This document shows, piece after piece, positions 1 through 64,000 of a stretch of 64,000 nt of DNA. The stretch covers positions 2,336,001 through 2,400,000 of the forward strand of contig CBDEGZ010000003.1 of assembly GCA_965238175.1 (NCBI GenBank), given 5' to 3'. Each line of letters starts with the position of its first letter. Position 1 is the first letter of the stretch. Under the pieces are notes generated by a model. The model saw nothing but the letters and a program-made list of their open reading frames with translations, searched no databases and was not told the DNA's origin. Both the position numbers and the translations under genes were made by a program. This DNA is from Gammaproteobacteria bacterium. Its GTDB lineage: Bacteria > Pseudomonadota > Gammaproteobacteria > CAJXQU01.

Positions 1-291
1 TGGGAGTTGCGTATCGGCGTGCAAAAATAACAAAACTCTACCCGTCGCATGAAAAGCACCAGCATTCATTTGTTTGGCCCGGTTATATTGGATCCCCTCT
101 CCTGATTCAATAAGAAGATCAGCATAGGGTTCGGCTAAAACAATACTTTTATCATTGCTACCTCCGTCAACAACAATAATTTCGACACCACGTTTTCGCA
201 ACGGTTGTAATCGCTGTAAGGCATACTCAATACGAGCAGCCTCATTCAGCATCGGTACAATGATAGTTAACTCAGGTCCTTCAAGAATCAC
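1..291 (-). CDS. GT2 glycosyltransferase, TIGR04283-like (arsenosugar cluster); runs off the window edge
   Basis: Manual translation from GTG at 291: ...IIVPMLNEA...IIVVDGGSND...RAKQMNAGA...LLFLHADTQLP; co-oriented downstream of arsS and the methyltransferase. Confidence 0.85.
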   Translation of the reverse strand, partial: MILEGPELTIIVPMLNEAARIEYALQRLQPLRKRGVEIIVVDGGSNDKSIVLAEPYADLLIESGEGIQYNRAKQMNAGAFHATGRVLLFLHADTQLP

Positions 292-319
292 TTATGTGTG
301 TCCAGATTAGCTAAGAGTA

Positions 320-1438
320 TCAACAACACGACGATTCACTAACACCACCACTATGAGATCCACCTTTAGTCTCAGCTGGCGTTCGTAATGTTCCAGCAGG
401 ATGACACCAATTTCGTGGTTCTGTTTTTACAGTTGGGGTAATGCCGATAAATTGATCGCCGTAAAAACCGCCGGTTAACAAATCAAAGCTACGTTCGCAA
501 ACGGCGATCCGTTTTCCTCTTGGATAAATATGACCTTCATCATCATAAACTTCTTTAAACGGGCCTTTATAAATAACCGCATGACCATAATCTAAGCAAT
601 CCACCGCTTCTGGCTTTGATGCGGTGATCGTAACAGTGCGGAATTCGATACCCTCAACCACTTGCCACGGTTCATCACCCCATTTATCTAAACTAACAGC
701 AACGAAACCAGCATCAACGAATGCTTGTAAGAAATCATCTTCTGTTAGTGCACCAGAGATGCAACCACTCCAAAGTTCCGGATCATTTTTCATTTGCTCA
801 GAGCTGTCTTCATCACTGACGATATCAGAAATAGCAACGCGTCCACCCGGTTTTGTTACGCGGAAAATTTCCTCGATCAGTTGTTGTTTTTCACTATCGT
901 GGACTAAGTTTAGAACGCAATTTGAAACAACAAGGTCGATAGAATTATTTTTGATCAAAGGATCATTGTTTTTCTGTTGTTCCTGCCAGACTCTAAGATC
1001 ACTAGCACCGATAAAATCTTTCACAGGATTTTTAGATAAATAATGATCCATCGCTTCAAGATCTACTGCTAGATCTTGAATTTGTCCTTTTACAAACTCA
1101 ACACGATCTGAACCTATTTTTTCTGCCATTTCGTTTTGATATTTTTTTGCCAGTCCGAGCATGTCGTCATTCATATCAACACCGATGACTTTGCCTTTAT
1201 CGCCGACAAGCTGCGCGGCCATATAACAAATTTTTCCTGAACCGGAACCAAGATCAAGAACCACATCCCCTTCTCTTACATAACGCGATGGATCACCGCA
1301 ACCGTAATCTTTTTCGATGATTTCTTCGGGCAATAATTTTAATAAACTTGCGTCATAATCAACGGGGCAACACAGTTCTGGCTGTTGTTCTTTTGCGCCT
1401 TCAGAATAACGTTCTAGTACACTTGCTTCTTTATCCAT
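320..1438 (-). CDS. ArsM-like class I SAM-dependent methyltransferase
   Basis: LCCPV, YGCGDP, VLDLGSGSG, VVSNCVLNL, LWSGCISGA motifs; C-terminal CC. Confidence 0.85.
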   Translation of the reverse strand: MDKEASVLERYSEGAKEQQPELCCPVDYDASLLKLLPEEIIEKDYGCGDPSRYVREGDVVLDLGSGSGKICYMAAQLVGDKGKVIGVDMNDDMLGLAKKYQNEMAEKIGSDRVEFVKGQIQDLAVDLEAMDHYLSKNPVKDFIGASDLRVWQEQQKNNDPLIKNNSIDLVVSNCVLNLVHDSEKQQLIEEIFRVTKPGGRVAISDIVSDEDSSEQMKNDPELWSGCISGALTEDDFLQAFVDAGFVAVSLDKWGDEPWQVVEGIEFRTVTITASKPEAVDCLDYGHAVIYKGPFKEVYDDEGHIYPRGKRIAVCERSFDLLTGGFYGDQFIGITPTVKTEPRNWCHPAGTLRTPAETKGGSHSGGVSESSCC

Positions 1439-1461
1439 TATTTATTTCCTGTTTAGTTTCA

Positions 1462-2418
1462 TTAGTCTAATGCTCCACCGCAACTACTGCCCTGCCCGGC
1501 GGTACAGCCGTAACAATGATCGAGCACTGAGATAGGTCTGTTACTAAGCATTTTTGTGTTCAACTCGCTGATATGTTTTCGCCCTAAAGATGTCGGTAGA
1601 TCAAGCATTTGATTAAAATCACAGTCATATACATAACCTTGCCAGTCAACACTCAATATTGTCTTACACATAAGGGAGTCAAGGTTTTGCTCTTGGTAAT
1701 TATCACGCAGTGTTTGCATATAGGGTTCAAACTGTCCCTTGCTGACCAGCGTGCTACCGAAGCGTTTAATTGGCATATTAGTGATCGTAAATAAACTATT
1801 AAAGACGATGCCGTAATCTTGCTTTAGATGTTGCTTGTAAGCGATCTCCAATTCCATTTGTGCTGGTGGAAGTGCTGTACCTTGTGGATTGTAGACAAGG
1901 TTTAAAACCAACCCGGGGTTTTCTAACTTACCGTATCCAAGACAGTTTAGTTTTTGTAGAGACTTTATACTGTCGATAAATACACCATCACCACGCTGTT
2001 TATCGACATTGTCTTCCATATAACAAGGTAAAGAAGCGACAATTTCGACTTGATTCTCAGCAAGAAATTCTGCCGTAGTTTCATAACCTTCTTGCTGAAG
2101 TATGGTTAAGTTACAACGATCAACGACTTTGCAATCTTCATTTCTGGCAGCAATAACTAGATCCAGAAAATGTGGATTCATTTCAGGCGCGCCACCGGTC
2201 AAATCTAACGTTTTAATGTTTTCCGACTTTATGAATTCTATGATTTGATCGATGGTCTCACGATCCATAATTTCTTTGCGCTTTGGGCCTGCATTAACAT
2301 GGCAGTGCAGACAGATCTGATTACAAAGATAACCGAGGTTGACTTGAAGTGTTTCTAACTCCCGACGTGTAATTTCAGGAAAGTCCGTCGTTTGTAAAAG
2401 TGTGAGTGTATTATGCAT
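1462..2418 (-). CDS. arsS: Arsenosugar biosynthesis radical SAM protein
   Basis: CNQICLHCHV radical SAM motif; DCDFNQML; C-terminal HCYGCTAGQGSSCGG. Confidence 0.9.
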   Translation of the reverse strand: MHNTLTLLQTTDFPEITRRELETLQVNLGYLCNQICLHCHVNAGPKRKEIMDRETIDQIIEFIKSENIKTLDLTGGAPEMNPHFLDLVIAARNEDCKVVDRCNLTILQQEGYETTAEFLAENQVEIVASLPCYMEDNVDKQRGDGVFIDSIKSLQKLNCLGYGKLENPGLVLNLVYNPQGTALPPAQMELEIAYKQHLKQDYGIVFNSLFTITNMPIKRFGSTLVSKGQFEPYMQTLRDNYQEQNLDSLMCKTILSVDWQGYVYDCDFNQMLDLPTSLGRKHISELNTKMLSNRPISVLDHCYGCTAGQGSSCGGALD

Positions 2419-2704
2419 AGGTGGCAGAATTCTATTCTAAAAACTGAAATTTCAACAGGCTTATTCCCGTGAATGGTTAGAAATATTTATTTAAAGTGTA
2501 TCGGTTTTATTTAGAGCGAGGCTCGATCATCCTTGCAAAGAGAAGCAACGACACACTGGATAAAAACAGATCTGCTATAGACATGCATTTCCAAGTATCA
2601 CGGGGATATAGTATCCTGCGTTTTTTACCAAACCAAATCCAATATATAACCAATCACTACTAAATATAACGATCTTAATCGTCGATAATAATCGCGAATC
2701 CATT

Positions 2705-4381
2705 ATGACCCAGAAAAACAAATACAGTTCACGCATCACACAACCGAAATCGCAAGGTGCTTCACAGGCAATGCTTTACGCTACCGGGCTAACAGAAAAA
2801 GATTTAGATAAAGCGCAAGTAGGTATATCCAGTGTCTGGTATGAAGGTAATCCTTGCAATATGCATCTTCTGGATCTTTCAGAAAAAGTGAAAGAAGGCG
2901 TTGTTGCAGCGGGTCTGGTCGGAATGCGCTTTAATACGATTGGGGTAAGCGATGGCATCTCCATGGGTACAGACGGCATGAGCTATTCCTTGCAATCACG
3001 TGATTTAATTGCAGATTCGATTGAAACAGTCATGGCTGGCCAATGGTACGACGCTAATATTTCGATTCCCGGTTGTGATAAAAATATGCCGGGTGTTTTG
3101 ATCGCGATGGGACGATTAAACCGACCTTCATTAATGATTTATGGTGGAACGATTAAACCCGGACATTGTAATAACGAGACATTAGATGTCGTATCGGCTT
3201 TTCAAAGCTACGGTCAATTTATTAGTGGAACCATTGATGAAGACACACGTCAGGAAATCATTAAAAAATCCTGTCCTGGTGCCGGTGCTTGCGGTGGTAT
3301 GTACACAGCGAACACGATGGCTTCAGCTATAGAAGCGATGGGTATGTCATTACCTTACAGTTCATCTATGCCAGCAGAAGATCCCGGTAAGTTAGAAGAA
3401 TGTAAGCGCGCGGGTGAAGCGATCCGAATTTTATTGGAACAAGATACTAAACCACGCGACATTATGACCCGTGAAGCGTTCGAAAATGCAATGGTTCTAA
3501 TTATTGTTCTGGGTGGATCAACCAATGCGGTTTTGCATTTGATCGCAATGGCGCGTTCTGTAGATGTTGAATTGACGATCGATGATTTTCAAAGTGTCAG
3601 TGATCGGATCCCTTTCCTGGCTGATTTAAAACCGAGTGGAAAATATGTAATGGAAGATGTTCACCACATTGGAGGTATTCCAGCAGTGATGAAGTTTCTA
3701 CTGGAAGAAGGCTTGATCAATGGTGATTGTATGACAGTAACAGGTAAAACAATCACCGAGAATTTGAATGATCTGCCTGGGCTAAAAGATGGTCAAGACA
3801 TTATCCGTACTTTAGACAATCCAATAAAAGAGTCCGGCCATATTCGTATCCTCAAAGGTAGTCTCGCACCTGAAGGTTCGGTGGCCAAAATCACTGGCAA
3901 AGAGGGACTTCACTTTAGTGGTCCTGCAAAGGTCTATGATTCTGAAGAAGATATGCTTGCAGCGCTTGAGCAAAATAAAATCGAAAAAGGCGATGTTGTG
4001 ATCATTCGTTATGAAGGACCACAAGGTGGGCCTGGAATGCCAGAAATGTTGACTCCAACATCAGCAATCATGGGTGCTGGTTTAGGATCGGATGTTGCAC
4101 TTTTAACTGATGGACGTTTTTCAGGTGGCTCGCATGGATTCATCGTTGGTCATATCGTACCGGAAGCTCAAGTCGGTGGTCCTATTGCGTTGGTTGAAGA
4201 AGGTGACATTATTACAATCAATGCAGAAACCAATCGTATTGATGTTGATGTGGCTGTAAACACGTTAGAAGAAAGACGCTCAAAATGGCAGCAACCACCC
4301 TATAAAGCGACGCGTGGAACATTATTCAAATATATAAAAACCGTCAAAACTGCCTCTGAAGGGTGTGTTACAGACGAATAA
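2705..4381 (+). CDS. ilvD: Dihydroxy-acid dehydratase
   Basis: [36 protein letters not shown] motifs. Confidence 0.97.
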
Positions 4382-4398
4382 AGTTTATTACTTTTTCT

Positions 4399-4740
4399 AT
4401 GATAGACGACAAATCAACCAATAAACCATCCAAGACATCGGAAAGCCTGATTTTGGATCACCCAGAAATTAAGGGCTGGGTTGCGATCAGAAATGATGAA
4501 ACACAAAGTGTGGCTTCTGATCCTGCCGCTGAAAAATTGGGTGAAGTTTTGATCTATTTTAGTGAAATGTCGAGCTTAATTGGGGAGTCATTTGGTTTAG
4601 AAAAACCTGACGAGATACATATAGTTTGCGATGAGCTTACTGCTGTTTGTCTACCTGGTGCTAAGGAAACGGTGGGGATTATTTTTGATCAAGATACCAA
4701 ACCTAATCAATTTTTGGCCAAATATAAAACGACAAGATAG
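4399..4740 (+). CDS. Hypothetical protein, possible roadblock/profilin-like fold
   Basis: ATG at 4399 after ilvD; ILDHPEIKGWVAI...SLIGESFGL...EIHI pattern. Confidence 0.5.
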   Translation: MIDDKSTNKPSKTSESLILDHPEIKGWVAIRNDETQSVASDPAAEKLGEVLIYFSEMSSLIGESFGLEKPDEIHIVCDELTAVCLPGAKETVGIIFDQDTKPNQFLAKYKTTR

Positions 4741-5189
4741 TGTGTTTTCAGAAATATATTGATTCCATTCTAGACACTCCAAAAGTTGAAGGCTTGTTAT
4801 TGTTTGATCATGACGGAATTGTACATTTCGAACAGGTGCCTGACTATGCAGTCCAAACGTCACTAGAAAAATTACCGCGACGAATACTAATGATGTATGA
4901 CGTAATCGCGGATAATACTCAAAACTGTTCCGACTTTATCTTGAAGTTTGAAAAGAAAAATTTTTACTTCCGCAAAAGTTCTAATAAAAAAAATGGAGAC
5001 TTTATACTTGCAGTCATTAGTGATGCAGGGGTTAACTTTATTGCTTTAAAACTGATTACAAACTTGGCAATCAAAATGATCGAACTGAACGATAAGAATA
5101 GTTTGAATCAAAATAAGAAAAGAAAAAAAGCTCGTTCTGCATTGACTCAAAGAGGTCGTAAATTAGTTATTAAAAAGAAGTCTTCCTAA
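4740..5189 (+). CDS. Hypothetical protein, roadblock/LC7-like with basic C-terminal tail
   Basis: IDSILDTPKVEGLLLFDHDG...FILKFEK...FILAVISDAGVN pattern; start overlaps upstream stop. Confidence 0.55.
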   Translation: MCFQKYIDSILDTPKVEGLLLFDHDGIVHFEQVPDYAVQTSLEKLPRRILMMYDVIADNTQNCSDFILKFEKKNFYFRKSSNKKNGDFILAVISDAGVNFIALKLITNLAIKMIELNDKNSLNQNKKRKKARSALTQRGRKLVIKKKSS

Positions 5190-5230
5190 GTTGCTAAAAA
5201 TACTGAAAAGTACTGGTTAAGACTTATAAA

Positions 5231-5863
5231 TCATAAAGTTCGGCTGTACTCTTTATAGTATTTTAAGACTTTTTTTACGTAATGCTGTGTTTCCTTATAA
5301 GGTGGTATTTCGTTTCCGTACTTGGCGACTGCACCCTCCCCGGCATTATAAGCAGCCAAGGCTAATTCTTTATCATTATCAAACATTTTTAGAAGATCCC
5401 GCAGGTAACGGGTCCCTCCGGCTATATTCGCTTCAGGATCTTTACTATTCTTAACGCCATACCGTTCAGCAGTTGCAGGCATTAACTGCATCATTCCAAC
5501 AGCACCTGCCTTTGAGATCGCTTTTGGATCATAAGCAGATTCAGCCCTGATTACCGCATGTACTAAAGCATTTGGAATTTTGTTTTTTTTAGCAGCTGTT
5601 TTAATCAGCTCACCAAATTTCTTCTGACGCTTGAGCATCGCTCCATAACTATATTTTTTCTCTCTCCAACCTTTCCATGTTTTAACTAATAATTTGTAGC
5701 CCTTATGATTTGGGCGATCTGTCAAATAGACATGACCATTTTTGTCAGTGTATTTGTAAACATCGGCATTAATAGAATTGGAAACGAATAATAAAGTAGT
5801 AATATACGTTACTGAAGCAAACATCTTCAATCGAGCAGAAAAACGTTTTTGCAATATCTTCAT
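5231..5863 (-). CDS. Lytic transglycosylase (SLT domain) with N-terminal DUF4124-like domain
   Basis: AVIRAESAY, GAVGMMQLMP, ALAAYNAGEG, ETQHYV. Confidence 0.92.
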   Translation of the reverse strand: MKILQKRFSARLKMFASVTYITTLLFVSNSINADVYKYTDKNGHVYLTDRPNHKGYKLLVKTWKGWREKKYSYGAMLKRQKKFGELIKTAAKKNKIPNALVHAVIRAESAYDPKAISKAGAVGMMQLMPATAERYGVKNSKDPEANIAGGTRYLRDLLKMFDNDKELALAAYNAGEGAVAKYGNEIPPYKETQHYVKKVLKYYKEYSRTL

Positions 5864-5920
5864 ATAGTTAAAAACTCAATTTAATCGACATGACAATCTC
5901 TGGTAACCAGCATTTAGTAA

Positions 5921-6409
5921 TTACTCTAAAACAACTAGAATCTGCATACTAATAAGTGCAAAAATTCCCGCTATTAAATCGTCCAACATTATTCCAAAAC
6001 CACCTGTAACACGTTGATCTACTAATCCTATAGGCCATGGCTTCCAAATATCAAATATTCGAAACAAGATAAAACCGATCAAAACCCATACCCAACCAGT
6101 TGGAGCAATAGTCATCGTTACTAAATAACCAACAACTTCATCCCAAACGATTCCTGGGTGATCATGAACACCTAACTCATTAGCAGTTCGTTCACAAAGC
6201 CAGATCCCAAATATAAACAAAGAGACTGAAACCAAACAATAAACTACAATCGATAAAGGCTTCATAAGTAGAAATAATGGAATTCCGATCAAAGTTCCAA
6301 AGGTACCTGGTGCCTTTAAGGCAAGACCTGTGCCAAAGCCTAGCGAGAGGCAATGAAATGGATCTTTGAGGAGAGTGGGTTCGATCTTAGGGTTTTCATG
6401 ACTTGCCAT
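5921..6409 (-). CDS. pgpA: Phosphatidylglycerophosphatase A
   Basis: APGTFGT, HDHPGIVWDEVVG, FRIFDIWKPWPI, GIMLDD. Confidence 0.95.
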   Translation of the reverse strand: MASHENPKIEPTLLKDPFHCLSLGFGTGLALKAPGTFGTLIGIPLFLLMKPLSIVVYCLVSVSLFIFGIWLCERTANELGVHDHPGIVWDEVVGYLVTMTIAPTGWVWVLIGFILFRIFDIWKPWPIGLVDQRVTGGFGIMLDDLIAGIFALISMQILVVLE

Positions 6410-6424
6410 AGTTTGTGATAACTC

Positions 6425-6868
6425 TTATTTTCTGCACCGGTTTGACCACCATTCAGGAACGTCAATATTTTCAAAAACATCATAGTCATCGTAAGGCTTA
6501 AGATCCAGAATAGGTGTGCCATCAAACGCATCCAGCTTTTTTACTTTAAGATGATTTTCGTTTCGTTCTAATAATTCAACAACGGCCAAACCAATCGGGT
6601 TAGGCCTGTTCCTGCTCCGTGTAGCAAGGATCCCAGAAAGCGGCAAATTTTTGTCACCTCGTGGGTAAATATGTTGTTCTACAGCTTTAGATCCTATCTT
6701 ATGTAACCAGAATAAAACAAAAATATGTGAATATTCTTCAATATTAAGTAGAGAATCACTCCATTCTGGTTCAATAATTATTTTGGAAATGATCTCCGCT
6801 CGACATTTCGCGATCTGTTGATCCTCAATGTTGTTCTCAACGTATCCGATGGGCTTCAGATGAATCAT
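6425..6868 (-). CDS. tsaA: tRNA (t6A37)-N6-methyltransferase TrmO/TsaA family, short form
   Basis: LKPIGYV, SHIFVLFWLH, ATRSRNRPNPIGL, LDAFDGTPILDLKPY; ATG at 6868 preferred. Confidence 0.85.
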   Translation of the reverse strand: MIHLKPIGYVENNIEDQQIAKCRAEIISKIIIEPEWSDSLLNIEEYSHIFVLFWLHKIGSKAVEQHIYPRGDKNLPLSGILATRSRNRPNPIGLAVVELLERNENHLKVKKLDAFDGTPILDLKPYDDYDVFENIDVPEWWSNRCRK

Positions 6869-7237
6869 AGTTTCTTTCTTCCGACAAATATGGAAATGAT
6901 GTGTCGTTACCAATTGATTTTAAATAGATAATTACACATTAGTGAGCTATCTTTAATGTAGCTCAACCAGGAAATTATTTAAAATAATAGGCAAAGTTTA
7001 ATACACAATACTTGATTGCAAATTGTTTTTCTGACCCATTAGCTTGCAATCTATTATATTTGTTTATTTAAAGTAATTAGGAGGCCGCCCTAAGCAGATG
7101 TTTCCAATCAGTTTTTTTCTGAAATTGGCTTGGATTTTGCTTTAATTAACATATAAAAACGAAGCAGCATCATGTGTGAATTTTATAATAAAGCACAAGA
7201 TTGTTAGCGTAGGTTACTCAGGGGCTACGGTCAGGCA

Positions 7238-9676
7238 TTGAAACTACAAGCTAAAATTCTATTTATACTTTCACCCTTAGCGATAATTCCGTTGTTGTTA
7301 GTTGGCTGGATCACCTATTCTGAAATAACAACAAATAATCGGCAAAGTACTATAGAAATTCTTAAGCTTCTTAGCGAAGATACATCCGAGATCCTGAAAA
7401 TACGAATTAAAGAAACAGAAAGCGTTGCCAGTCTCTTAACAGAGTCTACATTGCTGAGCACATTCATTCGAAGCACTAATGTATATGAAAAGTATAATCA
7501 CCTGATGCCAAAAGTTTCAAGGCAATTTTCATACTATCTACAAATCTATCCGGAAATAGTTAATATTCGCTTAAGTGATTCTTCTGGTGACTTAATTTTA
7601 AACATACCAGAAGGTTCTAAACCTTCGATAAAAAGGAATAATTCGAAAAACACTAACTCTACGACCTCAGTATTCGAAGATCCCAATAAACAACCCTTAT
7701 ATCTTCACACTGTAGAACTCTTCAATGGAAACCATGACGCAAGGATAGGAGAATCTTTATTTGGATACCTTGATATCGTTTTGTCTATGTCTGTTATGGA
7801 TACTGCGATAGAAAAAGCCTTTAATGAAAAATACGGAACCATATTCTTCGTCGATAAGAGTGGGGATCGTATTCGCGATACCTTTGATTTGGGTTTAACT
7901 GGAAAATTATCATTACCGGATGTTAGCAATCTTATCCAACTAAAGAATGGTTTATTGCCCCAAGAAATTCAATTTGAAAGGGGTAAGGCCTATATACAAG
8001 GTTATAAAGTCGATCCTGATTTGTATATGTTTAGCTTACTTAATGATCAACAAATCATTGCTGATAGTAGTAGTTATTTCAAACATATAACTAGCATTGT
8101 AGGCATTAGTGTCTTCCTCTTTGTGATACTGAGTTTTCTTTCGATCAAATATCTATTGATCAAACCTGTTCAGAAATTAGGCTCTGCTGCACAAGAGATA
8201 GGTAGAGGTAATCTCGGCTTTAAACTCGATATCAACAGTAATGATGAATTGGGTGAACTATCAACCTCGTTAAAGGAAATGAGCCTGAATTTACGTCAAT
8301 CCAATGAGCAAATTCGTTATTTCGCCTACCATGATAGTTTAACAAAACTACCAAATCGATTGATGTTTGGAGAATATCTAGGCCATGCTTTGGCTCATGC
8401 GAAACGTCGTGATCAATCATTAGCTCTGATGTATCTTGATTTAGATGATTTTAAAGTGATTAATGACACACTAGGTCATCAAGCTGGTGACGCGGTTCTA
8501 AGAGAACTTTCTACCAGACTCTCAGACTGTTTACGAACAGAAGATTATTTAGGATATCCTGAAATCTCACGATCAGAAACTGAAACTGTAGCCCGACTTG
8601 GCGGTGATGAATTTATCATTTTCTTGCCTAATATCGACAATCCATATGAGGCGGCGACAGTGGCAAACCAAGTTCTTGAATCCATTGCAATTCCATTCCA
8701 TGTTGAAAATAGAGATCTACATGTCAGTGCCAGTATTGGCATTACAACTTTTCCTAAGGATGGCCAAGATGCTGAAACACTGATCAGAAATGCTGATATG
8801 GCAATGTATCATGCGAAGGAAAAAGGTAAAAACGCTTATAGCTATTATCAAGAGTCAATGAATATTGCAGCATTTGAGCGTTTAAATCTGCAAAATGAAC
8901 TACGTCAGGCACTCGCTAACGATGAGCTTGTTCTTTTTTACCAACCACAAGTAGATTTAAATAATGGCAACATTGTCAGTGTAGAAGCATTAATCCGTTG
9001 GCGACATCCTGTAAAAGGTTTAATTCGACCGGATCGATTTATTCCGATTGCTGAGCAGTCAGAACTCATTGTTCCTATTGGTGAATGGGTGTTAAGAGAG
9101 GCTTGTAAACAAGCGAAAATCTGGCATCAAGCTGGACATACCGATCTTTGCGTATCAGTAAATGTTTCTGCATCACAGCTGCACCGCCACGACTTAAAAG
9201 AAATTATTAACGAGACGCTAATCTCAAATAAATTACCTGCTGAAGCTCTTGAGATCGAATTAACAGAGACAACAATCAGTAACTCTGAAGAAATCGTGTT
9301 TGAAACATTAACCGCCATTAAATCGCTTGGTGTTCGTATTGCAATGGATGACTTTGGTACCGGCTATTCTTCATTAAGTTATCTTAATAAATTACCTATC
9401 GATAAGATCAAGGTTGATCGCAGTTTCGTACAAAAAATTACTTCAGAAACCACTCATGCACCAATTATCACAGCCATTCTAGCAATGGCTCACAGTCTGG
9501 ATTTACCTGTAACTGCAGAAGGTGTTGAGTTACAAGCTCAGGTTGATTTTCTCAAAGACAAAGGGTGCGGCTTAATTCAAGGCTATCTAATCAGCCATCC
9601 TGTTTCTACCGATGATATTTCGAAATTGCTTATGGAAAAAATATCTATTAAGGAAATTGTCAATCAGCCGATATAA
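7238..9676 (+). CDS. Membrane sensor with HAMP, GGDEF and EAL domains (c-di-GMP turnover)
   Basis: Two TM segments, HAMP, RLGGDEF, VEALIRW, MDDFGTGYSSL. Confidence 0.93.
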   Translation: MKLQAKILFILSPLAIIPLLLVGWITYSEITTNNRQSTIEILKLLSEDTSEILKIRIKETESVASLLTESTLLSTFIRSTNVYEKYNHLMPKVSRQFSYYLQIYPEIVNIRLSDSSGDLILNIPEGSKPSIKRNNSKNTNSTTSVFEDPNKQPLYLHTVELFNGNHDARIGESLFGYLDIVLSMSVMDTAIEKAFNEKYGTIFFVDKSGDRIRDTFDLGLTGKLSLPDVSNLIQLKNGLLPQEIQFERGKAYIQGYKVDPDLYMFSLLNDQQIIADSSSYFKHITSIVGISVFLFVILSFLSIKYLLIKPVQKLGSAAQEIGRGNLGFKLDINSNDELGELSTSLKEMSLNLRQSNEQIRYFAYHDSLTKLPNRLMFGEYLGHALAHAKRRDQSLALMYLDLDDFKVINDTLGHQAGDAVLRELSTRLSDCLRTEDYLGYPEISRSETETVARLGGDEFIIFLPNIDNPYEAATVANQVLESIAIPFHVENRDLHVSASIGITTFPKDGQDAETLIRNADMAMYHAKEKGKNAYSYYQESMNIAAFERLNLQNELRQALANDELVLFYQPQVDLNNGNIVSVEALIRWRHPVKGLIRPDRFIPIAEQSELIVPIGEWVLREACKQAKIWHQAGHTDLCVSVNVSASQLHRHDLKEIINETLISNKLPAEALEIELTETTISNSEEIVFETLTAIKSLGVRIAMDDFGTGYSSLSYLNKLPIDKIKVDRSFVQKITSETTHAPIITAILAMAHSLDLPVTAEGVELQAQVDFLKDKGCGLIQGYLISHPVSTDDISKLLMEKISIKEIVNQPI

Positions 9677-9736
9677 AACTTAATGTCGCAAAGTACGTGC
9701 ATCAACGTAAACCATAAGTTTACCTGGGGATAAAAT

Positions 9737-9886
9737 ATGGCTATTTCAAAATGGATCGGTGGTATCTTGATATTAATCGCCTTTGTTATTGCGGGGAAAT
9801 TACAAGCATCTACGCTTGAATATAGTGTATATCTCGAACAGGAAGAATCCAGTTTAAAATCAAAAAAATCATACGCCAGTTTCTGA
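9737..9886 (+). CDS. Small 49-aa protein with a signal-peptide/TM-like N-terminus
   Basis: GGGGA RBS then MAISKWIGGILILIAFVIAGKLQASTLEYSVYLEQEESSLKSKKSYASF; below the ORF-track cutoff. Confidence 0.45.
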   Translation: MAISKWIGGILILIAFVIAGKLQASTLEYSVYLEQEESSLKSKKSYASF

Positions 9887-10171
9887 TAGAAATAGAGGAT
9901 CTTAGGAAACTAAATATCAATGAAAGGTACTAAGTTCTAAAATAGTTTGCAAAATCGTTGATACGCTAGGTCTTAACATAACACCTGCGTAGTATTTCTT
10001 ATCTCAAGTTCAAGTTAAATAGTAATCTGTTTTAATTATCAATTCTAAATTAATTGTTAATTACGCTAATACATGTTTATTATGTGTGTTTTTAGCGCTT
10101 ATAATAACCGCTGATATTAAGCTTCGGGCACAGATATAATCTCTTGTCCGAAACAAAGGGGAAACCTTAAG

Positions 10172-10834
10172 ATGGATCCAGTTGAAATAGGTAAAGAAGA
10201 GTCACTTACTGAAGAACATAAAGTCACTCCAATAAACAGGAGCCGCGCAAAACGAACAAAAGCTTACCGAAAGCTTGAAAAGAAACAAATCCGAACTCGT
10301 AATATTGCTGCATTGATATTCCTTGTTCTTATCTGTGGGATCACACTCTCTGTAGCCTCGTTAAAACATTTTTCAAGTGAAAATAGAACCCTTGAGAGTG
10401 ATCTAAATCAAGCTAACCTACAAATAGAAGCATTGGTAACAGATACGCAATCGCTACGTTTGGAAAATGATAATTTAGTTCAGGGTCGCATCCCTGGTTT
10501 AATTCCAATCAAATTTGATGACCCTCATAAAATTGAAAATCAAATGCTAAAGAGTGTAGTTTTTACAAAAACAAAACATAACGGCCAAACCCGTTACGAG
10601 TATCTAGCTGTGGTGGCAAACAATACTGAAGACGTTATCAGACCAGCGAGTTTACTGATATTTTTCAACAAGCTCGGAGTTGAAGTTGGTAAAGGGCGTA
10701 TTGCAATTGCACTGGACTTTGATAATCAAGTTAAAATGATTGCGCTACAACCGGGAGAAAGTCATTCTTTTACTGGTGCAATAGATTTGATCAGCGACGA
10801 CGAACCAAAATATTTTAAACTCATCGAACAGTAG
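10172..10834 (+). CDS. Hypothetical bitopic membrane protein with coiled coil and beta-rich C-terminal domain
   Basis: RBS, one TM helix, heptad segment. Confidence 0.7.
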   Translation: MDPVEIGKEESLTEEHKVTPINRSRAKRTKAYRKLEKKQIRTRNIAALIFLVLICGITLSVASLKHFSSENRTLESDLNQANLQIEALVTDTQSLRLENDNLVQGRIPGLIPIKFDDPHKIENQMLKSVVFTKTKHNGQTRYEYLAVVANNTEDVIRPASLLIFFNKLGVEVGKGRIAIALDFDNQVKMIALQPGESHSFTGAIDLISDDEPKYFKLIEQ

Positions 10835-10940
10835 TTATCTCTAGTAAATACCTCCGGGTCGTCAGAAGCGTTTCATTTATCTGGCCATCTATATGGCATG
10901 CTGGCTATAATGCCCGATTGTTTAATTTGCTTTGTTCTGA

Positions 10941-12146
10941 ATGACACCACGAATCTCACAATTACATGCCTACCCTTTTGAACGATTAGCAAAAATTAAA
11001 GCGGAATCTCAATCGAACTCTGGGAAAACACCAATAGATATGTCGATTGGTGAACCAAAGCATCCAACTCCGGCATTCATTAAAGAAGAATTAATCAATA
11101 AACTTGATTCAATGGCTGTATATCCCACGACACGCGGTCATGATCTACTACGAACGACGATTAGCGATTGGCTGATCAACCGCTTTAAATTGCCACTAGA
11201 TTCTCTCGAAATTGATCAAGTTTTACCGGTAAATGGTACGCGTGAGGCGTTATTCGCAATCGCACAATGTGTTGTTGATATTACAGCTCAGAAAAAACCG
11301 CTGATCATTTCCCCAAATCCTTTTTACCAAATTTATGAAGGAGCTGCCTTGCTCGCTGGTGCTGAACCTTATTATGCAAACTGCACACAAGAAACTAACT
11401 ACCTACCTGATTTCGATAGTGTTCCAACAGAAATCTGGAAGCAATGCCAGCTAGTTTATATCTGCTCTCCTGGTAATCCGACTGGCGCAGTTCTGCCAGA
11501 GCAAGATCTGATTAAGTTGCTAGCGCTTTCTGATCAATATAATTTTGTTATTGCTTCAGATGAATGCTACTCAGAAATTTATTTTGACGAAGAGAATCCA
11601 CCGATTGGTTTACTTGAAGCGGCGGCCCGATCAAATCGTCTTGATTATAAAAATTGTCTGGTATTTCATAGCTTATCCAAACGATCAAATGTGCCTGGCT
11701 TACGATCAGGTTTTGTCGCCGGCGACAAAGAGCTGATCAAAAAATTTTTGTTATATCGAACTTATCATGGTTGTGCGATGCCACTACCAACCCAGTATGC
11801 AAGTATTGCCGCATGGCAAAATGAAGAACATGTGATAGAAAACCGACAACAGTACCGCGAAAAATTCGATGTCGTTCTGGAATTACTCTCACCCGTATTG
11901 AATGTAGAGAAACCAGAGGCCGGGTTCTACTTGTGGCCCGAAGTGCCAATGAATGATGTAACATTTGCAAGTGAGCTAATGAAGACGCAAAATATAACCG
12001 TCTTGCCAGGTAGCTTTTTGGCCAGGGAGTCGAGTGGTATAAATCCCGGTGAAAACAGAGTGAGAATTGCGCTGGTAGCCACGCTTGATCAAACCGTTGA
12101 AGCGGCTGAAAGAATAAAAGAGTTTATCAAATCATCAACAATTTAA
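10941..12146 (+). CDS. dapC: Succinyldiaminopimelate aminotransferase
   Basis: [35 protein letters not shown]; upstream of dapD. Confidence 0.93.
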
Positions 12147-12156
12147 GAGAATAATA

Positions 12157-12978
12157 ATGGAACAACTGGAAAAAATTATCGAAGAGAGCTTTGAGAATAT
12201 TTCTGACATCACACCGGCTAACGCCAGTGCAGAGTTGAAAGAAACTATTGAAGAATGCATTAGTAACTTAGATGCTGGCACTTACCGCGTTGCTGAGAAA
12301 AAGGGTGATGAATGGATTGTTAACCAGTGGCTTAAAAAAGCGGTACTGTTATCTTTCCGGGTAAGTGATAATGAAGTTATCTCAGAAAACTACACTAAGT
12401 TTTACGACAAGGTTCCTGGGAAATTCACTAACTACAGCGAAGAAGATTTCAAAAACAGCGGTATACGTGTGGTTCCGGCGGCAACAGCACGTCGTGGTAG
12501 CTATATCGCACCAAATACGGTTCTCATGCCTAGCTTCGTAAACATTGGTGCCTATGTTGACAGCGGCACAATGGTTGATACCTGGGTTACGGTCGGCTCA
12601 TGTGCTCAAATTGGTAAAAACGTCCATCTTTCAGGCGGTGTTGGTATTGGTGGTGTACTCGAACCATTGCAAGCAGGCCCAACGATCATTGAAGATAACT
12701 GCTTTATCGGTGCTCGATCTGAAGTGGTCGAAGGTGTTGTTGTTGGTCGTGGTTCCGTTATTTCCATGGGTGTTTATATTGGCCAAAGTACGCGCATTTA
12801 TGATCGCGCTACTGGTGAGGTCACTTATGGATATATTCCACCAGGTTCGGTGGTGGTTTCTGGTAATTTGCCTTCAAGCGATGGTAAATACAGTCTTTAC
12901 TGCGCGGTGATCGTGAAAAAGGTTGATGAAAAAACCTTGGGTAAAGTTGGAATCAACGCACTTCTCCGAGATATATAA
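12157..12978 (+). CDS. dapD: Tetrahydrodipicolinate N-succinyltransferase
   Basis: [10 protein letters not shown], hexapeptide repeats, GGVLEPLQA. Confidence 0.97.
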
Positions 12979-12998
12979 GCAAGATATTTAAGAACGAT

Positions 12999-13346
12999 AT
13001 GATTCTTTACGGAATTAGCAATTGCGACACGATCAAAAAAGCTAAAAAATGGCTTTCTGATCAAATGGTCGCATTTCAGTTTCATGACTTTCGTAAAGAC
13101 GGTCTGGAAGCAGAACAATTAAAAATTTGGATCGATGCGTTAGGTTGGGAAGTGCTTTTAAACAAACGCGGAACAACCTGGCGTAAATTAGATAAATCGG
13201 ATCAAACTGATCTTGATGTAGAAAAAGCTTGCTCTCTGATGCTAAAGCACCCTGCATTGATTAAACGACCTGTCTTAGTGGCAGCCGATGAGATCATTGT
13301 TGGTTTTAAACCGGAGGAATATGTAAGGTTAATCGATCAACTCTGA
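12999..13346 (+). CDS. ArsC/Spx family protein (YffB-like)
   Basis: YGISNCDTIKKA, NKRGTTWRKL, LIKRPVL; usual dapD context. Confidence 0.9.
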   Translation: MILYGISNCDTIKKAKKWLSDQMVAFQFHDFRKDGLEAEQLKIWIDALGWEVLLNKRGTTWRKLDKSDQTDLDVEKACSLMLKHPALIKRPVLVAADEIIVGFKPEEYVRLIDQL

Positions 13347-13393
13347 AATATTGTTTTTTAGAGGTGCCTTCTTAAGTTTTCTGCTAAGAAATT

Positions 13394-14110
13394 CTAGTGT
13401 TGCTCTAGCTTTTTCCACAAACACTCACCACCTAAAATCTGATCAAGTTTTTCGAGCTGTTCAAAATGCATTGCTAACTCGTCTTCATGAGGTTGTACTA
13501 CGATCAAAGGCGGTCTCTGTTTTGTCTTTCTTTTACTTATCACTTTTTGATTTTGTTGTGTCTGTTCCTCATTTGAGAATAAAAGATCGGCTTGCCCACC
13601 CGTCATAAGCAGATATACATCAGCAAGAATTTCTGCATCTAATAATGCGCCATGTAATTCACGCTGTGAATTATTGACATCATAACGCTTACAAAGTGCA
13701 TCAAGATTATTCTTTTGCCCTGGGTGCATTTCACGTGCGAGAATCAAGGTATCTAATACCTTGCAATGCTGTTCCATCGTTTCCTGACTGGACTCTAATA
13801 AAGATAATTCGTAATCAAGAAAGCCTATATCAAATGGCGCATTGTGAATGATCAATTCTGCGTCATTCACAAATTCGATAAACTCATTAACTATCTCGGC
13901 AAATTTGGGTTTATCCATCAGGAATTCATTGGTGATCCCATGAACTTCCAAAGCACCTTCGTCGACATCACGCTCTGGACAAATATAATGATGAAAATGT
14001 TTATTGGTTAATTTGCGATTAACCATTTCAACACAACCAATTTCTATAATCCGATGTCCATCAGCGGTTGAGAGTCCCGTTGTTTCAGTATCGAGTACGA
14101 TTTGCCTCAT
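13394..14110 (-). CDS. dnaQ: DNA polymerase III epsilon subunit
   Basis: [23 protein letters not shown]. Confidence 0.97.
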
Positions 14111-14559
14111 GCTGGTTTTTTACCTAATAGTTCATCGATACCGTCATTGGCTAATTGATCAGCAATGTCATTTTCGACATGACCAGAATGCCCTTTTACC
14201 CATTTCCATTCGACTTCGTGTACTTCAGCCGCTTTTTCCAGTCGTTGCCATAGATCCTGGTTTTTTACTGGCTTTTTATTGGCCGTTTTCCAATCACGTT
14301 TTTTCCAACCTTCGAGCCATTTTGTAATTCCATCTTTGACATAAGAGGAATCTGTTGTCAGTGTTACCTGACAACTTCTTTTTAAGCTTTCTAGCCCCAT
14401 AATTGCCGCCATCAGTTCCATTCTATTATTGGTCGTATCATGCTCACCGCCAAACAGGCGTTTTTCATGATCTCCACAACGTAGTAATGCACCCCATCCA
14501 CCTGGGCCAGGATTTCCGCGACATGCGCCATCGGTAAAAAGTGAAACCCTATCATTCAT
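14107..14559 (-). CDS. rnhA: Ribonuclease HI
   Basis: [29 protein letters not shown]. Confidence 0.97.
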
Positions 14560-15355
14560 ATTTTGATCTGCTTTGTGTTTTAGTCGCGCGCGTCGTTGGC
14601 TCTGTTAAACCAGATGCAATAAGCCTTCGACGAATTCGCCATTCTACTTTGGTTGGAGTTATTGGTATCAGACGTTTTTTACCAATTATCATATAGGTAC
14701 CACCAAACCAGGGACAGAGATAATTACCCAATTTTTCTAAAAAAACGAGTCGCTTCATTATCCAGGAGGTTTTAACAGGTGGTCGAAAAAACATATATCT
14801 GGTTTTAACTACCTCAAACCCCAGTAGACCTAGCCAATCTTTAACCCGGGCAGCCCGATAAAAATGTCCACTCCAGGGAGGATTTTCTCGCCACGCTAAT
14901 AACATGCGCCATATCCCCCATAAGCTTAGCGGGTTAAAACCGATAATGATCAGACGCCCTTCTCCGATCAAAACCCTTTCTATCTCACGCAGGATATCGT
15001 GAGGATCTTCTTCATACTCCAATACATGCGGTAACAGGGCGACATCGACACTATTCTCATCTATTGGTAGATGTGTGGATCTACAAATGAGATGCCCATC
15101 CTGAATGACGTCTTGTGGATAAAGATCAAATAAAACCTGGTGCGAAATACGGCTTGATTCCAATAGTGTTGAGTCATTTAACGCGCCTAACTGAAGTATG
15201 TGATAGCCGAAAAGAAGTGGAAGCTCTTCTTCAAGTTGCCTCTTTTCAACATTAAAAAGCGCATCGCCTGCATGGCTTTTAAACCACTTTCGTAAACGTT
15301 GTCTTTTAGTTTCCTTGGGTTGGATTTCTTTAGACTCTACTTCGTTTGTCGTCAT
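14552..15355 (-). CDS. YafS-like SAM-dependent methyltransferase
   Basis: [26 protein letters not shown]; conserved position upstream of rnhA. Confidence 0.88.
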
Positions 15356-15440
15356 GCGTGGATTTTACAATATAATCTGTTCTTATATCGACAATCAGTA
15401 ACATTAGTATCGATAAAGTCGTTAGATCACTTGACCTTAG

Positions 15441-16895
15441 ATGAACAACTCCTTAGGATCGCGACATGTTTTTGGGAACCGAAGCGTGATCTGCAGGTTT
15501 ACAGCTGCAATATCAGCAATTACAACAGTTTTTTTATTAGCAGGGTGTACAAGTTTAACACTTGAACAGGCACCCGACCCTAAAGAAACCACGTCTGGTG
15601 AGTTTTTTGTTGAATCTAAATCCCCTCCCCAAGTAGAGGAGATCCAAGTAGTCAACCCTTTTCCACAGCAGTTTTTCGAAATTGATGATCTCTGGAATCA
15701 TATTCGCAAGAGTGAGAGTCTAGCGACTTCCGCAAATGACGCTTCTCGCAAACAGGTTCAAAATCAGCTTGCAGAACTCAGGAAAAATCAACATTTTTTT
15801 GATGTGATGGCCACTCGCGCAACACCTTATATTCATCACATCATCGATGAGCTAAATAAGCGTAACATGCCACTTTATATCTCCCTATTACCCATCATTG
15901 AAAGTGGTTATCAAGTAAAAGTCACCTCATCTCAAAAAGCGGCGGGATTGTGGCAGATCATACCCTCAACAGGCAAATCTCTAGGGCTAAAACAAAACTG
16001 GTGGTATGACGGACGACGAGATTTGATCGCTTCAACCAATGCAGCATTGGACTATCTACAACAACTGCATGACCGCTTTGATGACTGGCAACTAACACTG
16101 GCAGCTTATAATAGTGGCGGAGCTACCGTCGCAAATGCTATAAAGAAAAATAAGCGTCTCGGTAAACCAACAGACTACTGGTCATTATCTCTTCCACCTG
16201 AAACAGAAAAATATATTCCAAAATTAATCGCACTTGAAATGGTGATAAAATCACCATCAAACTACAATGTGGAACTTATGACCATACCAAATCAACCGAT
16301 GTTTAAGGTGGTCGATTTAAAAGGACAGATCCAACTTCAAAAGGTGGCTGAACTGGCAAATGTTGAGTATGAGAAATTACGCATTCTTAATGCAGGTTTT
16401 AAACGTTGGGCGACTGATCCAGATGGACCTCATCAGCTACTTATTCCAGAAAACTCTGCTGAACAACTTAAATACGCACTTGCAGCTTTGCCAGAAGAAG
16501 AACGTATTGAATTGAAAAATCACACAATTACATCGGGCGAATCACTTTGGACGATCGCCAGGAAATACGATATCAGCATTAATCTGTTGAAAAGAACTAA
16601 TCACTTAACAACCGATAAACTCCGAATTGGAAAGAACCTTCTTATCCCGGCAGGAGCTGTGCCTGAATCGATTGTTTCTACTGTACCCACCAGTACAACA
16701 AAAATACCCGCGCTCAAAAATAATAAATACCGCGTTAAAAGTGGTGATTCACTCTGGTTAATCGCCAGACGATTTGATATCCATGTAAAACAAATTCTTG
16801 AATGGAATGACTTGAAAAAAGATCAGATTATAAAACCTGGTGAGGATTTAAAGATACTCATAGAGAAGCCGATACTAAACGCTGTCTCTCTCTAA
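15441..16895 (+). CDS. mltD: Membrane-bound lytic murein transglycosylase D with two LysM domains
   Basis: Lipobox LLAGC, LPIIES, AAGLWQ, WWYDGRRD, LAAYNSG, two LysM repeats. Confidence 0.92.
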   Translation: MNNSLGSRHVFGNRSVICRFTAAISAITTVFLLAGCTSLTLEQAPDPKETTSGEFFVESKSPPQVEEIQVVNPFPQQFFEIDDLWNHIRKSESLATSANDASRKQVQNQLAELRKNQHFFDVMATRATPYIHHIIDELNKRNMPLYISLLPIIESGYQVKVTSSQKAAGLWQIIPSTGKSLGLKQNWWYDGRRDLIASTNAALDYLQQLHDRFDDWQLTLAAYNSGGATVANAIKKNKRLGKPTDYWSLSLPPETEKYIPKLIALEMVIKSPSNYNVELMTIPNQPMFKVVDLKGQIQLQKVAELANVEYEKLRILNAGFKRWATDPDGPHQLLIPENSAEQLKYALAALPEEERIELKNHTITSGESLWTIARKYDISINLLKRTNHLTTDKLRIGKNLLIPAGAVPESIVSTVPTSTTKIPALKNNKYRVKSGDSLWLIARRFDIHVKQILEWNDLKKDQIIKPGEDLKILIEKPILNAVSL

Positions 16896-16918
16896 AAATT
16901 ACAGACAAGAGGTAGCTA

Positions 16919-19084
16919 ATGATAAATCTGATTAAAGTGCCTTTGCGATGGCTCTTCACTCTTCTCTTTAAAGTAAAAGTAGAAGACGTAGAGAATTATC
17001 ATGCTGCAGGCGATCGTGTTTTGATCGTAGCTAATCACACCTCGCTAATGGACGTTGCTCTGCTTTACCTATTTCTCCCTGATCAAGCCACTTATGCAGT
17101 GAATACGCATATTCATAAAAAATGGTATTTCAAACCTTTTTTCTTATTTTCTGATGTTTTTGTACTCGATCCACTTAACCCACACTCTTTAAAATCTCTG
17201 ATTAAATTTTTAAAACAAAAAAATAAGGCAGTTATATTTCCAGAGGGCAGGATCACAACAACGGGTACCTTAATGAAGGTCTATGATGGCACTGGAATGG
17301 TTGCGGCTCACTCAGAAGCAATGGTTCTCCCAATTGGGATTGCTGGGGCAGAGCATTCAAAATATTCCTATATGAAGGGACGCTATAAACTTTCTTGGCT
17401 GCCCAGAATTACTATGAAGTTCCATCCGCCCATGCGCATCATTGCACCTGATAAAACTGATCCTTCTGATACTCGACCAAGTACAACTCAACAGATGACA
17501 GATCTAATGCTTGATGTGGTTGCTTTCAATAACATTGATTCAGATCGAACCCTATTCATAGCCCTGCTCGATGCAATGCGAATGAATAGCGGCAGTATGC
17601 AAATTGCCGAAGATATCAATCGTGAGCCCATTACCTATCGACAATTGGTTACACGTAGTTTTGTCCTCGGAAAAATAATCGCTTCCGAAACATCCACTGG
17701 AGAAAGTATTGGCGTTTTACTTCCTAATACCGTTGGAAACCTTGTCACCTTAATGAGCTTGCAATGCTACGGTCGAGTACCAGCCATGCTGAATTTTACC
17801 GCTGGTCCGCAAGGTTTGATCACCGCTTGTGAGACAGCTTCGGTCAACGTTGTTTATAGCTCAAGAGCTTTCGTCGAAAAAGGTGGACTAGAAAGTAGTA
17901 TTGAAGCTTTGGAAAAAGTCGTCAAAGTGATCTACCTGGAAGATTTACGTAATCAAATAACAACTGTTGATAAACTAAAAGGCTTCGCTAAAAGCTATTT
18001 TCCTTATATGGCTCACAAAAAAATAGCTGATCAAATCCGTTGTGATGATCGCGCAGTCATACTTTTTACTTCAGGTTCAGAAGGTGTCCCCAAAGGGGTG
18101 ATCTTATCTCATAAAAACATCATCTCAAACTATGCTCAAGCACATACTTATATCGGTCTAAATAAAACAGACTTAGTGCTTAATTGCTTACCGATGTTTC
18201 ATTCCTTTGGTTTCACAGGTGGAACCATTTTACCTTTGTTTGATGGTGCAAAAATCTTCTTCTACCCCACTCCACTGCATTATCGAGTTATTCCCGAACT
18301 CTGTTACCAACTCAATGCAACAGTGATTTTTGGAACCAACACCTTCCTCGCCGGATACGCAAAAAACGCACACCCAGCAGATCTACAATCTTTACGCTAT
18401 GTTGTCGCAGGAGCTGAAAAGTTACAGGATGATACCCGTACACTCTGGAACGAAAAATTTGGTATTCGTATCCTCGAAGGTTATGGAGCTACAGAGTGCA
18501 GCCCAGTTGTTGCGGTCAATACGCCTCTTTACACGAAAATGAACACGGTAGGGCGTTTAGTGTCAGGAATGGATTACTACCTTGAACCTGTAGAAGGTTT
18601 AGAGGTTGGTGGACGACTTTTTGTTTCTGGTCCAAATATTATGAGCGGATATTTGTTTCATAATGGCGATGGTGAGGTTGTTCCACCTCAAACAGATCGT
18701 GGGGTTGGCTGGTATGACACTGGTGACATTGTCACAATCGATGAACAAAAATATATTACGATACAAGGGCGTGCAAAACGTTTCGCTAAAATTGGTGGTG
18801 AGATGGTTTCATTAACACGCGTGGAAGATCTTGCTAATGCAACCTGGCCGAATAAACTTCATGCAGCGACTGTTGTTCCTGACAGCAAAAAAGGTGAGCA
18901 GATAGTGCTGATCACTGAGCATGAAGGCGCCGTTCGAAAAGATCTGACAAAACAAGCGAAACAAGATGGATTATCTGAGCTCGCTGTGCCCAAAAAAGTA
19001 ATGGTTGTAAAAGCAGTTCCTATTCTGGGAACTGGAAAGGTAGATTATCCAGGTGTTGCCGATCTAGTTAAAGACGCAACTTAA
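16919..19084 (+). CDS. aas: Bifunctional 2-acyl-GPE acyltransferase / acyl-ACP synthetase
   Basis: NHTSLMD and FPEGR acyltransferase motifs; FTSGSEGVPKG, GYGATE, YDTGD adenylation motifs. Confidence 0.92.
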   Translation: MINLIKVPLRWLFTLLFKVKVEDVENYHAAGDRVLIVANHTSLMDVALLYLFLPDQATYAVNTHIHKKWYFKPFFLFSDVFVLDPLNPHSLKSLIKFLKQKNKAVIFPEGRITTTGTLMKVYDGTGMVAAHSEAMVLPIGIAGAEHSKYSYMKGRYKLSWLPRITMKFHPPMRIIAPDKTDPSDTRPSTTQQMTDLMLDVVAFNNIDSDRTLFIALLDAMRMNSGSMQIAEDINREPITYRQLVTRSFVLGKIIASETSTGESIGVLLPNTVGNLVTLMSLQCYGRVPAMLNFTAGPQGLITACETASVNVVYSSRAFVEKGGLESSIEALEKVVKVIYLEDLRNQITTVDKLKGFAKSYFPYMAHKKIADQIRCDDRAVILFTSGSEGVPKGVILSHKNIISNYAQAHTYIGLNKTDLVLNCLPMFHSFGFTGGTILPLFDGAKIFFYPTPLHYRVIPELCYQLNATVIFGTNTFLAGYAKNAHPADLQSLRYVVAGAEKLQDDTRTLWNEKFGIRILEGYGATECSPVVAVNTPLYTKMNTVGRLVSGMDYYLEPVEGLEVGGRLFVSGPNIMSGYLFHNGDGEVVPPQTDRGVGWYDTGDIVTIDEQKYITIQGRAKRFAKIGGEMVSLTRVEDLANATWPNKLHAATVVPDSKKGEQIVLITEHEGAVRKDLTKQAKQDGLSELAVPKKVMVVKAVPILGTGKVDYPGVADLVKDAT

Positions 19085-19229
19085 TAGATCACTTAACCTA
19101 CATAAATGCACCACAGGTAGTAGTTTCACCTATGAAAGTAAATAAACTAATACCCGTTTCCCTTTTAAAATAGACTGGCTTTTTATGCGATAGATTTGGT
19201 GTGTTTTAGTTAACTTTTAATTAGGAATG

Positions 19230-19259
19230 ATTACAGAACATGTCTCTTAAGCATATAAT
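19230..19259 (+). promoter_or_regulatory. Candidate sigma70 promoter upstream of cassette array 1
   Basis: ATTACA-N18-TATAAT about 85 bp before the first cassette core; AT-rich context makes it weak. Confidence 0.3.
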
Positions 19260-19369
19260 ATTTAGAGAGATAAAATTGGTTGAGTCTCACTTTTCGTTTA
19301 TTTCAGAATGTTTTTATGCCCCATTTATGGGGTATATTTCTAGTTAGGACTCACAGCAGGTAAGTCGAT

Positions 19370-19573
19370 ATGGAAGCAAAGCTCAAACATCTCGAAATGA
19401 TCCAAGCTGTTATAAACCGAATGGCTGGAAATTCGTTTCTACTAAAGGGTTGGAGCGTTACATTGGTATCTGCATTGTTCGCTCTTGCTGCAAAAGATAC
19501 GAACTATTTTTTCATTTACCTTACATATTTTCCATCGCTATCGCTCGCACCCCATAGCATAGGCGTTATGTAA
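19370..19573 (+). pseudogene. Truncated membrane-protein cassette (HLEMIQAVINRMAGNSFLLKGW family) fused to an attC right arm
   Basis: Recognisable N-terminus ends at ...YLTYFP and runs directly into TCGCTATCGCTCGCACCCCATAGCATAGGCGTTATGT. Confidence 0.7.
19535..19571 (+). other. attC remnant (right arm only)
   Basis: Loop motif TCGCTATCGCTCG followed by ...TAGCATAGGCGTTATGT; left arm missing. Confidence 0.65.
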
Positions 19574-19577
19574 AAAC

Positions 19578-19969
19578 ATGAAAACTATCTACTGTATAAA
19601 AACTGATGGAATCAACGGGTACATAGAAGGTGTTAATAATCAAATTATCTCTTCCAATCCATCATACCATGAAAAATTTGGCTTGATAGGTTCAGACAAA
19701 TGGATAACCTTATATGAGGCTGGGAAAATTTCAAAAGATGTGAGGGCTGGAAGAATTTCATATATTGGTAAAGATAGATATGAACCCGACTGTGAACCAG
19801 ATGTAATTGAAATTGAAACTGACAGACGAACAATTTCCTACCCTAATGAAAAGGTTATTGGTTATCCGATGCAGTATCATTAGATCAATGGGTGAGTATT
19901 GAGTCTGTTAAAGTAAAGCTTCCAGAAGTAACATCGATTATTGATGTCAAAGTTGTACTATTGGCATAA
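19578..19969 (+). pseudogene. Cassette ORF, hypothetical protein, probably frameshifted near 19850
   Basis: Annotated ORF stops at 19883; an alternative frame from the GAAAAGG run reads GYWLSDAVSLDQWVSIESVKVKLPEVTSIIDVKVVLLA and stops at 19969, 2 bp before the attC. Confidence 0.6.
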
Positions 19970-19971
19970 GT

Positions 19972-20032
19972 ACATAACGAGTTGCTTCATCAGAACCTCG
20001 CTTCGCTCGTTCTGCTTAGCAAGGCGTTATGG
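19972..20032 (+). other. attC site (61 bp)
   Basis: ACATAAC...TTGCTTCATCAGAAC-CTCGCTTCGCTC-GTTCTGCTTAGCAAGGC-GTTATGG imperfect palindrome with both cores. Confidence 0.85.
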
Positions 20033-20042
20033 GTAAAAATGT

Positions 20043-20393
20043 ATGAACAGAGTATGGCGAGAAATAGCGGATCCCACAAAGCACTCTGATTTCATGAGTA
20101 CCACCAATGAAGGCGGTATCCCCATAGAAAAGAGCAGAGACAACTTAATTCAAAAGTGGGTATATTTGGCTGACGTTTGCAATTTTACTTTTCAATTCGC
20201 AAACATTGATCAAGTAAAGGAAGCAAAAGCTTACTTTGAAACAAAAGTTCACCCATCAACGCGGGGAGACCATCCGCCATTTGAACATTACTGGCATCCT
20301 TGGTATTGCAAATTACCCAGGGGAATCAATAAAGGGGCAAAGCGTCAAAAGGTACTAAAGGCGCTTAACAGTATATTAAATCAATGGGCATAA
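20043..20393 (+). CDS. Cassette ORF, hypothetical protein (distant homologue of 24942-25346)
   Basis: Between core GTTATGGGTAA and inverse TTACCCATAAA; intact 116-aa frame. Confidence 0.75.
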   Translation: MNRVWREIADPTKHSDFMSTTNEGGIPIEKSRDNLIQKWVYLADVCNFTFQFANIDQVKEAKAYFETKVHPSTRGDHPPFEHYWHPWYCKLPRGINKGAKRQKVLKALNSILNQWA

Positions 20394-20518
20394 TTACCCA
20401 TAAAAGGAAACATCGTTTCATTACTACTATTCTATTGGATACAGCTACTTTTTTTCTAGCTATAAAAAACATTAAATTACTAAAATACATTTTGGGTAAC
20501 TCTTAGGCTAGAAATGCA

Positions 20519-20734
20519 ATGCTGGCTTATGCTGTTTTAAACGTGGTTTTAATTCTATTCTTAGTATTTTTCATTCCAGAGAATAATGCTCTTGTAATGT
20601 GGATTGCTTTAATGCTTATGGCGCTGTTAGCTGCCATGTACTTTTATTTCTTTAAAAGCCAACGCGGTAAAGATGTTTTCAATAATTTTTATGGAAAAGC
20701 TAACAAAGCAATGTTACTAAAAGTCAAAGACTAG
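20519..20734 (+). CDS. Small membrane protein or 3' fragment of a decayed cassette gene
   Basis: Two hydrophobic segments; AGCTAACAAAGC near 20698 resembles an attC start. Confidence 0.4.
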   Translation: MLAYAVLNVVLILFLVFFIPENNALVMWIALMLMALLAAMYFYFFKSQRGKDVFNNFYGKANKAMLLKVKD

Positions 20735-20895
20735 GCTACCGCCCACAAATAAGTAGGTACAGGCCTTTCAAAATCGTATTACTCATTCAGTAATCAAGCA
20801 ACTCCAATATGAAACATTGGGCTTATACTCAAGAATTATAGGAGTCCAGTAAAATCAACCTTACAAATCTCACACATGAACAAACTTATTTCTGA

Positions 20896-21831
20896 TCAGT
20901 TTCTCTTTTTACGACGTGTTTTCTTGTTTTCTTTTTCTAGGCGCTTAGCCGCTTTTTTAGCACGTATAATTTCAAGTTCAGCCAATTCTTTTTTCATATC
21001 GGTAGGCAATTCAAGACTAATATTGCCCAGTTCACCGGTTCTAAATTCGATCAAAAATAATCTCGAAACTTTTTCCAGATCAACACTTCCTCCAGAACGT
21101 AAGCAGCCTCGTTTTGATCCAATTAATTCTAGTAATTCAAGTTCCGTTCCAGGCACAGAATCAAGTTTATATCGCACAGCAAGAAGTTCTGGATAGTTTT
21201 TGATCAAATATTCTGCCAGAAAAAAAGCCACGGCTGGATAATCCATTGCCGTGTCTCGAACAGCACCCGTAGCGGCTAAGCGAAAACCACTATTTTTATT
21301 TTCAACATTCGGCCATAAAATGCCCGGCGTATCCAATAATAGAAAATCTTCTTCTAATTTGATCCGTTGTTGTCCTTTTGTAACCGCCGGTTCATTGCCG
21401 GTTTTTGCAATAGTTCGTCCAGCCAGTTTATTGATCAATGTTGATTTTCCGGCATTCGGTATTCCAACAATCATCGCTGTTATTCGGCGATTATTATTGT
21501 CGATTTTATCTCTAATTTTTTCGCGGATTATACTCGGTAATTTTTTTATTGTTTCAGGTTTTTTAGTCGTGATTGGAATCGCTGCTTCGGTATTTTTTTG
21601 TTGATCAAAATACACTATCCACTGTTTTGTGATTTCACTATCGGCAAGATCGATTTTGCTCAAAATTTTAATGCATGGCTTATCACCACGTAGATCGGCA
21701 AGCATTGGGTTTTCGCTACTAAAAGGAATTCGCGAATCAAGGATCTCTATGATCAAATCAACCTTAGGTAAGGATTCTTTGATCTCTTTTTTGGCCTTGT
21801 ACATATGGCCGGGATACCACTGGATTTGCAT
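20896..21831 (-). CDS. ylqF: Ribosome biogenesis GTPase YlqF/RbgA
   Basis: IQWYPGHM, DSRIPFSS, GIPNAGKSTLIN, DTPGILWP. Confidence 0.95.
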   Translation of the reverse strand: MQIQWYPGHMYKAKKEIKESLPKVDLIIEILDSRIPFSSENPMLADLRGDKPCIKILSKIDLADSEITKQWIVYFDQQKNTEAAIPITTKKPETIKKLPSIIREKIRDKIDNNNRRITAMIVGIPNAGKSTLINKLAGRTIAKTGNEPAVTKGQQRIKLEEDFLLLDTPGILWPNVENKNSGFRLAATGAVRDTAMDYPAVAFFLAEYLIKNYPELLAVRYKLDSVPGTELELLELIGSKRGCLRSGGSVDLEKVSRLFLIEFRTGELGNISLELPTDMKKELAELEIIRAKKAAKRLEKENKKTRRKKRN

Positions 21832-21912
21832 TAGCTTTCTAGATTCATATGAAAACCAAAGAGAGTATCAGGAATTAATGATTTAACCAGCAGATTAAAC
21901 CTAATTAACCTG

Positions 21913-22378
21913 ATGTGATGGTCCCCTCCCCCTTTCCAGCATCTCGGTGCCATGATTGAGCTTTACAAACAATCAACTGGGAGAAGGCCACCATGATGAT
22001 TACAACAATTGGATTAGACATAGCAAAAAACGTATTTCATATTGTTTGCTATAATAAACAAGGGTGATTAATCAGCAAGAAAATACTAAAGCGAGCATAC
22101 GTCTTGTCATTTTTCCAATCACAACCAGCTTGCCTGGTGACAATAGAACCCTACGCAATTTTGCAGTATTGGGCCCGCGCGATACAACACCATGGACATC
22201 AAGTGAAGCTGCTACCTCCCAACATGTCCACGCGTATTGATAACAAGAATGATTATAACGATGCCCTGGCCATCGCCGTTGCCGCGAACCACCAAGTATA
22301 GGGCTGATAGTTCCGAGTGCGTATTTCAATGAAGTGGGGAATGAGGCACATGATCGTAACGGACGTAATATATCTGCG
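21913..22378 (+). pseudogene. Decayed IS110-family (IS1111-like) element
   Basis: Left end ATGGTCCCCTCCCC; ATG 21993 MMITTIGLDIAKNVFH, stop at 22065, YWARAI..GHQVKLLPP, KNDYNDALAIA, then after a deletion PSIGLIVPSAYFNEVGN..RNGRNISA. Confidence 0.85.
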
Positions 22379-22387
22379 TTATTTTTA

Positions 22388-22613
22388 TTATGTATTTTCT
22401 TCTTTGAGATCCATTAGATCTTTTTCAGTAACCCAGTCAGCGGTTTCAGATATGACCTCTTAACTAGCCAAGTAAATATATTTTTATATTTGGCTTTGGT
22501 TGAGAGGCATTCGGCCTCTCGTTTATCTGATCAAGTTAGATGGAAGCTTATTACAGCTTTTTGCACTTCTCCATTGCTGATTCAAGTTTCTTTATATCTT
22601 CGATAATACTCAT
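22388..22613 (-). pseudogene. Decayed terminal cassette ORF
   Basis: MSIIEDIKKLESAMEKCKKL* right after core GTTAGAT; later fragment ISETADWVTEKDLMDLKEENT*. Confidence 0.45.
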
Positions 22614-22625
22614 ATCTATCCGCGT

Positions 22626-22730
22626 ATCTAACATCCAGCTCACTGAGCAAATTTTTGATGGCGGCTTTTGTGTATGTTTCTGCGCAAAAGGTGACAGTGG
22701 AAGTTTGTCTGATGCAGCCGTTAGTTATGT
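22626..22730 (-). other. attC site (105 bp)
   Basis: On + strand ATCTAAC...GTTATGT with imperfect internal palindrome; 3 bp after the stop of the cassette ORF. Confidence 0.75.
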
Positions 22731-22733
22731 GTT

Positions 22734-23120
22734 TTAGTCTCCAAAGAATAGCACGGCTTTATTGCTCTCTTTGGCTTCTAAAACTATGGCTTTGAACTTG
22801 CTTAAGAAATTAGTAAATTCAGATTTTGACACCGTTTTGTATATTTCTTTTTTTTCGGGTTTAATTTGTGTGCCTACATGCTCTTTCCATATGTCGGTTT
22901 TCTTTTGAACTCTATCACCGACTTCACGCACCAATCTTTCTAAGTGCGCTAATTCATAAGGTTTAAAAATTGCGTAATCATATAATGTAACAAGTTTACC
23001 CGTTACTTTATGAAGCTTTTCGAATTCAGGACTGATAACCCAAAAGTAAACTTCTGGATCAAAGGCGAGCCTTACATGCATTGTTTCAAAGTCATCACCA
23101 ATTCCTATTGTAAGAGACAT
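22734..23120 (-). CDS. Cassette ORF, hypothetical protein
   Basis: Intact 128 aa between matching GTTATGT/ACATAAC cores; AGGA RBS. Confidence 0.8.
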   Translation of the reverse strand: MSLTIGIGDDFETMHVRLAFDPEVYFWVISPEFEKLHKVTGKLVTLYDYAIFKPYELAHLERLVREVGDRVQKKTDIWKEHVGTQIKPEKKEIYKTVSKSEFTNFLSKFKAIVLEAKESNKAVLFFGD

Positions 23121-23133
23121 AACCGATTCCTAT

Positions 23134-23259
23134 ACATAACGCCTTGCCAAGATGTGCGTAACGCAGTTCCCAAGCTTCTGAAATTCACCTTGTTCACTAA
23201 GCTCACCGCAAACCCAAAATGCTACGCGTTGTGCATCACTCTTAAGCAACTTTTTAGCA
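23134..23259 (-). other. attC site, VCR/VXR-like (126 bp), inverse core mutated
   Basis: ACATAACGCCTTGCCAAG...TAACGC...CTACGCGTTG...CTCTTAAGCAACTT-TTTAGCA; length and landmarks recall Vibrio cassette repeats. Confidence 0.8.
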
Positions 23260-23264
23260 GAATT

Positions 23265-23666
23265 TTACTTCTTATGCTTGTTGTATAAAGAGTCTATCGA
23301 ATAATTAAATAGCTCTTTAATATGTTGTTTGGCTTCTGGAATTGAAACTAAATCAAAGCTTACTGAAACCGAGTTACGGCCAAAGATATTTAAGAAACCT
23401 GGTTTAATAACGATCTCTAAATCTAACAACCCAGCATCCTTTTCTACAGGTATGAATTGATAGCTAGCGAATTTGCTATTGTAGTCACCTAACACAAAGA
23501 GTAAACCGCCGCCTTCATCAAGTTCTTCGAACAGCTCAAGTTCTTTAACCCAAGGATAATTATCAATTATTTCACAAGCTTCACGATGAAGATTGATATC
23601 CCGCTGATGATCAACAAGTTCAGTTCCACCTTCCCGATGTTGATAATGTGCTTTAATTAGATTCAC
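23265..23666 (-). CDS. Cassette ORF, hypothetical protein
   Basis: GAGGA RBS, GTG start, intact 133 aa; flanks ATTCTGCTAAC and TTTAGCAGAAT are complementary. Confidence 0.8.
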   Translation of the reverse strand: MNLIKAHYQHREGGTELVDHQRDINLHREACEIIDNYPWVKELELFEELDEGGGLLFVLGDYNSKFASYQFIPVEKDAGLLDLEIVIKPGFLNIFGRNSVSVSFDLVSIPEAKQHIKELFNYSIDSLYNKHKK

Positions 23667-23682
23667 TAAACTTTCCTCATTC

Positions 23683-23752
23683 TGCTAACGTCTGCCACAA
23701 CGAGTAACTGGAACGCAGCGTAAGTTAATCCAATTGCTGGCGCTTGTTATGT
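23683..23752 (-). other. attC site (70 bp)
   Basis: TGCTAAC..GCCA..TAACT-GGAACGCAGCGTA-AGTTA..TGGC..GTTATGT. Confidence 0.8.
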
Positions 23753-23787
23753 GTACTATCCGACTTCATAGTCCTCTCAATGCTATC

Positions 23788-23910
23788 AATTTATCAGTTC
23801 TGACGCTGGTATATAATCCCTGCAAATTTCTCGGTACCTACTATTCTTGTTCTGAATAGAAATTTCATATGAATACCAATCCTCTGGATTTTTTGTAATG
23901 GAGTCATAAG
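23788..23910 (-). pseudogene. 3' fragment of a cassette ORF
   Basis: YDSITKNPEDWYSYEISIQNKNSRYREICRDYIPASELIN* with no start, joined to a half attC. Confidence 0.45.
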
Positions 23911-23923
23911 AAACTTGTTATGT
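23908..23923 (-). other. attC remnant (inverse core and spacer only)
   Basis: Minus strand ACATAACAAGTTTCTT directly after the stop of 23927-24223. Confidence 0.6.
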
Positions 23924-23926
23924 GTT

Positions 23927-24223
23927 TTACTCATAGAATTTTCCAGCATGTAATATATGGGCTGCTCTTTTCCATGGGTTTGTAGGTTTCTCATAAAACT
24001 CAAGTCCACTAACTGAAGCCTGGCCCCACGCCAACGCTGCATCAAGATATGATACAATATCACCATTTTCCCAGCCATTAACTCCTGGGCTGTAAGGCGA
24101 ACTGGGATTTACTTTTTCTTTTTTTTCTTCATCGTTACGATCTTCCATTAGTGCTTCTACAAAATTCAGGAAGTCTTGCTCTGTTTCTACGTTATCAGCT
24201 AGTTGGTATAGATCTTTATTCAT
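23927..24223 (-). CDS. Cassette ORF, small acidic immunity-like protein
   Basis: GWEN..YLDAALAW..NPW...AGKFYE pattern; AGGA RBS. Confidence 0.8.
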   Translation of the reverse strand: MNKDLYQLADNVETEQDFLNFVEALMEDRNDEEKKEKVNPSSPYSPGVNGWENGDIVSYLDAALAWGQASVSGLEFYEKPTNPWKRAAHILHAGKFYE

Positions 24224-24239
24224 GTTTTCCTACGTAGAT

Positions 24240-24296
24240 ACATAATGCCGCAATTAATAGCAAGCGTAGCGCATCCATTACATTATTTTGTTATAT
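24240..24296 (-). other. attC site (57 bp, degenerate; core GTT changed to ATT)
   Basis: ACATAATGCCGC..TAAT..CAAGCGTAGCGCATCC..ATTA..TTGTTATAT. Confidence 0.65.
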
Positions 24297-24306
24297 TTTC
24301 ACTTAA

Positions 24307-24825
24307 TTAATAATTGATAAAAACAAGATCCTTATTTCTATCAGAAGTTATTTTGAAAATATAACTTATTTCATCTATATAATTAGTTTCTGCTGCATAA
24401 TCAGGAGCGTTTTTTAGAAAAAAATCTTTAGCTTCTTCTAATTGATTAAATTTAATACTATAAATATCAGGCCAATCATTTGAAGCGGGGATTGGGATGA
24501 ATGCTTTAAAATTCCCATCCGTTACTTCTGATAAGTATGATAAAAACTCTTCTCGTTCGATCTGCTCTCCAAAATCCCTACACATCATTTCATAGATATA
24601 ACCATAAATATAATGATGTGTTTCATCTCTTGTTATCGCGCCATTAATGATATCAGCTAGACAATCGCGATACACTTGGGGTTCTATTTCAAACCAATTT
24701 GCTCCTTCCTCAATATCACCCTTATGCTTAGCCATAAAATCATCTAAAAACTCTGTATTTTTACTTCCCCAAAGTTCTGCTATTTTTGAGGCATCTACTT
24801 GAAAAGCCATAGTGTTATAACTCAT
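24307..24825 (-). CDS. Cassette ORF, acidic hypothetical (immunity-like) protein
   Basis: MSY...VD...GSK...YGY.YE..C..FG...IPIP...DWP...DLVF.NY pattern; intact 172 aa. Confidence 0.8.
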   Translation of the reverse strand: MSYNTMAFQVDASKIAELWGSKNTEFLDDFMAKHKGDIEEGANWFEIEPQVYRDCLADIINGAITRDETHHYIYGYIYEMMCRDFGEQIEREEFLSYLSEVTDGNFKAFIPIPASNDWPDIYSIKFNQLEEAKDFFLKNAPDYAAETNYIDEISYIFKITSDRNKDLVFINY

Positions 24826-24865
24826 AAATCTTTCTCAACCTCATTATTTATTCAATGCGACTAAA

Positions 24866-24936
24866 ACATAATGCTGCGCTTTGTGGCTGTTGTGGAACGC
24901 AGCGAAACAACAATCCGAAACAGCACTTTGTTAGCA
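24866..24936 (-). other. attC site (71 bp; core GTT changed to ATT)
   Basis: ACATAATGCTGCGCTTTGTGG-CTGTTGT-GGAACGCAGCGAA-ACAACA-ATCCGAAACAGCACTTT-GTTAGCA. Confidence 0.8.
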
Positions 24937-24941
24937 GTGAA

Positions 24942-25346
24942 TTACGGGTAAAGTAACTTCAAGTTACATAAGCCGCCTTCAATTGTTTTAATATACTTTT
25001 CTCTCTTTGGCCATGGCTTAAGTTTGGCAGGTAGCCTACTTAACCAATGACGATTTGGGCCGTAAACCACCTGCCGTTTTTGAGTTAACTGTGTTGATGT
25101 AGGCATGTTCTTTTGACAAACGACATCAAGAAAATGCTCGACCTCTTCAACTGAGGCGAATTCAAGCTCAACTCCCAAAATATCAATAATAAGTCGAGGA
25201 AACCCCTTCGTTGGAATGACGCGAGGGAGAGCTGGTTCATATAGTGTTGCATGCGGCCAAGCGTCACCGTCCAAGTGTTTATGAACCCAGAAACTCAATG
25301 GACTAGGCCTGTACTCCTTAGTAAATTCAATTCTCCATTTCTTCAT
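24942..25346 (-). CDS. Cassette ORF, hypothetical protein (distant homologue of 20043-20393)
   Basis: ATG at 25346 (MKKWRIEF...); the longer track start lies inside the attC. Confidence 0.8.
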   Translation of the reverse strand: MKKWRIEFTKEYRPSPLSFWVHKHLDGDAWPHATLYEPALPRVIPTKGFPRLIIDILGVELEFASVEEVEHFLDVVCQKNMPTSTQLTQKRQVVYGPNRHWLSRLPAKLKPWPKREKYIKTIEGGLCNLKLLYP

Positions 25347-25357
25347 GATGAGTGTAC

Positions 25358-25424
25358 TACTAACGACAGAGATCAAGGATTTCTGAGCGAAGCGAAGAAA
25401 TTCCTCTGCAGCTCATAGTTAGAC
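25358..25424 (-). other. attC site (67 bp)
   Basis: CTAAC/GTTAG, GAG/CTC, AGGA/TCCT, TTTCT/AGAAA stems, loop GAGCGAAGCGA, extrahelical bases on one arm. Confidence 0.88.
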
Positions 25425-25432
25425 TTTGTTTT

Positions 25433-25777
25433 TTACCAAGGATCTATTTCAAAGTTTCTCATCCAACGCTCATAACCATCGAGCATTTTTTTTGATTCCT
25501 GTGGATCTAAAATACCATTATTTTCAACACTACTTAACTCTCCCCAATATTGTATTGAAGAAAGTAAATACCAAATCATGTCTACTCCGCTATTATAGTC
25601 CTCTTGAGATAGAGACGGAAATTTCTTTTTAACGTGATCTGGGATAGTTTCTTTTGCTGTTATTTCTTCAAATAAATCACTAAGGAATAAGCCTTGTTTT
25701 GATAACCCTAAACCTTGTTTTATTACACCACCTTCATCTGATTTTGATAACCAAGATACTTTAGATATTTTTTCCAT
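25433..25777 (-). CDS. First cassette ORF of array 2, hypothetical protein
   Basis: Intact 114 aa; AGGTGAGAC before ATG is both an RBS and a 1-mismatch match to the expected core GTTAGAC. Confidence 0.75.
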   Translation of the reverse strand: MEKISKVSWLSKSDEGGVIKQGLGLSKQGLFLSDLFEEITAKETIPDHVKKKFPSLSQEDYNSGVDMIWYLLSSIQYWGELSSVENNGILDPQESKKMLDGYERWMRNFEIDPW

Positions 25778-26257
25778 TGTCTCACCTGATGTTGAACAAT
25801 GTGCACATAGTGCTGATTTTACATGATAAGAAACATTAGTTAATTTCTTGTCATGTGTCTTTTTTTATGAGTAATCTTGTAATAGGGATAAAAGAGGTTA
25901 TTTACCACTTGGCATTAATATTTCCTTTTTTTATTTTAGTCTATCGCCGCAATAATTGAATAAATCCAAGCTCTGCATATTTATAATGCTCGCCTGTGGA
26001 ATTATCAATGACCCTAAAAACATTAAAAGACAATCAGTTAGATGAAAACACTGTGACTATTTTGTCCAACGGACTTCTTTTAGTGGCTATTAAAGTGGAG
26101 TTGCGTAGCAATAACAGGCTATTGGAAACAACTTCAACGCAAAGAGGCGCTAAAAGAAGTCTGCTGGATGGGTATTTCTTATCCCGAGTCAAGGTTATTT
26201 GATAGGCCAATAAATAAACTGATAACTAAAGCAAGAACGAACTACAATAGTTTCAGG

Positions 26258-26620
26258 TTATAAAACCTTTGGAATGTCTTCAGCTGCACGGGACGCATCC
26301 AATAGTACAAGGCCGAGTTTTGCATCAGGACGAGCGAGAACACATAAGACCGCCTCATTGCCTGCACCAACCATAATCACATAACCGAGACGTCCTTTTA
26401 CGATTACTTGATCAAGCTCACCACGTTTTAATTCTTTAGCTGTTCTCTCGCCAAGCACCAGCATTGCAGCCGCCATCGCACCAACCATTTCCTGTTCAAA
26501 ACTAGTTGGCAAGGCACTAGCAATCATCAACCCATCAATTGAGATCACAGCACAACCTTGAATATCGGTGGTGGAACCGTTTAGTTCGTTTAAGATTGAA
26601 ACAAGCATGTCTTCGCGCAT
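26258..26620 (-). CDS. Roadblock/LC7 (MglB-like) protein
   Basis: AVISIDGLMIAS, VGAMAAAML.LGERTA.EL.RGELDQVIVKG..GY, AKLGLVLLD. Confidence 0.93.
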   Translation of the reverse strand: MREDMLVSILNELNGSTTDIQGCAVISIDGLMIASALPTSFEQEMVGAMAAAMLVLGERTAKELKRGELDQVIVKGRLGYVIMVGAGNEAVLCVLARPDAKLGLVLLDASRAAEDIPKVL

Positions 26621-26759
26621 GGAAAACAAAACTCCAAATTACTATTCTGCGGACTATAGCGGCCACTTAAAAGAAATCTTCAACATATTGGTTGAAAAAA
26701 AGGACTGTATATTACAGTAGAGTAGACATTTGATCTGCTTTTGATCTGATTTTAGTGGG

Positions 26760-27794
26760 TTACAAGAAGGTACTCTCATTATGTTCAGACTCATCCATCA
26801 CTGGGTCCATTGAGTAGAATAATGATTGAAGTAACATCGACATGTCCTGATGGCTTGCCGGATTAACAGAAAAAATCGGTGCTTGCTGTAATTGCGGCAA
26901 CTCCAGTCGCCGAATATGCTTATGATAGTCTGATATTGCTGGGATTCTATATCGATCAATATGCGTGACACCTATCACGAGTTTTTTAGTATTTTCGAAT
27001 GAGATATTTGAAAAGAATATTTCCAAATCACGGAGTGGATCTTTACGTCGATTATCGATGAGCAAGATGATACCAAGCAGTTTATCTTGTAGTATGTCCA
27101 GTGCTGAATTAAGAGAATATTGTCTGTGAACTGAGTAGAAGCGCAGCTTTTCCGACTCTGAAAATTTTAAATTACTGTATTCCATTAGCATCAGATCACC
27201 ACTATCTTTTGTTGTCTCACTACCACATAAAGTCTTTAATGAAACCGTATTATCACTTGCGGCCGAGCCATAAATAATAATCTTTTGATCTTGATTTTCG
27301 AGATATTGTTTATCCTTTAATGACTGCCAAGATTGAGAAATATTTTCTGATTCAATCCGTTGGCCAGTGAACAAAGCATTTTCTTCAAACGTGGTTTTAA
27401 TCGTTTCCAGATATTTAGTAGTGGTTTGCGCTTCGGTGTATTCTGCAACCATATATCCAGTTCCATTTATGGAAAAACAGCGCATTACTTTTACACCTCT
27501 ATCACTTTGTGGCGGAAGTTTGGCAATTTGTTTAACTTCATCTAAGAACTTACTTAGGTTAATGACATATTGATCAGCTTTGTGTGGCTCTCTGACAGAT
27601 ACAGAAAAATCCGTTTCTCTCATTGCTAAGACATCAGGGAAAAATTCTTTAATGATCACTTGCCGTTCGATATTCAAATCCAGAGCCAGGTAAAAATATG
27701 AGTTACCTGAATAAGCAAGAAATTTCTCAATTTGGTATTCACTAAGCAAATATCCGACAGGTAACGAATTTATATCTTCTTGATCAGTCATCAA
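26760..27794 (-). CDS. Ser/Thr-kinase N-lobe fused to a degenerate MglA-like small GTPase
   Basis: LPVGYLL.EYQIEKFL..VIIKEFFP..FLDE..NGTGYMVAEY, then KIIIYG..LGIILLIDNRRKDPLRDL..VIGVTHID; no HRD/DFG or GKT motifs. Confidence 0.75.
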   Translation of the reverse strand: MMTDQEDINSLPVGYLLSEYQIEKFLAYSGNSYFYLALDLNIERQVIIKEFFPDVLAMRETDFSVSVREPHKADQYVINLSKFLDEVKQIAKLPPQSDRGVKVMRCFSINGTGYMVAEYTEAQTTTKYLETIKTTFEENALFTGQRIESENISQSWQSLKDKQYLENQDQKIIIYGSAASDNTVSLKTLCGSETTKDSGDLMLMEYSNLKFSESEKLRFYSVHRQYSLNSALDILQDKLLGIILLIDNRRKDPLRDLEIFFSNISFENTKKLVIGVTHIDRYRIPAISDYHKHIRRLELPQLQQAPIFSVNPASHQDMSMLLQSLFYSMDPVMDESEHNESTFL

Positions 27795-28935
27795 GATTTT
27801 GTCCTTTTAAATGTTTCAGTATCCGTAAATAAAACTCTCTTTGATTTTTTTCTGATTTTATAAAAGGTTTCTCACCCGATTGTATTTGTGTCGGTTTAAC
27901 CGCTTCCGTGTCTTGTCGCACCAATCCTAACGTTGATGCGGCGGTATAAAAATTAAAGACATCTTTCTGTGGAATATTTAAAACATCAATGGTCTCCATC
28001 AACGTCATCGGACAAGATACCCATAAGGCTGCAATGCGCATTACATTTGGGATAGGAGATAAACGCGGTAGATCTGGCCATGAGGTTAAAATAATTTTCT
28101 TATCAATATCGGTACCTGCAGGAACAGAACCTTCATAGGTCCAAAGTGCCAGATCCCATAGAAAAGAATCTATGTCGACAGGTTTCAGCCGTGTTTCTTG
28201 CCACTCGTCCAAATATTTTGAAAACTCTCTTTCTGTAAATACACGTTTCACTACATCAGATTCGTTCAAAAAATGTTTACAAATGTCTTGCAAACCTGCA
28301 GGAGTGAAATCGGTATTGATCCAATGTTCAGCAGGATCTATAAAAATACTTCCTTGATTTGTAAACTGTAATCTTATTCCTCGTCCCTCTGAATTTGCCT
28401 CGACCACGGCTCGTTTCACTTCGTCTATAAGATAACCCTGTTCAGAAAAAAATCTGACAACTTGACCTTGCTCTTCTATAGGCTGAGAAGGTTCAACCTT
28501 CTTTGTTTTCGGTGGTTCCGTTTTGGGGTACTTAATATGTGTCGAAAGAAATTGGTTCCAGGATGATTGTCTTTTTTGATCAACCCCATGTTTTTTCCGT
28601 GCAATACTTAGCGTAAGAACCAGATCATCAATAGAAATTGGTTTTTTCAGATAAAAATGCGCTGGGCTTCGGCTTCGGCTTCGGCTTCGTTGGGTTTCAT
28701 TAACTGAGAGAAAAATAGCTCTTTGATCAGGCTTGCCTTGTAACAAGGCATTCCATTCGTCTTCTGCACCATAATTATCTAGATCAACAACTGATAATGA
28801 TGCCTGGTCAAAATTTGCAATAGCATAATATCCAGGAGGTTCTTTAGCTAAAACCATTTCAATCGCATTACGATTTCGCTGATCTATTCCAATCAAATTG
28901 ATCAATATGGTCTCATTATCACCTGATGATGCCAT
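27784..28935 (-). CDS. Receiver-like N-terminal domain plus PATAN/DUF4388-like region and C-terminal helical domain
   Basis: SVVDLD...YLKKPISIDDL; FLWDLALWTYEG..P...WPDLPRL..IPNVMRIAALW...VFNFYTAA. Confidence 0.7.
   Translation of the reverse strand: MASSGDNETILINLIGIDQRNRNAIEMVLAKEPPGYYAIANFDQASLSVVDLDNYGAEDEWNALLQGKPDQRAIFLSVNETQRSRSRSRSPAHFYLKKPISIDDLVLTLSIARKKHGVDQKRQSSWNQFLSTHIKYPKTEPPKTKKVEPSQPIEEQGQVVRFFSEQGYLIDEVKRAVVEANSEGRGIRLQFTNQGSIFIDPAEHWINTDFTPAGLQDICKHFLNESDVVKRVFTEREFSKYLDEWQETRLKPVDIDSFLWDLALWTYEGSVPAGTDIDKKIILTSWPDLPRLSPIPNVMRIAALWVSCPMTLMETIDVLNIPQKDVFNFYTAASTLGLVRQDTEAVKPTQIQSGEKPFIKSEKNQREFYLRILKHLKGQNLDD
28665..28688. repeat. In-frame hexanucleotide repeat (GGCTTC)x4 encoding RSRSRSRS
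   Basis: Read directly from the sequence. Confidence 0.9.
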
Positions 28936-29181
28936 ACAGTAAGATCCTTAAAAGCTATGTTTTTATTAGTACGTTATAGTATATTTATTATAATTCTCTA
29001 TAAGTAGTTGTTGCATATGATTGTAACACAAGGTCTTTCTATTGAAAGCCTTTTTCACCTAAGATTAAACCTTGAACAATATTTTTCATTTCAATTCTAA
29101 CTCATACAACGATAAACTTTTTAGCGATTACGAATGTTTAGAGGTAGAATCCCCGGTTTAGTTCTTGCTTATGTTTCACCT

Positions 29182-32100
29182 ATGACACAATCACTCATGA
29201 TACGCGAAAATCGCCTCACTTCATTAAACCAATCACTTAAAGAAAGAATCTTAATTTTGGACGGTGCCATGGGCACCATGATCCAATCTTATAAGTTAGA
29301 AGAAGATGATTATCGTGGTGAACGATTTGCAAATCATCCTTGCGATCTAAAAGGTAATAATGATCTCTTATCACTTACCCGCCCCGAAATTATCAAGGCT
29401 ATTCACAATGCTTACTATGAAGCAGGCGCGGATATCGTCGAAACAAACACCTTTAATTCAACCTCCATTGCAATGGCAGATTATCAGCAAGAAGATCTGG
29501 TTTATGAATTGAACAAAACCGGTGCTGCGCTTGCGCGCGCGGTTGCAGATGGTTTAACCGAAAAGCAACCCTCGAAACCTCGCTATGTCGCCGGTGTACT
29601 TGGCCCAACAAATCGCACTTGTTCCATCTCGCCTGATGTAAATAATCCCGGTTATCGTAACGTTAAATATATGGAATTGGTTGAGGCATATACCGAAGCG
29701 ATTAAAGGTCTCGTCGATGGTGGCGCCGATATTTTGATGGTCGAAACAATCTTCGACACGCTAAATGCTAAAGCGGCTTTATTTGCGATTGATCAATTTT
29801 TTGATGACCACAATGTCAAATTACCGATCATGATCTCGGGAACTATCACCGATGCATCAGGGCGTACATTAACCGGTCAAACTACTGAGGCTTTTTATAA
29901 CTCACTACGACATTCAAAACCTCTTTCTATGGGCTTAAATTGTGCTCTAGGACCACAAGATCTTCGTCAATATGTTGAAGAACTTTCTACCGTTTCTGAA
30001 TCGTTGATCAGTGCCCACCCAAATGCTGGTCTTCCAAATGAATTTGGTGAATATGATCTGGAAGCCGATAGCATGGCCGACCATATTCGCGAATGGGCTG
30101 AATCTGGTTTATTAAATATTGTTGGTGGTTGTTGTGGAACATCCCCTGCACATATTAAAGCGATGGCGGATGCCGTTGAGGGACTGCCTCCAAGAGTTAT
30201 TCCAGATATTAAAGTCCATCAACGCTTAAGTGGACTAGAACCGTTTAACATCACACCGGAAGTTAATTTCGTTAATGTTGGTGAACGAACTAACGTTGCC
30301 GGTTCTCCCCTCTTCTTACGTCTGGTTAAAGAAGAAGAAAACCTGGATGCGGCGCTTGAAGTGGCACGCCAACAAGTCGAAAACGGCGCACAGATTATTG
30401 ATGTCTGCATGGATGAAGGCATGCTCGAATCCGAGCAGTTAATGGAAGAGTTTTTGAACCTGATCGCGTCTGAACCTGATATCAGTCGTGTACCCGTCAT
30501 GATCGATTCTTCTAAATGGTCGGTTATTGAATCAGGTTTGCGCTGTGTTCAAGGCAAATGTGTAGTCAACTCCATCAGCCTTAAAGAAGGCGAAGAGAAG
30601 TTTATTCAACACGCTAAATTAGTTCGTCGTTATGGTGCCGCTGTCGTTGTGATGGCCTTTGATGAAACAGGTCAGGCAGATACTACCGAGCGTCGTTTTG
30701 ATCTATGTAAACGCTCGTATGATATTTTGGTTAATCACGTTGGATTTCCTCCCGAAGATATTATTTTTGATCCCAATGTTCTCACGGTCGCAACTGGAAT
30801 GGCGGAACATAATAATTACGCAGTTTCGTTTTTTGAAGCGACGCGTTTAATTAAAGAACATTTACCGCATGCATTAATCAGCGGTGGTCTTAGTAATGTT
30901 TCATTCTCTTTTCGTGGCAACAATCCCGTACGTGAAGCGATGCACTCGGCATTTCTATATCACGGTATCCAAGCTGGTCTCGACATGGCAATTGTTAATG
31001 CTGGCCAATTAGGAATTTATGACGAGATCCCTAAAGATCTACTTACCTATATTGAAGATGTCTTGCTTAACCGTAGAGAAGATTCCACCGATCGAATGGT
31101 TGAATTTGCTGAGTCGGTTAAGGCTGGCCCCGGTAAAGAAAAAGTTGTTGATCACCAATGGCGAAAAGGATCCGTACAAGAACGGCTTACACATGCGCTA
31201 GTCAAAGGCATTGCCGAGTTTATAGAAGAAGATACGGAAGAAGCTCGCCAACAAGCTGAGAAACCATTACACGTAATCGAAGGGCCTCTAATGATCGGTA
31301 TGAACGTAGTTGGTGATTTGTTTGGTGCCGGCAAAATGTTCCTGCCACAAGTCGTGAAAAGTGCGCGCGTGATGAAAAAAGCTGTCGCCTATCTACTGCC
31401 TTATATAGAAGAAGAAAAAGGTGACGAAGTGATCAAAAGTAACGGCAAGATAATCATGGCAACTGTTAAAGGCGATGTACATGATATAGGTAAGAACATT
31501 GTGGGTGTTGTATTGCAATGTAATAACTTTGAAGTGGTTGATCTGGGTGTCATGGTTCCGGCCCAAGTGATTCTCGACAAAGCGAAAGAACTTAATGCCG
31601 ACATTATTGGCTTGAGTGGATTGATCACGCCTTCCTTAGATGAAATGGTTCACGTCGCTAAGGAAATGCAGCGTCAGGAATTTGCGCTACCATTAATGAT
31701 CGGTGGTGCAACCACTTCACGTGCGCATACTGCTGTGAAGATTGATCTCGGCTATGAACATCCTGTCGTCCATGTCAAAGATGCTTCCCGTGCAGTAGGC
31801 ATCTCAACACGCCTGCTTAATGTGGATTTAAAAACAGAACTCAGCAAAGAAATCACAGAAGAATATGACAAGGTTCGCGAACGTCACAAAGGTAAACAAG
31901 CCAAAACCAAATGGCTAACTCTAGAACAAGCGAGAGACAACCGTGTCAACATAGATTGGTCAAATTACACACCGCCTGTTCCAAAAAAATTGGGTACTCA
32001 TGTGTTTGAAGATTATCCATTAGAAGAGCTTAGAGAATTTATCGACTGGACGCCTTTTTTTATCGCTTGGGAACTGGCAGGTAGATACCCGCGCATCTTG

Positions 32101-32901
32101 GGCGATAAAATTGTCGGGGAAGAAGCGACCAAATTATTCAATGACGCACAGGCTATGCTGGATAAAATTATTGAGGAAAAATGGTTCACCGCCAACGGCG
32201 TGATCGGCCTCTTCCCAGCAAATACGACTGGTGACGATATAGAACTCTATACAGATGACACACGTAAGGGTGAACTCGCGATCATTCATTCGCTAAGACA
32301 ACAAACGCAAAAACCACCCGGCCAACCTAACTTTGCTCTGGCAGATTTTGTTGGGCCACACGAAGAGCATGTCAAAGATCACATCGGTGCTTTTGCAGTT
32401 GCCGCAGGTTTTGGAATGGAAGCAAAAATCGAAGAATTCGAAAAAGATCATGATGACTACAGCGCGATTATGCTCAAAGCTCTGGCTGATCGATTTGCTG
32501 AAGCTTTTGCAGAAAGAATACATCAACGTGTGCGTAAAGAATTCTGGGGATATGTCAGTGACGAAGGACTAGGAAATGACGATTTGATCAATGAAAAATA
32601 CCAGGGGATTCGACCTGCTCCTGGTTACCCAGCCTGCCCCGATCACACAGAAAAACCATTGCTTTGGGAACTGTTAGATGTAGAAAAAAATACCGGTATT
32701 ACCCTTACCGAACATCATGCAATGGTTCCTACAGCGGCCGTTAGCGGTTGGTACTTTTCACACCCTGATTCCAGATATTTTGGATTAAGTATGATCAATC
32801 GTGATCAGGTCGCAGATTATGCTCGCCGTAAAGGATTTGATGTCAAAGCAATGGAACGATGGTTAGCCCCTAATCTTGGATATGACGAGGCAGATGGATA
32901 G
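29182..32901 (+). CDS. metH: Cobalamin-dependent methionine synthase
   Basis: [48 protein letters not shown]. Confidence 0.98.
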
Positions 32902-32963
32902 GTTATGTACAAACCAATATTTTCTCATCTGATAAATTCTACTCTACTCATCAAGTCGAACCT

Positions 32964-33800
32964 CTAGTGTTTTATTTCTGGAGCAAACAATAAAGGATCA
33001 ACCATCGTGTTATTCAAAATCACACTCCAATGTAAATGTGGTCCTGTTACTCGTCCAGTCATACCTACCTTGCCGATAAAATCACCCACCGCTACGATAT
33101 CTCCTACTGCGGAATCAATTTCGCTCAAATGACAGTACATGGTGATCATCCCCCACCCATGATCAATAAATACCGTTTTACCATTGAAGAAGTAATCTCC
33201 CGTATTTATCACCTTTCCCGACGCTGCTGCCGCAATCGGCGTTCCTGTCGGCGATGTTATATCCAAACCACTATGCGGTCGCCGAGCTTGTTCATTAAAA
33301 AAACGTTTCAAACCAAAGGGACTACTAAAACGACCAGTAACAGGAAGTTTTAATTTCAATGAAGGATATCTATCAACACTCCAAAAAGATTTTGCAGATT
33401 TGATCTGTTTAGATTCTTTATTGATTCGGTTTAGATCTTGTTGATTGGGATCCACCTTTCGTTTGTTTTTGATCGTCAAATACTGTGCCTTATATTTTTT
33501 ATCCTTAACTGTGAATTTATGAACAACTTCTTGCTGGTCAATTCTTACTTTCAAACTATGTTCTCCGGGTGAGGCGGATAGCGGGATCCCAATGATAGCG
33601 ATCCAAACTTGATCTTTATGATCAGGAAGAACCATTACTTTTTGATCTTCATACCATGCTTGTGGTTGGGATTTCGATTTAATAGAAATGATTACAACAC
33701 CACCAGGAACACTGCTCGCGGTAAAAGCATGCAAATTACATGATATAAATATTGAGAGTAAAAAAAATCCGAAGGCATTTTTTGATAACAGTTGTTGCAT
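32964..33800 (-). CDS. M23 family metallopeptidase
   Basis: HSGLD, IDHG, YCHLS, TGPHLHW. Confidence 0.93.
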   Translation of the reverse strand: MQQLLSKNAFGFFLLSIFISCNLHAFTASSVPGGVVIISIKSKSQPQAWYEDQKVMVLPDHKDQVWIAIIGIPLSASPGEHSLKVRIDQQEVVHKFTVKDKKYKAQYLTIKNKRKVDPNQQDLNRINKESKQIKSAKSFWSVDRYPSLKLKLPVTGRFSSPFGLKRFFNEQARRPHSGLDITSPTGTPIAAAASGKVINTGDYFFNGKTVFIDHGWGMITMYCHLSEIDSAVGDIVAVGDFIGKVGMTGRVTGPHLHWSVILNNTMVDPLLFAPEIKH

Positions 33801-33857
33801 AGAACTGAACTTCTCTATCTAAGAAATACGTGCCAATAATACACGATAATAAAGTAA

Positions 33858-33887
33858 CCCCACCGACTAAAAGCAGGTGGGGCTTTT
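33858..33887 (-). terminator. Stem-loop after the DUF533 gene, probable intrinsic terminator
   Basis: CCCCACC-N11-GGTGGGG with T-rich flanks on both strands. Confidence 0.55.
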
Positions 33888-33899
33888 CCAAAACATTAT

Positions 33900-34826
33900 C
33901 TATGAATAAAGAACTGGCGCACCTAGTTTTTGATGAATGCTATTACTTTCTTGCTGTGAAATATTTAAACCTTGTGCAAGTTGATCCAGATAATTTGCTT
34001 CTTTCTGAGAATCAAGATCAATCGCAAGTAAAGACATAAAGTAGGCTTGTTGCTCCATGCCATTTGGAATGCTTCTCACCAGTCCTTTAAGATCGCTCGG
34101 TTCTTGCATAATAGATCTAACAAGATCTAATTCATCCTGTGTTACATCTTCCAAATGTTCGGAAATTTTTTGTTGTTCCTCTGCATCAATATCGCCATCT
34201 GCTTTCGCCGCATTGATCATTGCACGTAACATCACTTCCGCTTGTTGTTCTTGCTCATGTGTTGGTTGAACAGATTGCTTTCCTTGCAGCACATCATTTA
34301 ACAAGCCTCCTAATCCACTCGATGATGCTTTTGATCCACCACCCAATGAATCGAGAATACCCCCAAGACTCCCTCCCTGGCCTTGTCCTTCAGCGCCTCC
34401 TAACATTCCGGCCAGATCACCTAGTCCACCGCCGGATGATCCACCACTCATTGAACCTATAAGATCGCCTAAACCGCCTAATCCGCCTTGTCCTCCTGAG
34501 GATTTTTGGTTCTTCGTTAACCCTTCAATTAAGTCGCCTAAGCCACCACTGGCACTACCGCCCGAACTTTGTCCACCAAGCAACCCGCCAAGTACGTCAC
34601 CTAAACCTCCTCCGCCACTTGATTTTTGACCTCCAAGCAGCCCGCCAAGTAAACCACCCAAATCACCACCTGAATTGCTATTGGATTTTTGACCGCCTAA
34701 AAGACCACCAAGCAAACCACCAAGGCCACTTCCGCCACTTTGACTACCACCACCCGCCATTTTACCAACTGCTTTAGCCACCATCATTCCGACAGCCATT
34801 TTTCCTAATGTTTTGACCAGACTCAT
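33900..34826 (-). CDS. DUF533/TerB-like protein with Gly-rich GGLLGG repeats
   Basis: LRAMINAAKADGDIDAEE, SLLAIDLD..EANYLDQLA. Confidence 0.88.
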   Translation of the reverse strand: MSLVKTLGKMAVGMMVAKAVGKMAGGGSQSGGSGLGGLLGGLLGGQKSNSNSGGDLGGLLGGLLGGQKSSGGGGLGDVLGGLLGGQSSGGSASGGLGDLIEGLTKNQKSSGGQGGLGGLGDLIGSMSGGSSGGGLGDLAGMLGGAEGQGQGGSLGGILDSLGGGSKASSSGLGGLLNDVLQGKQSVQPTHEQEQQAEVMLRAMINAAKADGDIDAEEQQKISEHLEDVTQDELDLVRSIMQEPSDLKGLVRSIPNGMEQQAYFMSLLAIDLDSQKEANYLDQLAQGLNISQQESNSIHQKLGAPVLYS

Positions 34827-34935
34827 AAAACTACTCCCAACTTAATTTTTATAATTTAAAGATCTTCCAATTTAACTACACTACTAGCATATGCCTTTGT
34901 ATGTTTATTTAGCAAATTATTATGTGTCATTGCCA

Positions 34936-36297
34936 TTATTTTTTATCTTGTACTTCTTCACTTAAACACTCATCAACCGTACATCTGAGATTACCAGAAG
35001 CCAGTTTTGCAATGACTTTTTCTCCAGGATTAATATCACTGGCTGAACGGATAATTGCATTATTGTCAGTTTGAATTATCGAATATCCGCGTTCTAAAGT
35101 TGCTAGTGGACTAACGGTGTTTAATGTTCTTGCCGTTTCTGCCAACGTCGCATTTAGCTTTTCAAGACATCTTTCCATCGCCGATTTCAATCGTACTTTA
35201 TATTGCAGACAACGCTCTTTTTTAATCGCAATCACATTTTCTGGATTCTGTTGTTTTAAATCTGCAATGACATTACTAAGACAAATTCGTTTTTGATCGA
35301 AACTCATTCTAATCGCCGCATTAGCTCTAAACCCAAGATCATCTAACCGTTGTGATAAATCTTCTAATCGACGACCAGGATCAACCAAACGTTTTTCTAG
35401 CCAACAAACATTTTGCCCAAACTGAGCAATTTTGTCGCTAATATGATCATGAAACCAGGCTTGAAAACCTTGAAGATTTTGCCGTAACTTTTCCTGATCC
35501 TGGCTGATCAATTCTGCAGCTGCAGAAGGGGTCGGTGCGCGAACATCTGCAACGAAATCAGCAATGGTAAAATCAACCTCGTGCCCTACGCCAGAAATAA
35601 TCGGGACGTCACAGTCATAGATTGCTCTCGCGACAACTTCTTCATTAAAAGCCCACAGATCTTCTAACGAACCACCTCCACGTGTGACGAGCAACACATC
35701 ACACTCTTGACGTTCAGCCGCAAGATAGATCATTCGGGCAATAGAGTGACCAGCAGAATCTCCCTGAACCTGAGTTGGGTAGATGATCACCTCTAGCGCA
35801 GGGAAGCGTCGTTTTAATACGCTAATAATATCTCTCACCGCAGCGCCAGTCGCGGATGTAATAATACCAACACATTCAGGAAATAAAGGTAATCGCTGTT
35901 TTGAATCCAAATCAAAAAGCCCCTCCTTATCAAGTTTTTCTTTCAACTGATCAAAAGCCAGTTGCAAGGCACCTTCACCGGATGGCTCTAATCGATCTGC
36001 GATCAACTGGAATTCACCACGCCCCTCGTAGAGACTAATACGTGCGTAAATCATTACCTGCATGCCATTTTCCGGCTGAAACTTGAGTAAATTATTACGC
36101 CCGCGAAACATCGCACATCGAACTTGTGATTTTGAATCCTTCAGGGAGAAATAAAGATGACCAGACGCAGGTTGCGCAAGATTCGAAATCTCGCCTTCTA
36201 CCCATGTCATTGGAAAACTCCCTTCAAGAATTGATTTTGCTTCTCGATTGAGTTGTGAGACTGAGTAGATCTCGCCTGTTCCCCTACCAGTACCCAT
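34936..36297 (-). CDS. xseA: Exodeoxyribonuclease VII large subunit
   Basis: WVEGEISN, SGHLYFSLKD, RGGGSLEDLWAFN, GVGHEVD; start could be 36333. Confidence 0.96.
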   Translation of the reverse strand: MGTGRGTGEIYSVSQLNREAKSILEGSFPMTWVEGEISNLAQPASGHLYFSLKDSKSQVRCAMFRGRNNLLKFQPENGMQVMIYARISLYEGRGEFQLIADRLEPSGEGALQLAFDQLKEKLDKEGLFDLDSKQRLPLFPECVGIITSATGAAVRDIISVLKRRFPALEVIIYPTQVQGDSAGHSIARMIYLAAERQECDVLLVTRGGGSLEDLWAFNEEVVARAIYDCDVPIISGVGHEVDFTIADFVADVRAPTPSAAAELISQDQEKLRQNLQGFQAWFHDHISDKIAQFGQNVCWLEKRLVDPGRRLEDLSQRLDDLGFRANAAIRMSFDQKRICLSNVIADLKQQNPENVIAIKKERCLQYKVRLKSAMERCLEKLNATLAETARTLNTVSPLATLERGYSIIQTDNNAIIRSASDINPGEKVIAKLASGNLRCTVDECLSEEVQDKK

Positions 36298-36439
36298 CTC
36301 TGTTCCCACCTTTATCGATATGGTTAATACCATTTTCAGAATTCATCAATTAGATGATAAATGCTCTATAGAAGAAGAACAATAAAGCACGTTATAATAA
36401 GCTGCTTTTTACACCAACTTAATACAGAGTTATCTGAAT

Positions 36440-37906
36440 ATGCGAATTAATGGTGAAGCACTAACCTTTGATGATGTTCTGCTGGTTCCAGCCTACTCCA
36501 ATCTCTTACCACGCGATGCTAGCCTGGTCACTAAACTAACACGAGAGATTGATCTAAATATACCGATCATCTCTGCTGCAATGGATACCGTAACGGAACA
36601 CCGTTTGGCCATCTCTCTAGCACAACAAGGTGGCATTGGGATTATCCATAAAAACCTCAATATTTCTCAGCAAGCCAGCGAAGTCAGAAAGGTCAAAAAA
36701 TATGAAAGTGGTGTTGTAGATGATCCTGTTACCGTCACGGCTGATACCACTATTCAAGAAGTACTTGATCTTACTAATCGTTATCATATTTCAGGTATGC
36801 CGGTCGTTGATGGCGAAGATCTAGTCGGTATTGTTACCAGTCGTGATCTTCGTTTTGAAACAGATCTGGGGAAACCCGTTGCCAGTATCATGACTGGAAA
36901 AGACAGACTGGTAACGGTTAAAGAAGGTGCTAGTCAGGCAGAGGCCATCGAAAAACTTCAACAACATCGCATAGAAAAAGTATTAGTCGTTAATGAAGAA
37001 TTTCATCTTCGCGGTTTGATCACGGTTAAAGATCTACGCAAATCAGATAAATATCCAAATGCCTGTAAAGACGATCACGAAAGCTTGCGCGTTGGCGCCG
37101 CTGTCGGAACCGGCGAAGGTACTCATGAAAGAATCGAAGCACTGATTGACGCAGGTGTTGATGTGATTGTAGTGGATACTGCCCACGGTCATTCGCAAGG
37201 TGTTCTGGACATGGTTGCTTGGGCAAAGAAAAACCATGGTCAGGATGTGCAGATTATAGGTGGTAATGTAGCAACTAGCGCAGCAGCAATGGCTCTGGTC
37301 GAAGCGGGTGCCGATGCGGTCAAAGTCGGTATTGGTCCTGGATCAATCTGTACCACCCGAATTGTAACTGGCATAGGCGTACCTCAAATCACAGCAATCA
37401 ATGATGTAGTTCAAGCATTGACTGGTACTGGCATTCCAATGATTGCTGACGGTGGCATCAGATTTTCAGGCGATATTGCCAAGGCAATCGTCGCCGGTGC
37501 TCATAGTATTATGGTCGGCGGTCTCTTTGCTGGAACCGAAGAAGCACCAGGAGAGATTGAACTGTTTCAAGGTCGTTCTTATAAATCATACCGCGGTATG
37601 GGTTCTCTGGGTGCGATGTCGCAAACACATGGCTCATCTGATCGCTACTTCCAGGAGAATGATGAGATAGAAAAATTGGTTCCCGAGGGCATTGAAGGTC
37701 GTGTTCCATACAAAGGCCCACTGTCAGCAGTTGTGCATCAAATGTTAGGTGGTATCCGTGCAGCGATGGGTTATACCGGTTGTTCAAATATGGAAGAAAT
37801 GCGTACCAAGCCCGAGTTTGTCCGCGTCTCACCAGCAGGTATGCGTGAAAGTCATGCACATGACGTGACCATCACAAAAGAACCACCTAATTATCGCCAA
37901 ACTTAA
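36440..37906 (+). CDS. guaB: IMP dehydrogenase
   Basis: [24 protein letters not shown] pair. Confidence 0.98.
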
Positions 37907-37971
37907 CCTGATAAAAACTATCAATCAGGCAATATTCTTAACTAGCCAATGATCTTAAAACAGAGATTATC

Positions 37972-39543
37972 ATGACAGACATACACGCTGATCGAATCCT
38001 TATACTGGATTTCGGATCTCAATATACACAATTAATTGCTCGTCGCGTTCGCGAGGCAGGGGTTTATTGTGAACTGCACCCATATGATCTTTCAGAAGAT
38101 GCGATACGAGAACTGGCACCCAAAGGGATCATTCTTTCAGGTGGACCTGAATCTGTTATTGATGCAGACATAAGCGCACCTCAAGCCGTCTTTGATGCTG
38201 GCATTCCCGTACTCGGAATTTGTTATGGTATGCAAACCATGGCCGCACAACTGGGTGGCAAAGTTGAAAAATCAAATCACCGTGAATTTGGTTATGCCCA
38301 AGTTCGCGCACGCGGTCATTCATCCTTACTAAAAGAAATCGAAGATCACACTACACCTGAAGGTTGGGGCATGCTCGATGTCTGGATGAGCCACGGTGAT
38401 CGGGTCACAACACTCCCTGAAGGTTTCAAAGTAATCGCTTCTACCGATAGCGCACCTATCGCCGGTATGGCCGATGAAGATCGACATTTCTACGCTTTAC
38501 AATTTCATCCTGAGGTCACCCATACCAGGCAAGGCATGAGAATTCTCAGCCGTTTCTTACATGAAATTTGTGGTTGCGAAAGTGTTTGGACCACCGAAAA
38601 TATTATTGAAAATAATATTGATCAAATTCAACAACAAGTTGGAACGGACAAAGTATTACTTGGCCTTTCTGGTGGCGTAGATTCTTCAGTTGTTGCCGCC
38701 CTGCTCCATCGTGCGATCGGTGATCAATTAACCTGTGTGTTTGTTGATAATGGCTTGCTACGTTTGAATGAGGGCGATCAGGTTATGACCACTTTTGCTG
38801 AGCATATGGGTGTAAAAGTGATTCGAGTTGATGCTGAAAATAGATTCCTTGATGGATTGAAGGGTGAATCGGATCCAGAAAAAAAACGCGTCATCATCGG
38901 CAATATTTTCATACAAATATTTGAAGAAGAAGCACGCAAATTAAAAGACGTGAAATGGCTGGCCCAGGGAACCATTTATCCAGATGTGATTGAATCGGCT
39001 GGCTCAAAAACTGGCAAAGCACATGTGATCAAATCACACCATAATGTTGGTGGCTTGCCTGAAGATATGGAACTCGATCTGGTCGAACCATTGCGTGAAT
39101 TATTTAAAGATGAAGTGCGCAAAATGGGTGTTGAACTCGGCCTGCCTTCAGAAATGATCTACCGTCATCCATTCCCAGGCCCAGGCCTTGGTGTGCGTAT
39201 TTTAGGCGAAGTGAAAAAAAACTATGCCGATATTTTACGACAAGCAGATGCAATTTATATGGAAGAACTTTATAAAGCCGATTTGTATGACAAAGTTAGT
39301 CAAGCCTTTGCTGTATTCCTTCCGGTAAAATCTGTTGGCGTAACCGGTGACAGCAGAAACTATAGTTATGTAATTGCATTAAGAGCCGTTGAAACAGTCG
39401 ATTTTATGACCGCGCACTGGGCACATTTACCCTATGATTTACTCGATCTTTTATCTCGACGGATCATTAATGAAATCCCAAATGTGTCACGCGTTGTCTA
39501 TGACATTTCAGGTAAACCACCTGCGACTATTGAGTGGGAATAG
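37972..39543 (+). CDS. guaA: GMP synthase
   Basis: [28 protein letters not shown]. Confidence 0.98.
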
Positions 39544-39700
39544 TTTTCCAAGACTCAAAAATACTGATTTCATCACTTACAATTACTAAAATATTTCAAA
39601 GTAACCAGAATCCCGTTTGGGTAAATGCTAATTTAAACCAAGCAACTTAAACAAGATAGATTTAATTTACAAAAAACTAGCAAGTACATATTCTCAATAA

Positions 39701-40168
39701 ATGGAAATAACAACAAACCTAGAGACCGATCAAAAATGGATGCAATCCGCTATCGTTCTAGCACAAAAAGCTGAGACATTAGGTGAAGTGCCCGTTGGTG
39801 CAGTTATCGTAAAAGAAAATCGCCTCGTTGGTAGTGGTTGGAATAGTCCAATTGCAAACCACGATCCAAGCGCCCATGCAGAAATTATTGCGTTACGTAG
39901 TGCTGCGCAAAGTCTACAAAATTATCGTCTCCCTAGCACAACTCTCTACGTCACATTAGAACCCTGTAGTATGTGTGCAGGTGCAATTATTCATGCGAGA
40001 GTCGCAAGAGTAGTTTTCGGGGCCTATGATCAAAGATCTGGTGCTGCTGGAAGTGTTTTTGATATTTTAGGTACAGACAAATTAAATTATAAAGTAGATG
40101 TATTAAGTGGCGTCATGCAAGAACAATGTGCAGATATTTTAAAATCATTTTTCAAAAATAAACGGTGA
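39701..40168 (+). CDS. tadA: tRNA adenosine(34) deaminase
   Basis: EVPVGAV, HAEIIALR, TLEPCSMCAGA. Confidence 0.95.
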   Translation: MEITTNLETDQKWMQSAIVLAQKAETLGEVPVGAVIVKENRLVGSGWNSPIANHDPSAHAEIIALRSAAQSLQNYRLPSTTLYVTLEPCSMCAGAIIHARVARVVFGAYDQRSGAAGSVFDILGTDKLNYKVDVLSGVMQEQCADILKSFFKNKR

Positions 40169-40437
40169 AAAAATTGACTAATAAGAATATAAAGGGTCTT
40201 AGCCTTTATCAAACAAATATATGCCCTTATTGCATAGCAACTCGCCGAGCAATAGAACGACTAGGTATAAATATTGAGATACGCGATACATTAAGAGTTC
40301 AGAAAAACAAGCATGAATTAATCTCTAAAGGTGGCAAAAGCCAGGTACCTTGTTTAAGAATTGAACAAGATGGCTCGACACGGTGGATGTATGAGTCTGC
40401 AGATATTATTCAATACTTAAACCAGAAGTATGGTTGA
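40165..40437 (+). CDS. Glutaredoxin-like protein
   Basis: CPYC, GGKSQVPCLRI, MYESADII. Confidence 0.88.
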   Translation: MKKLTNKNIKGLSLYQTNICPYCIATRRAIERLGINIEIRDTLRVQKNKHELISKGGKSQVPCLRIEQDGSTRWMYESADIIQYLNQKYG

Positions 40438-40449
40438 TATTTTAATTCC

Positions 40450-40677
40450 ATGTTTGAAAAAGAAAATTTAATAAAACTCGCAAAATTCGAAATGCCTTTC
40501 GGGAAATATAAAGGCAGACGTTTAATCGACTTGCCCGAAAACTATTTACTCTGGTTTTCTGAAAAAGGATTTCCTGAAGGCCAATTAGGAATGTTGATGG
40601 CACTGACACTTGAAATAAAAATTAATGGCCTGGAATATTTGATCGAGCCTTTGAAAAAATCACCAACTATACATTAG
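40450..40677 (+). CDS. DUF3820 family protein
   Basis: MPFGKYKGRRLIDLPE.YLLWF, EIKINGL. Confidence 0.88.
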   Translation: MFEKENLIKLAKFEMPFGKYKGRRLIDLPENYLLWFSEKGFPEGQLGMLMALTLEIKINGLEYLIEPLKKSPTIH

Positions 40678-40684
40678 GAATAAA

Positions 40685-41029
40685 ATGCAAAAAGAACAAT
40701 TAATTAATTTGATCAAAACTGATCCTCAATCAATCGAATTCAATAATGTAATCGAAACCATTAGTCAACATTATCATTACGCACCTACCCGTTTTACCAA
40801 TGGCGAGGTCGTTAACGAAAATGGAACGAATGAAGGCTCATGCAAAATATTTTCTTTTGCGCAGCTAAACAATTTGAATGAACAAGAAACACTTACCTGT
40901 TTTGGAAAGTATTATCGAGAAGATGTTTTAGCCCATCCAGAAAGAACAGATCACACAAACATTCGCACTTTTATGCAATCAGGTTGGGAAGGAATTCGTT
41001 TTGAAACCCAAGTTTTATTAGAAAAATAA
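40685..41029 (+). CDS. HopJ-family protein
   Basis: PTRFTNG, NEGSCKIFSFA, FGKYYREDVL..P..DH.NIR.FM. Confidence 0.88.
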   Translation: MQKEQLINLIKTDPQSIEFNNVIETISQHYHYAPTRFTNGEVVNENGTNEGSCKIFSFAQLNNLNEQETLTCFGKYYREDVLAHPERTDHTNIRTFMQSGWEGIRFETQVLLEK

Positions 41030-41059
41030 TTTCCTACATATACAATTAAAAAAATAGAC

Positions 41060-41770
41060 ATGAACAAAAGTATTGTTACGAATCTTATCGCGCTTTGTAT
41101 CATCATTGCCGGTTTTTATTCACCCATTCATCCTGAAATATTACTTTCCATTGGTTTATTTGCGCTATCAGGTGCTATAACAAATTGGTTAGCAATTCAT
41201 ATGCTATTTGAGAAAGTCCCTTTCTTATATGGATCAGGTGTCATCCCAAATCAGTTCGAAGAATTTAAATCAGGTATTAAAAACCTGATTATGGAACAAT
41301 TCTTCACCCAAGATAATATTCAGCGCTTTATAAAAAATGAGGAAGAATCGGCTGGCACTGTATTGGATTTATCACCCGTTCTGGATGCAGTTGATTACGA
41401 TAAAATTTTTCAATCATTTCTAGAGGCAATCAACAACTCTTCCCTTGGCTCTATGTTAGCCATGATTGGCGGCACAGGAGCACTCGAACCTTTACGCGAA
41501 CCTGTTTCAGAAAAAATGCGATCAGCTTTAAAAGAAATGACTGAAAGCGACGGTTTTCAAAATACATTACATGCCAGTTTTAATACTGATAAATTGGGAG
41601 GTGATATCAGTGGAAAAATAAGTACTGTTGTTGTTTCAAGATTAAACGAACTTACACCGCAATTAGTCAAAGAAATTGTTCAAAAAATGATCAAAAAGCA
41701 TCTTGGCTGGTTGGTTGTTTGGGGTGGTGTGTTTGGTGGCCTGATTGGATTTATAGCCAGTTTCATTTAA
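41060..41770 (+). CDS. DUF445 family membrane protein
   Basis: GAITNWLAIHMLFEKVP, HLGWLVVWGGVFGGLIG. Confidence 0.88.
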   Translation: MNKSIVTNLIALCIIIAGFYSPIHPEILLSIGLFALSGAITNWLAIHMLFEKVPFLYGSGVIPNQFEEFKSGIKNLIMEQFFTQDNIQRFIKNEEESAGTVLDLSPVLDAVDYDKIFQSFLEAINNSSLGSMLAMIGGTGALEPLREPVSEKMRSALKEMTESDGFQNTLHASFNTDKLGGDISGKISTVVVSRLNELTPQLVKEIVQKMIKKHLGWLVVWGGVFGGLIGFIASFI

Positions 41771-41788
41771 GCAGGGCACTTACTTCAA

Positions 41789-43186
41789 ATGAAATTTTCT
41801 GAACTCTCTTCTCTACAAAAAAGTGCATTGATAATGGTTTTGATCAACGCATTTGCGACACCGCTAATGCTCTCTTCAGTTAATGTAGCATTACCCTTAA
41901 TTGCAAAAGATCTAAACATGAATGCGGTTCTTCTAAGTTGGGTTCCTATGATCTACTTAATGGCAAGTGCTATGTTTGTATTAATCTTTGGTCGCCTTGC
42001 CGACATGCTCGGTAGAAAAAAAATATTTTTGATCGGAACCATTTCAGCTATCATTACTTCTATTGGCGCAGCGCTTTCACAATCTGGCGAGATATTGCTC
42101 TTGTTTCGCTTCTTACAAGGGCTGAGCGCAGCAATGCTCTATGCTACACAAGTTGCGATTATTTCATCTGTCTTCCCGCCTCAAAAACGTGGAGGAGCAA
42201 TCGGTCTGATGATTTCAATTCTTTATTTTGGTCTGGCTGCTGGTCCATTCTTCGGTGGGCTTTTGGTCGAACAATTTAATTGGCGTGCCTGTTTTATATT
42301 ACATATTCCATTGGCATTAATTGTTACCTACCTTGGCCTTAAGAAAGTATCGGGTGATTGGTCTGATCAAGAATCTACGCAATCTATAAGGGATCTGGAT
42401 TTGCAAGGTACATCTGTTTACGGGCTTGCCATTGTTGCACTTTCCGTTGGTGTTTCTAGCCTTCCCTCCCTGTCCAGTTTTATAATGATTTTACTTGGCG
42501 CACTGGGTCTTTATTTATTTATAAAAATCGAAAAAGTCGTCAAGCACCCACTTTTTAATATCCGTCTTTTTTCAAATAATCGCGTCTTTACCTTATCGTG
42601 TCTCGCTTCATTATTAATGTACACCGCGACTTTTGCGAATGTAGTACTTGTTAGTTTATACCTCCAATATCTGAAAGGTTATTCACCCAGCACAACAGGA
42701 TTAATTATGATCACTCAGCCATTAATGATGGCATTCGTCTCGCCTCTTTCCGGTCGACTTTCTGATCGCATAGAACCACGTGTTATAGCCTCGTATGGAA
42801 TTGCTTTGACAATTATGGGGTTAGTACTACTCGCATCACTTAATTCGGAAAGTTCAGATACAGTTTTGATCTTTGCATTAATGACTACAGGTGCTGGGTT
42901 TGGCTTGTTCTCATCACCAAATGTTAATGCGATTATGGGATCAGTCAATAAATCGCAATACGGGATCGCAGCAGGTATAAATGCAACCATGCGGGTCGTT
43001 GGTCAAATGACAAGCATGATCATGGTGACTTTAGTCATGAGTTTGTTACTTGGCGCTGTTGAGATCACACCTGAAAATTATGATCAGTTAAGTAATGTGA
43101 TCCGCTCCTCTTTTTTGATCGCAGCAGTGATTTGTTTACCCGCAATTTACTTCTCACTGTTTCGAGGTCGAATGCGAGAAGTTTAA
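41789..43186 (+). CDS. MFS transporter (DHA2-like)
   Basis: About 14 TM segments, GRLADMLGRKK, RFLQG, GPFFGG. Confidence 0.9.
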   Translation: MKFSELSSLQKSALIMVLINAFATPLMLSSVNVALPLIAKDLNMNAVLLSWVPMIYLMASAMFVLIFGRLADMLGRKKIFLIGTISAIITSIGAALSQSGEILLLFRFLQGLSAAMLYATQVAIISSVFPPQKRGGAIGLMISILYFGLAAGPFFGGLLVEQFNWRACFILHIPLALIVTYLGLKKVSGDWSDQESTQSIRDLDLQGTSVYGLAIVALSVGVSSLPSLSSFIMILLGALGLYLFIKIEKVVKHPLFNIRLFSNNRVFTLSCLASLLMYTATFANVVLVSLYLQYLKGYSPSTTGLIMITQPLMMAFVSPLSGRLSDRIEPRVIASYGIALTIMGLVLLASLNSESSDTVLIFALMTTGAGFGLFSSPNVNAIMGSVNKSQYGIAAGINATMRVVGQMTSMIMVTLVMSLLLGAVEITPENYDQLSNVIRSSFLIAAVICLPAIYFSLFRGRMREV

Positions 43187-43245
43187 AACATATGTAGTAT
43201 CGCCCTTTAAGAAACGATAATAATGTTAGCTAGATTAGGATTATA

Positions 43246-44471
43246 TGTAGAAATTCAGATTTGATCTGACAGTTACCCAATTATCAGTAACCGACTGTCA
43301 GGTTAAGTTTAATTCACAAACTTTTCCTTCCAGATAGCTTGTCCGTCGATGAGTGTTTCCATCGGCGTCCTCCCGCAGCACATTTTGCCTTGGTGAGTTC
43401 GTTGAGTATTGTATTTGAGCAACCATTCGTCAAGGTCGAGTTGCAGTTCATCAATCGATTGGTAAATTTTCTTACGCAAAGCGACTTGATAAAACTCATT
43501 GAGGATCGTCTTATGGAATCGCTCACAAATACCATTCGTCTGAGGTGATTTGACCTTGGTTTTGGTGTGTTCGATATTGTTCAACGCCATATAAAGCTGA
43601 TAATCATGCTGGTCAGCTCGCCCACAATACTCCGTCCCTCTATCTGTCAAAATGCGCAACATAGGCAAACGTTGTTCTTCGTAGAATGGGAGGACGCGGT
43701 CATTGAGCATGTCAGCTGCCGTAATCGGTGTTTTAGTCGGGTACAGTTTCGCGTGAGCGACCTTGCTGTAAGTATCAACAAACGTTTGTTGATAAACCCG
43801 ACCAATGCCTTTGAAAGTACCGACATAGTAAGTATCTTGCGAGCCAAGATAACCAGGGTGTGCCGTCTCTATCTCGCCACAAGCCTCATCGTCGTCTTTC
43901 TTGCGTTCCATCGCCGCGACTTGAGACTCAGTGAGGATCAAGCCTTCACCAGCTACCTTATCAGACAATGCCTTCAGGCGATCTTTAAAGCAAGCAAGAC
44001 CATGACGAAGCCAGATACAACGAACGCCACTGGGTGAGACAAATGTTCCCCGTTTGCGCAGCTCGTTACTGGTGCGCGTTTGACCATGTGCGGGCTCTTC
44101 CAGTGCATACTCGAGCACAACGGTTTCAATAGCCGGGTCGATTCTGTTTTTAAGATTTGGGGTACGCCGATTACGATCAAACAAGGCTTCTACACCGCCT
44201 TCATCAGCCGCTTCTTTGTAGCGATAAAATGTATCTCTGGACAAACCCATCATCTTGCAGGCTTTTGAGACATTGCCGAGTTCTTCAGCGAGATTGAGTA
44301 GACCAACTTTATGTTTTATAACTTTGTCATTAGTATGAATCATGAGAGTTACCTCTTTGTGTTTTGATGTTTACGTTGCAGTTACATCAAAGCGGGTAAC
44401 TCTCACTAAATCAAGCGTCGCTACGCTCCGCTTGATTTAGTGATGTGTCAGATTGGGTCTAAACTTCTACA
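43246..44471 (-). mobile_element. Complete IS481-family insertion sequence (1226 bp)
   Basis: TGT...ACA ends; 26-bp imperfect TIRs (20/26 match); GATTATA duplicated at 43239-43245 and 44472-44478. Confidence 0.95.
43309..44343 (-). CDS. IS481-family DDE transposase
   Basis: N-terminal HTH, GSQDT, LTDRGTEY, PQTNGICERF, YN..R.H. Confidence 0.95.
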   Translation of the reverse strand: MIHTNDKVIKHKVGLLNLAEELGNVSKACKMMGLSRDTFYRYKEAADEGGVEALFDRNRRTPNLKNRIDPAIETVVLEYALEEPAHGQTRTSNELRKRGTFVSPSGVRCIWLRHGLACFKDRLKALSDKVAGEGLILTESQVAAMERKKDDDEACGEIETAHPGYLGSQDTYYVGTFKGIGRVYQQTFVDTYSKVAHAKLYPTKTPITAADMLNDRVLPFYEEQRLPMLRILTDRGTEYCGRADQHDYQLYMALNNIEHTKTKVKSPQTNGICERFHKTILNEFYQVALRKKIYQSIDELQLDLDEWLLKYNTQRTHQGKMCCGRTPMETLIDGQAIWKEKFVN

Positions 44472-44498
44472 GATTATATTTGTCCATTTTTTCATTCG

Positions 44499-44816
44499 TT
44501 AGGAATTATTGTTTTTAGGTAAATAATCCTCAATTTTTTTCATTCCACCTTTATGTATTTTACCGTTATCAAACTCTGCTCGTATTGCATCTATCGGACA
44601 TACATCAAGAGCACCTTGCACTTCATAAATATGGTTATTTAATGTATCAATATCTAGACATTTAAAATTTGGATGCTTGTCATCGTTATCCATTTTCATA
44701 ATTGTAGGTGCTTCAGTTAGACACAATAGATGATCCATGCACTCGCATTTGTCAACCCAACACTTTTTCACTTTTGTAGGCTTTTGTTTGTTAAATAACT
44801 TGAGAATATTGAACAT
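44499..44816 (-). CDS. Single-cluster ferredoxin-like protein
   Basis: CMDHLLC...AP...CPIDAI. Confidence 0.65.
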   Translation of the reverse strand: MFNILKLFNKQKPTKVKKCWVDKCECMDHLLCLTEAPTIMKMDNDDKHPNFKCLDIDTLNNHIYEVQGALDVCPIDAIRAEFDNGKIHKGGMKKIEDYLPKNNNS

Positions 44817-44831
44817 TTCAGTTAAGTCAAA

Positions 44832-45314
44832 CTAATGCTCAACGCCACCCACACCATGAACATGCCCATGTTCTAGCTCTTCTTCTGTCGCGTCACGAAC
44901 ATCGATAACTTCCATATCAAACGTTAAAGTTTTTCCAGCTAGAGGATGATTTGGATCAATATCAACATTATAACGACCTACTTTAACCAACGTCGCAGCT
45001 TTCGCGCCATTATTCGTATTGATCTCAACGGCCATTCCTGCAACTAACTTACCTTTAGTAAGCACATATTTTTTTGGAATACGTCGCGACTCATATTCCT
45101 CTCTAAGACCATAAGCTTCTTTGGGTGGCAAAGTAACGGAGGCCTTACCTCCAATTGATTTCCCAGCCAGTGCTTTTTCTATTCCAGGCATCATCGCATT
45201 ATGACCATGCAAAAAAACTGCCGGAACTGTATCGCGTGAATCTTCGATCATGTCCTTATCTAATTCAGTTAATACATAGTGGAAAGTCACAACTTTATCT
45301 TTTTCTATAACCAT
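44832..45314 (-). CDS. slyD: FKBP-type peptidyl-prolyl isomerase, SlyD-like
   Basis: VVTFHY, NHPLAGKTLTF, ATEEELEHGHVH. Confidence 0.9.
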   Translation of the reverse strand: MVIEKDKVVTFHYVLTELDKDMIEDSRDTVPAVFLHGHNAMMPGIEKALAGKSIGGKASVTLPPKEAYGLREEYESRRIPKKYVLTKGKLVAGMAVEINTNNGAKAATLVKVGRYNVDIDPNHPLAGKTLTFDMEVIDVRDATEEELEHGHVHGVGGVEH

Positions 45315-45431
45315 TTTTAATTCCTTAACGAAAAGTTCCTTATTTGATTGCTTGTTTGATTACAATATTAGTTCTGTCTAAATCAAGCTTGTGCAATAAT
45401 ATCAAAATTCGTACCTAATAGATCAAAACTC

Positions 45432-45920
45432 ATGGCCTTCGTAGAAAATCTTAAACCTGAAGAATATCAAGCTGTAATCGGCCCTGCTTTACATGCCGCT
45501 GCCGAAGTTGCCGCTGCGCGTGGAGATCCTGATTTATTTAATGATCTACCATCTATGCTTGCGCTAATGACTTTGACACATGATCTTGCTGATCTATATC
45601 AACATCACTGGGGTGCGCTTGGCCAACTTTCGCCACCTGATGTTTTTGAAGCAGCGCCCATTGCCGCCTGTGTGATCGTTTTACAAGAACAAAAACTTGA
45701 GCATGATTCAATCACAACAATGACTGCCTCATTAGAAAAAGCCAATGTCATACTGAGAGAAGAAAGCCTGCTCGGCATGGAACGTGTCGAAGTACAAAAA
45801 GCCTGGGATGCATTTTTAGAAAAAAATACCGAACTTGCCCATACACATATGAAACAGGCGGCAAGAATTGTTGCTAATATCATCGATACCTGGGAAGTCC
45901 ATAAACAAACAAGCCACTAA
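45432..45920 (+). CDS. Hypothetical helical protein
   Basis: Intact 162-aa ORF leading a + strand gene run. Confidence 0.7.
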   Translation: MAFVENLKPEEYQAVIGPALHAAAEVAAARGDPDLFNDLPSMLALMTLTHDLADLYQHHWGALGQLSPPDVFEAAPIAACVIVLQEQKLEHDSITTMTASLEKANVILREESLLGMERVEVQKAWDAFLEKNTELAHTHMKQAARIVANIIDTWEVHKQTSH

Positions 45921-45938
45921 ATAGTTTAATAATTAAAT

Positions 45939-46511
45939 ATGATAAAAATACTCGCATTCTCTGGCAGTAGTCGTAAAGATTCTGTCAATAAAAAGATGGT
46001 GAAAATCGCTGCCCAAGGTGTTGAAAAAGCTGGTACAGAAGTTACTTACATCGATTTAGCTGATTATCCTATGCCAATCTATAATGGTGATTTAGAAGAG
46101 TCAGAAGGTCTTCCAAAACCCGCTCGGGAATTTAAAAAAATATTAACCGAACACAATGGGATTTTGATCTCAACACCCGAATACAACAGCAATTTTCCCG
46201 CACTACTCAAAAATGCGATTGATTGGGCATCACGATCAGAATCTGCTGATGAAACAAGACTGTCTGCCTATCAAAATAAGTTTGCTGCCATTATGTGTGC
46301 CACACCTGGTGGTTCTGGTGGAATGAAAGGTTTGATGATGCTGAGATTACAACTTGAACATATCGGCGTGATTGTTTTACCGAATCAACAATCACTCTCA
46401 CAAGCACATCAAGCCTTCGATGAACAAGGAAATTTAGTTGATAGTAAAAAACAGCGTGCTGTTAAAAAAGTTGGTAGCGACCTTGCCAACATTCTCAATA
46501 GAACTATCTAA
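45939..46511 (+). CDS. NADPH-dependent FMN reductase
   Basis: GSSRKDSVN, STPEYN, LKNAIDWASR. Confidence 0.92.
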   Translation: MIKILAFSGSSRKDSVNKKMVKIAAQGVEKAGTEVTYIDLADYPMPIYNGDLEESEGLPKPAREFKKILTEHNGILISTPEYNSNFPALLKNAIDWASRSESADETRLSAYQNKFAAIMCATPGGSGGMKGLMMLRLQLEHIGVIVLPNQQSLSQAHQAFDEQGNLVDSKKQRAVKKVGSDLANILNRTI

Positions 46512-46516
46512 TAATC

Positions 46517-47485
46517 ATGAAAGTTTTATATCCAGAAATTATTGATCCTATCGTCCATGATGTTAATACGGGAGAGATCCATAACATTTACGTTGAGGAA
46601 TGTGGAAACCCATCTGGTATTCCAATTATCTTTTTGCATGGTGGCCCAGGGTCCGGTTGTCAGCCATATCATCGACAATTTTTTAATCCTGATAAATACC
46701 GCATTATTTTATTTGATCAACGAGGTTCAGGACGCTCAACACCGAAAGGTTGTCTTGAGGAAAATACGACGCATGATTTGATCGCAGATATGGAAGCAAT
46801 TCGTAAATCACTGAATATTGATCGGTGGGTTTTGTTTGGCGGTTCATGGGGAGTCACCCTCGCCCTGCTCTATGCTGAAACCTATCCGATCAATGTTTCT
46901 GGACTTATATTACGTGGGAGTTTTCTGGCAACAAAACGTGATCTAAACTGGTTTTTTGGAGATGGTGTTGGTCGAATTTTTCCGGATGAATGGAACAAGT
47001 TTACTTCGTTCCTGGAAGAAGATAGTTCCGGTATGAATACAATTACCGAGTTTCACAAAATGATCAGTTCAAACTCTAGCGAGGAAAGAATCAAAACTGC
47101 AAAGGCGTGGTCTCGTTGGACAGGTAAGGTTGTCACCTGGACCCTGGCACAACAAAAAGAGGTAGAAACTAACGATCAAAGGCCGGATACAAAAGATCCT
47201 CAAGAATTGATCAAAGAAGTACAACTAGAATTGCACTATGCCGTTAACGAGTACTTCCTCAAACCGGATCAATTAATGAAAAATATTGATCAAATTCCTG
47301 ATATACCTGTAACGATTATTCACGGGCGACGCGATATTACCTGCCCGATGGAATCCTCGTGGCAACTGCATAATACAATCTCAAATTCGCAACTCGTCAT
47401 TCTTCATGAGTCTGGTCATCTAGCCAGCGAACCAGCCATGATAGATGCACTGGTTTCGGCGACTGATGATTTAATTATCCGTTAA
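46517..47485 (+). CDS. pip: Prolyl aminopeptidase
   Basis: HGGPGSG, DQRGSGRS, GGSWG, HGRRD, SGH. Confidence 0.93.
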   Translation: MKVLYPEIIDPIVHDVNTGEIHNIYVEECGNPSGIPIIFLHGGPGSGCQPYHRQFFNPDKYRIILFDQRGSGRSTPKGCLEENTTHDLIADMEAIRKSLNIDRWVLFGGSWGVTLALLYAETYPINVSGLILRGSFLATKRDLNWFFGDGVGRIFPDEWNKFTSFLEEDSSGMNTITEFHKMISSNSSEERIKTAKAWSRWTGKVVTWTLAQQKEVETNDQRPDTKDPQELIKEVQLELHYAVNEYFLKPDQLMKNIDQIPDIPVTIIHGRRDITCPMESSWQLHNTISNSQLVILHESGHLASEPAMIDALVSATDDLIIR

Positions 47486-47487
47486 AA

Positions 47488-49002
47488 TTATTCAATAATC
47501 TTCCAGTTAAGATCAGCAACTTGATTCACAGTATTTGTTTCTATGATATTCGTACCATTGATTCGATATAACAAATTATGACCTGTTATCGCATGGCGCC
47601 AGAGGATGTCATCCTTATAATCACCATTAAAATCCTGTGTTACAGCTACTTTCCAATTTAAATCTGGAAGTACATTCAGTTGTTCATTAACGATAATCTG
47701 AGTTCCATTCATTAGATACATCCAGTTAGTACCTGATGTTGAGTTACGCCAAAGAAGGTCATCTTTACCATCACCATTAAAATCGCCTCCTCCCATGATA
47801 TTCCAATCGGCACCGCTATAAGCCACGTGTTGATCTGTACCAATATAAGACCCAACCATTAGATACATCCATACACGTCCATGAGTCTTATTACGCCAGA
47901 CAATGTCTGCACGACCATCACCATCATAATCACCAGTCTCTTTTATTTCCCAATCTAATGCTGTGAAGGCAATGTGTTTACTTCGTGCTATATTGGCTCC
48001 ATCCATTAGATACATCCAAACCCGGCCATTTGTACGATGATGCCAGAGAATGTCATCTTTTCCATTACCATCAAAATCGCCAATACCCACAACTTCCCAA
48101 TCTCTATCAGCAACCCTATTAACATAAGCATTGTATAGCACGGTAGAACCATTCATAAGATCCATCCGGTTTTCACCCGTCACTCTATTACGCCACAAAA
48201 TATCTTTCTCACCATCGCCATTAAAATCACCCGTTCCTGCCACACTCAAGTCAAGACTTGAACTGGTATTCAAGCTACTATCTGATGTAATTACAGGACC
48301 ATTAAGTGAATAGAATCTTGCCTCTCCTGTGCCAGCGTGACGCCACAGTACTTTTGGAGTCACTAATTGGGGAATAGTCGCACTGATAAGTTCGGCAAAT
48401 TCGGGTTCGTCTGAGTCTGTAGCATCATGCTTAACCGGACCAACACCCGGCGCCAACCAAAGATTAACTACGATCGTGTCAGAATCATCACTTGTAGATA
48501 GAGTAATTCTATAGCTTATATGATAGGTATAATCATAATTACCGGCTCTAACTGCAATATTCTCTTGTCTAATAACATCAGCTTTTGCACTGTAACTCAC
48601 ATAAGCTATCCTACGGTCTGGGTATCTAACCGTAGCAATCCCATATGAAACAAAACTACCACCGACAATGACATTCCTCTCGATCAACTGGATAGGGGAG
48701 TTGAAAACGATAGTATTCGTACCCAAATTGCCTGGGCTTGCTAATTTATGCAATCTCAAACCTTTATCATCATTAGTGTAATATTGGAGGTTGCCATTTG
48801 AGTGCGAAATTGCTGTCGTCTGTATACCGTTAACACTATGCTTTTGGTCAAGTACAGATGTAATATAACTCCCTCTTGAATATTGGTATTCCCACTGAAC
48901 GCCTGTATGCATAGGAAATACTTCTTGAGTGGTTATACTTTGGGCGGGAGTAGTTACTAATAAAGTAAGGTAAGCTAGTAACCGTATAATTCCTTTGTCC
49001 AT
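47488..49002 (-). CDS. Secreted protein with C-terminal FG-GAP/VCBS-like repeats
   Basis: Signal peptide; five GD(F/Y)xG(D/N)GxxDIxWR-type repeats of about 49 aa. Confidence 0.88.
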   Translation of the reverse strand: MDKGIIRLLAYLTLLVTTPAQSITTQEVFPMHTGVQWEYQYSRGSYITSVLDQKHSVNGIQTTAISHSNGNLQYYTNDDKGLRLHKLASPGNLGTNTIVFNSPIQLIERNVIVGGSFVSYGIATVRYPDRRIAYVSYSAKADVIRQENIAVRAGNYDYTYHISYRITLSTSDDSDTIVVNLWLAPGVGPVKHDATDSDEPEFAELISATIPQLVTPKVLWRHAGTGEARFYSLNGPVITSDSSLNTSSSLDLSVAGTGDFNGDGEKDILWRNRVTGENRMDLMNGSTVLYNAYVNRVADRDWEVVGIGDFDGNGKDDILWHHRTNGRVWMYLMDGANIARSKHIAFTALDWEIKETGDYDGDGRADIVWRNKTHGRVWMYLMVGSYIGTDQHVAYSGADWNIMGGGDFNGDGKDDLLWRNSTSGTNWMYLMNGTQIIVNEQLNVLPDLNWKVAVTQDFNGDYKDDILWRHAITGHNLLYRINGTNIIETNTVNQVADLNWKIIE

Positions 49003-49262
49003 TATTATTCTCCATCAATCCTTTAATGTTCTTGGTAATCCTATCACGAATCATCTAACCCGCTTTAAACTGCAACTAAAATTTACAATAGACTCAATAT
49101 CTTTAGTTACATTGAATCATTCTATCGATCAGAGAAAACAACGGCAATTAAACGAGAAAGAATTTAATCAAACAACTCTTACACTAAGTCTCCGAAAAAA
49201 CGGGGTAAAACCATGCCTCGATTTAACATAGACATAAATAATATAGAGATACTTAAGCAGAT

Positions 49263-50003
49263 TTACTCAAGCGGTTTACCATTCAATGACCAATCGTACT
49301 TGACATATCTCACTTTCATTTTTTCATCTCTAAGTAAATCTGCTATGGATTTATCTTCAGCATATTTAGCTAAAAACTTCTGTATAGAACCTGAATCTCT
49401 TTTAAAGTCCTTAGTAAACCAATCAAATATTTTTGAAATATTGGCTCGTTTCTTACTTAAATCAAAGTTATTCTTAAAGTCATTATTAATGAATGTCTTT
49501 GTATTCTTATTCAGCTGTTGCTCTAATTTATCCGCGGTATAAGCTTCAGAGATTAACTTTGGGCAAGATGTTGATGCACAAACAATCGCGAAATGAATAC
49601 GTGCCTCATTAAAAGGAATAATAATTTTTTTCTCTAAGTGATCGAGGCTGACTTCATCACCGGCCAGCTCATAAACTGTTGTCTTAAAATATGTAACCTT
49701 AGAAAAAAAACTTTTCGGACTTAAACCATCAATAATGCCCTTAATCGCAAAGGCATTATAAGCGTTAATATAAAAGGCTAACTTTTCCTTATTAGTGGAA
49801 AAACTATCTGGATTAGCCTTGGCCAAATAATCAAGGTAATCATAAATCCGTTTATCTGCCTTAATCGCTGGATAATCTACCACACCGTTATCCACATGAG
49901 CATTTAATACTTGATCAAATAGATCGTGCCCTGTCCCCGCATAGACTTGAGTGACGACTAGTGAAAAACAAAATAATAGTAAAGTATTAGCAACAAATCT
50001 CAC
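49263..50003 (-). CDS. DUF547 domain protein
   Basis: GVVDY, LAFYINAYNA, RIHFAIVCAS.SCP, SKIFDWF..DF, YDWSLN. Confidence 0.9.
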   Translation of the reverse strand: MRFVANTLLLFCFSLVVTQVYAGTGHDLFDQVLNAHVDNGVVDYPAIKADKRIYDYLDYLAKANPDSFSTNKEKLAFYINAYNAFAIKGIIDGLSPKSFFSKVTYFKTTVYELAGDEVSLDHLEKKIIIPFNEARIHFAIVCASTSCPKLISEAYTADKLEQQLNKNTKTFINNDFKNNFDLSKKRANISKIFDWFTKDFKRDSGSIQKFLAKYAEDKSIADLLRDEKMKVRYVKYDWSLNGKPLE

Positions 50004-50214
50004 TATGTAAGGCCTCGCTTTAGTAAATTAATATACGTTATTTATATCCCTATCCCTACATCATCTAAGCCATTGACTTGTAAATTTGAATTTAGTTCAG
50101 CGAATATTTCTCTACAGCTTGTTTTTTAAAAGAGCCTGAGAGGATCAAAAATAATACTCTACATTTCATAGACAGGTTTCTAAACTATAGCGAAGTAAAC
50201 CCATTCTTTTTGTT

Positions 50215-50940
50215 TTATAAAGGAAAATTATTTTTTAAAAAGTGTAAGGTCGCCTGCCAGTATTCCTTACTATCATCTGATATCAAGGCAGAAGAACCAT
50301 GCTTGCCCACACCTTCTGGTATAAAACCAGTTTTAGTGGCAGTGATAGCATTTGCTATTGCTTTCCATTGCCGCGTTTCATTACGTGCAGCAGTAATAAA
50401 AGTAGGTACGCTAATCACCGCAGCTTGCTTTTGTACCGATAAGTCGCCTTTGAAATACTCGCCGGGTGAAAAAGCCAAGACACCATCAACTTTCGGATCC
50501 TGTCGTCCAGCTAAAACCAATGACAAAGAAGCAGAATAAGATGAACCCCAAATAATAATACGGTCGGCACCAAGTTCATTACGAGCATAGACAATTGCAG
50601 CCCGCATGTCCGGTAAGGCCTTAATATAATCTCGGCCAACATTCGTTTGTGCTGCGGTTTTATTGGTAATGCCGTCAAAACTGCCTCCTGAACGCTGGTC
50701 AATCGCCAGGGCATCGTAGCCCAGTTCGGTCAGGCGCGGGGCAATATTCTGATATTCTCCACGAGAACTACCAGCTTGATGAAACAAAACGATAAATGTC
50801 TTTTTACTATCGTTTTTTTTCGCCCGATAAAGATCGGCAGTGATGATCAATCCGTCTTCAGAAGGGAAGTTTAATGTTTGCTGTGCAATAACATTGCATG
50901 ACAATGTCAGCATTATTAATAAAGAAAATAAAACTTTCAT
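50215..50940 (-). CDS. Secreted alpha/beta hydrolase
   Basis: FHQAGSSRGEY, IDQRSGG, WGSSYSA, HGSSAL. Confidence 0.88.
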   Translation of the reverse strand: MKVLFSLLIMLTLSCNVIAQQTLNFPSEDGLIITADLYRAKKNDSKKTFIVLFHQAGSSRGEYQNIAPRLTELGYDALAIDQRSGGSFDGITNKTAAQTNVGRDYIKALPDMRAAIVYARNELGADRIIIWGSSYSASLSLVLAGRQDPKVDGVLAFSPGEYFKGDLSVQKQAAVISVPTFITAARNETRQWKAIANAITATKTGFIPEGVGKHGSSALISDDSKEYWQATLHFLKNNFPL

Positions 50941-51348
50941 TTTTAATTAGACTCCTCAAAATAGATATTGCGGTGGTGGTTTCAGTAACTAAGACCTGTA
51001 AATTGAAAATAAATTCTTAAAGGACAGGTTTTATTTATTAGATCTATTACTCAAGTAAAATCCAACATATATTGTTATTCTCTATCGTGTTATTCATGCT
51101 ACTGATTTCTTATTAAAATCACCTTATTACACCCACTTTTGAAGTACACATTGTCGAAGACACCCCAACAAATGAATATGATCAATCAGTCGATAGAATC
51201 ATTACAGAAAAAAGATTATTGATACCTTGTTAAAAAAATCAAAATCATCAAACGTTTATACTAACTGTATTATTCAGAGTCATAATTTACTTTTAGAATA
51301 AAAGCAAATAACAATATCTAAACATGCTGTTCTCATACATAAAAAGAT

Positions 51349-51900
51349 CTATAAACGCCGTGTATATTCATACATGACAATTGATCCAGCGATGCTGACA
51401 TTCAAGCTTTGTACGTTACCATGTTGCGGAATTTTTATCTTTTTAATCTGAGAATATTGTGCAAGATCAAAACTGATCCCACGTTCTTCATTACCGAGTA
51501 TAAATGCACTTTTAGTGGGGAATTCAATTTCACCTAGTGTGTGATCTGTATCCAGATCCAAAGCAAAAATTTGATATTCCCTTTGAATCAAATCTTCAAA
51601 ACAACTATCAAAATTTTCATGAAAAATAGCTGGGACCTTACGGAAAGACCCTTTTGCCGCAGCAGGATCAAAAAAACCAATGTTAATCAAATGAACTTCT
51701 TGTGCACCGAAGGCTTCCGCACTACGAAATAATTTTGGAACGTTGAAACCTGCTTTTAAGCTATCAAGTATCAGAACAAATTGATGCTTGCCGGGTACCG
51801 CCAACTTATTTTTTATACGTTCTTTTTCATAACGTTTGAGTGCTTTATCGCGTAGTTCTTTACGAGAAAATTCCTGATGATTATCGGTGGACTCAGACAA
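51349..51900 (-). CDS. TrmH/SpoU family RNA methyltransferase
   Basis: N...FRSAEAFG, GNEERGI, IPQHG..SLNVSIA. Confidence 0.88.
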   Translation of the reverse strand: MSESTDNHQEFSRKELRDKALKRYEKERIKNKLAVPGKHQFVLILDSLKAGFNVPKLFRSAEAFGAQEVHLINIGFFDPAAAKGSFRKVPAIFHENFDSCFEDLIQREYQIFALDLDTDHTLGEIEFPTKSAFILGNEERGISFDLAQYSQIKKIKIPQHGNVQSLNVSIAGSIVMYEYTRRL

Positions 51901-51904
51901 TAGA

Positions 51905-52543
51905 TTAACTTTTATCTGTTTCTATTTTAACAACGCGGACTAATATCCCAAATAAAGGATGATCAAAATAATGTAGTTCTTTCGATTTCAGACGTCGACT
52001 TTGTTCTAGCTTCACTTCACCAAAAAGACTGTTGAAGCTCAGATCGGCGCTAAAATGCAGGAATCGCTGTTTATGAAGATTAATCGTCCCTTCAAGTTCT
52101 GGCAATTCTATCCACACAGCCGTACTTTTATCTTTATCACGAACTGTTTGATGCCATGCTTTATGATAGAGCACTCGATAATCCACAGTGCTGTTTAATC
52201 TTTCTCTGGTATCTGCAAGTGTCAGCGAGGTCGATGGAAGTTCAACTATCACATTCTCACCACCATCATCTAAAGAAACTGTCTCCAGAATTTCTTTTGT
52301 TGGAAAATCTCCATCTCCTCCATCTCCTCCATCTGCTTCTCCTTCATCGACTTCTAACTTTTGCCATTGTTCATTATCGAGGCCTATTTGATGTGACTGT
52401 TCAAAAATAAGTATCTCAATATCATATTGATCAAATTCATCTTGCGAATTTTCAGGTTCAGCTGCAACACTCGTGGTAATGAAAGAAAGTAAGATACAAA
52501 GTAGTTTTGATGCTTTTATTATATTCATATTAATAATTTTCAT
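51905..52543 (-). CDS. CsiV-like peptidoglycan-binding protein
   Basis: IEILIF, YRVLYHKAWHQ, RFLH, EQSRRLKSKELHYFDHPLFGILV; downstream of mfd. Confidence 0.85.
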   Translation of the reverse strand: MKIINMNIIKASKLLCILLSFITTSVAAEPENSQDEFDQYDIEILIFEQSHQIGLDNEQWQKLEVDEGEADGGDGGDGDFPTKEILETVSLDDGGENVIVELPSTSLTLADTRERLNSTVDYRVLYHKAWHQTVRDKDKSTAVWIELPELEGTINLHKQRFLHFSADLSFNSLFGEVKLEQSRRLKSKELHYFDHPLFGILVRVVKIETDKS

Positions 52544-55500
52544 GCTGCATTTTTTTCAATAAACCGTTCAAGTAGAGAATTAATTTCGTCAAATCTTTTT
52601 GCCGGTTCCGGCATGTCTTTTATTATTCTTAATTTGGTATTTTCCAATTTATAGTTATAGGGTTCGGTCTGTATTAATCGAATAATCAAACTCGGATCAA
52701 TATTTGGTTGTTCGTTAAATATGAAACGCCCACCGCTAGCACCAAAATCTATTTTCTTAATCCCCAGTGGCGTCGCCTTAATTTTAAGCTGCGTCAGTGC
52801 AAACAAGTTCAACGCTTGTTCTGGCATCAAACCAAAACGATCAATTACCTCTTCACGTAACTCATTCAATTCCTGATCATCTTTTGCACTAGCAATGCGT
52901 TTGTACATTATCAACCGTGTATGTACATCCGGCAAGTAGTCTTCAGGTATCAAGGCTGGAGTATGAACGTCAATCTCAGTACCATGATCTAATGGTCGAT
53001 CAAGTTCAGGTTGTCGCCCTTCTTTCATTGCTTTAACCGCGCGTTCCAACATATCTGTGTACATACCAAAACCTATTTCCTGAATATGACCACTTTGATC
53101 ATCACCAAGAATTTCACCCGCACCACGAATTTCCAGATCATGTGTGGCAATGGTAAAACCTACGCCTAAGTCTTCCAAAGATTCAATTGCTTCAAGACGT
53201 TTTCGCGCAACATCCGTCATTCTTTTCACGTCGGGTACAACGAGATACGCATAGGCACGATGATGTGACCGCCCTACTCTTCCACGTAATTGATAGAGCT
53301 GAGCCAGGCCAAATTTATCCGCCCGATTAATAATAATTGTATTCGCACTTGGAATATCAATTCCTGTTTCAATGATCGTACTGCAGACCAGCACATTAAA
53401 ACGACGATGATAAAAATCCTTCATTACCGTTTCTAACTCACGCTCACGCATTTGCCCATGGGCAAAATGAACTCGTGCTTCAGGCACTAGCGCAGCAACT
53501 TCTGTAGCCATTTTTTCGATCGTCTCAACTTTGTTATGTAATAAATAAACCTGACCACCACGACTGATCTCTCGCATGATCGCTTCTTTAATAACATCGT
53601 TTTTCCATTCTCGTACAAAGGTTTTTATCGCCAACCTTCGCGCAGGTGGTGTCGCAATAATAGAAAGTTCTCGGGTACCGGTTAAAGCTAAATTTAAGGA
53701 GCGTGGTATCGGCGTTGCAGTCAATGTCAAAATATCAACTTCTGATCGCATTGATTTCATTCGTTCTTTTTGACGCACTCCGAAACGATGTTCTTCATCG
53801 ATAATCAATAGTCCAAGCTGCTTAAATTTAATATCATTCTGGATCAGTTTATGTGTTCCGATCACTATATCGACATTACCGGAGCCTAACCCGACAATCG
53901 TTTCTTTGGTTAATTTTGAACCACTAAAACGTGAAAGTTGTTCAACTCGAATTGGCCAATCTGCAAATCGATCTTTAAAGTTTTCGAAATGCTGTTGTGC
54001 GAGTAAGGTCGTCGGCACCAAAATCGCAACTTGTTTCCCCGCATTAATCGCGACAAATGCAGCGCGCATCGCAACTTCCGTTTTACCAAAACCCACATCA
54101 CCACAGACGAGACGATCCATCGGACGTTCTCTACGCATATCTTCAAGCACTGCCTCTATAGCCGTTTGTTGATCTGGCGTTTCTTCGAATGGAAATGCTT
54201 GAGAGAAGGTACGATATGCATCTTCATCTATATTAAATGAATACCCTTTGCGTGCTTCTCGACGTGCATAAATTTCAAGCAATTCAGCAGCGACATCATG
54301 CACTCTTTGGGCAGCCTTTGACTTAGCTTTTTGCCACTGACCGCTGCCGAGTTTATGCAACGGTGCATGATCAGGATCAACACCTGAAAAACGGCTGATC
54401 AAATGCAAAGAGGCAACGGGTACAAATAATTTGTCGCCATCGGCATATTCAAGTTCTAAATACTCTTCGGTTATTTCCCCAGTCGTTAACGTAATCAACC
54501 CACGGTAACGTCCTACGCCATGGTCTTCGTGAATGACGGGGGCACCAATGGTGAGTTCCGTGAGGTTTTTTACAATCGCTTCTGGATCGCCACGTCCCGA
54601 ACGACGGCGACGACGTTTTTGTGAAACACGCTCACCAAACATTTGTGGTTCGCTGATTACGGCAATACCTGCAGCATCGATTTGTAAACCTTGTTCAAGC
54701 GAAGTCGCAGTAATACCTACTGTAGCATCACCTTGCAAAAAGTCATGCCAGTCTTCATACACTTCTGGACGAAGATCGTGTCGTCGAAATGTGTCTAACA
54801 AGGTTTCTCTACGACCCGTTGAGTCGGCAGCGATCAGCACTCGTCCATTAAAATTATTCAGATATCGTTTTAATAATCCCAACGGTTCTTCAGCACGTGG
54901 ATCTACCGGGATGTTCATCGGCATACTGGTTGAATAACTAAATCGATTTCCCTTTGAAGCCTGATCCTGATCGGTGTCTAGACCAGCGATCATCACTGAT
55001 GGTTGTTGTTTTATCGATTCGAAGATTTCATTCACGCGTAGCGCGATCATTTCGGGCGGCAGAATTGGTCGAATAGCATCATGTCGAAATTGTTCATATC
55101 GATCAGAAACTTCATCCCAGAAATGTTCAGCCGCTTCTTCCACACGATCATCAAATAAGATCAGTGTCTCTGCAGGAATAAAATCAAATAGAGTACTGGT
55201 CTGATCAAAAAATAGCGGTAGATAATATTCTATCCCCGGCGCAGCCAATCCATCACTGACATCGCGATAGACGGGACAATCTCCAGCCACGCCTTCAAAT
55301 TGATCTCGCCATGCATGTCGAAAATGCGTAATGCCTTCTTCCGTGAGTGGAAATTCGTGACCCGGTAAGATTTCCAATTGTTCTAGTGTTTCTGTCGAAC
55401 GTTGTGTTTCAGGATCAAAATAACGCAGGCTGTCTACCTCATCATCGAATAGATCAATTCTAACTGGCGCGTTACTACCCATTGGAAATACATCAAGTAA

Positions 55501-56025
55501 TGATCCTCGAATAGCAAAATCACCGTGTTCTAAAACTTGTGATACATACCGATAGCCATTAAGTTCGAGTTTTTTTCTGAACGCATCAAGATCAAAGTTA
55601 TCGCCTGTTGCAAGAGAAAAACTATTCGCATGAACATATTCTTTTGGTGGCAAACGGTGCATCAAACTTGAAACAGAGGTAATTAACACTCCTGTTTTGA
55701 TACCCGGTAATTGTGCTAGCGTTGCAAGTCGATCAGAAATTATATCGTGGTAAGGCGAGAATTGATCGTAAGGTAAAGTTTCCCAACTAGGGAATACCTT
55801 TATCGGCAGCCTTATATCCGCCACATAAAATTCAATTTCACTTGCCAGTCTTTCCGCAATTAGATTATCAGCGGTGATAACTAATAACGGTCCATTATGT
55901 TGTTCTAAACTGTTCGCAATAGCCAGCGCTTTACTCGAACCATAAAGATGTGTCCAACGTAGTCGATCACCTTTCTTTCCAGGCAAGGTTGGCCTGAAAG
56001 GAGTTAACAAGTCCTGTTCCGTCAT
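52540..56025 (-). CDS. mfd: Transcription-repair coupling factor
   Basis: UvrB-homology region, [28 protein letters not shown]. Confidence 0.98.
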
Positions 56026-56747
56026 AGCTTTATAGCGTTAGAAATTTTTTCCAAAGCCGCTGCGGGATTTTCGGCTTGCGTGATAGGTCTTCCGATCACT
56101 AAATAATCTGAGCCATTTTTGATCGCATCTTCCGGTGTCATTATTCGAGTTTGATCATCCTGACTACTACCGGCTGGTCTCACTCCTGGTGTAACCAACG
56201 TGAAATCCTGTCCACAAGATCCTCGTAGTAGTGTGGTTTCCAATGGTGAACAAACCACCCCATCCAAACCACAAGATTTGGATAGGTTTGCTAATCTATT
56301 CACAGCCTCTTCTGGTGATCCCTTGATACCTATTTCTTGTAATTCGCTTGCGGAAAGGCTGGTTAGTACCGTCACTCCGATCAATAATGGTCGCTTCTCA
56401 TAAGGCTCTAGAGCTTCATGTGCAGCCGTCATCATACTGCGGCCACCACTCGCGTGAACATTAACCATCCAGACGCCTAATTCTGCTGCAGCTGTACATG
56501 CTTTGGCCACGGTATTCGGAATATCATGAAATTTCAGATCAAGAAAAACATCAAATCCCATACCCACGAATCGTTCCACCAACTTTGGGCCAGCATTGGT
56601 AAACAGTTCTTTACCTACTTTAATACGACATTTTTGTGGATCAAGCTGCAACACAAATGACAAGGCTGTTCCCATATTATTGAAATCGAGAGCTATTATT
56701 ATTTTAGAATGGTTTACTTTAGAATGGTTTATTTCAGAATCACTCAC
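56022..56747 (-). CDS. pyrF: Orotidine-5'-phosphate decarboxylase
   Basis: [25 protein letters not shown]. Confidence 0.97.
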
Positions 56748-57924
56748 TTATTATTCCTTGTATCGGTTTAATCGTATCCCAGTTTTTACACGCAGGACAT
56801 TGCCAGTATATTGAACGCGCACTGTACCCACAGTGGTTACACTTGCACGCGGTTTTTACCTCTACCAGTTTTTCAGTTAATCTTTTAAAGCATTTTAATT
56901 TACTTTTGTCAGCTTGTTCCTCTTCCGGCATAAGTGAAAGATCAACTAATCGATCAAGCATCCTCACCGAGGGTTGCTGATCAATTTTACCCACCAAAAA
57001 ACGAATAGCACTTTCACCACCTTCATTTTCTTCAATAAAATCTGATAATTCTATAATCTGATTTGTTCCAGCTTGTGTGGCAGGCAGCTTACGTAAATAC
57101 TCAAGGAACTCATCACTTTTACCCAATTCACGGTAACAAGTTTTCATATATGTTAGGACTTCACTGACAAATTCAGGCGCTTGTTTTTCTATCCTTCTAA
57201 ACGCTTTGATGGCTGCATTGTAATTGCCTTGTTCCATTTCGAACTGACCTTCAATAATGCTCGCGTGTACAGAACCCGGATCTTCTTTTAGAGATTTTTT
57301 GATCAATTCTCGCACTAGTTTCTCATCTTTGTCCGTTGTAAAAACCTTTTCTGCCTTTTCACAGTAATAATGTGCGATACGTTTATTGAGTTTTTCAGAA
57401 GAATTTTGCTGCCAGATCCTGGCACACTCGATGGTTTTGTCCCAATCATTTTCTTCTTCATAAATTTCTACAAGATAACGAGCTGCTCTTGATTTATACG
57501 GCGTTGCTAATAGACCTTCAAACAGAACTTCAGCTCGATCAAGTAAGCCCGAGCGTAAATAATCAACACCAAGTTCAATTAGCGCTTGAGATCGTTGCTC
57601 GCCACTTAAGGAAGGTCTTGCAATGAGATTTTGATGAATACGGATCGCACGATCCACTTCACCGCGGCGGCGAAATAAATTACCTAGCGCCAGATGAACT
57701 TCGACTGTTTCACTATCAACTTCAAGTAGTTTTAGAAAGACTTCAATCGCCTTATCAGGTTGTTCATTAATGATGTATCGCAGCCCCTTATAATATTCAG
57801 GTGCAACATCATCTACATATGAACCGGATTCTTTCCTATATTTTTTACGCGCTATCCACCAACTTGTTCCAGCAGCAATCGGCAATAACAGGAACAACAG
57901 TCCTGCAAAGAAATTAGTCGGCAT
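56740..57924 (-). CDS. lapB: LPS assembly protein B
   Basis: TPR repeats, [14 protein letters not shown]-terminal CxxC...CPxC. Confidence 0.95.
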
Positions 57925-58207
57925 CCTTTAAAGGAATTGATCTTAAATTTGATACTTCCTGCTCAGCTGCTTTTACGGCTTTGTTAAGTTTTGATTTTTC
58001 ACGCATCAAAGGAATAATCATGCTCATACTTGCAATCATTCCAAGTACGACGCCAACAATAAGCGAAAAAATGACAACAAGAGATTTAGCTATTTCGATT
58101 TCACCCAGATAATATTTAATAGTAATTAGATCAGGATTTTGCTGGTAGAAAGAAAAACCTATAACGACAATTATAATAATAAAGATGAATTTCAGGAATC
58201 CAATCAT
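57914..58207 (-). CDS. lapA: LPS assembly protein A
   Basis: Two TM segments plus coiled coil; between ihfB and lapB. Confidence 0.85.
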   Translation of the reverse strand: MIGFLKFIFIIIIVVIGFSFYQQNPDLITIKYYLGEIEIAKSLVVIFSLIVGVVLGMIASMSMIIPLMREKSKLNKAVKAAEQEVSNLRSIPLKDAD

Positions 58208-58332
58208 CAGCTCCCTCCGCTTTGATTTTTTTTAATACGACAACCCGCTAATTTTAAGGCTGTGTCATAGTTAGTGCATGTTTAAGTTTACCAGATAACG
58301 AAGATAACTAGACATCCGTATTTATAGTTAGT

Positions 58333-58626
58333 TTAACTTTTATTGACTGAATCATTTACCCGTTCACGTAACTCTTTACCAGGCTTAAAATGTGGGACAT
58401 GCTTGCCTGGTAGTGATACTTGTTCGCCTGATTTTGGATTACGTCCAACTCGGGGCGGCCGATAATGTAAAGAAAAACTACCAAATCCACGTATTTCGAT
58501 ACGCTCCCCGCTTGCGAGCGTGTTAGCCATATGCTCCAGCATGCTTTTCACTGCAAGTTCAACATCGTTGTATCTTAACTGAGGCTGTTTGCTCACAAGA
58601 ATGTCTATCAATTCTGATTTTGTCAT
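58333..58626 (-). CDS. ihfB: Integration host factor beta
   Basis: [35 protein letters not shown]. Confidence 0.97.
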
Positions 58627-58665
58627 TTCTTATTCTCTAGATTTAATTCTGAACTGTATTTTCCA

Positions 58666-58714
58666 ATATGAAACTGAGTGGATTCAGTCTAATAAATCCA
58701 CCCAGTTTACATAT
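58666..58714 (-). terminator. Long stem-loop between rpsA and ihfB (terminator or mRNA-stability element)
   Basis: AAACTGAGTGGATT / AATCCACCCAGTTT inverted repeat immediately after the rpsA stop. Confidence 0.55.
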
Positions 58715-58717
58715 AGT

Positions 58718-60388
58718 TTATTTATTATCCATTTGCTCTTTCAATAAATCACCTATTGTGGTTGCGCCAGCATCTGGGCTGGAGCTGTACTCTTTAATTG
58801 AAGCTTTTTCATCTTTGGAATCTTTCGCACTAATAGAAAGGTTAATAGATCGTTTCTTGCGATCAACGCCAACAAGCATCGCTTCAATCTCATCACCTTC
58901 TTTCATTAGTTTGCGAGCATCATCAACTGGATCAAGCGACATTTCGGAAGCTCTCATATAAGCGATAACACCTTCAGCCAATTCAATTTCAGCACCACGT
59001 GCATCAACTTCAACTACCTTGCCCGTAACAACTTCACCCTTTGGATGTTCATTCATATAATCGCTGATCGGATCACCATCAAGCTGTTTAATACCTAATG
59101 AAATACGCTCTCTTTCAGCATCAATTGCAATAATGACGGTCTCAAGTTCATCACCTTTATTATAATTACGGGCAATATCTTCACCGGAATCATTCCAGGA
59201 AATATCAGAGAGATGAACCAAACCATCGATACCACCTTCAAGACCAATGAATACACCAAAATCTGTAATTGATTTGATCGCACCAACAACTTTATCACCA
59301 CGAACATGGGTTGCAGCAAACTCATCCCAGGGATTTGCTTGACACTGTTTCATACCCAGTGAAATACGTCGTCTTTCTTCATCAATATCCAAAACAGCGA
59401 CTTCAACTTCTTGTCCAAGATGAACCAGTTTTGAAGGATGAACGTTTTTATTGGTCCAATCCATTTCAGAAACGTGAACAAGGCCTTCAACACCTTCTTC
59501 AATTTCAACAAAACAACCATAATCGGCCAAATTGCTAACCTTTCCAGTTAAACGGAAACCTTCTGGATAACGTCTGGAAATGTCGACCCAAGGATCTTCA
59601 CCCAGTTGTTTCAAACCCAGAGATACACGGGTTTTTTCTTTGTCATACTTAAGTACTTTGACTTGAATTTCATCACCCATTGTTACCACTTCACTTGGAT
59701 GACTAACACGTTTCCATGCCATATCTGTAATATGTAACAAGCCGTCTATACCACCTAAATCAACAAATGCACCATAGTCAGTCAAGTTCTTAACAAGACC
59801 TTTAATCGTCATGCCTTCAGTCAAACTATTCAGTAGTTCTTCACGATCGGCGGAGCTTTCACTTTCAACTACTGCACGACGCGAAACAACAACGTTATTA
59901 CGTTTTTGATCAACTTTAACGACTTTGAATTCAAGCGGTTTACCTTCCAGATAACTTGTGTCTCTGACTGGACGTACATCTACCAAAGAACCCGGCAAGA
60001 AAGCGCGGATATTAAGAATGTCAACTGTGAAACCACCTTTGACTTTATCTGTGATAATACCGGTGACGGTTTCATTATCTTCCTGAGCTTTTTCAAGATT
60101 GATCCAAGCCATCGCACGTTTCGCTTTTTCACGCGATAAACGAGTGGCCCCATAACCATCTTCAAATGCTTCCAAAGCAACATCGACTTGATCGCCGACT
60201 TCAACTTCCAGTTCTCCTTGTTCATCATAAAACTGTTCCGTTGGGATCATTCCCTCAGATTTCAGCCCGGCATTGATGACAATGAACTTTGATCCTATTT
60301 CCAACACAGTGCCGGTAACAATAGCACCTGTATTTATTTTTAATTCATTTTGACTTTCTTCGAATAATTCCGCGAAACTTTCAGACAT
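58718..60388 (-). CDS. rpsA: 30S ribosomal protein S1
   Basis: [12 protein letters not shown]; six S1 repeats. Confidence 0.98.
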
Positions 60389-60561
60389 GGTTAGTTAGAC
60401 TCCAGATCTGGCCTGTGATGCCAAATCCCCTTCCGTATAAAACGGTTTGTAGTTAAAAAAATGACTAAACTTCTGTTGTTCAGCCAACCTATTTACATAC
60501 GTAATTTATGTATGCATGATTTAATATTTACTGCTTACTCTTAACCTGAAATACCTTATTG

Positions 60562-62604
60562 CTACATTCCATACTTCGCAATCAATGACATGACTTTAGC
60601 TTCAACGTCATCAATACCCAAATTGCTAGTATCAATTACGATAGCATCGTCCGCTGGTTTTAGCGGTGCTATCTGACGTTGGCTGTCACGTTCATCTCGC
60701 TCAGCTATCTCGGCAAGAAGCTGCGCGACAGTAACATTATTCCCTATGTCTTTCAACTGCTTATATCGTCTTTTGGCCCTTATATCCGGACTTGCAGTTA
60801 GATAGATTTTCAGATCTGCTTGCGGGAAAACAACGGTTCCCATATCACGACCATCTGCAATCAAACCAGGTGCTTTTTGAAATGCTTTTTGGCGTTCATA
60901 TAACGCCGCTCGCACTTCCGGAATGACAGCGATTTTAGAGGCTAAATTACCTGCTGTTTCGGTGCGGATTTGATCAGTTACGTCCTTCCCATTAAGCAAT
61001 ATAGACACCAATTCGCCGGAGTTAATGAAAGAAAGATCCATATTCAACGCTTCTTTAGTTATCCGTTCAAGATCATCTAAGGTAATATTCTTATCAGAAA
61101 TAATTAATCCTAATATACGATAAAGTGAACCACTATCTAGTAAATGCCATCCTAACTGTTCAGCTAAACGTCCGCATAAGGTCCCTTTTCCTGTACCACT
61201 GGGACCATCGACTGCAATGACAGGGAAAGATTTTGTAGCATTTACTGCAGAGATATTTAAACCTGCAGACTTGGCCAGATCAGAAAATTCGGGAAAAGAA
61301 GTTGCCACATTGTCACAATCTTGAATTTTGATCGTCCCCTTTGCACGCAAAGCAGCGACTGCGAATGACATAGCAATTCTGTGATCACCATGACTTTCAA
61401 TAACACCACCTTCAATATCACCTCCTTGAATGATCATCCCGTCAGGCAAAGCCTCAACATCTACCCCTAATCGTAAAAGCCCCTCTTCCATCACCGCAAT
61501 CCGATCACTTTCCTTGATCCGCATCTCTGCCGCACCACGTAAAATGGTTGTTCCTTTTGCACATGCTGCAGCAATAAAAATCGCTGGGAATTCATCAATT
61601 GCTATCGGAACAAATTCAGGAGGAATAGTAATACCCTTTAATTCTGAACTTTTAATCTGTAGATCAGCAACGGGTTCACCACCCGCCTGGTATTCACGTA
61701 AGATCTGAATATCCGCACCCATCAGTTTGAGAATTTTGATCACACCATCACGTGTCGGGTTAATACCCACATTTTCTAAGATCAGATCGGAACCTTGCGC
61801 AATACACGCCCCAATAATAAAAAATGCAGCGGATGAAACATCACCAGGAACAACAATGGATTGTGCAGTCAATTTTCCACCGCCAGATAAACTCGCCGAT
61901 ATTTTTTTATCCGAATTTTCACCATAGGTTATAGGATAGCCAAAACCTTCAAGCATCCTTTCAGTATGATCGCGTAAGATACCTTTCTCATTAATTTTGG
62001 TTTCGCCTTCGGCATACAAGCCGGCCAGCAAAAGCGCAGATTTTACTTGTGCGCTGGCGACCGGTAGATCGTAAATAATCCCTCTTAGTTTTTGATCTTC
62101 GTTGATTTGAACATCATTATTTTGATCATTTTTTTTCTGAATTGATTTGATTCGAACTGGGGGACTTCCATCTGACTCACAACTAATATTGGCCCCCATT
62201 GAATTCAATGGATCGGTCACACGTAGCATCGGTCGTTTGGAAAGAGATCCATCACCGGTGAGTTCAACATCGAAAGATTGACCTGCCAGTAGACCACTTA
62301 GCAGACGCATAGAAGTGCCTGAGTTTCCAATATATAGAGCATTCTCAGGTGCTTTCAATCCATTTAAACCAACACCGTGAATGACCACTTCGCCTTTTGC
62401 AGGTCGCTCTATAACAACTCCCATTGCCTCAAAAGCAGCTAATGTTGCCAGCGTATCTTCTGCTTCTAAGAACCCGCTAATATGTGTTGTTCCTTCCGCA
62501 ACTGCACCCAACATGATCGCGCGATGGGAGATAGATTTATCGCCAGGTATTTGGATCGATCCTTTTAAACTTCCACCGGGATAAACTATTAACTCACTCA
62601 CCAT
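60562..62604 (-). CDS. aroA: Fused EPSP synthase / cytidylate kinase (AroA-Cmk)
   Basis: PGDKSISHR, SAQVKSA, KESDRI, DHRIAM, then in frame VIAVDGPSGTGKGT, LDSGSLYR, ADGRDMGTVVFP. Confidence 0.95.
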   Translation of the reverse strand: MVSELIVYPGGSLKGSIQIPGDKSISHRAIMLGAVAEGTTHISGFLEAEDTLATLAAFEAMGVVIERPAKGEVVIHGVGLNGLKAPENALYIGNSGTSMRLLSGLLAGQSFDVELTGDGSLSKRPMLRVTDPLNSMGANISCESDGSPPVRIKSIQKKNDQNNDVQINEDQKLRGIIYDLPVASAQVKSALLLAGLYAEGETKINEKGILRDHTERMLEGFGYPITYGENSDKKISASLSGGGKLTAQSIVVPGDVSSAAFFIIGACIAQGSDLILENVGINPTRDGVIKILKLMGADIQILREYQAGGEPVADLQIKSSELKGITIPPEFVPIAIDEFPAIFIAAACAKGTTILRGAAEMRIKESDRIAVMEEGLLRLGVDVEALPDGMIIQGGDIEGGVIESHGDHRIAMSFAVAALRAKGTIKIQDCDNVATSFPEFSDLAKSAGLNISAVNATKSFPVIAVDGPSGTGKGTLCGRLAEQLGWHLLDSGSLYRILGLIISDKNITLDDLERITKEALNMDLSFINSGELVSILLNGKDVTDQIRTETAGNLASKIAVIPEVRAALYERQKAFQKAPGLIADGRDMGTVVFPQADLKIYLTASPDIRAKRRYKQLKDIGNNVTVAQLLAEIAERDERDSQRQIAPLKPADDAIVIDTSNLGIDDVEAKVMSLIAKYGM

Positions 62605-62609
62605 CTTGC

Positions 62610-63530
62610 TTATTCTTCGCCTTGTTCCATATCAGGTTTATCTTGATCTTTCTGGTGTCGCATCTGACGATTATCGGCAAATTCGTCGCGTGCCTTTTTA
62701 GCCTCAGTCATCATTTTCATCACAAATTCGTTGTCATTATTTCGCAATGCTTCCTTCAATTCATCAATACTATTTTCATAGCGTTCTAGTAACTGTAATA
62801 CTGCATCACGATTGGTAAAAACAATGTCATGCCACATTTGTGGGCTACTTGAGGCGATCCGGGTGAAATCAGCAAAACCACCTGCAGCAAAGCGAAATAC
62901 ATCACCCGATTCTTCCATTTTCGACAAGGTATTAACAAGTGAATAGGCCATCACATGGGGAAGGTGGCTGGTCGCAGCCAACACTTCGTCATGACGATTT
63001 ACGTCCATAAAGTCAACAGCCGCACCGGCCAGTTCCCAAATTCGGTGAACTTTATCGAGTGCTTCTGGTGATGTTTCTTTCACAGGCGTAAGGATCACAC
63101 GGTGGTTGTCATATAGTTCAGCAAAACTGGCATCGACACCACTTTTCTCTGTTCCAGCAATCGGGTGACCTGGAACAAATTGTGGAAATTTATCGCCCAA
63201 ATGTTGGCGAGCAGAATCAACAACGCTGCCTTTCACACTTCCTGCATCAGTAACAATCGTATCCGATCCTAAACTGGGTTTTATTTGTGCAAAGATTTGA
63301 TCACAAGCACCAAGAGGAATAGAAATTAAAACCAGATCTGCACCTCTAACGGCCTCAGAAGGATCTGTTGAAAAATCATGGATCACACCCAGCTTAACAG
63401 CTTTTTCCAGCTCAAAAATTGATCGTGCACAACCGGTTACACGTTCGCAAACGCCCGCTCTTTGTAGCGCCCTCGAAAACGAACCTCCAATCAGACCAAT
63501 GCCGATAATCGTCAGGTGTTTAATTTTCAT
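62610..63530 (-). CDS. tyrA: Prephenate/arogenate dehydrogenase
   Basis: GIGLIGGS, TDAGSVK, GHPIAGTEKSG, SHLPH. Confidence 0.93.
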   Translation of the reverse strand: MKIKHLTIIGIGLIGGSFSRALQRAGVCERVTGCARSIFELEKAVKLGVIHDFSTDPSEAVRGADLVLISIPLGACDQIFAQIKPSLGSDTIVTDAGSVKGSVVDSARQHLGDKFPQFVPGHPIAGTEKSGVDASFAELYDNHRVILTPVKETSPEALDKVHRIWELAGAAVDFMDVNRHDEVLAATSHLPHVMAYSLVNTLSKMEESGDVFRFAAGGFADFTRIASSSPQMWHDIVFTNRDAVLQLLERYENSIDELKEALRNNDNEFVMKMMTEAKKARDEFADNRQMRHQKDQDKPDMEQGEE

Positions 63531-63577
63531 ACTGATAGTTAATACTTATAATTATTGCTTATGGTTGTTTGAGAACA

Positions 63578-64000
63578 TCAGCCAAGGACATCACTTAAGG
63601 CTTGAATAAAACGGCTATTTTCTTTTTCTATTCCAATCGTAACTCGCAAATAATTCGGCATTCCATAAACATCTACCGGCCTGACGATAACCCCTTTATG
63701 CAACAAGGCTTGATAAATTTCCATGCCCGATTGATCAAATTCGACACAAATAAAATTCCCAACTGAAGGAATATAATTCAAGCCCATTTTTTCAAACGCT
63801 GTGGCTAGTTGCACCATGCCTGAGGCATTAGTTTCGAGACTTTCATTTATATGAGAATAATCCTGCAATGCCGCTTCTGCAGCTGCAAGTGCCAGTGAAT
63901 TTGAGTTAAAAGGCTGACGAACACGATTCAACAATTCAGCGACTTGTGGATGGGAAATGCCGTAACCTATTCTCAATCCCGCCAAACCGTGAATTTTGGA
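63578..64000 (-). CDS. hisC: Histidinol-phosphate aminotransferase, 3' part only
   Basis: SKIHGLAGLRIGY, NRVRQPFN, GVIVRP, LRVTIG; upstream of tyrA. Confidence 0.92.
   Translation of the reverse strand, partial: SKIHGLAGLRIGYGISHPQVAELLNRVRQPFNSNSLALAAAEAALQDYSHINESLETNASGMVQLATAFEKMGLNYIPSVGNFICVEFDQSGMEIYQALLHKGVIVRPVDVYGMPNYLRVTIGIEKENSRFIQALSDVLG

Follow-up and report, generated by a model that had tools for sequence, protein, structure and literature searches.

Two short integron cassette arrays lie on both sides of the housekeeping gene ylqF in the genome of a Gammaproteobacteria bacterium (GCA_965238175.1). The window, meaning the whole stretch of DNA that was analyzed, covers 64,000 nt (CBDEGZ010000003.1:2336001-2400000), and positions are counted from its first letter. 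Both arrays are probably decaying CALINs that arose separately, as opposed to two halves of a single integron divided by an inversion. As remnants of integron activity, in a genus with many chromosomal integrons, they belong to a type known from many bacteria. The initial annotation had proposed CALINs, i.e., integron cassette arrays without a local integrase, with a + strand array (19343-20404) and a - strand array (22378-25785) facing ylqF. This is borne out by attC models, which match the claimed strands, and by integrase searches.

The gene between the arrays belongs to the host core. It encodes an rbgA-type ribosome-biogenesis GTPase (20896..21831, - strand; MMR_HSR1, E 8.7e-17) and is found in all six congeners. 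In these relatives, aas, ylqF, and the roadblock gene are adjacent; therefore, both arrays are insertions. The aas-ylqF gap is ∼50 bp in four of the six congeners, and the ylqF-roadblock gap is 97 bp in the closest relative, G002, and about 560 bp in G004. The orientation of ylqF relative to its two neighbors is the same as in the relatives. The cassette interpretation would have been lost had an attC model scored none of the sites, or had relatives carried the same genes in a fixed order with no attC-like spacers; the models score the sites, and the relatives do not hold those genes.

attC sites and the integrase

We searched with two covariance models, R1 from 13 attC sites of the genome's main integron (run with filters off) and R2 from 29 main-array attC sites. 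All of these sites lie outside the window, and both models derive from the same genome's array, not from IntegronFinder's attC model. R1 has nine window matches at E ≤ 10, and the best four are inside the flagged span on the claimed strands: 19972-20032 (+; 39.1 bits, E 2.5e-7), 23683-23752 (-; 34.2 bits), 24240-24296 (-; 33.9 bits), and 24866-24936 (-; 27.4 bits, E 2.4e-4). The site at 25358-25424 (-) is weak with R1 (13.1 bits, E 1.1), and the remaining four matches have E values of 1.2-9.4. R2 has 10 window matches at E ≤ 10, the best six of which coincide exactly with coordinates chosen by eye. These are the best four of R1 plus two long sites, 23134-23259 (E 0.0089) and 22626-22730 (E 0.12); 24866-24936 is weaker with this model (E 0.11), and 25358-25424 is not found at E ≤ 10. 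With both models, matches of significant E value in the 64 kb are confined to the flagged span and the claimed strands. Rfam at its gathering threshold has no window matches, which is uninformative because Rfam has no attC family. Across the genome, where 150 of 616 first-look candidates were scored, R1 has 36 matches at E ≤ 0.01: 23 in the main array, six at 2017-2027 kb, two at 1288-1289 kb, one at 706 kb, and four in the window.

The sites also carry a second signature: pairing between the two ends of each cassette. In eight cassettes, the variable core matches its own inverse core at four of four positions in six cases and at three of four in two. Over eight variable bases, complementarity averages 5.9 for self-matches versus 3.5 for non-self pairs, and the observed core-match total is reached by only 2 of 40,320 permutations. 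The permutation test thus upholds the earlier statement that each leading core complements its own inverse core, except that two of the examples given end in AAA, not AAC (20394-20404 and 23253-23263), which is visible in the quoted strings themselves. Among single-strand folds of seven candidate sites, 19972-20032 alone stands out (z -4.6), the others ranging from z +1.1 to -1.8. Because most folds are near those of shuffled sequence, folding energy alone does not validate the sites; regular-expression and fold heuristics for attC were dropped as too unspecific.

Could the sites be chance inverted repeats among ordinary small genes, and not cassettes at all? Five of the seven fold no better or only modestly better than shuffled sequence (z +1.1 to -1.8), and promoter and terminator scans of the region are at background level, as such a reading would have it. 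However, it is refuted by model scores (E values down to 2.5e-7, with the top matches all within the span on the correct strand), by the permutation result, by synteny, the region being an insertion relative to congeners, and by the occurrence of cassette 3 as a cassette elsewhere. We give it practically no weight.

CALINs are recognized by at least two attC sites within 4 kb and no integron integrase within 4 kb (or 10 kb). In the - array, five model-scored sites (E 9e-6 to 0.12) and a weak one span no more than 2.8 kb, and neither array has an integrase within either distance. No tyrosine recombinase is encoded in the 64 kb, as had been noted: PF00589 matches none of the 56 window ORFs, and the six genome matches to TIGR02249 all lie outside the window, the nearest above the cut-off 179 kb away. 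A search for intI elsewhere in the genome leads to this gene, which scores 396 bits on TIGR02249 and sits beside an array of 29 attC sites. It is not intact, since its frame stops after 43 codons and the remainder is in the +1 frame. The frameshift sequence has no differences in contigs of two runs, which come from one sample that is probably the assembly source and are not independent of it; the assembly indel rate is low. The main integron has its 29 attC sites on one strand in 17 kb, above the rule of more than 19 sites for a sedentary chromosomal integron, and lies near the replication terminus. The bottom strands of the + array attC sites are on the opposite template strand from those of the main array.

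Decay is visible in the sites themselves. Crossover triplets are mutated in three of seven full window sites versus 1 of 29 main-array sites (Fisher p 0.018), and three further window sites are truncated. We infer that both arrays are now largely frozen, because the sole intI is frameshifted and of another lineage and many window sites are mutated or truncated, although an integrase could also come from elsewhere.

Contents and flanks of the two arrays

The + array and its surroundings comprise the following features.

19111..19346, +: leader, an orphan attI region with a promoter-like motif; 76% identical to two G002 copies
19314-19346, +: attI core (hairpin plus GTTA crossover); homology in seven aligned copies stops at GTTA
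19343..19571, +: cassette 1, in which a PDC-M50A-like gene, truncated (ORF 19370-19573, 67 aa), is joined to an attC 3' half; PADLOC PDC-M50A residues 1-58 of 134, E 2.2e-24; phrog_19896, E 3e-20
19565..20032, +: cassette 2, ORF 19578-19883 (101 aa, no family) with intact attC 19972-20032; R1 39.1 bits, E 2.5e-7; R2 30.6 bits
20026..20418, +: cassette 3, ORF 20043-20393 (116 aa); its attC ends ∼20 nt past R'' (AAA for AAC); copies in other arrays
20419..20895, +: inserted DNA with a 71-aa two-helix membrane ORF (20519-20734); homology to G002 resumes only at 20879

The 235-base leader identifies how this array begins. Its last ∼40 nt match the attI adjoining intI in a complete integron of another congener, G001, where intI occupies 281-1222 of contig C81 and the matching block, on the opposite strand, 96-135; identity between the window attI and this block is 88% over 33 nt. 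Seven attI copies in four of seven genomes share an invariant hairpin-to-GTTA block and are unrelated directly after it. The first cassette differs in each of the seven, as at an attI crossover with variable downstream cassettes. The two G002 leader copies are 98% identical to each other, with different cassettes after each, and one of them is followed by an attC (R2 E 0.0035). The left ∼90 bp of the leader has no match to the G001 intI-attI spacer, and no intI remnant lies beside the leader, where just 26 bp separate it from the aas stop, so the array is not a complete integron and the loss of an integrase here is deduced rather than directly seen. The best sigma-70-like match in the leader is at 19230-19259 (10/12), a consensus match only. 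The leader was also considered as a long attC and rejected, as folding gives no R''/R' pairing.

Downstream, the attC half-site of cassette 1 (about 19530-19571) is a by-eye reading that the models left unscored. The bottom-strand fold of the cassette 2 attC has -13.7 kcal/mol (z -4.6), and its core and inverse core match at four of four positions. Copies of cassette 3 with 86-89% amino acid identity occur in arrays of an uncultured Pseudomonadales and of a Cellvibrionaceae metagenome-assembled genome. DNA homology runs from the GTT core into R'' (84% mean column identity), and both outside copies retain a full attC; judged by sequence, this comparison shows cassette 3 to be mobile. The inserted DNA at 20419..20895 has sub-threshold Pfam matches only and no attC by R2.

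The - array has an unrelated setting, as its features show.

21896..22383, +: degenerate IS110-family remnant (IS positions 17-421 and 768-859; internal deletion); 79% and 71% identity to the IS; weak DEDD_Tnp_IS110 match
22384..22625, -: array tail, cassette debris with a 20-aa mini-ORF and R'' box 22535-22541, the site otherwise non-canonical; core/inverse core 4/4; no R2 match
22626..23140, -: cassette, ORF 22734-23120 (128 aa), long attC 22626-22730; R2 16.3 bits, E 0.12, full-length
23134..23689, -: cassette, ORF 23265-23666 (133 aa), 126-nt attC 23134-23259 with R'' = AAA; R2 20.5 bits, E 0.0089; 8/8 variable bases complementary
23683..23926, -: attC 23683-23752 plus a 170-nt cassette fragment, with R''-only remnant 23917-23926; R1 34.2 bits; R2 31.7 bits, E 9e-6
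23927..24246, -: cassette gene, 98 aa, DUF7660; PF24693 33.9 bits versus cut-off 27
24240..24872, -: cassette, ORF 24307-24825 (172 aa, DUF7691), attC 24240-24296 with R' = ATT; PF24740 66.5 bits; R1 33.9 bits, R2 31.2 bits
24866..25364, -: cassette, ORF 24942-25346 (134 aa), attC 24866-24936 with R' = ATT; R1 27.4 bits, E 2.4e-4; R2 16.5 bits, E 0.11; Atlas, unnamed clusters only
25358..25785, -: first gene of the array, ORF 25433-25777 (114 aa), weak attC-like site 25358-25424; R1 13.1 bits, E 1.1; missed by R2
26007..26189, +: MITE-like palindromic repeat; 92% identity with the copy that follows the IS at C3:3331952; at least eight further copies

The head of this array has no recognizable 5' boundary, and a search there for attI of the genome's own and the G006 types gave no match. 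The weak site next to it (25358-25424) folds with R''/R' pairing at -8.2 kcal/mol (z -1.8). In the unit at 23683..23926, a 12-nt R'' string is duplicated, by reading. At its other, distal end, the array meets the IS remnant at an IS-internal position (859), where a deletion forms the junction. The parent IS has 25 near-identical full copies in the genome, and elsewhere the MITE-like repeat directly follows IS110-family copies. The attC-targeting IS1111-type group is defined by an IS inserted inside an attC site. Here, eight intact IS copies that were inspected with their flanks abut a MITE-like repeat or other sequence, not attC, and the element does not fit that group.

Together, the arrays hold 10 ORFs of 67-172 aa, the 20-aa mini-ORF, and at least two fragments. 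Pfam matches above the cut-off are limited to DUF7660 and DUF7691 (2 of 10 ORFs), PADLOC has one strong match (the truncated PDC-M50A) and PHROGs one, and NCBIfam has none among the 10. ORF 22734-23120 has no protein family apart from a weak PADLOC match (E 0.0044), and Atlas look-ups of two cassette proteins give unnamed clusters only. No full-length cassette ORF is disrupted, a state to be expected from recent arrival or from selection no less than from a fossil array. Each array is co-oriented with its upstream host gene, aas for the + array and the roadblock gene for the - array, and read-through from these genes could express the cassettes. For annotation, the ∼10 small genes here should be labeled integron cassettes, not core genes.

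Origins of the arrays

We propose that a second integron left the + array (19111-20418) as its stump, which has kept its attI and promoter-bearing leader and would have lost its integrase gene. The array head is common to this genome and G002, the only two species in which the shared aas-ylqF position is seen. The array was probably already there in their common ancestor, with cassettes at the attI crossover exchanged after the split. R1 run on the ylqF loci of five of the six congeners (the 4.6-kb contig of G003 was left out) gives one weak match, in G002. Loss of intI, one of the explanations originally offered, fits the + array well because the array still begins with attI. The - array (22384-25785), which has no DNA match in the six congeners, appears to have arrived in this lineage only. 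It probably sits within an old IS110-family element, itself inserted beside the MITE-like repeat between ylqF and the roadblock gene, and may have arrived by IS-associated transfer of an array piece or by integrase insertion at a non-att site followed by array growth.

The second of these routes, in which an integrase seeded the - array at an attG or secondary site inside the IS, is a plausible minority view. In experiments, such insertion at GWT sites is efficient, and it is a proposed origin of small CALINs, according to the part of Loot et al. consulted (bioRxiv 10.1101/2022.09.11.507474); in addition, the array head lacks attI, a dead IS is a harmless target, and the array runs in the same direction as the upstream host gene. 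However, at least seven cassette units exceed the typical one or two, and there is no recognizable junction at either end, at the distal end because of the deletion in the IS. Moreover, 38% of CALINs had a neighboring IS, read as IS-mediated rearrangement, in the portion of Cury 2016 (PMC4889954) that we used. Another explanation would derive both arrays from one ancestral integron between aas and the roadblock gene that was split by inversion and then lost intI, as the initial annotation had suggested. The two arrays do face each other with the same attC family, and in this genome IS-mediated inversion demonstrably splits arrays. This seems to have happened at a different CALIN, C3:2017-2027 kb, which an inverted IS481-like copy (2015434-2016604) abuts, while two IS481-like copies (2154939-2157300) abut the end of the main array. 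At ylqF, however, the gene between the arrays is in its ancestral orientation, and an inversion ending in an array would turn it or leave it outside. The + array head is shared with G002, and the - array is absent from G002 and five other congeners. The flanks differ as well (orphan attI versus IS remnant and MITE-like repeat), and no active IS copy abuts either array. We consider such a split highly improbable.

The annotation's other proposal, a hotspot into which a distant IntI inserts cassettes in trans, is plausible for earlier times, given the same crossover with different cassettes, and doubtful today. A hotspot that is still live, in which an IntI, distant or incoming, uses the orphan attI as a functional landing pad, would accord with seven attI copies that each have a different first cassette, with the 98%-identical G002 leaders, which carry different cassettes in a 98% complete assembly that gave XerC/D-like matches only and no intI, and with the movability of CALIN cassettes in trans (Cury 2016, PMC4889954, as far as consulted). 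We nevertheless think it unlikely. The genome's only intI is frameshifted, its product is 46-49% identical to other congeneric IntI, its own attI is a different sequence, and the window sites are mutated (three of seven full sites) or truncated (three more). In addition, the G002 assembly is a draft of 80 contigs, from which an intI could be missing. Joints at attC sites in contigs of run X3 were not taken as excision circles, the simplest source being similar attC repeats in another organism.

Frozen arrays of separate origin remain our preferred reading, and a broader idea follows the same attI copies across the genus. Integrase-less attI modules occur at several chromosomal places in several species, with at least two attI types. 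Speculatively, and against the odds as we see them, attI-plus-promoter modules may persist in the genus as functional "orphan landing pads" that receive cassettes in trans from any resident or passing integrase. If true, this would explain the different first cassette at every copy, including the 98%-identical pair without a found intI; an integron platform could then break up into parts that each survive and work on their own. Whether attI works in trans where no integrase is encoded nearby could be tested simply with the orphan attI copies. The phrase "orphan attI" did not occur in the papers listed by a literature search that was swamped by unrelated matches, which does not imply its absence from print.

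Comparison with known integron systems

Sedentary chromosomal integrons of marine gammaproteobacteria such as Vibrio have a long array and a species-typical attC family. The main array of this genome is alike, with 29 sites in 17 kb beside intI, whereas the window arrays are short, degraded satellites. The attG/SALIN insertions of Loot et al. (bioRxiv 10.1101/2022.09.11.507474), in the part of that report consulted, resemble the - array in placing cassettes outside att sites, oriented for host promoters, and could be its origin. Those authors describe single cassettes, however, and the - array, with no identifiable GWT junction, is much larger. In Xanthomonas, the consulted sections of a recent report (bioRxiv 10.1101/2025.06.18.660453) describe chromosomal integrons at ilvD with decayed intI, and intI-less arrays at fixed positions shared by related species. 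The genus-wide system and progressive integrase inactivation are alike. In contrast, congeneric IntI here are very divergent (46-67% identical to one another) with at least three attI types, not one ancestral platform, and the shared aas-ylqF position is found in two species only.

The closest counterparts are the CALINs of Cury 2016 (PMC4889954), to the extent that the source was consulted. The likeness includes attC-bounded cassettes, mostly genes of unknown function with no integrase nearby, an IntI elsewhere in the genome (as in half of reported CALINs), and an IS neighbor (as in 38%). Loss of the integrase, rearrangement by IS, and insertion at secondary sites are proposed origins in both cases. 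Unlike those CALINs, the + array retains an identifiable attI, a site that IntegronFinder annotates for classes 1-3 only. The + array alone, whose only intact attC is 19972-20032 and which otherwise has a truncated site and a half-site, might count as a single-site element under the two-attC threshold. Here, moreover, two arrays that were probably derived separately bracket one core gene. If our reading is correct, the locus is a clean, dated example of how integrase-less arrays arise, by integrase loss with attI kept, by a separate route for the neighboring array, and, for a third array elsewhere in the genome, by IS-IS inversion.

Two cassette arrays among core genes

The window (C3:2336001-2400000) belongs to a genome of 3.35 Mb in three contigs with 40% G+C, and the flagged span sits among ordinary core genes, arranged as follows.

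Upstream: genes for an MltD-like transglycosylase and aas
19111-20418, + strand: array between aas and ylqF
Cassette 1: PDC-M50A-like gene truncated after residue 57 and joined, by eye, to an apparent attC 3' half
Cassette 2: 101 aa, holding the one intact attC of the + array
Cassette 3: 116 aa, with AAA in place of AAC and the site lost about 20 nt further on
Within the span: ylqF
Start of inserted block: degenerate IS110-family piece, matching IS positions 17-421 (79% identity) and 768-859 (71%)
22384-25785, - strand: array between ylqF and the roadblock gene
26007-26189, end of inserted block: 183-bp palindromic repeat
Downstream: roadblock/LC7 gene and metH

Because Rfam has no attC family, we derived attC models from sites that lie outside the window. 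These came from the main array, the attC array beside the genome's intI, where sites reading ...TAAC AAG ... GGC GTTA... lie between the small genes. The first covariance model (R1) aligned 13 short main-array sites, with the R''/L''-L'/R' pairing written as structure. Searched with filters off, the window gave four matches with E values of 2.5e-7 to 2.4e-4, all inside the flagged span and all on the strand claimed in the initial annotation; a fifth site reached 13.1 bits only, and the other four matches were at chance level (E 1.2-9.4). In the main array, R1 found 29 sites, on a single strand throughout, from which a second model (R2) was built. Its top six window matches are exactly the coordinates picked by eye and include the two long sites (105 and 126 nt), although three of the six reach only E 0.0089-0.12. 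Genome-wide, with 150 of 616 first-look candidates scored, R1 gave 36 matches at E<=0.01: 23 in the main array, six at 2017-2027 kb, two at 1288-1289 kb, one at 706 kb and four in the window.

The cassette ends had also been said to validate themselves, and this was borne out when each leading core was compared with its own inverse core at four variable bases in eight cassettes. The match was 4/4 in six cassettes and 3/4 in two, and only 2 of 40320 permuted pairings score as well as those observed. Together, the model matches and the core self-matching confirm that two cassette arrays are present.

Comparison with six congeners places these arrays in context. In four of the six (G001, G003, G004 and G006), aas and ylqF lie tail to tail with a gap of ~50 bp; the ylqF-roadblock gap is 97 bp in G002, the closest relative, and about 560 bp in G004; and neighbours differ in G005 and G006. 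In the studied genome the two gaps measure 1.8 kb and 4.4 kb, and, judged by this gene order, both arrays are insertions. The ylqF-roadblock gap also varies in the genus for reasons besides integrons. In G001 it holds 6.4 kb of other genes (positions 3142-9502 of its ylqF locus, L012), namely an oxidoreductase-like ORF, a large membrane transporter-like ORF and two others, and no attC match was found in this insert.

An attI at the head of the + array

The leader of the + array (19111-19346) shares 76% identity with a segment of G002, in which the leader match is followed by a 245-aa gene, an attC (R2 E 0.0035), a small ORF and ylqF. At the end of a contig, immediately behind aas, G002 carries a second copy that is 98% identical to the first. 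Homology among the three copies ends at GTTA, beyond which each continues with an unrelated sequence. A genus-wide search recovered the last ~40 nt in four of seven genomes, and one match (G001:C81:96-135) lies ~150 bp upstream of the G001 intI on the other strand, which is the usual position of attI. When seven copies are aligned, one block is invariant: a hairpin with a 9-bp stem, then nine bases, then GTTA. About 150 nt of the intI-attI spacer are more weakly alike, and past GTTA the sequences diverge completely. By this alignment, the + array begins with an attI.

The studied genome has one copy of this leader, and the attI next to its own intI differs in sequence. Because the leader is an attI of the G001 type and the genome's own intI and attI are of another, we take the + array to be what remains of a second, G001-type integron that no longer has its integrase. 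The integrase loss is itself inferred, since the + array shows no integrase remnant and the ~90 bp at the left end of the leader have no match in G001. This reading agrees with one part of the initial interpretation, which had invoked integrase loss; another part of it, a single integron split by an inversion, is not supported for these two arrays.

Proteins 86-89% identical to that of cassette 3 are encoded in attC arrays of one uncultured Pseudomonadales and one Cellvibrionaceae MAG. At the DNA level, homology runs from the GTT core into R'', and the attC sites of the copies elsewhere are complete (39.3 bits at locus L030). On these comparisons, cassette 3 is demonstrably mobile. Separately, the first cassette after attI in the complete integron of G006 (L016) has an N-terminus that, by eye, resembles the truncated PDC-M50A-like cassette at 19370-19573. 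The gene, a defence candidate, may therefore be a common cassette in the genus.

A second orphan attI lies outside the window at C3:3306370-3307020. It has no adjacent integrase and belongs to the type that neighbours intI in G006, with 72% identity across 167 nt. Its terminal GTTA is followed by one 144-aa cassette whose attC has an R'' that pairs with the leading core.

The - array and its possible origins

Relative to G002, the inserted block runs, by eye, from about 21890 to 26230. At least seven cassette units lie between the IS piece and the repeat, on the - strand, in the same orientation as the roadblock gene and ylqF. The IS110-family element has 25 full, near-identical copies in the genome, and in many places the 183-bp repeat lies directly after it; the repeat may be a preferred target of the element. 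This MITE-like palindrome of ~185 bp has about 8 further genomic copies besides the one in the window. IS load is very high across the genome, with ~60 IS481-like copies (one at 43279-44449 in the window) in addition to the IS110-family; all are 99.5-100% identical, implying recent bursts.

The DNA of the - array has no match in the six congeners or elsewhere in the studied genome, and none of the genus's three known attI types is present at its head. It could have come as a block of an existing array, or it could have grown from an insertion at a non-att site. Both routes are already in print, in Cury et al. 2016 (PMC4889954) and Loot et al. (bioRxiv 10.1101/2022.09.11.507474).

The main integron, decay and known systems

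Only one TIGR02249 match in the genome passed the curated cut-off (396 bits vs 265), and it lies at C3:2174968-2175916; the remaining five are the N-terminal piece of this same intI and XerC/D-like genes. A 17-kb array of small genes adjoins it on the opposite strand. The intI frame ends after 43 codons and resumes in the +1 frame, and the break falls at or close to a stretch of five T. It is covered without any difference by contigs from two public runs, though both runs come from one sample that is probably the source of the assembly; across 24 IS copies, the assembly has only 3 gap openings. The IntI shares only 46-49% identity with congeneric IntI proteins, whose own pairwise differences are 33-52%. 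The first main-array cassette (L007 17117-17730) also occurs in a contig of public run X3, from another organism and another study, with 4 differences in 614 bases and other flanks, which suggests that it was recently shared between organisms.

The main array keeps AAC at 29/29 sites and GTT at 28/29. Among seven full sites in the window, one has AAA and two have ATT (Fisher p 0.018 vs the main array), and three further sites are truncated. The intI frameshift, the mutated triplets and the truncated sites point to arrays that are no longer serviced, and the intact ORFs argue that this decay is not old.

Cumulative GC skew has its maximum near 2.05-2.10 Mb. The attC bottom strands lie on the leading-strand template in the main array, the 2017-2027 kb CALIN (attC cassettes without a nearby integrase) and the - array, but not in the + array. 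In Vibrio, a bottom strand on the leading-strand template is the stable orientation, and the opposite favors excision; an excision-favoring orientation would fit the eroded + array. The CALIN at C3:2017-2027 kb, on the + strand with 6 R1 matches, begins right after an inverted IS481-like copy, the two together spanning C3:2015434-2027546. The end of the main array abuts two copies of this element, within C3:2154939-2174186. If these copies recombined across the terminus, the CALIN and the main array would be rejoined in one direction. The CALIN thus looks like the distal part of the main array, split off by an IS-IS inversion.

Orphan attI at several places and in several species is the only feature for which we did not find a description, and the phrase search was uninformative. 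CALINs, their frequent IS neighbors, integrase loss and secondary-site insertion are treated in Cury et al. 2016 (PMC4889954) and the Loot et al. preprint (bioRxiv 10.1101/2022.09.11.507474). For Xanthomonas, a further preprint (bioRxiv 10.1101/2025.06.18.660453) describes intI decay throughout the genus together with CALINs at conserved loci. The window locus is a further example of this described CALIN biology.

Follow-up and report, generated by a model that had tools for sequence, protein, structure and literature searches.

The three-gene operon at positions 26258-28935 of the window, by which we mean the whole 64,000-nucleotide stretch of DNA that was analysed, fits the description that Wuichet and Sogaard-Andersen 2014 (PMC4316618) give of Group 3 MglA systems, and is therefore not an operon of an unknown kind. 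Its middle gene encodes a fusion of a Hanks-kinase N-lobe and a half with a Ras-like fold, in which G1, G2, G3 and G5 are eroded and only G4 is kept. Both parts of the fusion are held by purifying selection, and the gene is not a neutral deletion scar.

Gene Organisation

In the list of open reading frames, all three genes are co-oriented on the minus strand (Table 1). The initial annotation had described three co-oriented genes with an overlapping fusion of 344 residues, and this is what we find, with 343 residues in the database form; the longer version comes from the ORF finder, which takes a TTG start (26760-27794). The overlap of genes 1 and 2 is 8 nt, or 11 nt with the TTG start. The roadblock gene is preceded by a gap of 139 nt on the same strand as the fusion gene, and here too the ORF finder chose a TTG, at 26629 (26258-26629, 123 aa); orthologues begin with MREDML, which corresponds to the ATG at 26620, and a GGAG lies 11 nt upstream of that ATG. 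The three-gene order next to metH was present in all six genomes of the genus for which the flank was fetched (G000, G002 to G006).

Table 1. Positions of the genes, domains and motifs of the operon in the window.
Feature	Positions	Strand	Residues	Remarks
Gene 1	27784..28935	-		383-aa REC-domain protein; ORF
REC domain of gene 1			~8-125	fold match
Variable low-confidence linker of gene 1			119-157	alignment and AlphaFold2 model
Alpha/beta region and predicted helix-turn-helix-like C-terminal domain of gene 1			~160-343	model
Predicted C-terminal helix of gene 1			362-377	model
Gene 2, fusion (P0001)	26760..27791	-		343 aa from the ATG at 27791 (database form)
PpkA-like Hanks-kinase N-lobe and helix D	27372..27776	-	6-140	
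Flexible linker, predicted disordered	27297..27371	-	~141-165	pLDDT under 50 at residues 139-165
Ras-like small-GTPase fold	26781..27296	-	~166-337	
Eroded Walker A/G1	27246..27269	-		GSAASDNT for GxxxxGK[ST]
Retained G4-type motif GVTHID	26955..26972	-		family form T-H-x-D, without the Lys of NKxD
Gene 3, Roadblock/LC7, MglB-type	26258..26620	-		120 aa from the ATG at 26620

An assembly artefact was rejected, as the same 343-codon gene with zero indels is found in G003 (the contig of locus L003), so the fusion is not unique to this assembly; uniqueness would have counted against the initial annotation. The region 26258-28935 is also unbroken, with 0 differences, in contigs of two runs of one sample, which is possibly the window's own source; among the listed runs that contain it, none was of RNA. 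Scans for promoters and terminators stayed at the level of chance (10 promoter-like sites where 11.3 were expected, and 3 terminator-like sites where the expectation was 2.5), no Rfam family was found in 24000-31000, and none of the three proteins had an NCBIfam match. The repeats around the locus are short two-copy matches.

The Fusion Protein

The fusion was modelled with AlphaFold2 (pLDDT 82.4, pTM 0.55). The closest solved relative of its N-lobe is PpkA, the Hanks kinase of type VI secretion (5hnv, 5x1r), with 30% identity and a common N-terminal NSLPxGY stretch; the match to 5hnv has a phmmer E of 2.8e-13, the match to 5x1r a Foldseek E of 1.1e-9 with an rmsd of 1.2 Å, and the structural Z to PpkA is 16.8 (rmsd 1.3 Å over 117 residues). 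PpkA is a complete and active kinase, whereas the window's fusion retains just the N-lobe and helix D. Since the match of the N-lobe to a 300-position profile of 11 active fusions covers positions 4-136 (E 2.3e-27) and stops there, the fusion has no HRD or DFG. The Gly-rich loop position reads LAYSGNSYFY, an eroded form, and the beta-3 Lys (VIIKE) and the helix-C Glu (FLDEVK) are kept, a pair that is not present in every N-lobe form (P0013 has T and R). The profile thus agrees with the earlier reading of kinase subdomains I-V only, with the Gly loop eroded, the Lys retained and HRD and DFG missing. Without a catalytic loop, DFG or C-lobe, the protein is not a complete bilobal Hanks kinase; the Pkinase model PF00069 does not detect it, and the one Pfam hit on the fusion, DUF6942 at 17.1 bits with a cut-off of 27, was taken as noise. 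Identity to the relatives P0003 and P0004 is 49-50% for the N-lobe and 39-42% for the G-like half.

The second half of the model gave its best Z, 14.5, to the Arf protein 4ylg_B (rmsd 3.2 Å, 149 residues), and Z 13.5 to the MglA structure 5ymx_A; Foldseek matches were to Arf, Arl, Rab and MglA (3t1o, E 4.7e-6), and 47 of the 50 listed fold matches align essentially inside model residues 153-342. The predicted fold is thus that of a small GTPase, as proposed, and of the earlier term "MglA-like" the Ras-like fold stands and the specificity for MglA does not, the half being generically Ras/Arf-like, with many other folds level with MglA in the match. Nor does its sequence have a specific likeness to MglA, the best PDB match of the profile being Rab12 (2e-7). 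The replacement of the P-loop by GSAASDNT and of GTPGQ by SVHRQ, and the retention of LLIDNRRKDPLRDLE (beta4-alpha3) beside GVTHID, all reported previously, are present in the translation. Two further losses had gone unlisted, namely G2, where DLMLMEYS stands in place of TTVAMDYG, and G5, where VNPA stands in place of VDAR (VDAR or VDTR in intact relatives). The motifs of a functional small GTPase (G1 Walker A, G2 Thr, G3 DxxG(Q)) are not present at the aligned positions of the fusion, and the model ATP_bind_1 (PF03029) matched the intact relatives but not the window's protein. The eroded P-loop is itself nearly conserved (GSAANDNT in the G003 orthologue). In G4, all 12 sequences of alignment A1, eroded forms included, share T276, H277 and D279.

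The Receiver and Roadblock Proteins

Gene 1, judged from its AlphaFold2 model (pLDDT 76.3), is predicted to be a REC and winged-helix-like protein, the winged-helix assignment coming from the helix-strand pattern at residues 281-341 only. The receiver fold was matched with Z 12.8 to 3cfy_A (rmsd 2.3 Å, 114 residues) and by Foldseek (E 3.6e-4), and in both searches the list of fold matches was filled by the receiver domain. D53, K98 and P99 are invariant among the homologues (n = 19); D51/D53, S77 and K98-P99 lie at the expected strand ends, and after strand 1 there is just one acidic residue, D18. No Pfam family was assigned to gene 1, and PF00072 matched one of the 19 family members (E 0.02). 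Against PDB sequences the family profile gave weak receiver matches (best E 0.031) and none for the C-terminal half, and protein-atlas searches with residues 158-345 returned unnamed clusters (0.91) or, at 0.79, named ones, with no usable lead. A full-length homologue was found in Leucothrix (hhalign probability 99.9, E 3.4e-33). The initial annotation had called this protein receiver-like/PATAN-like; the first term is borne out by the fold, and the second is not, as the PATAN model (DUF4388, PF14332) had no match at E up to 1 in any of the 19 family members, and in the genome-wide search it found two places at E up to 10, neither at the operon locus. By hhalign, the family showed no relation to the 246-aa neighbour of the genome's second GTPase and to a 219-aa protein of Leucothrix.

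Gene 3 is a canonical roadblock gene, as had been stated (Robl_LC7, E 3.1e-15, 56.1 bits with a cut-off of 23). It is 98% identical to its orthologue in G003, 80% to that in G004 and 58-60% to those of Leucothrix; the Leucothrix relatives carry a second, weak Robl-like gene (E 0.005). Its profile matched 7f8m at E 9.7e-30, CvnB5 (3leq) at 3e-12 and MglB (6h5b) at 0.0055; a literature search for the roadblock structures 7F8M and 9JUE found no relevant paper. When the G-like domain was modelled together with two roadblock chains, a check that the initial annotation had suggested, the score was 0.01 (mark 0.32), a result that favours neither binding nor its absence.

The Family and Its Selection

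The fusion has its origin in a larger family of Hanks kinase-GTPase fusions, apparently undescribed, whose genes share this operon context. It is the reduced end of that family and not an isolated invention, and our literature searches, like the earlier reading, found no published description of an architecture of kinase N-lobe plus GTPase-like domain. Active-kinase fusions of G016 and G306 have a REC protein gene on one side and a roadblock gene on the other. Of the 13 fusions that retain the kinase catalytic-loop and DFG motifs, 6 have lost Walker A; in this set P0047 is truncated at the N-terminus and P0050 reads HGD instead of HRD. In G081, active kinase motifs occur with, by pattern, no Walker A, G3 or G4. 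The G protein was present in 60 of 401 sampled genomes of the class, and the relatives named in records are Gammaproteobacteria.

Across the seven genomes of the window's genus, the syntenic locus is occupied by a full-length pseudokinase fusion, by N-lobe fusions, by stand-alone GTPases or, in one case, by a decayed gene. That case is G004 (96% complete), where the G gene is a remnant with stops in two frames, while the genes for the REC protein (378 aa) and the roadblock protein (124 aa, with 80% identity to that of the window) are intact; the G protein is therefore dispensable in at least one lineage. The tree of REC proteins, with a basal polytomy and very long outgroups, gave no order of events for the genus, and thus the direction from full fusion to N-lobe fusion to stand-alone protein is taken from the G-domain tree and parsimony alone.

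For the fusion gene, dN/dS against the G003 orthologue was 0.166 at a dS of 0.79, with no indel or stop in 343 codons. Both domains contribute to this result: in the G000/G003 pair the N-lobe has a pN/pS of 0.305 (Fisher p 1.6e-9) and the G-like half one of 0.193 (Fisher p 4e-19). The dN/dS comparison had been proposed with the initial annotation, and a neutrally evolving scar, the outcome that would have spoken against it, is not what the values describe. Within the operon, gene 1 (0.093) and the roadblock gene (0.025) evolve more slowly, the fusion being the fastest. The ranking is the same in G006 and L005, whose P-loops are intact and which served as the control pair; here the GTPase gene has 0.219, REC 0.107 and roadblock 0.012, and the eroded form is therefore not visibly more relaxed. 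In the G-domain tree the fusion is on a long branch (0.92); the doubly eroded form is known from two genomes only.

Comparison with Known Systems

According to PMC4316618, Group 3 MglA systems occur in beta- and gamma-proteobacteria and consist of a REC and winged-helix protein, an MglA homologue and one or two MglB homologues, the REC-like protein having a variable linker, a winged-helix-like C-terminus without a Pfam match, and a function that is given as unknown. The window's operon has the same three components, with the roadblock gene adjoining on the same strand. The paper also gives a Group 3 G4 without the Lys of [NT]KxD and a G5 of 'DAR'; GVTHID agrees with the former and the window's VNPA disagrees with the latter, and intact relatives carry 'DAR' or 'DTR'. 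Unlike the Group 3 proteins described there, the window's G protein has an added kinase N-lobe and is without G1, G2, G3 and G5. The census in PMC4316618 left out all sequences longer than 240 aa, which is why kinase-fused forms are not described in it.

The polarity switch MglA-MglB of Myxococcus and Thermus (with RomR/RomX) also places a Ras-like G domain beside a roadblock protein, together with a REC-domain protein. It differs from the window's system in that the latter has no P-loop, which the GTP cycle needs, and in that MglB is matched by the roadblock profile at just E 0.0055.

The actinobacterial conservons (CvnA-D, Mfp) consist of a histidine-kinase-like protein, a roadblock protein, a DUF742 protein and a small GTPase. 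The likeness lies in a kinase-type component, a roadblock protein (CvnB5, 3leq, E 3e-12) and a PF03029-type small GTPase; however, the kinase part in the window is Hanks-type and fused to the G domain, whereas that of conservons is a separate, histidine-kinase-like protein, and the DUF742 model (PF05331) had no match at the locus. ROCO proteins combine a Roc GTPase, COR and a kinase, as in LRRK2 and its prokaryotic homologues. The full-length relatives of the window's fusion also join a G domain and a kinase in one polypeptide, a likeness in logic only, and they presumably differ in being kinase-first (the reversed order), in showing no COR and in having a G domain of the MglA/CvnD-like group.

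In eukaryotes, AAGAB has a class i pseudoGTPase domain that, without nucleotide, binds a subunit with a longin/roadblock fold, as PMC12490416 reports. The likeness is that of a GTPase fold without G motifs serving as a protein-binding module, with a roadblock-type partner; AAGAB is unrelated in sequence, and the loss of nucleotide binding measured there (PMC12490416) would be expected, by sequence, for the window's fusion.

Proposed Mechanism and Alternative Explanations

To hypothesize, we put at about an even chance a Group 3-type module in which the fusion is a nucleotide-independent adaptor, descended from a Hanks (PpkA-like) kinase-GTPase fusion. The protein has lost the kinase C-lobe and four of the five nucleotide motifs of the G domain, and a disordered linker now ties the remaining folded N-lobe to the Ras-like fold. 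It would neither switch with nucleotide nor phosphorylate, acting as a constitutive protein-protein adaptor. The G-like domain may have the roadblock dimer, the REC protein or both as docking partners, through surfaces that could include the strongly conserved beta4-alpha3 (LLIDNRRKDPLRDLE), G4 and the C-terminal helix, and the N-lobe may add a further surface for binding or dimerisation. The module's signal-dependent step would in that case belong to the REC protein instead of a GTP cycle. The Walker A losses within the family and the AAGAB domain are precedents for such an adaptor. Against the adaptor stand its place as the fastest-evolving gene of the three, its long branch, the decay in G004, the restriction of double erosion to two genomes and, for the role of the N-lobe, the Lys and Glu pair that some N-lobe forms lack.

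The invariant G4 (T-H-x-D) also counts against an adaptor, since the base could still be bound, and the G-like domain might then bind a nucleotide (GTP, GDP or another ligand with guanine or adenine) in a non-canonical pocket, as an atypical switch or a permanently loaded pseudoGTPase without hydrolysis. The P-loop does retain its first Gly and its Thr, as G3 does its Gln, and Group 2 and 3 MglA proteins are active despite an unusual G4 and G5, CvnD9 having GTPase activity (PMC4316618). However, the change of the Walker A Gly-Lys to Asp-Asn puts an acidic side chain at the phosphate site, the G2 Thr, the G3 Gly and the DAR of G5 are all gone, and no Pfam GTPase model matches as it does in intact relatives, so that we consider nucleotide binding unlikely.

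The series in the genus, from full pseudokinase fusions and N-lobe fusions to stand-alone G proteins and a decayed gene, would also suit a remnant that is being lost from a core of REC and roadblock proteins, under a weak residual constraint such as folding or translational coupling with gene 1; the intact REC and roadblock genes of G004 after the decay of its G gene, and the highest dN/dS of the operon in the fusion, point the same way. Yet the absence of indels and stops at this dS, the strong non-synonymous deficit in each domain, a dN/dS that is not above that of G genes with intact P-loops, and an N-lobe that stays 49-50% identical over deep splits of the genus make such a remnant distinctly improbable. 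A protein that antagonises others is, in our estimate, less probable still: the dead G domain would occupy the roadblock dimer (or the REC protein) as a decoy and block its action on a second, intact GTPase, or the N-lobe would pair with the N-lobe of an active Hanks kinase and modulate it. The genome does encode another G protein, 175 aa long and with Walker A intact (G000:C3:1243382-1243873), at a locus where no roadblock gene was detected, and at least six ORFs that score over the cut-off for Pkinase, among them one with a likeness to the N-lobe (E 1.1e-13); but the match of this second G protein to the profile is weak (E 2e-20 against 7.7e-71), and it has conserved neighbours of its own, a 246-aa protein and a Sel1/SPOR protein.

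Significance

Knowledge of bacterial small-GTPase modules comes almost only from MglA-MglB of Myxococcus and from conservons, and for Group 3 systems, although widespread, there are hardly any functional data. A joint reading of our results, which we offer tentatively and hold at somewhat below an even chance, is that the core of Group 3 would be the REC/winged-helix protein and the roadblock protein, with the G domain as an exchangeable docking piece. Some Gammaproteobacteria would have this piece joined to an active Hanks kinase, as an undescribed bacterial 'G domain plus kinase' signalling protein with a ROCO/LRRK2-like logic, often without Walker A. This would make the window's protein the first double pseudoenzyme of bacteria, a pseudokinase N-lobe and a pseudoGTPase, selected as a nucleotide-independent adaptor, in one genus that would hold the whole series of active-type fusion relatives, pseudokinase fusion, N-lobe fusion, stand-alone G protein and loss.

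The natural variants of this genus (full fusion, N-lobe only, G domain only, dead, absent) could be used to compare the partners of the G domain and of the N-lobe in vitro. The output of the module may be motility, polarity or transcription, all of which are possible. The G protein of several lineages carries a fused Hanks kinase, and its gene always adjoins a REC gene, which suggests a direct link between Ser/Thr phosphorylation and G-protein modules; the repeated loss of Walker A, with one total loss, beside highly conserved roadblock and REC proteins, calls into question whether the GTP cycle is the heart of the module.

Organisation of the operon

The three genes lie head to tail (coordinates of all features are collected in the table), with an 8-nt overlap between genes 1 and 2 and a 139-nt gap ahead of gene 3, whose start is likely the ATG at 26620, matching its orthologues. 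Divergent from the operon, upstream of gene 1, is an ORF which we take to be metH from its sequence and its conservation beside the operon in the genus, and the orthologous flanks are alike. Among the three operon proteins, Pfam gives a match for gene 3 only (Robl_LC7, E 3.1e-15) and NCBIfam for none; no Rfam family was found in the operon region, where promoter-like and terminator-like sites stayed at chance level in the scan and small antisense ORFs of 61-68 aa were without support. In the small-ORF run beyond the roadblock gene, one ORF is matched by DUF7660 (E 3.5e-8), another by DUF7691 (E 4.7e-18), and the other four have no match; because a 311-aa ORF directly follows the roadblock gene in G003, a genome of the same genus, the run looks like an inserted island.

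Features of the operon, its surroundings and the loci compared with it
Feature	Location	Strand	Description
Gene 1 (REC protein)	window 27784-28935	minus	383 aa, ORF call
Gene 2 (fusion, P0001)	window 26760-27791	minus	343 aa from ATG; TTG of ORF finder one codon upstream
Gene 3 (roadblock)	window 26258-26620, or to 26629 from TTG	minus	ORF call
ORF taken as metH	window 29134-32901	plus	1255 aa
M23 peptidase	window 32964-33800	minus	after metH ORF; PF01551 E 2.5e-29
Small-ORF run	window 22000-26200	minus	six ORFs (98-172 aa) between roadblock gene and 311-aa ORF
311-aa ORF	window 20896-21831		far end of run; ORF call
Second small GTPase	G000:C3:1243382-1243873 (outside window; L030 5965-6492)		175 aa, intact GTYGAGKT
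Its first neighbour	L030 6479-7219		246 aa, no Pfam match
Its second neighbour	L030 7228-8658		476 aa, Sel1-repeat and SPOR-domain protein
Kinase place	G000:C3 2664271-2664855		internal TAA
Kinase	G000:C3 2775663-2776460		601 aa, adjoins GAF-GGDEF gene
G004 remnant of G gene	L029 5913-6334		C-terminal 90 or so codons, two frames, stop codons
G081 kinase-G fusion	L080 4001-5449		active-looking VALKE, HRDIKP, DFG
G165 protein	L079 3014-4549		REC/winged-helix protein and G domain, single 511-aa ORF
G252 protein	L078 3992-5512		506 aa, G domain with a 326-aa N-terminal part
G131 protein	L074 3347-4558		403 aa, G domain first, then a C-terminal extension
Large ORF, Leucothrix-type module	L008 7586-9328		Pfam: weak FlxA match alone

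Residues 8-125 of the gene 1 product have a receiver fold (VIA-align to 3cfy_A Z 12.8, rmsd 2.3 A over 114 residues; Foldseek E 3.6e-4), with D51/D53, S77 and K98-P99 at the strand ends where receivers carry their phospho-acceptor Asp, Ser/Thr and Lys. The receiver is followed by a linker (119-157) that is variable and modelled with low confidence, by conserved alpha/beta structure and, at residues 281-341, by a part that is helix-turn-helix-like in the model. The initial annotation had called this protein PATAN-like, which was not borne out: the protein matches no Pfam model, the PATAN domain (PF14332) was found in 0 of 19 gene 1 family members and PF00072 in one (E 0.02), and the locus was not among the matches of PATAN and DUF742 profiles in a genome-wide search. 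The roadblock protein is strongly conserved (identity 98% in G003, 58-60% in Leucothrix), and its profile, compared with solved structures, finds 7f8m (E 9.7e-30), CvnB5 3leq (3e-12) and MglB 6h5b (0.0055).

Two degenerate halves in one protein

The three co-oriented genes and the fusion in one frame, noticed in the initial annotation, are real, and the fusion has the same length in G003. Its AlphaFold2 model, based on 34 aligned relatives (mean pLDDT 82.4), consists of two confident domains with a disordered stretch, 139-165, between them. The N-terminal domain is a PpkA-like Hanks-kinase N-lobe, as judged by phmmer to PDB 5hnv (E 2.8e-13, residues 6-129), by Foldseek to 5x1r (E 1.1e-9, rmsd 1.2 A) and by VIA-align (Z 16.8, rmsd 1.3 A over 117 residues). 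A kinase profile of 300 positions, built on the kinase segments of 11 relatives whose motifs look active, is matched at positions 4-136 (E 2.3e-27), that is, the N-lobe and helix D, and beyond position 136 nothing in the fusion matches it. The Gly-rich loop reads LAYSGNSYFY, and the protein retains the beta-3 Lys (in VIIKE) and the helix-C Glu (in FLDEVK); the alignment to relatives places nothing of the fusion at the HRD loop, at DFG or in the remaining C-lobe, so that the description of an N-lobe only was correct.

The C-terminal half (residues about 166-337) has the Ras-like G-domain fold. Its best structural match is Arf (4ylg_B, Z 14.5), followed by Rab, Rheb, RagD and FeoB, with MglA 5ymx_A at Z 13.5 and Foldseek to MglA 3t1o at E 4.7e-6; thus the small-GTPase part of the original "MglA-like" assignment stands, while in the model the fold is without specific structural likeness to MglA. 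Aligned to intact relatives, the motifs are eroded: G1 is GSAASDNT against the family's GPVGAGKTT, G2 is DLMLMEYS against TTVAMDYG, G3 is SVHRQ against GTPGQ and G5 is VNPA against VDAR, with LLIDN and G4 (GVTHID) retained. Catalysis by either half is excluded on sequence grounds, and the G-like half is very probably unable to hold nucleotide phosphates.

Relation to the Group 3 MglA systems

In its make-up the operon agrees with what Wuichet and Sogaard-Andersen (2014, PMC4316618) named the "Group 3 MglA system". According to the article text, these systems combine an MglA homologue and one or two MglB homologues with a protein that no Pfam model matches and that has a REC-like N-terminus, a variable linker and a winged-helix-like C-terminus; they occur almost exclusively in beta- and gamma-proteobacteria, lack the Lys of NKxD in G4 and have an unusual "DAR" in G5. 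Intact relatives of the fusion show exactly GVTHxD and VDAR, and the relatives with named records are Gammaproteobacteria and Leucothrix; in Leucothrix the 441-aa neighbour is a full-length gene 1 homologue (hhalign probability 99.9, E 3.4e-33) and there is a second, weak roadblock-like gene. The census described in that article left out all sequences >240 aa: of the 488 MglA-subclade sequences in its Table 1, 449 are small, so that 39 were set aside. Fused forms were therefore not covered by it. Few functional data exist for Group 3; in Snodgrassella, an orphan mglB allele is described as tied to gut colonisation, with altered pilus-dependent motility suggested (PMC11112851).

Four loci from Leucothrix and a related MAG (L006, L008, L009 and L010) carry an extra 218-219-aa gene between the G protein and roadblock genes, with a weak Robl_LC7 match (E 0.005). 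Two large ORFs with an N-terminal YGP..GETLS motif follow these modules, which are preceded, on the other strand, by an ORF of 231-242 aa and a second, small one. The large ORFs, one of which was scanned with Pfam (table), show a presumed likeness to FimV-type proteins; for the small ORF the presumed likeness is to a bactofilin.

Kinase-G fusions in other genomes

Among 1.84 billion representative proteins, 748 were matched at E up to 1e-10. Most of these are PpkA-like kinases matched in the N-lobe only; a subset, about 480-520 aa long, matches the fusion in both halves. Sixteen of the latter were fetched (P0004, P0005, P0031 and 13 others); in Pfam the both-half proteins are Pkinase plus ATP_bind_1 (PF03029). 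All 13 others keep DFG and 12 keep HRD (P0050 has HGD), VxIKE is kept in 12/12 that are N-terminally complete (P0047 is a truncated record), and Walker A is lost in six (P0017, P0028, P0030, P0033, P0047 and P0066).

Within the class, the G protein was found in 60 of 401 sampled genomes (E up to 1e-10). Flanks were fetched for 15 places with an open frame longer than a stand-alone G protein, and the ORFs were scored with four component profiles. In G016, G081 and G306 a kinase-G fusion directly follows a gene 1 homologue, and in G016 and G306 a roadblock gene lies downstream too; in G081 neither Walker A, G3 nor G4 was found by pattern in the G domain, and no roadblock gene was seen within 4 kb downstream. 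Fusions of the G domain with other parts, in G165, G252 and G131, are listed in the table. The long frames in G091, G113, G154 and G239 are overlapping-ORF effects, and those in G079, G140, G293, G320 and G358 are ordinary stand-alone G genes with the open frame running on upstream.

The initial annotation knew of no description of the architecture. The module as such is published, as Group 3; a literature search that took in few subscription journals and, of PMC4316618, the article text found no paper describing a fusion of a Hanks kinase and an MglA-type G domain; the kinase-fused Group 3 G protein and its doubly degenerate N-lobe form thus appear undescribed.

Domain states within the genus

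In the genome collection used, the order of the window's genome comprises seven genomes of one genus, and a G-gene match is present in all seven. The locus is syntenic, beside metH, in the window and in G002 to G006, for which flanks were fetched; the G001 match sits on a 3.2-kb contig. G005 encodes a full-length fusion of 507 aa with a dead kinase (HADLTP for HRDIKP, GFC for DFG) and an intact Walker A, G002 an N-lobe fusion of 319 aa (P0013) with GFARAGKST, and the window's genome and G003 an N-lobe fusion with an eroded P-loop. In G006 and G001 the G protein stands alone, with Walker A intact and G3 degenerate. G004 (96% complete) holds a G-gene remnant in a 420-nt gap, with intact REC and roadblock genes on either side; the remnant most resembles the stand-alone type of P0010 (52% identity), and a search of this genome at E up to 0.01 brought up no further family member. 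Among metagenomic proteins, P0003 (317 aa) joins an N-lobe to intact GSSGAGKST and GTSGQ, and P0004 and P0005 (503-504 aa) have HGAIKP and VVIRE.

A maximum likelihood tree was built from 35 G domains, with 6 stand-alone outgroups as the root; in it all fused forms and all forms of this genus fall on one side (94/94). The genus forms make up a 17-row clade (93/92) which includes the long-branched P0028 (weak support, 90/52), and the stand-alone forms of the genus nest with the window pair and P0003 (97/94, starred). A single clade of all 15 stand-alone G proteins, a group named after the tree was seen, is rejected by the AU test (log-likelihood lower by 82, p 3.6e-119). The N-lobes are clearly homologous: P0001, P0002 and P0013 have a common breakpoint, at profile position 136, and the N-lobe of P0003 is cut further, to position 117. 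From the homologous N-lobes and the common breakpoint, the most economical reading is a stepwise loss, in which kinase death would have been followed by deletion of the C-lobe and then by N-lobe loss or P-loop erosion, with the whole G gene lost in one lineage. The REC-protein tree leaves the basal branching of the genus undecided; it places G002 beside G000 (the window's genome) and G003 (83/81), in keeping with a C-lobe deletion that took place once.

Proposed role and alternatives

We give about an even chance to the reading that the fusion serves as a nucleotide-independent adaptor inside the REC/roadblock module. The G-domain parts that are invariant in all genus forms (G240, LLIDN, RK-DPL-DL, G-TH-D, FSV and the last helix) would be candidate contact surfaces, including LLIDNRRKDPLRDLE, G4 and the C-terminal helix, and the N-lobe may offer a second surface. 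The signal-dependent step may then lie in the REC protein, since it keeps plausible phospho-acceptor residues and since the REC and roadblock genes survive intact in G004 without the G gene; the G protein would be a modulator and not the heart of the system. In two studied MglA groups the exchange factor is reported to be either REC-bearing RomR with RomX or the winged-helix-type DUF742 protein MfpC. By analogy, an exchange-factor-type contact on a dead G domain would be structural only.

The fusion is still under selection: compared with G003, both genes have 343 codons with no indel (dS 0.79), and the overall dN/dS is 0.166, so that neither neutral evolution nor a fusion limited to one assembly, two of the conditions that the initial annotation named as refuting, was found. 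pN/pS is 0.305 in the N-lobe (Fisher p 1.6e-9), 0.295 in the linker (p 4.5e-4) and 0.193 in the G-like half (p 4.0e-19); at deeper splits the N-lobe has 49-50% identity to P0003 and P0004 versus 39-42% for the G-like half. The neighbours are held more tightly than the fusion (dN/dS 0.093 for the REC protein, 0.025 for roadblock and 0.028 for metH). A control pair with intact P-loops (G006 and locus L005) ranks alike, with 0.219 for the G protein, 0.107 for REC and 0.012 for roadblock at dS near saturation, and relaxation in the eroded fusion is therefore not visibly stronger than in relatives with an intact P-loop. Set beside these values, a remnant in slow decay is an improbable description of the fusion.

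Residual, non-canonical nucleotide binding by the G-like half has its main support in the invariant G4; with G1, G2, G3 and G5 changed, we consider it unlikely. A decoy, directed toward the second small GTPase of the genome or toward one of its Hanks kinases, seems very improbable to us. That GTPase, intact in its Walker A, is matched by the Pfam models ATP_bind_1 (E 1.2e-16) and Arf (E 4.4e-11); its locus showed no roadblock gene, and the trio it forms with its neighbours is also present in G005 and G006, with no match to the GTPase in G004; six places in the window's genome lie above the Pfam Pkinase cut-off.

The adaptor reading and the data on which it draws show no new mechanism. The genus provides a natural series of domain states for sorting the contributions of the G domain and of the kinase to these switches.
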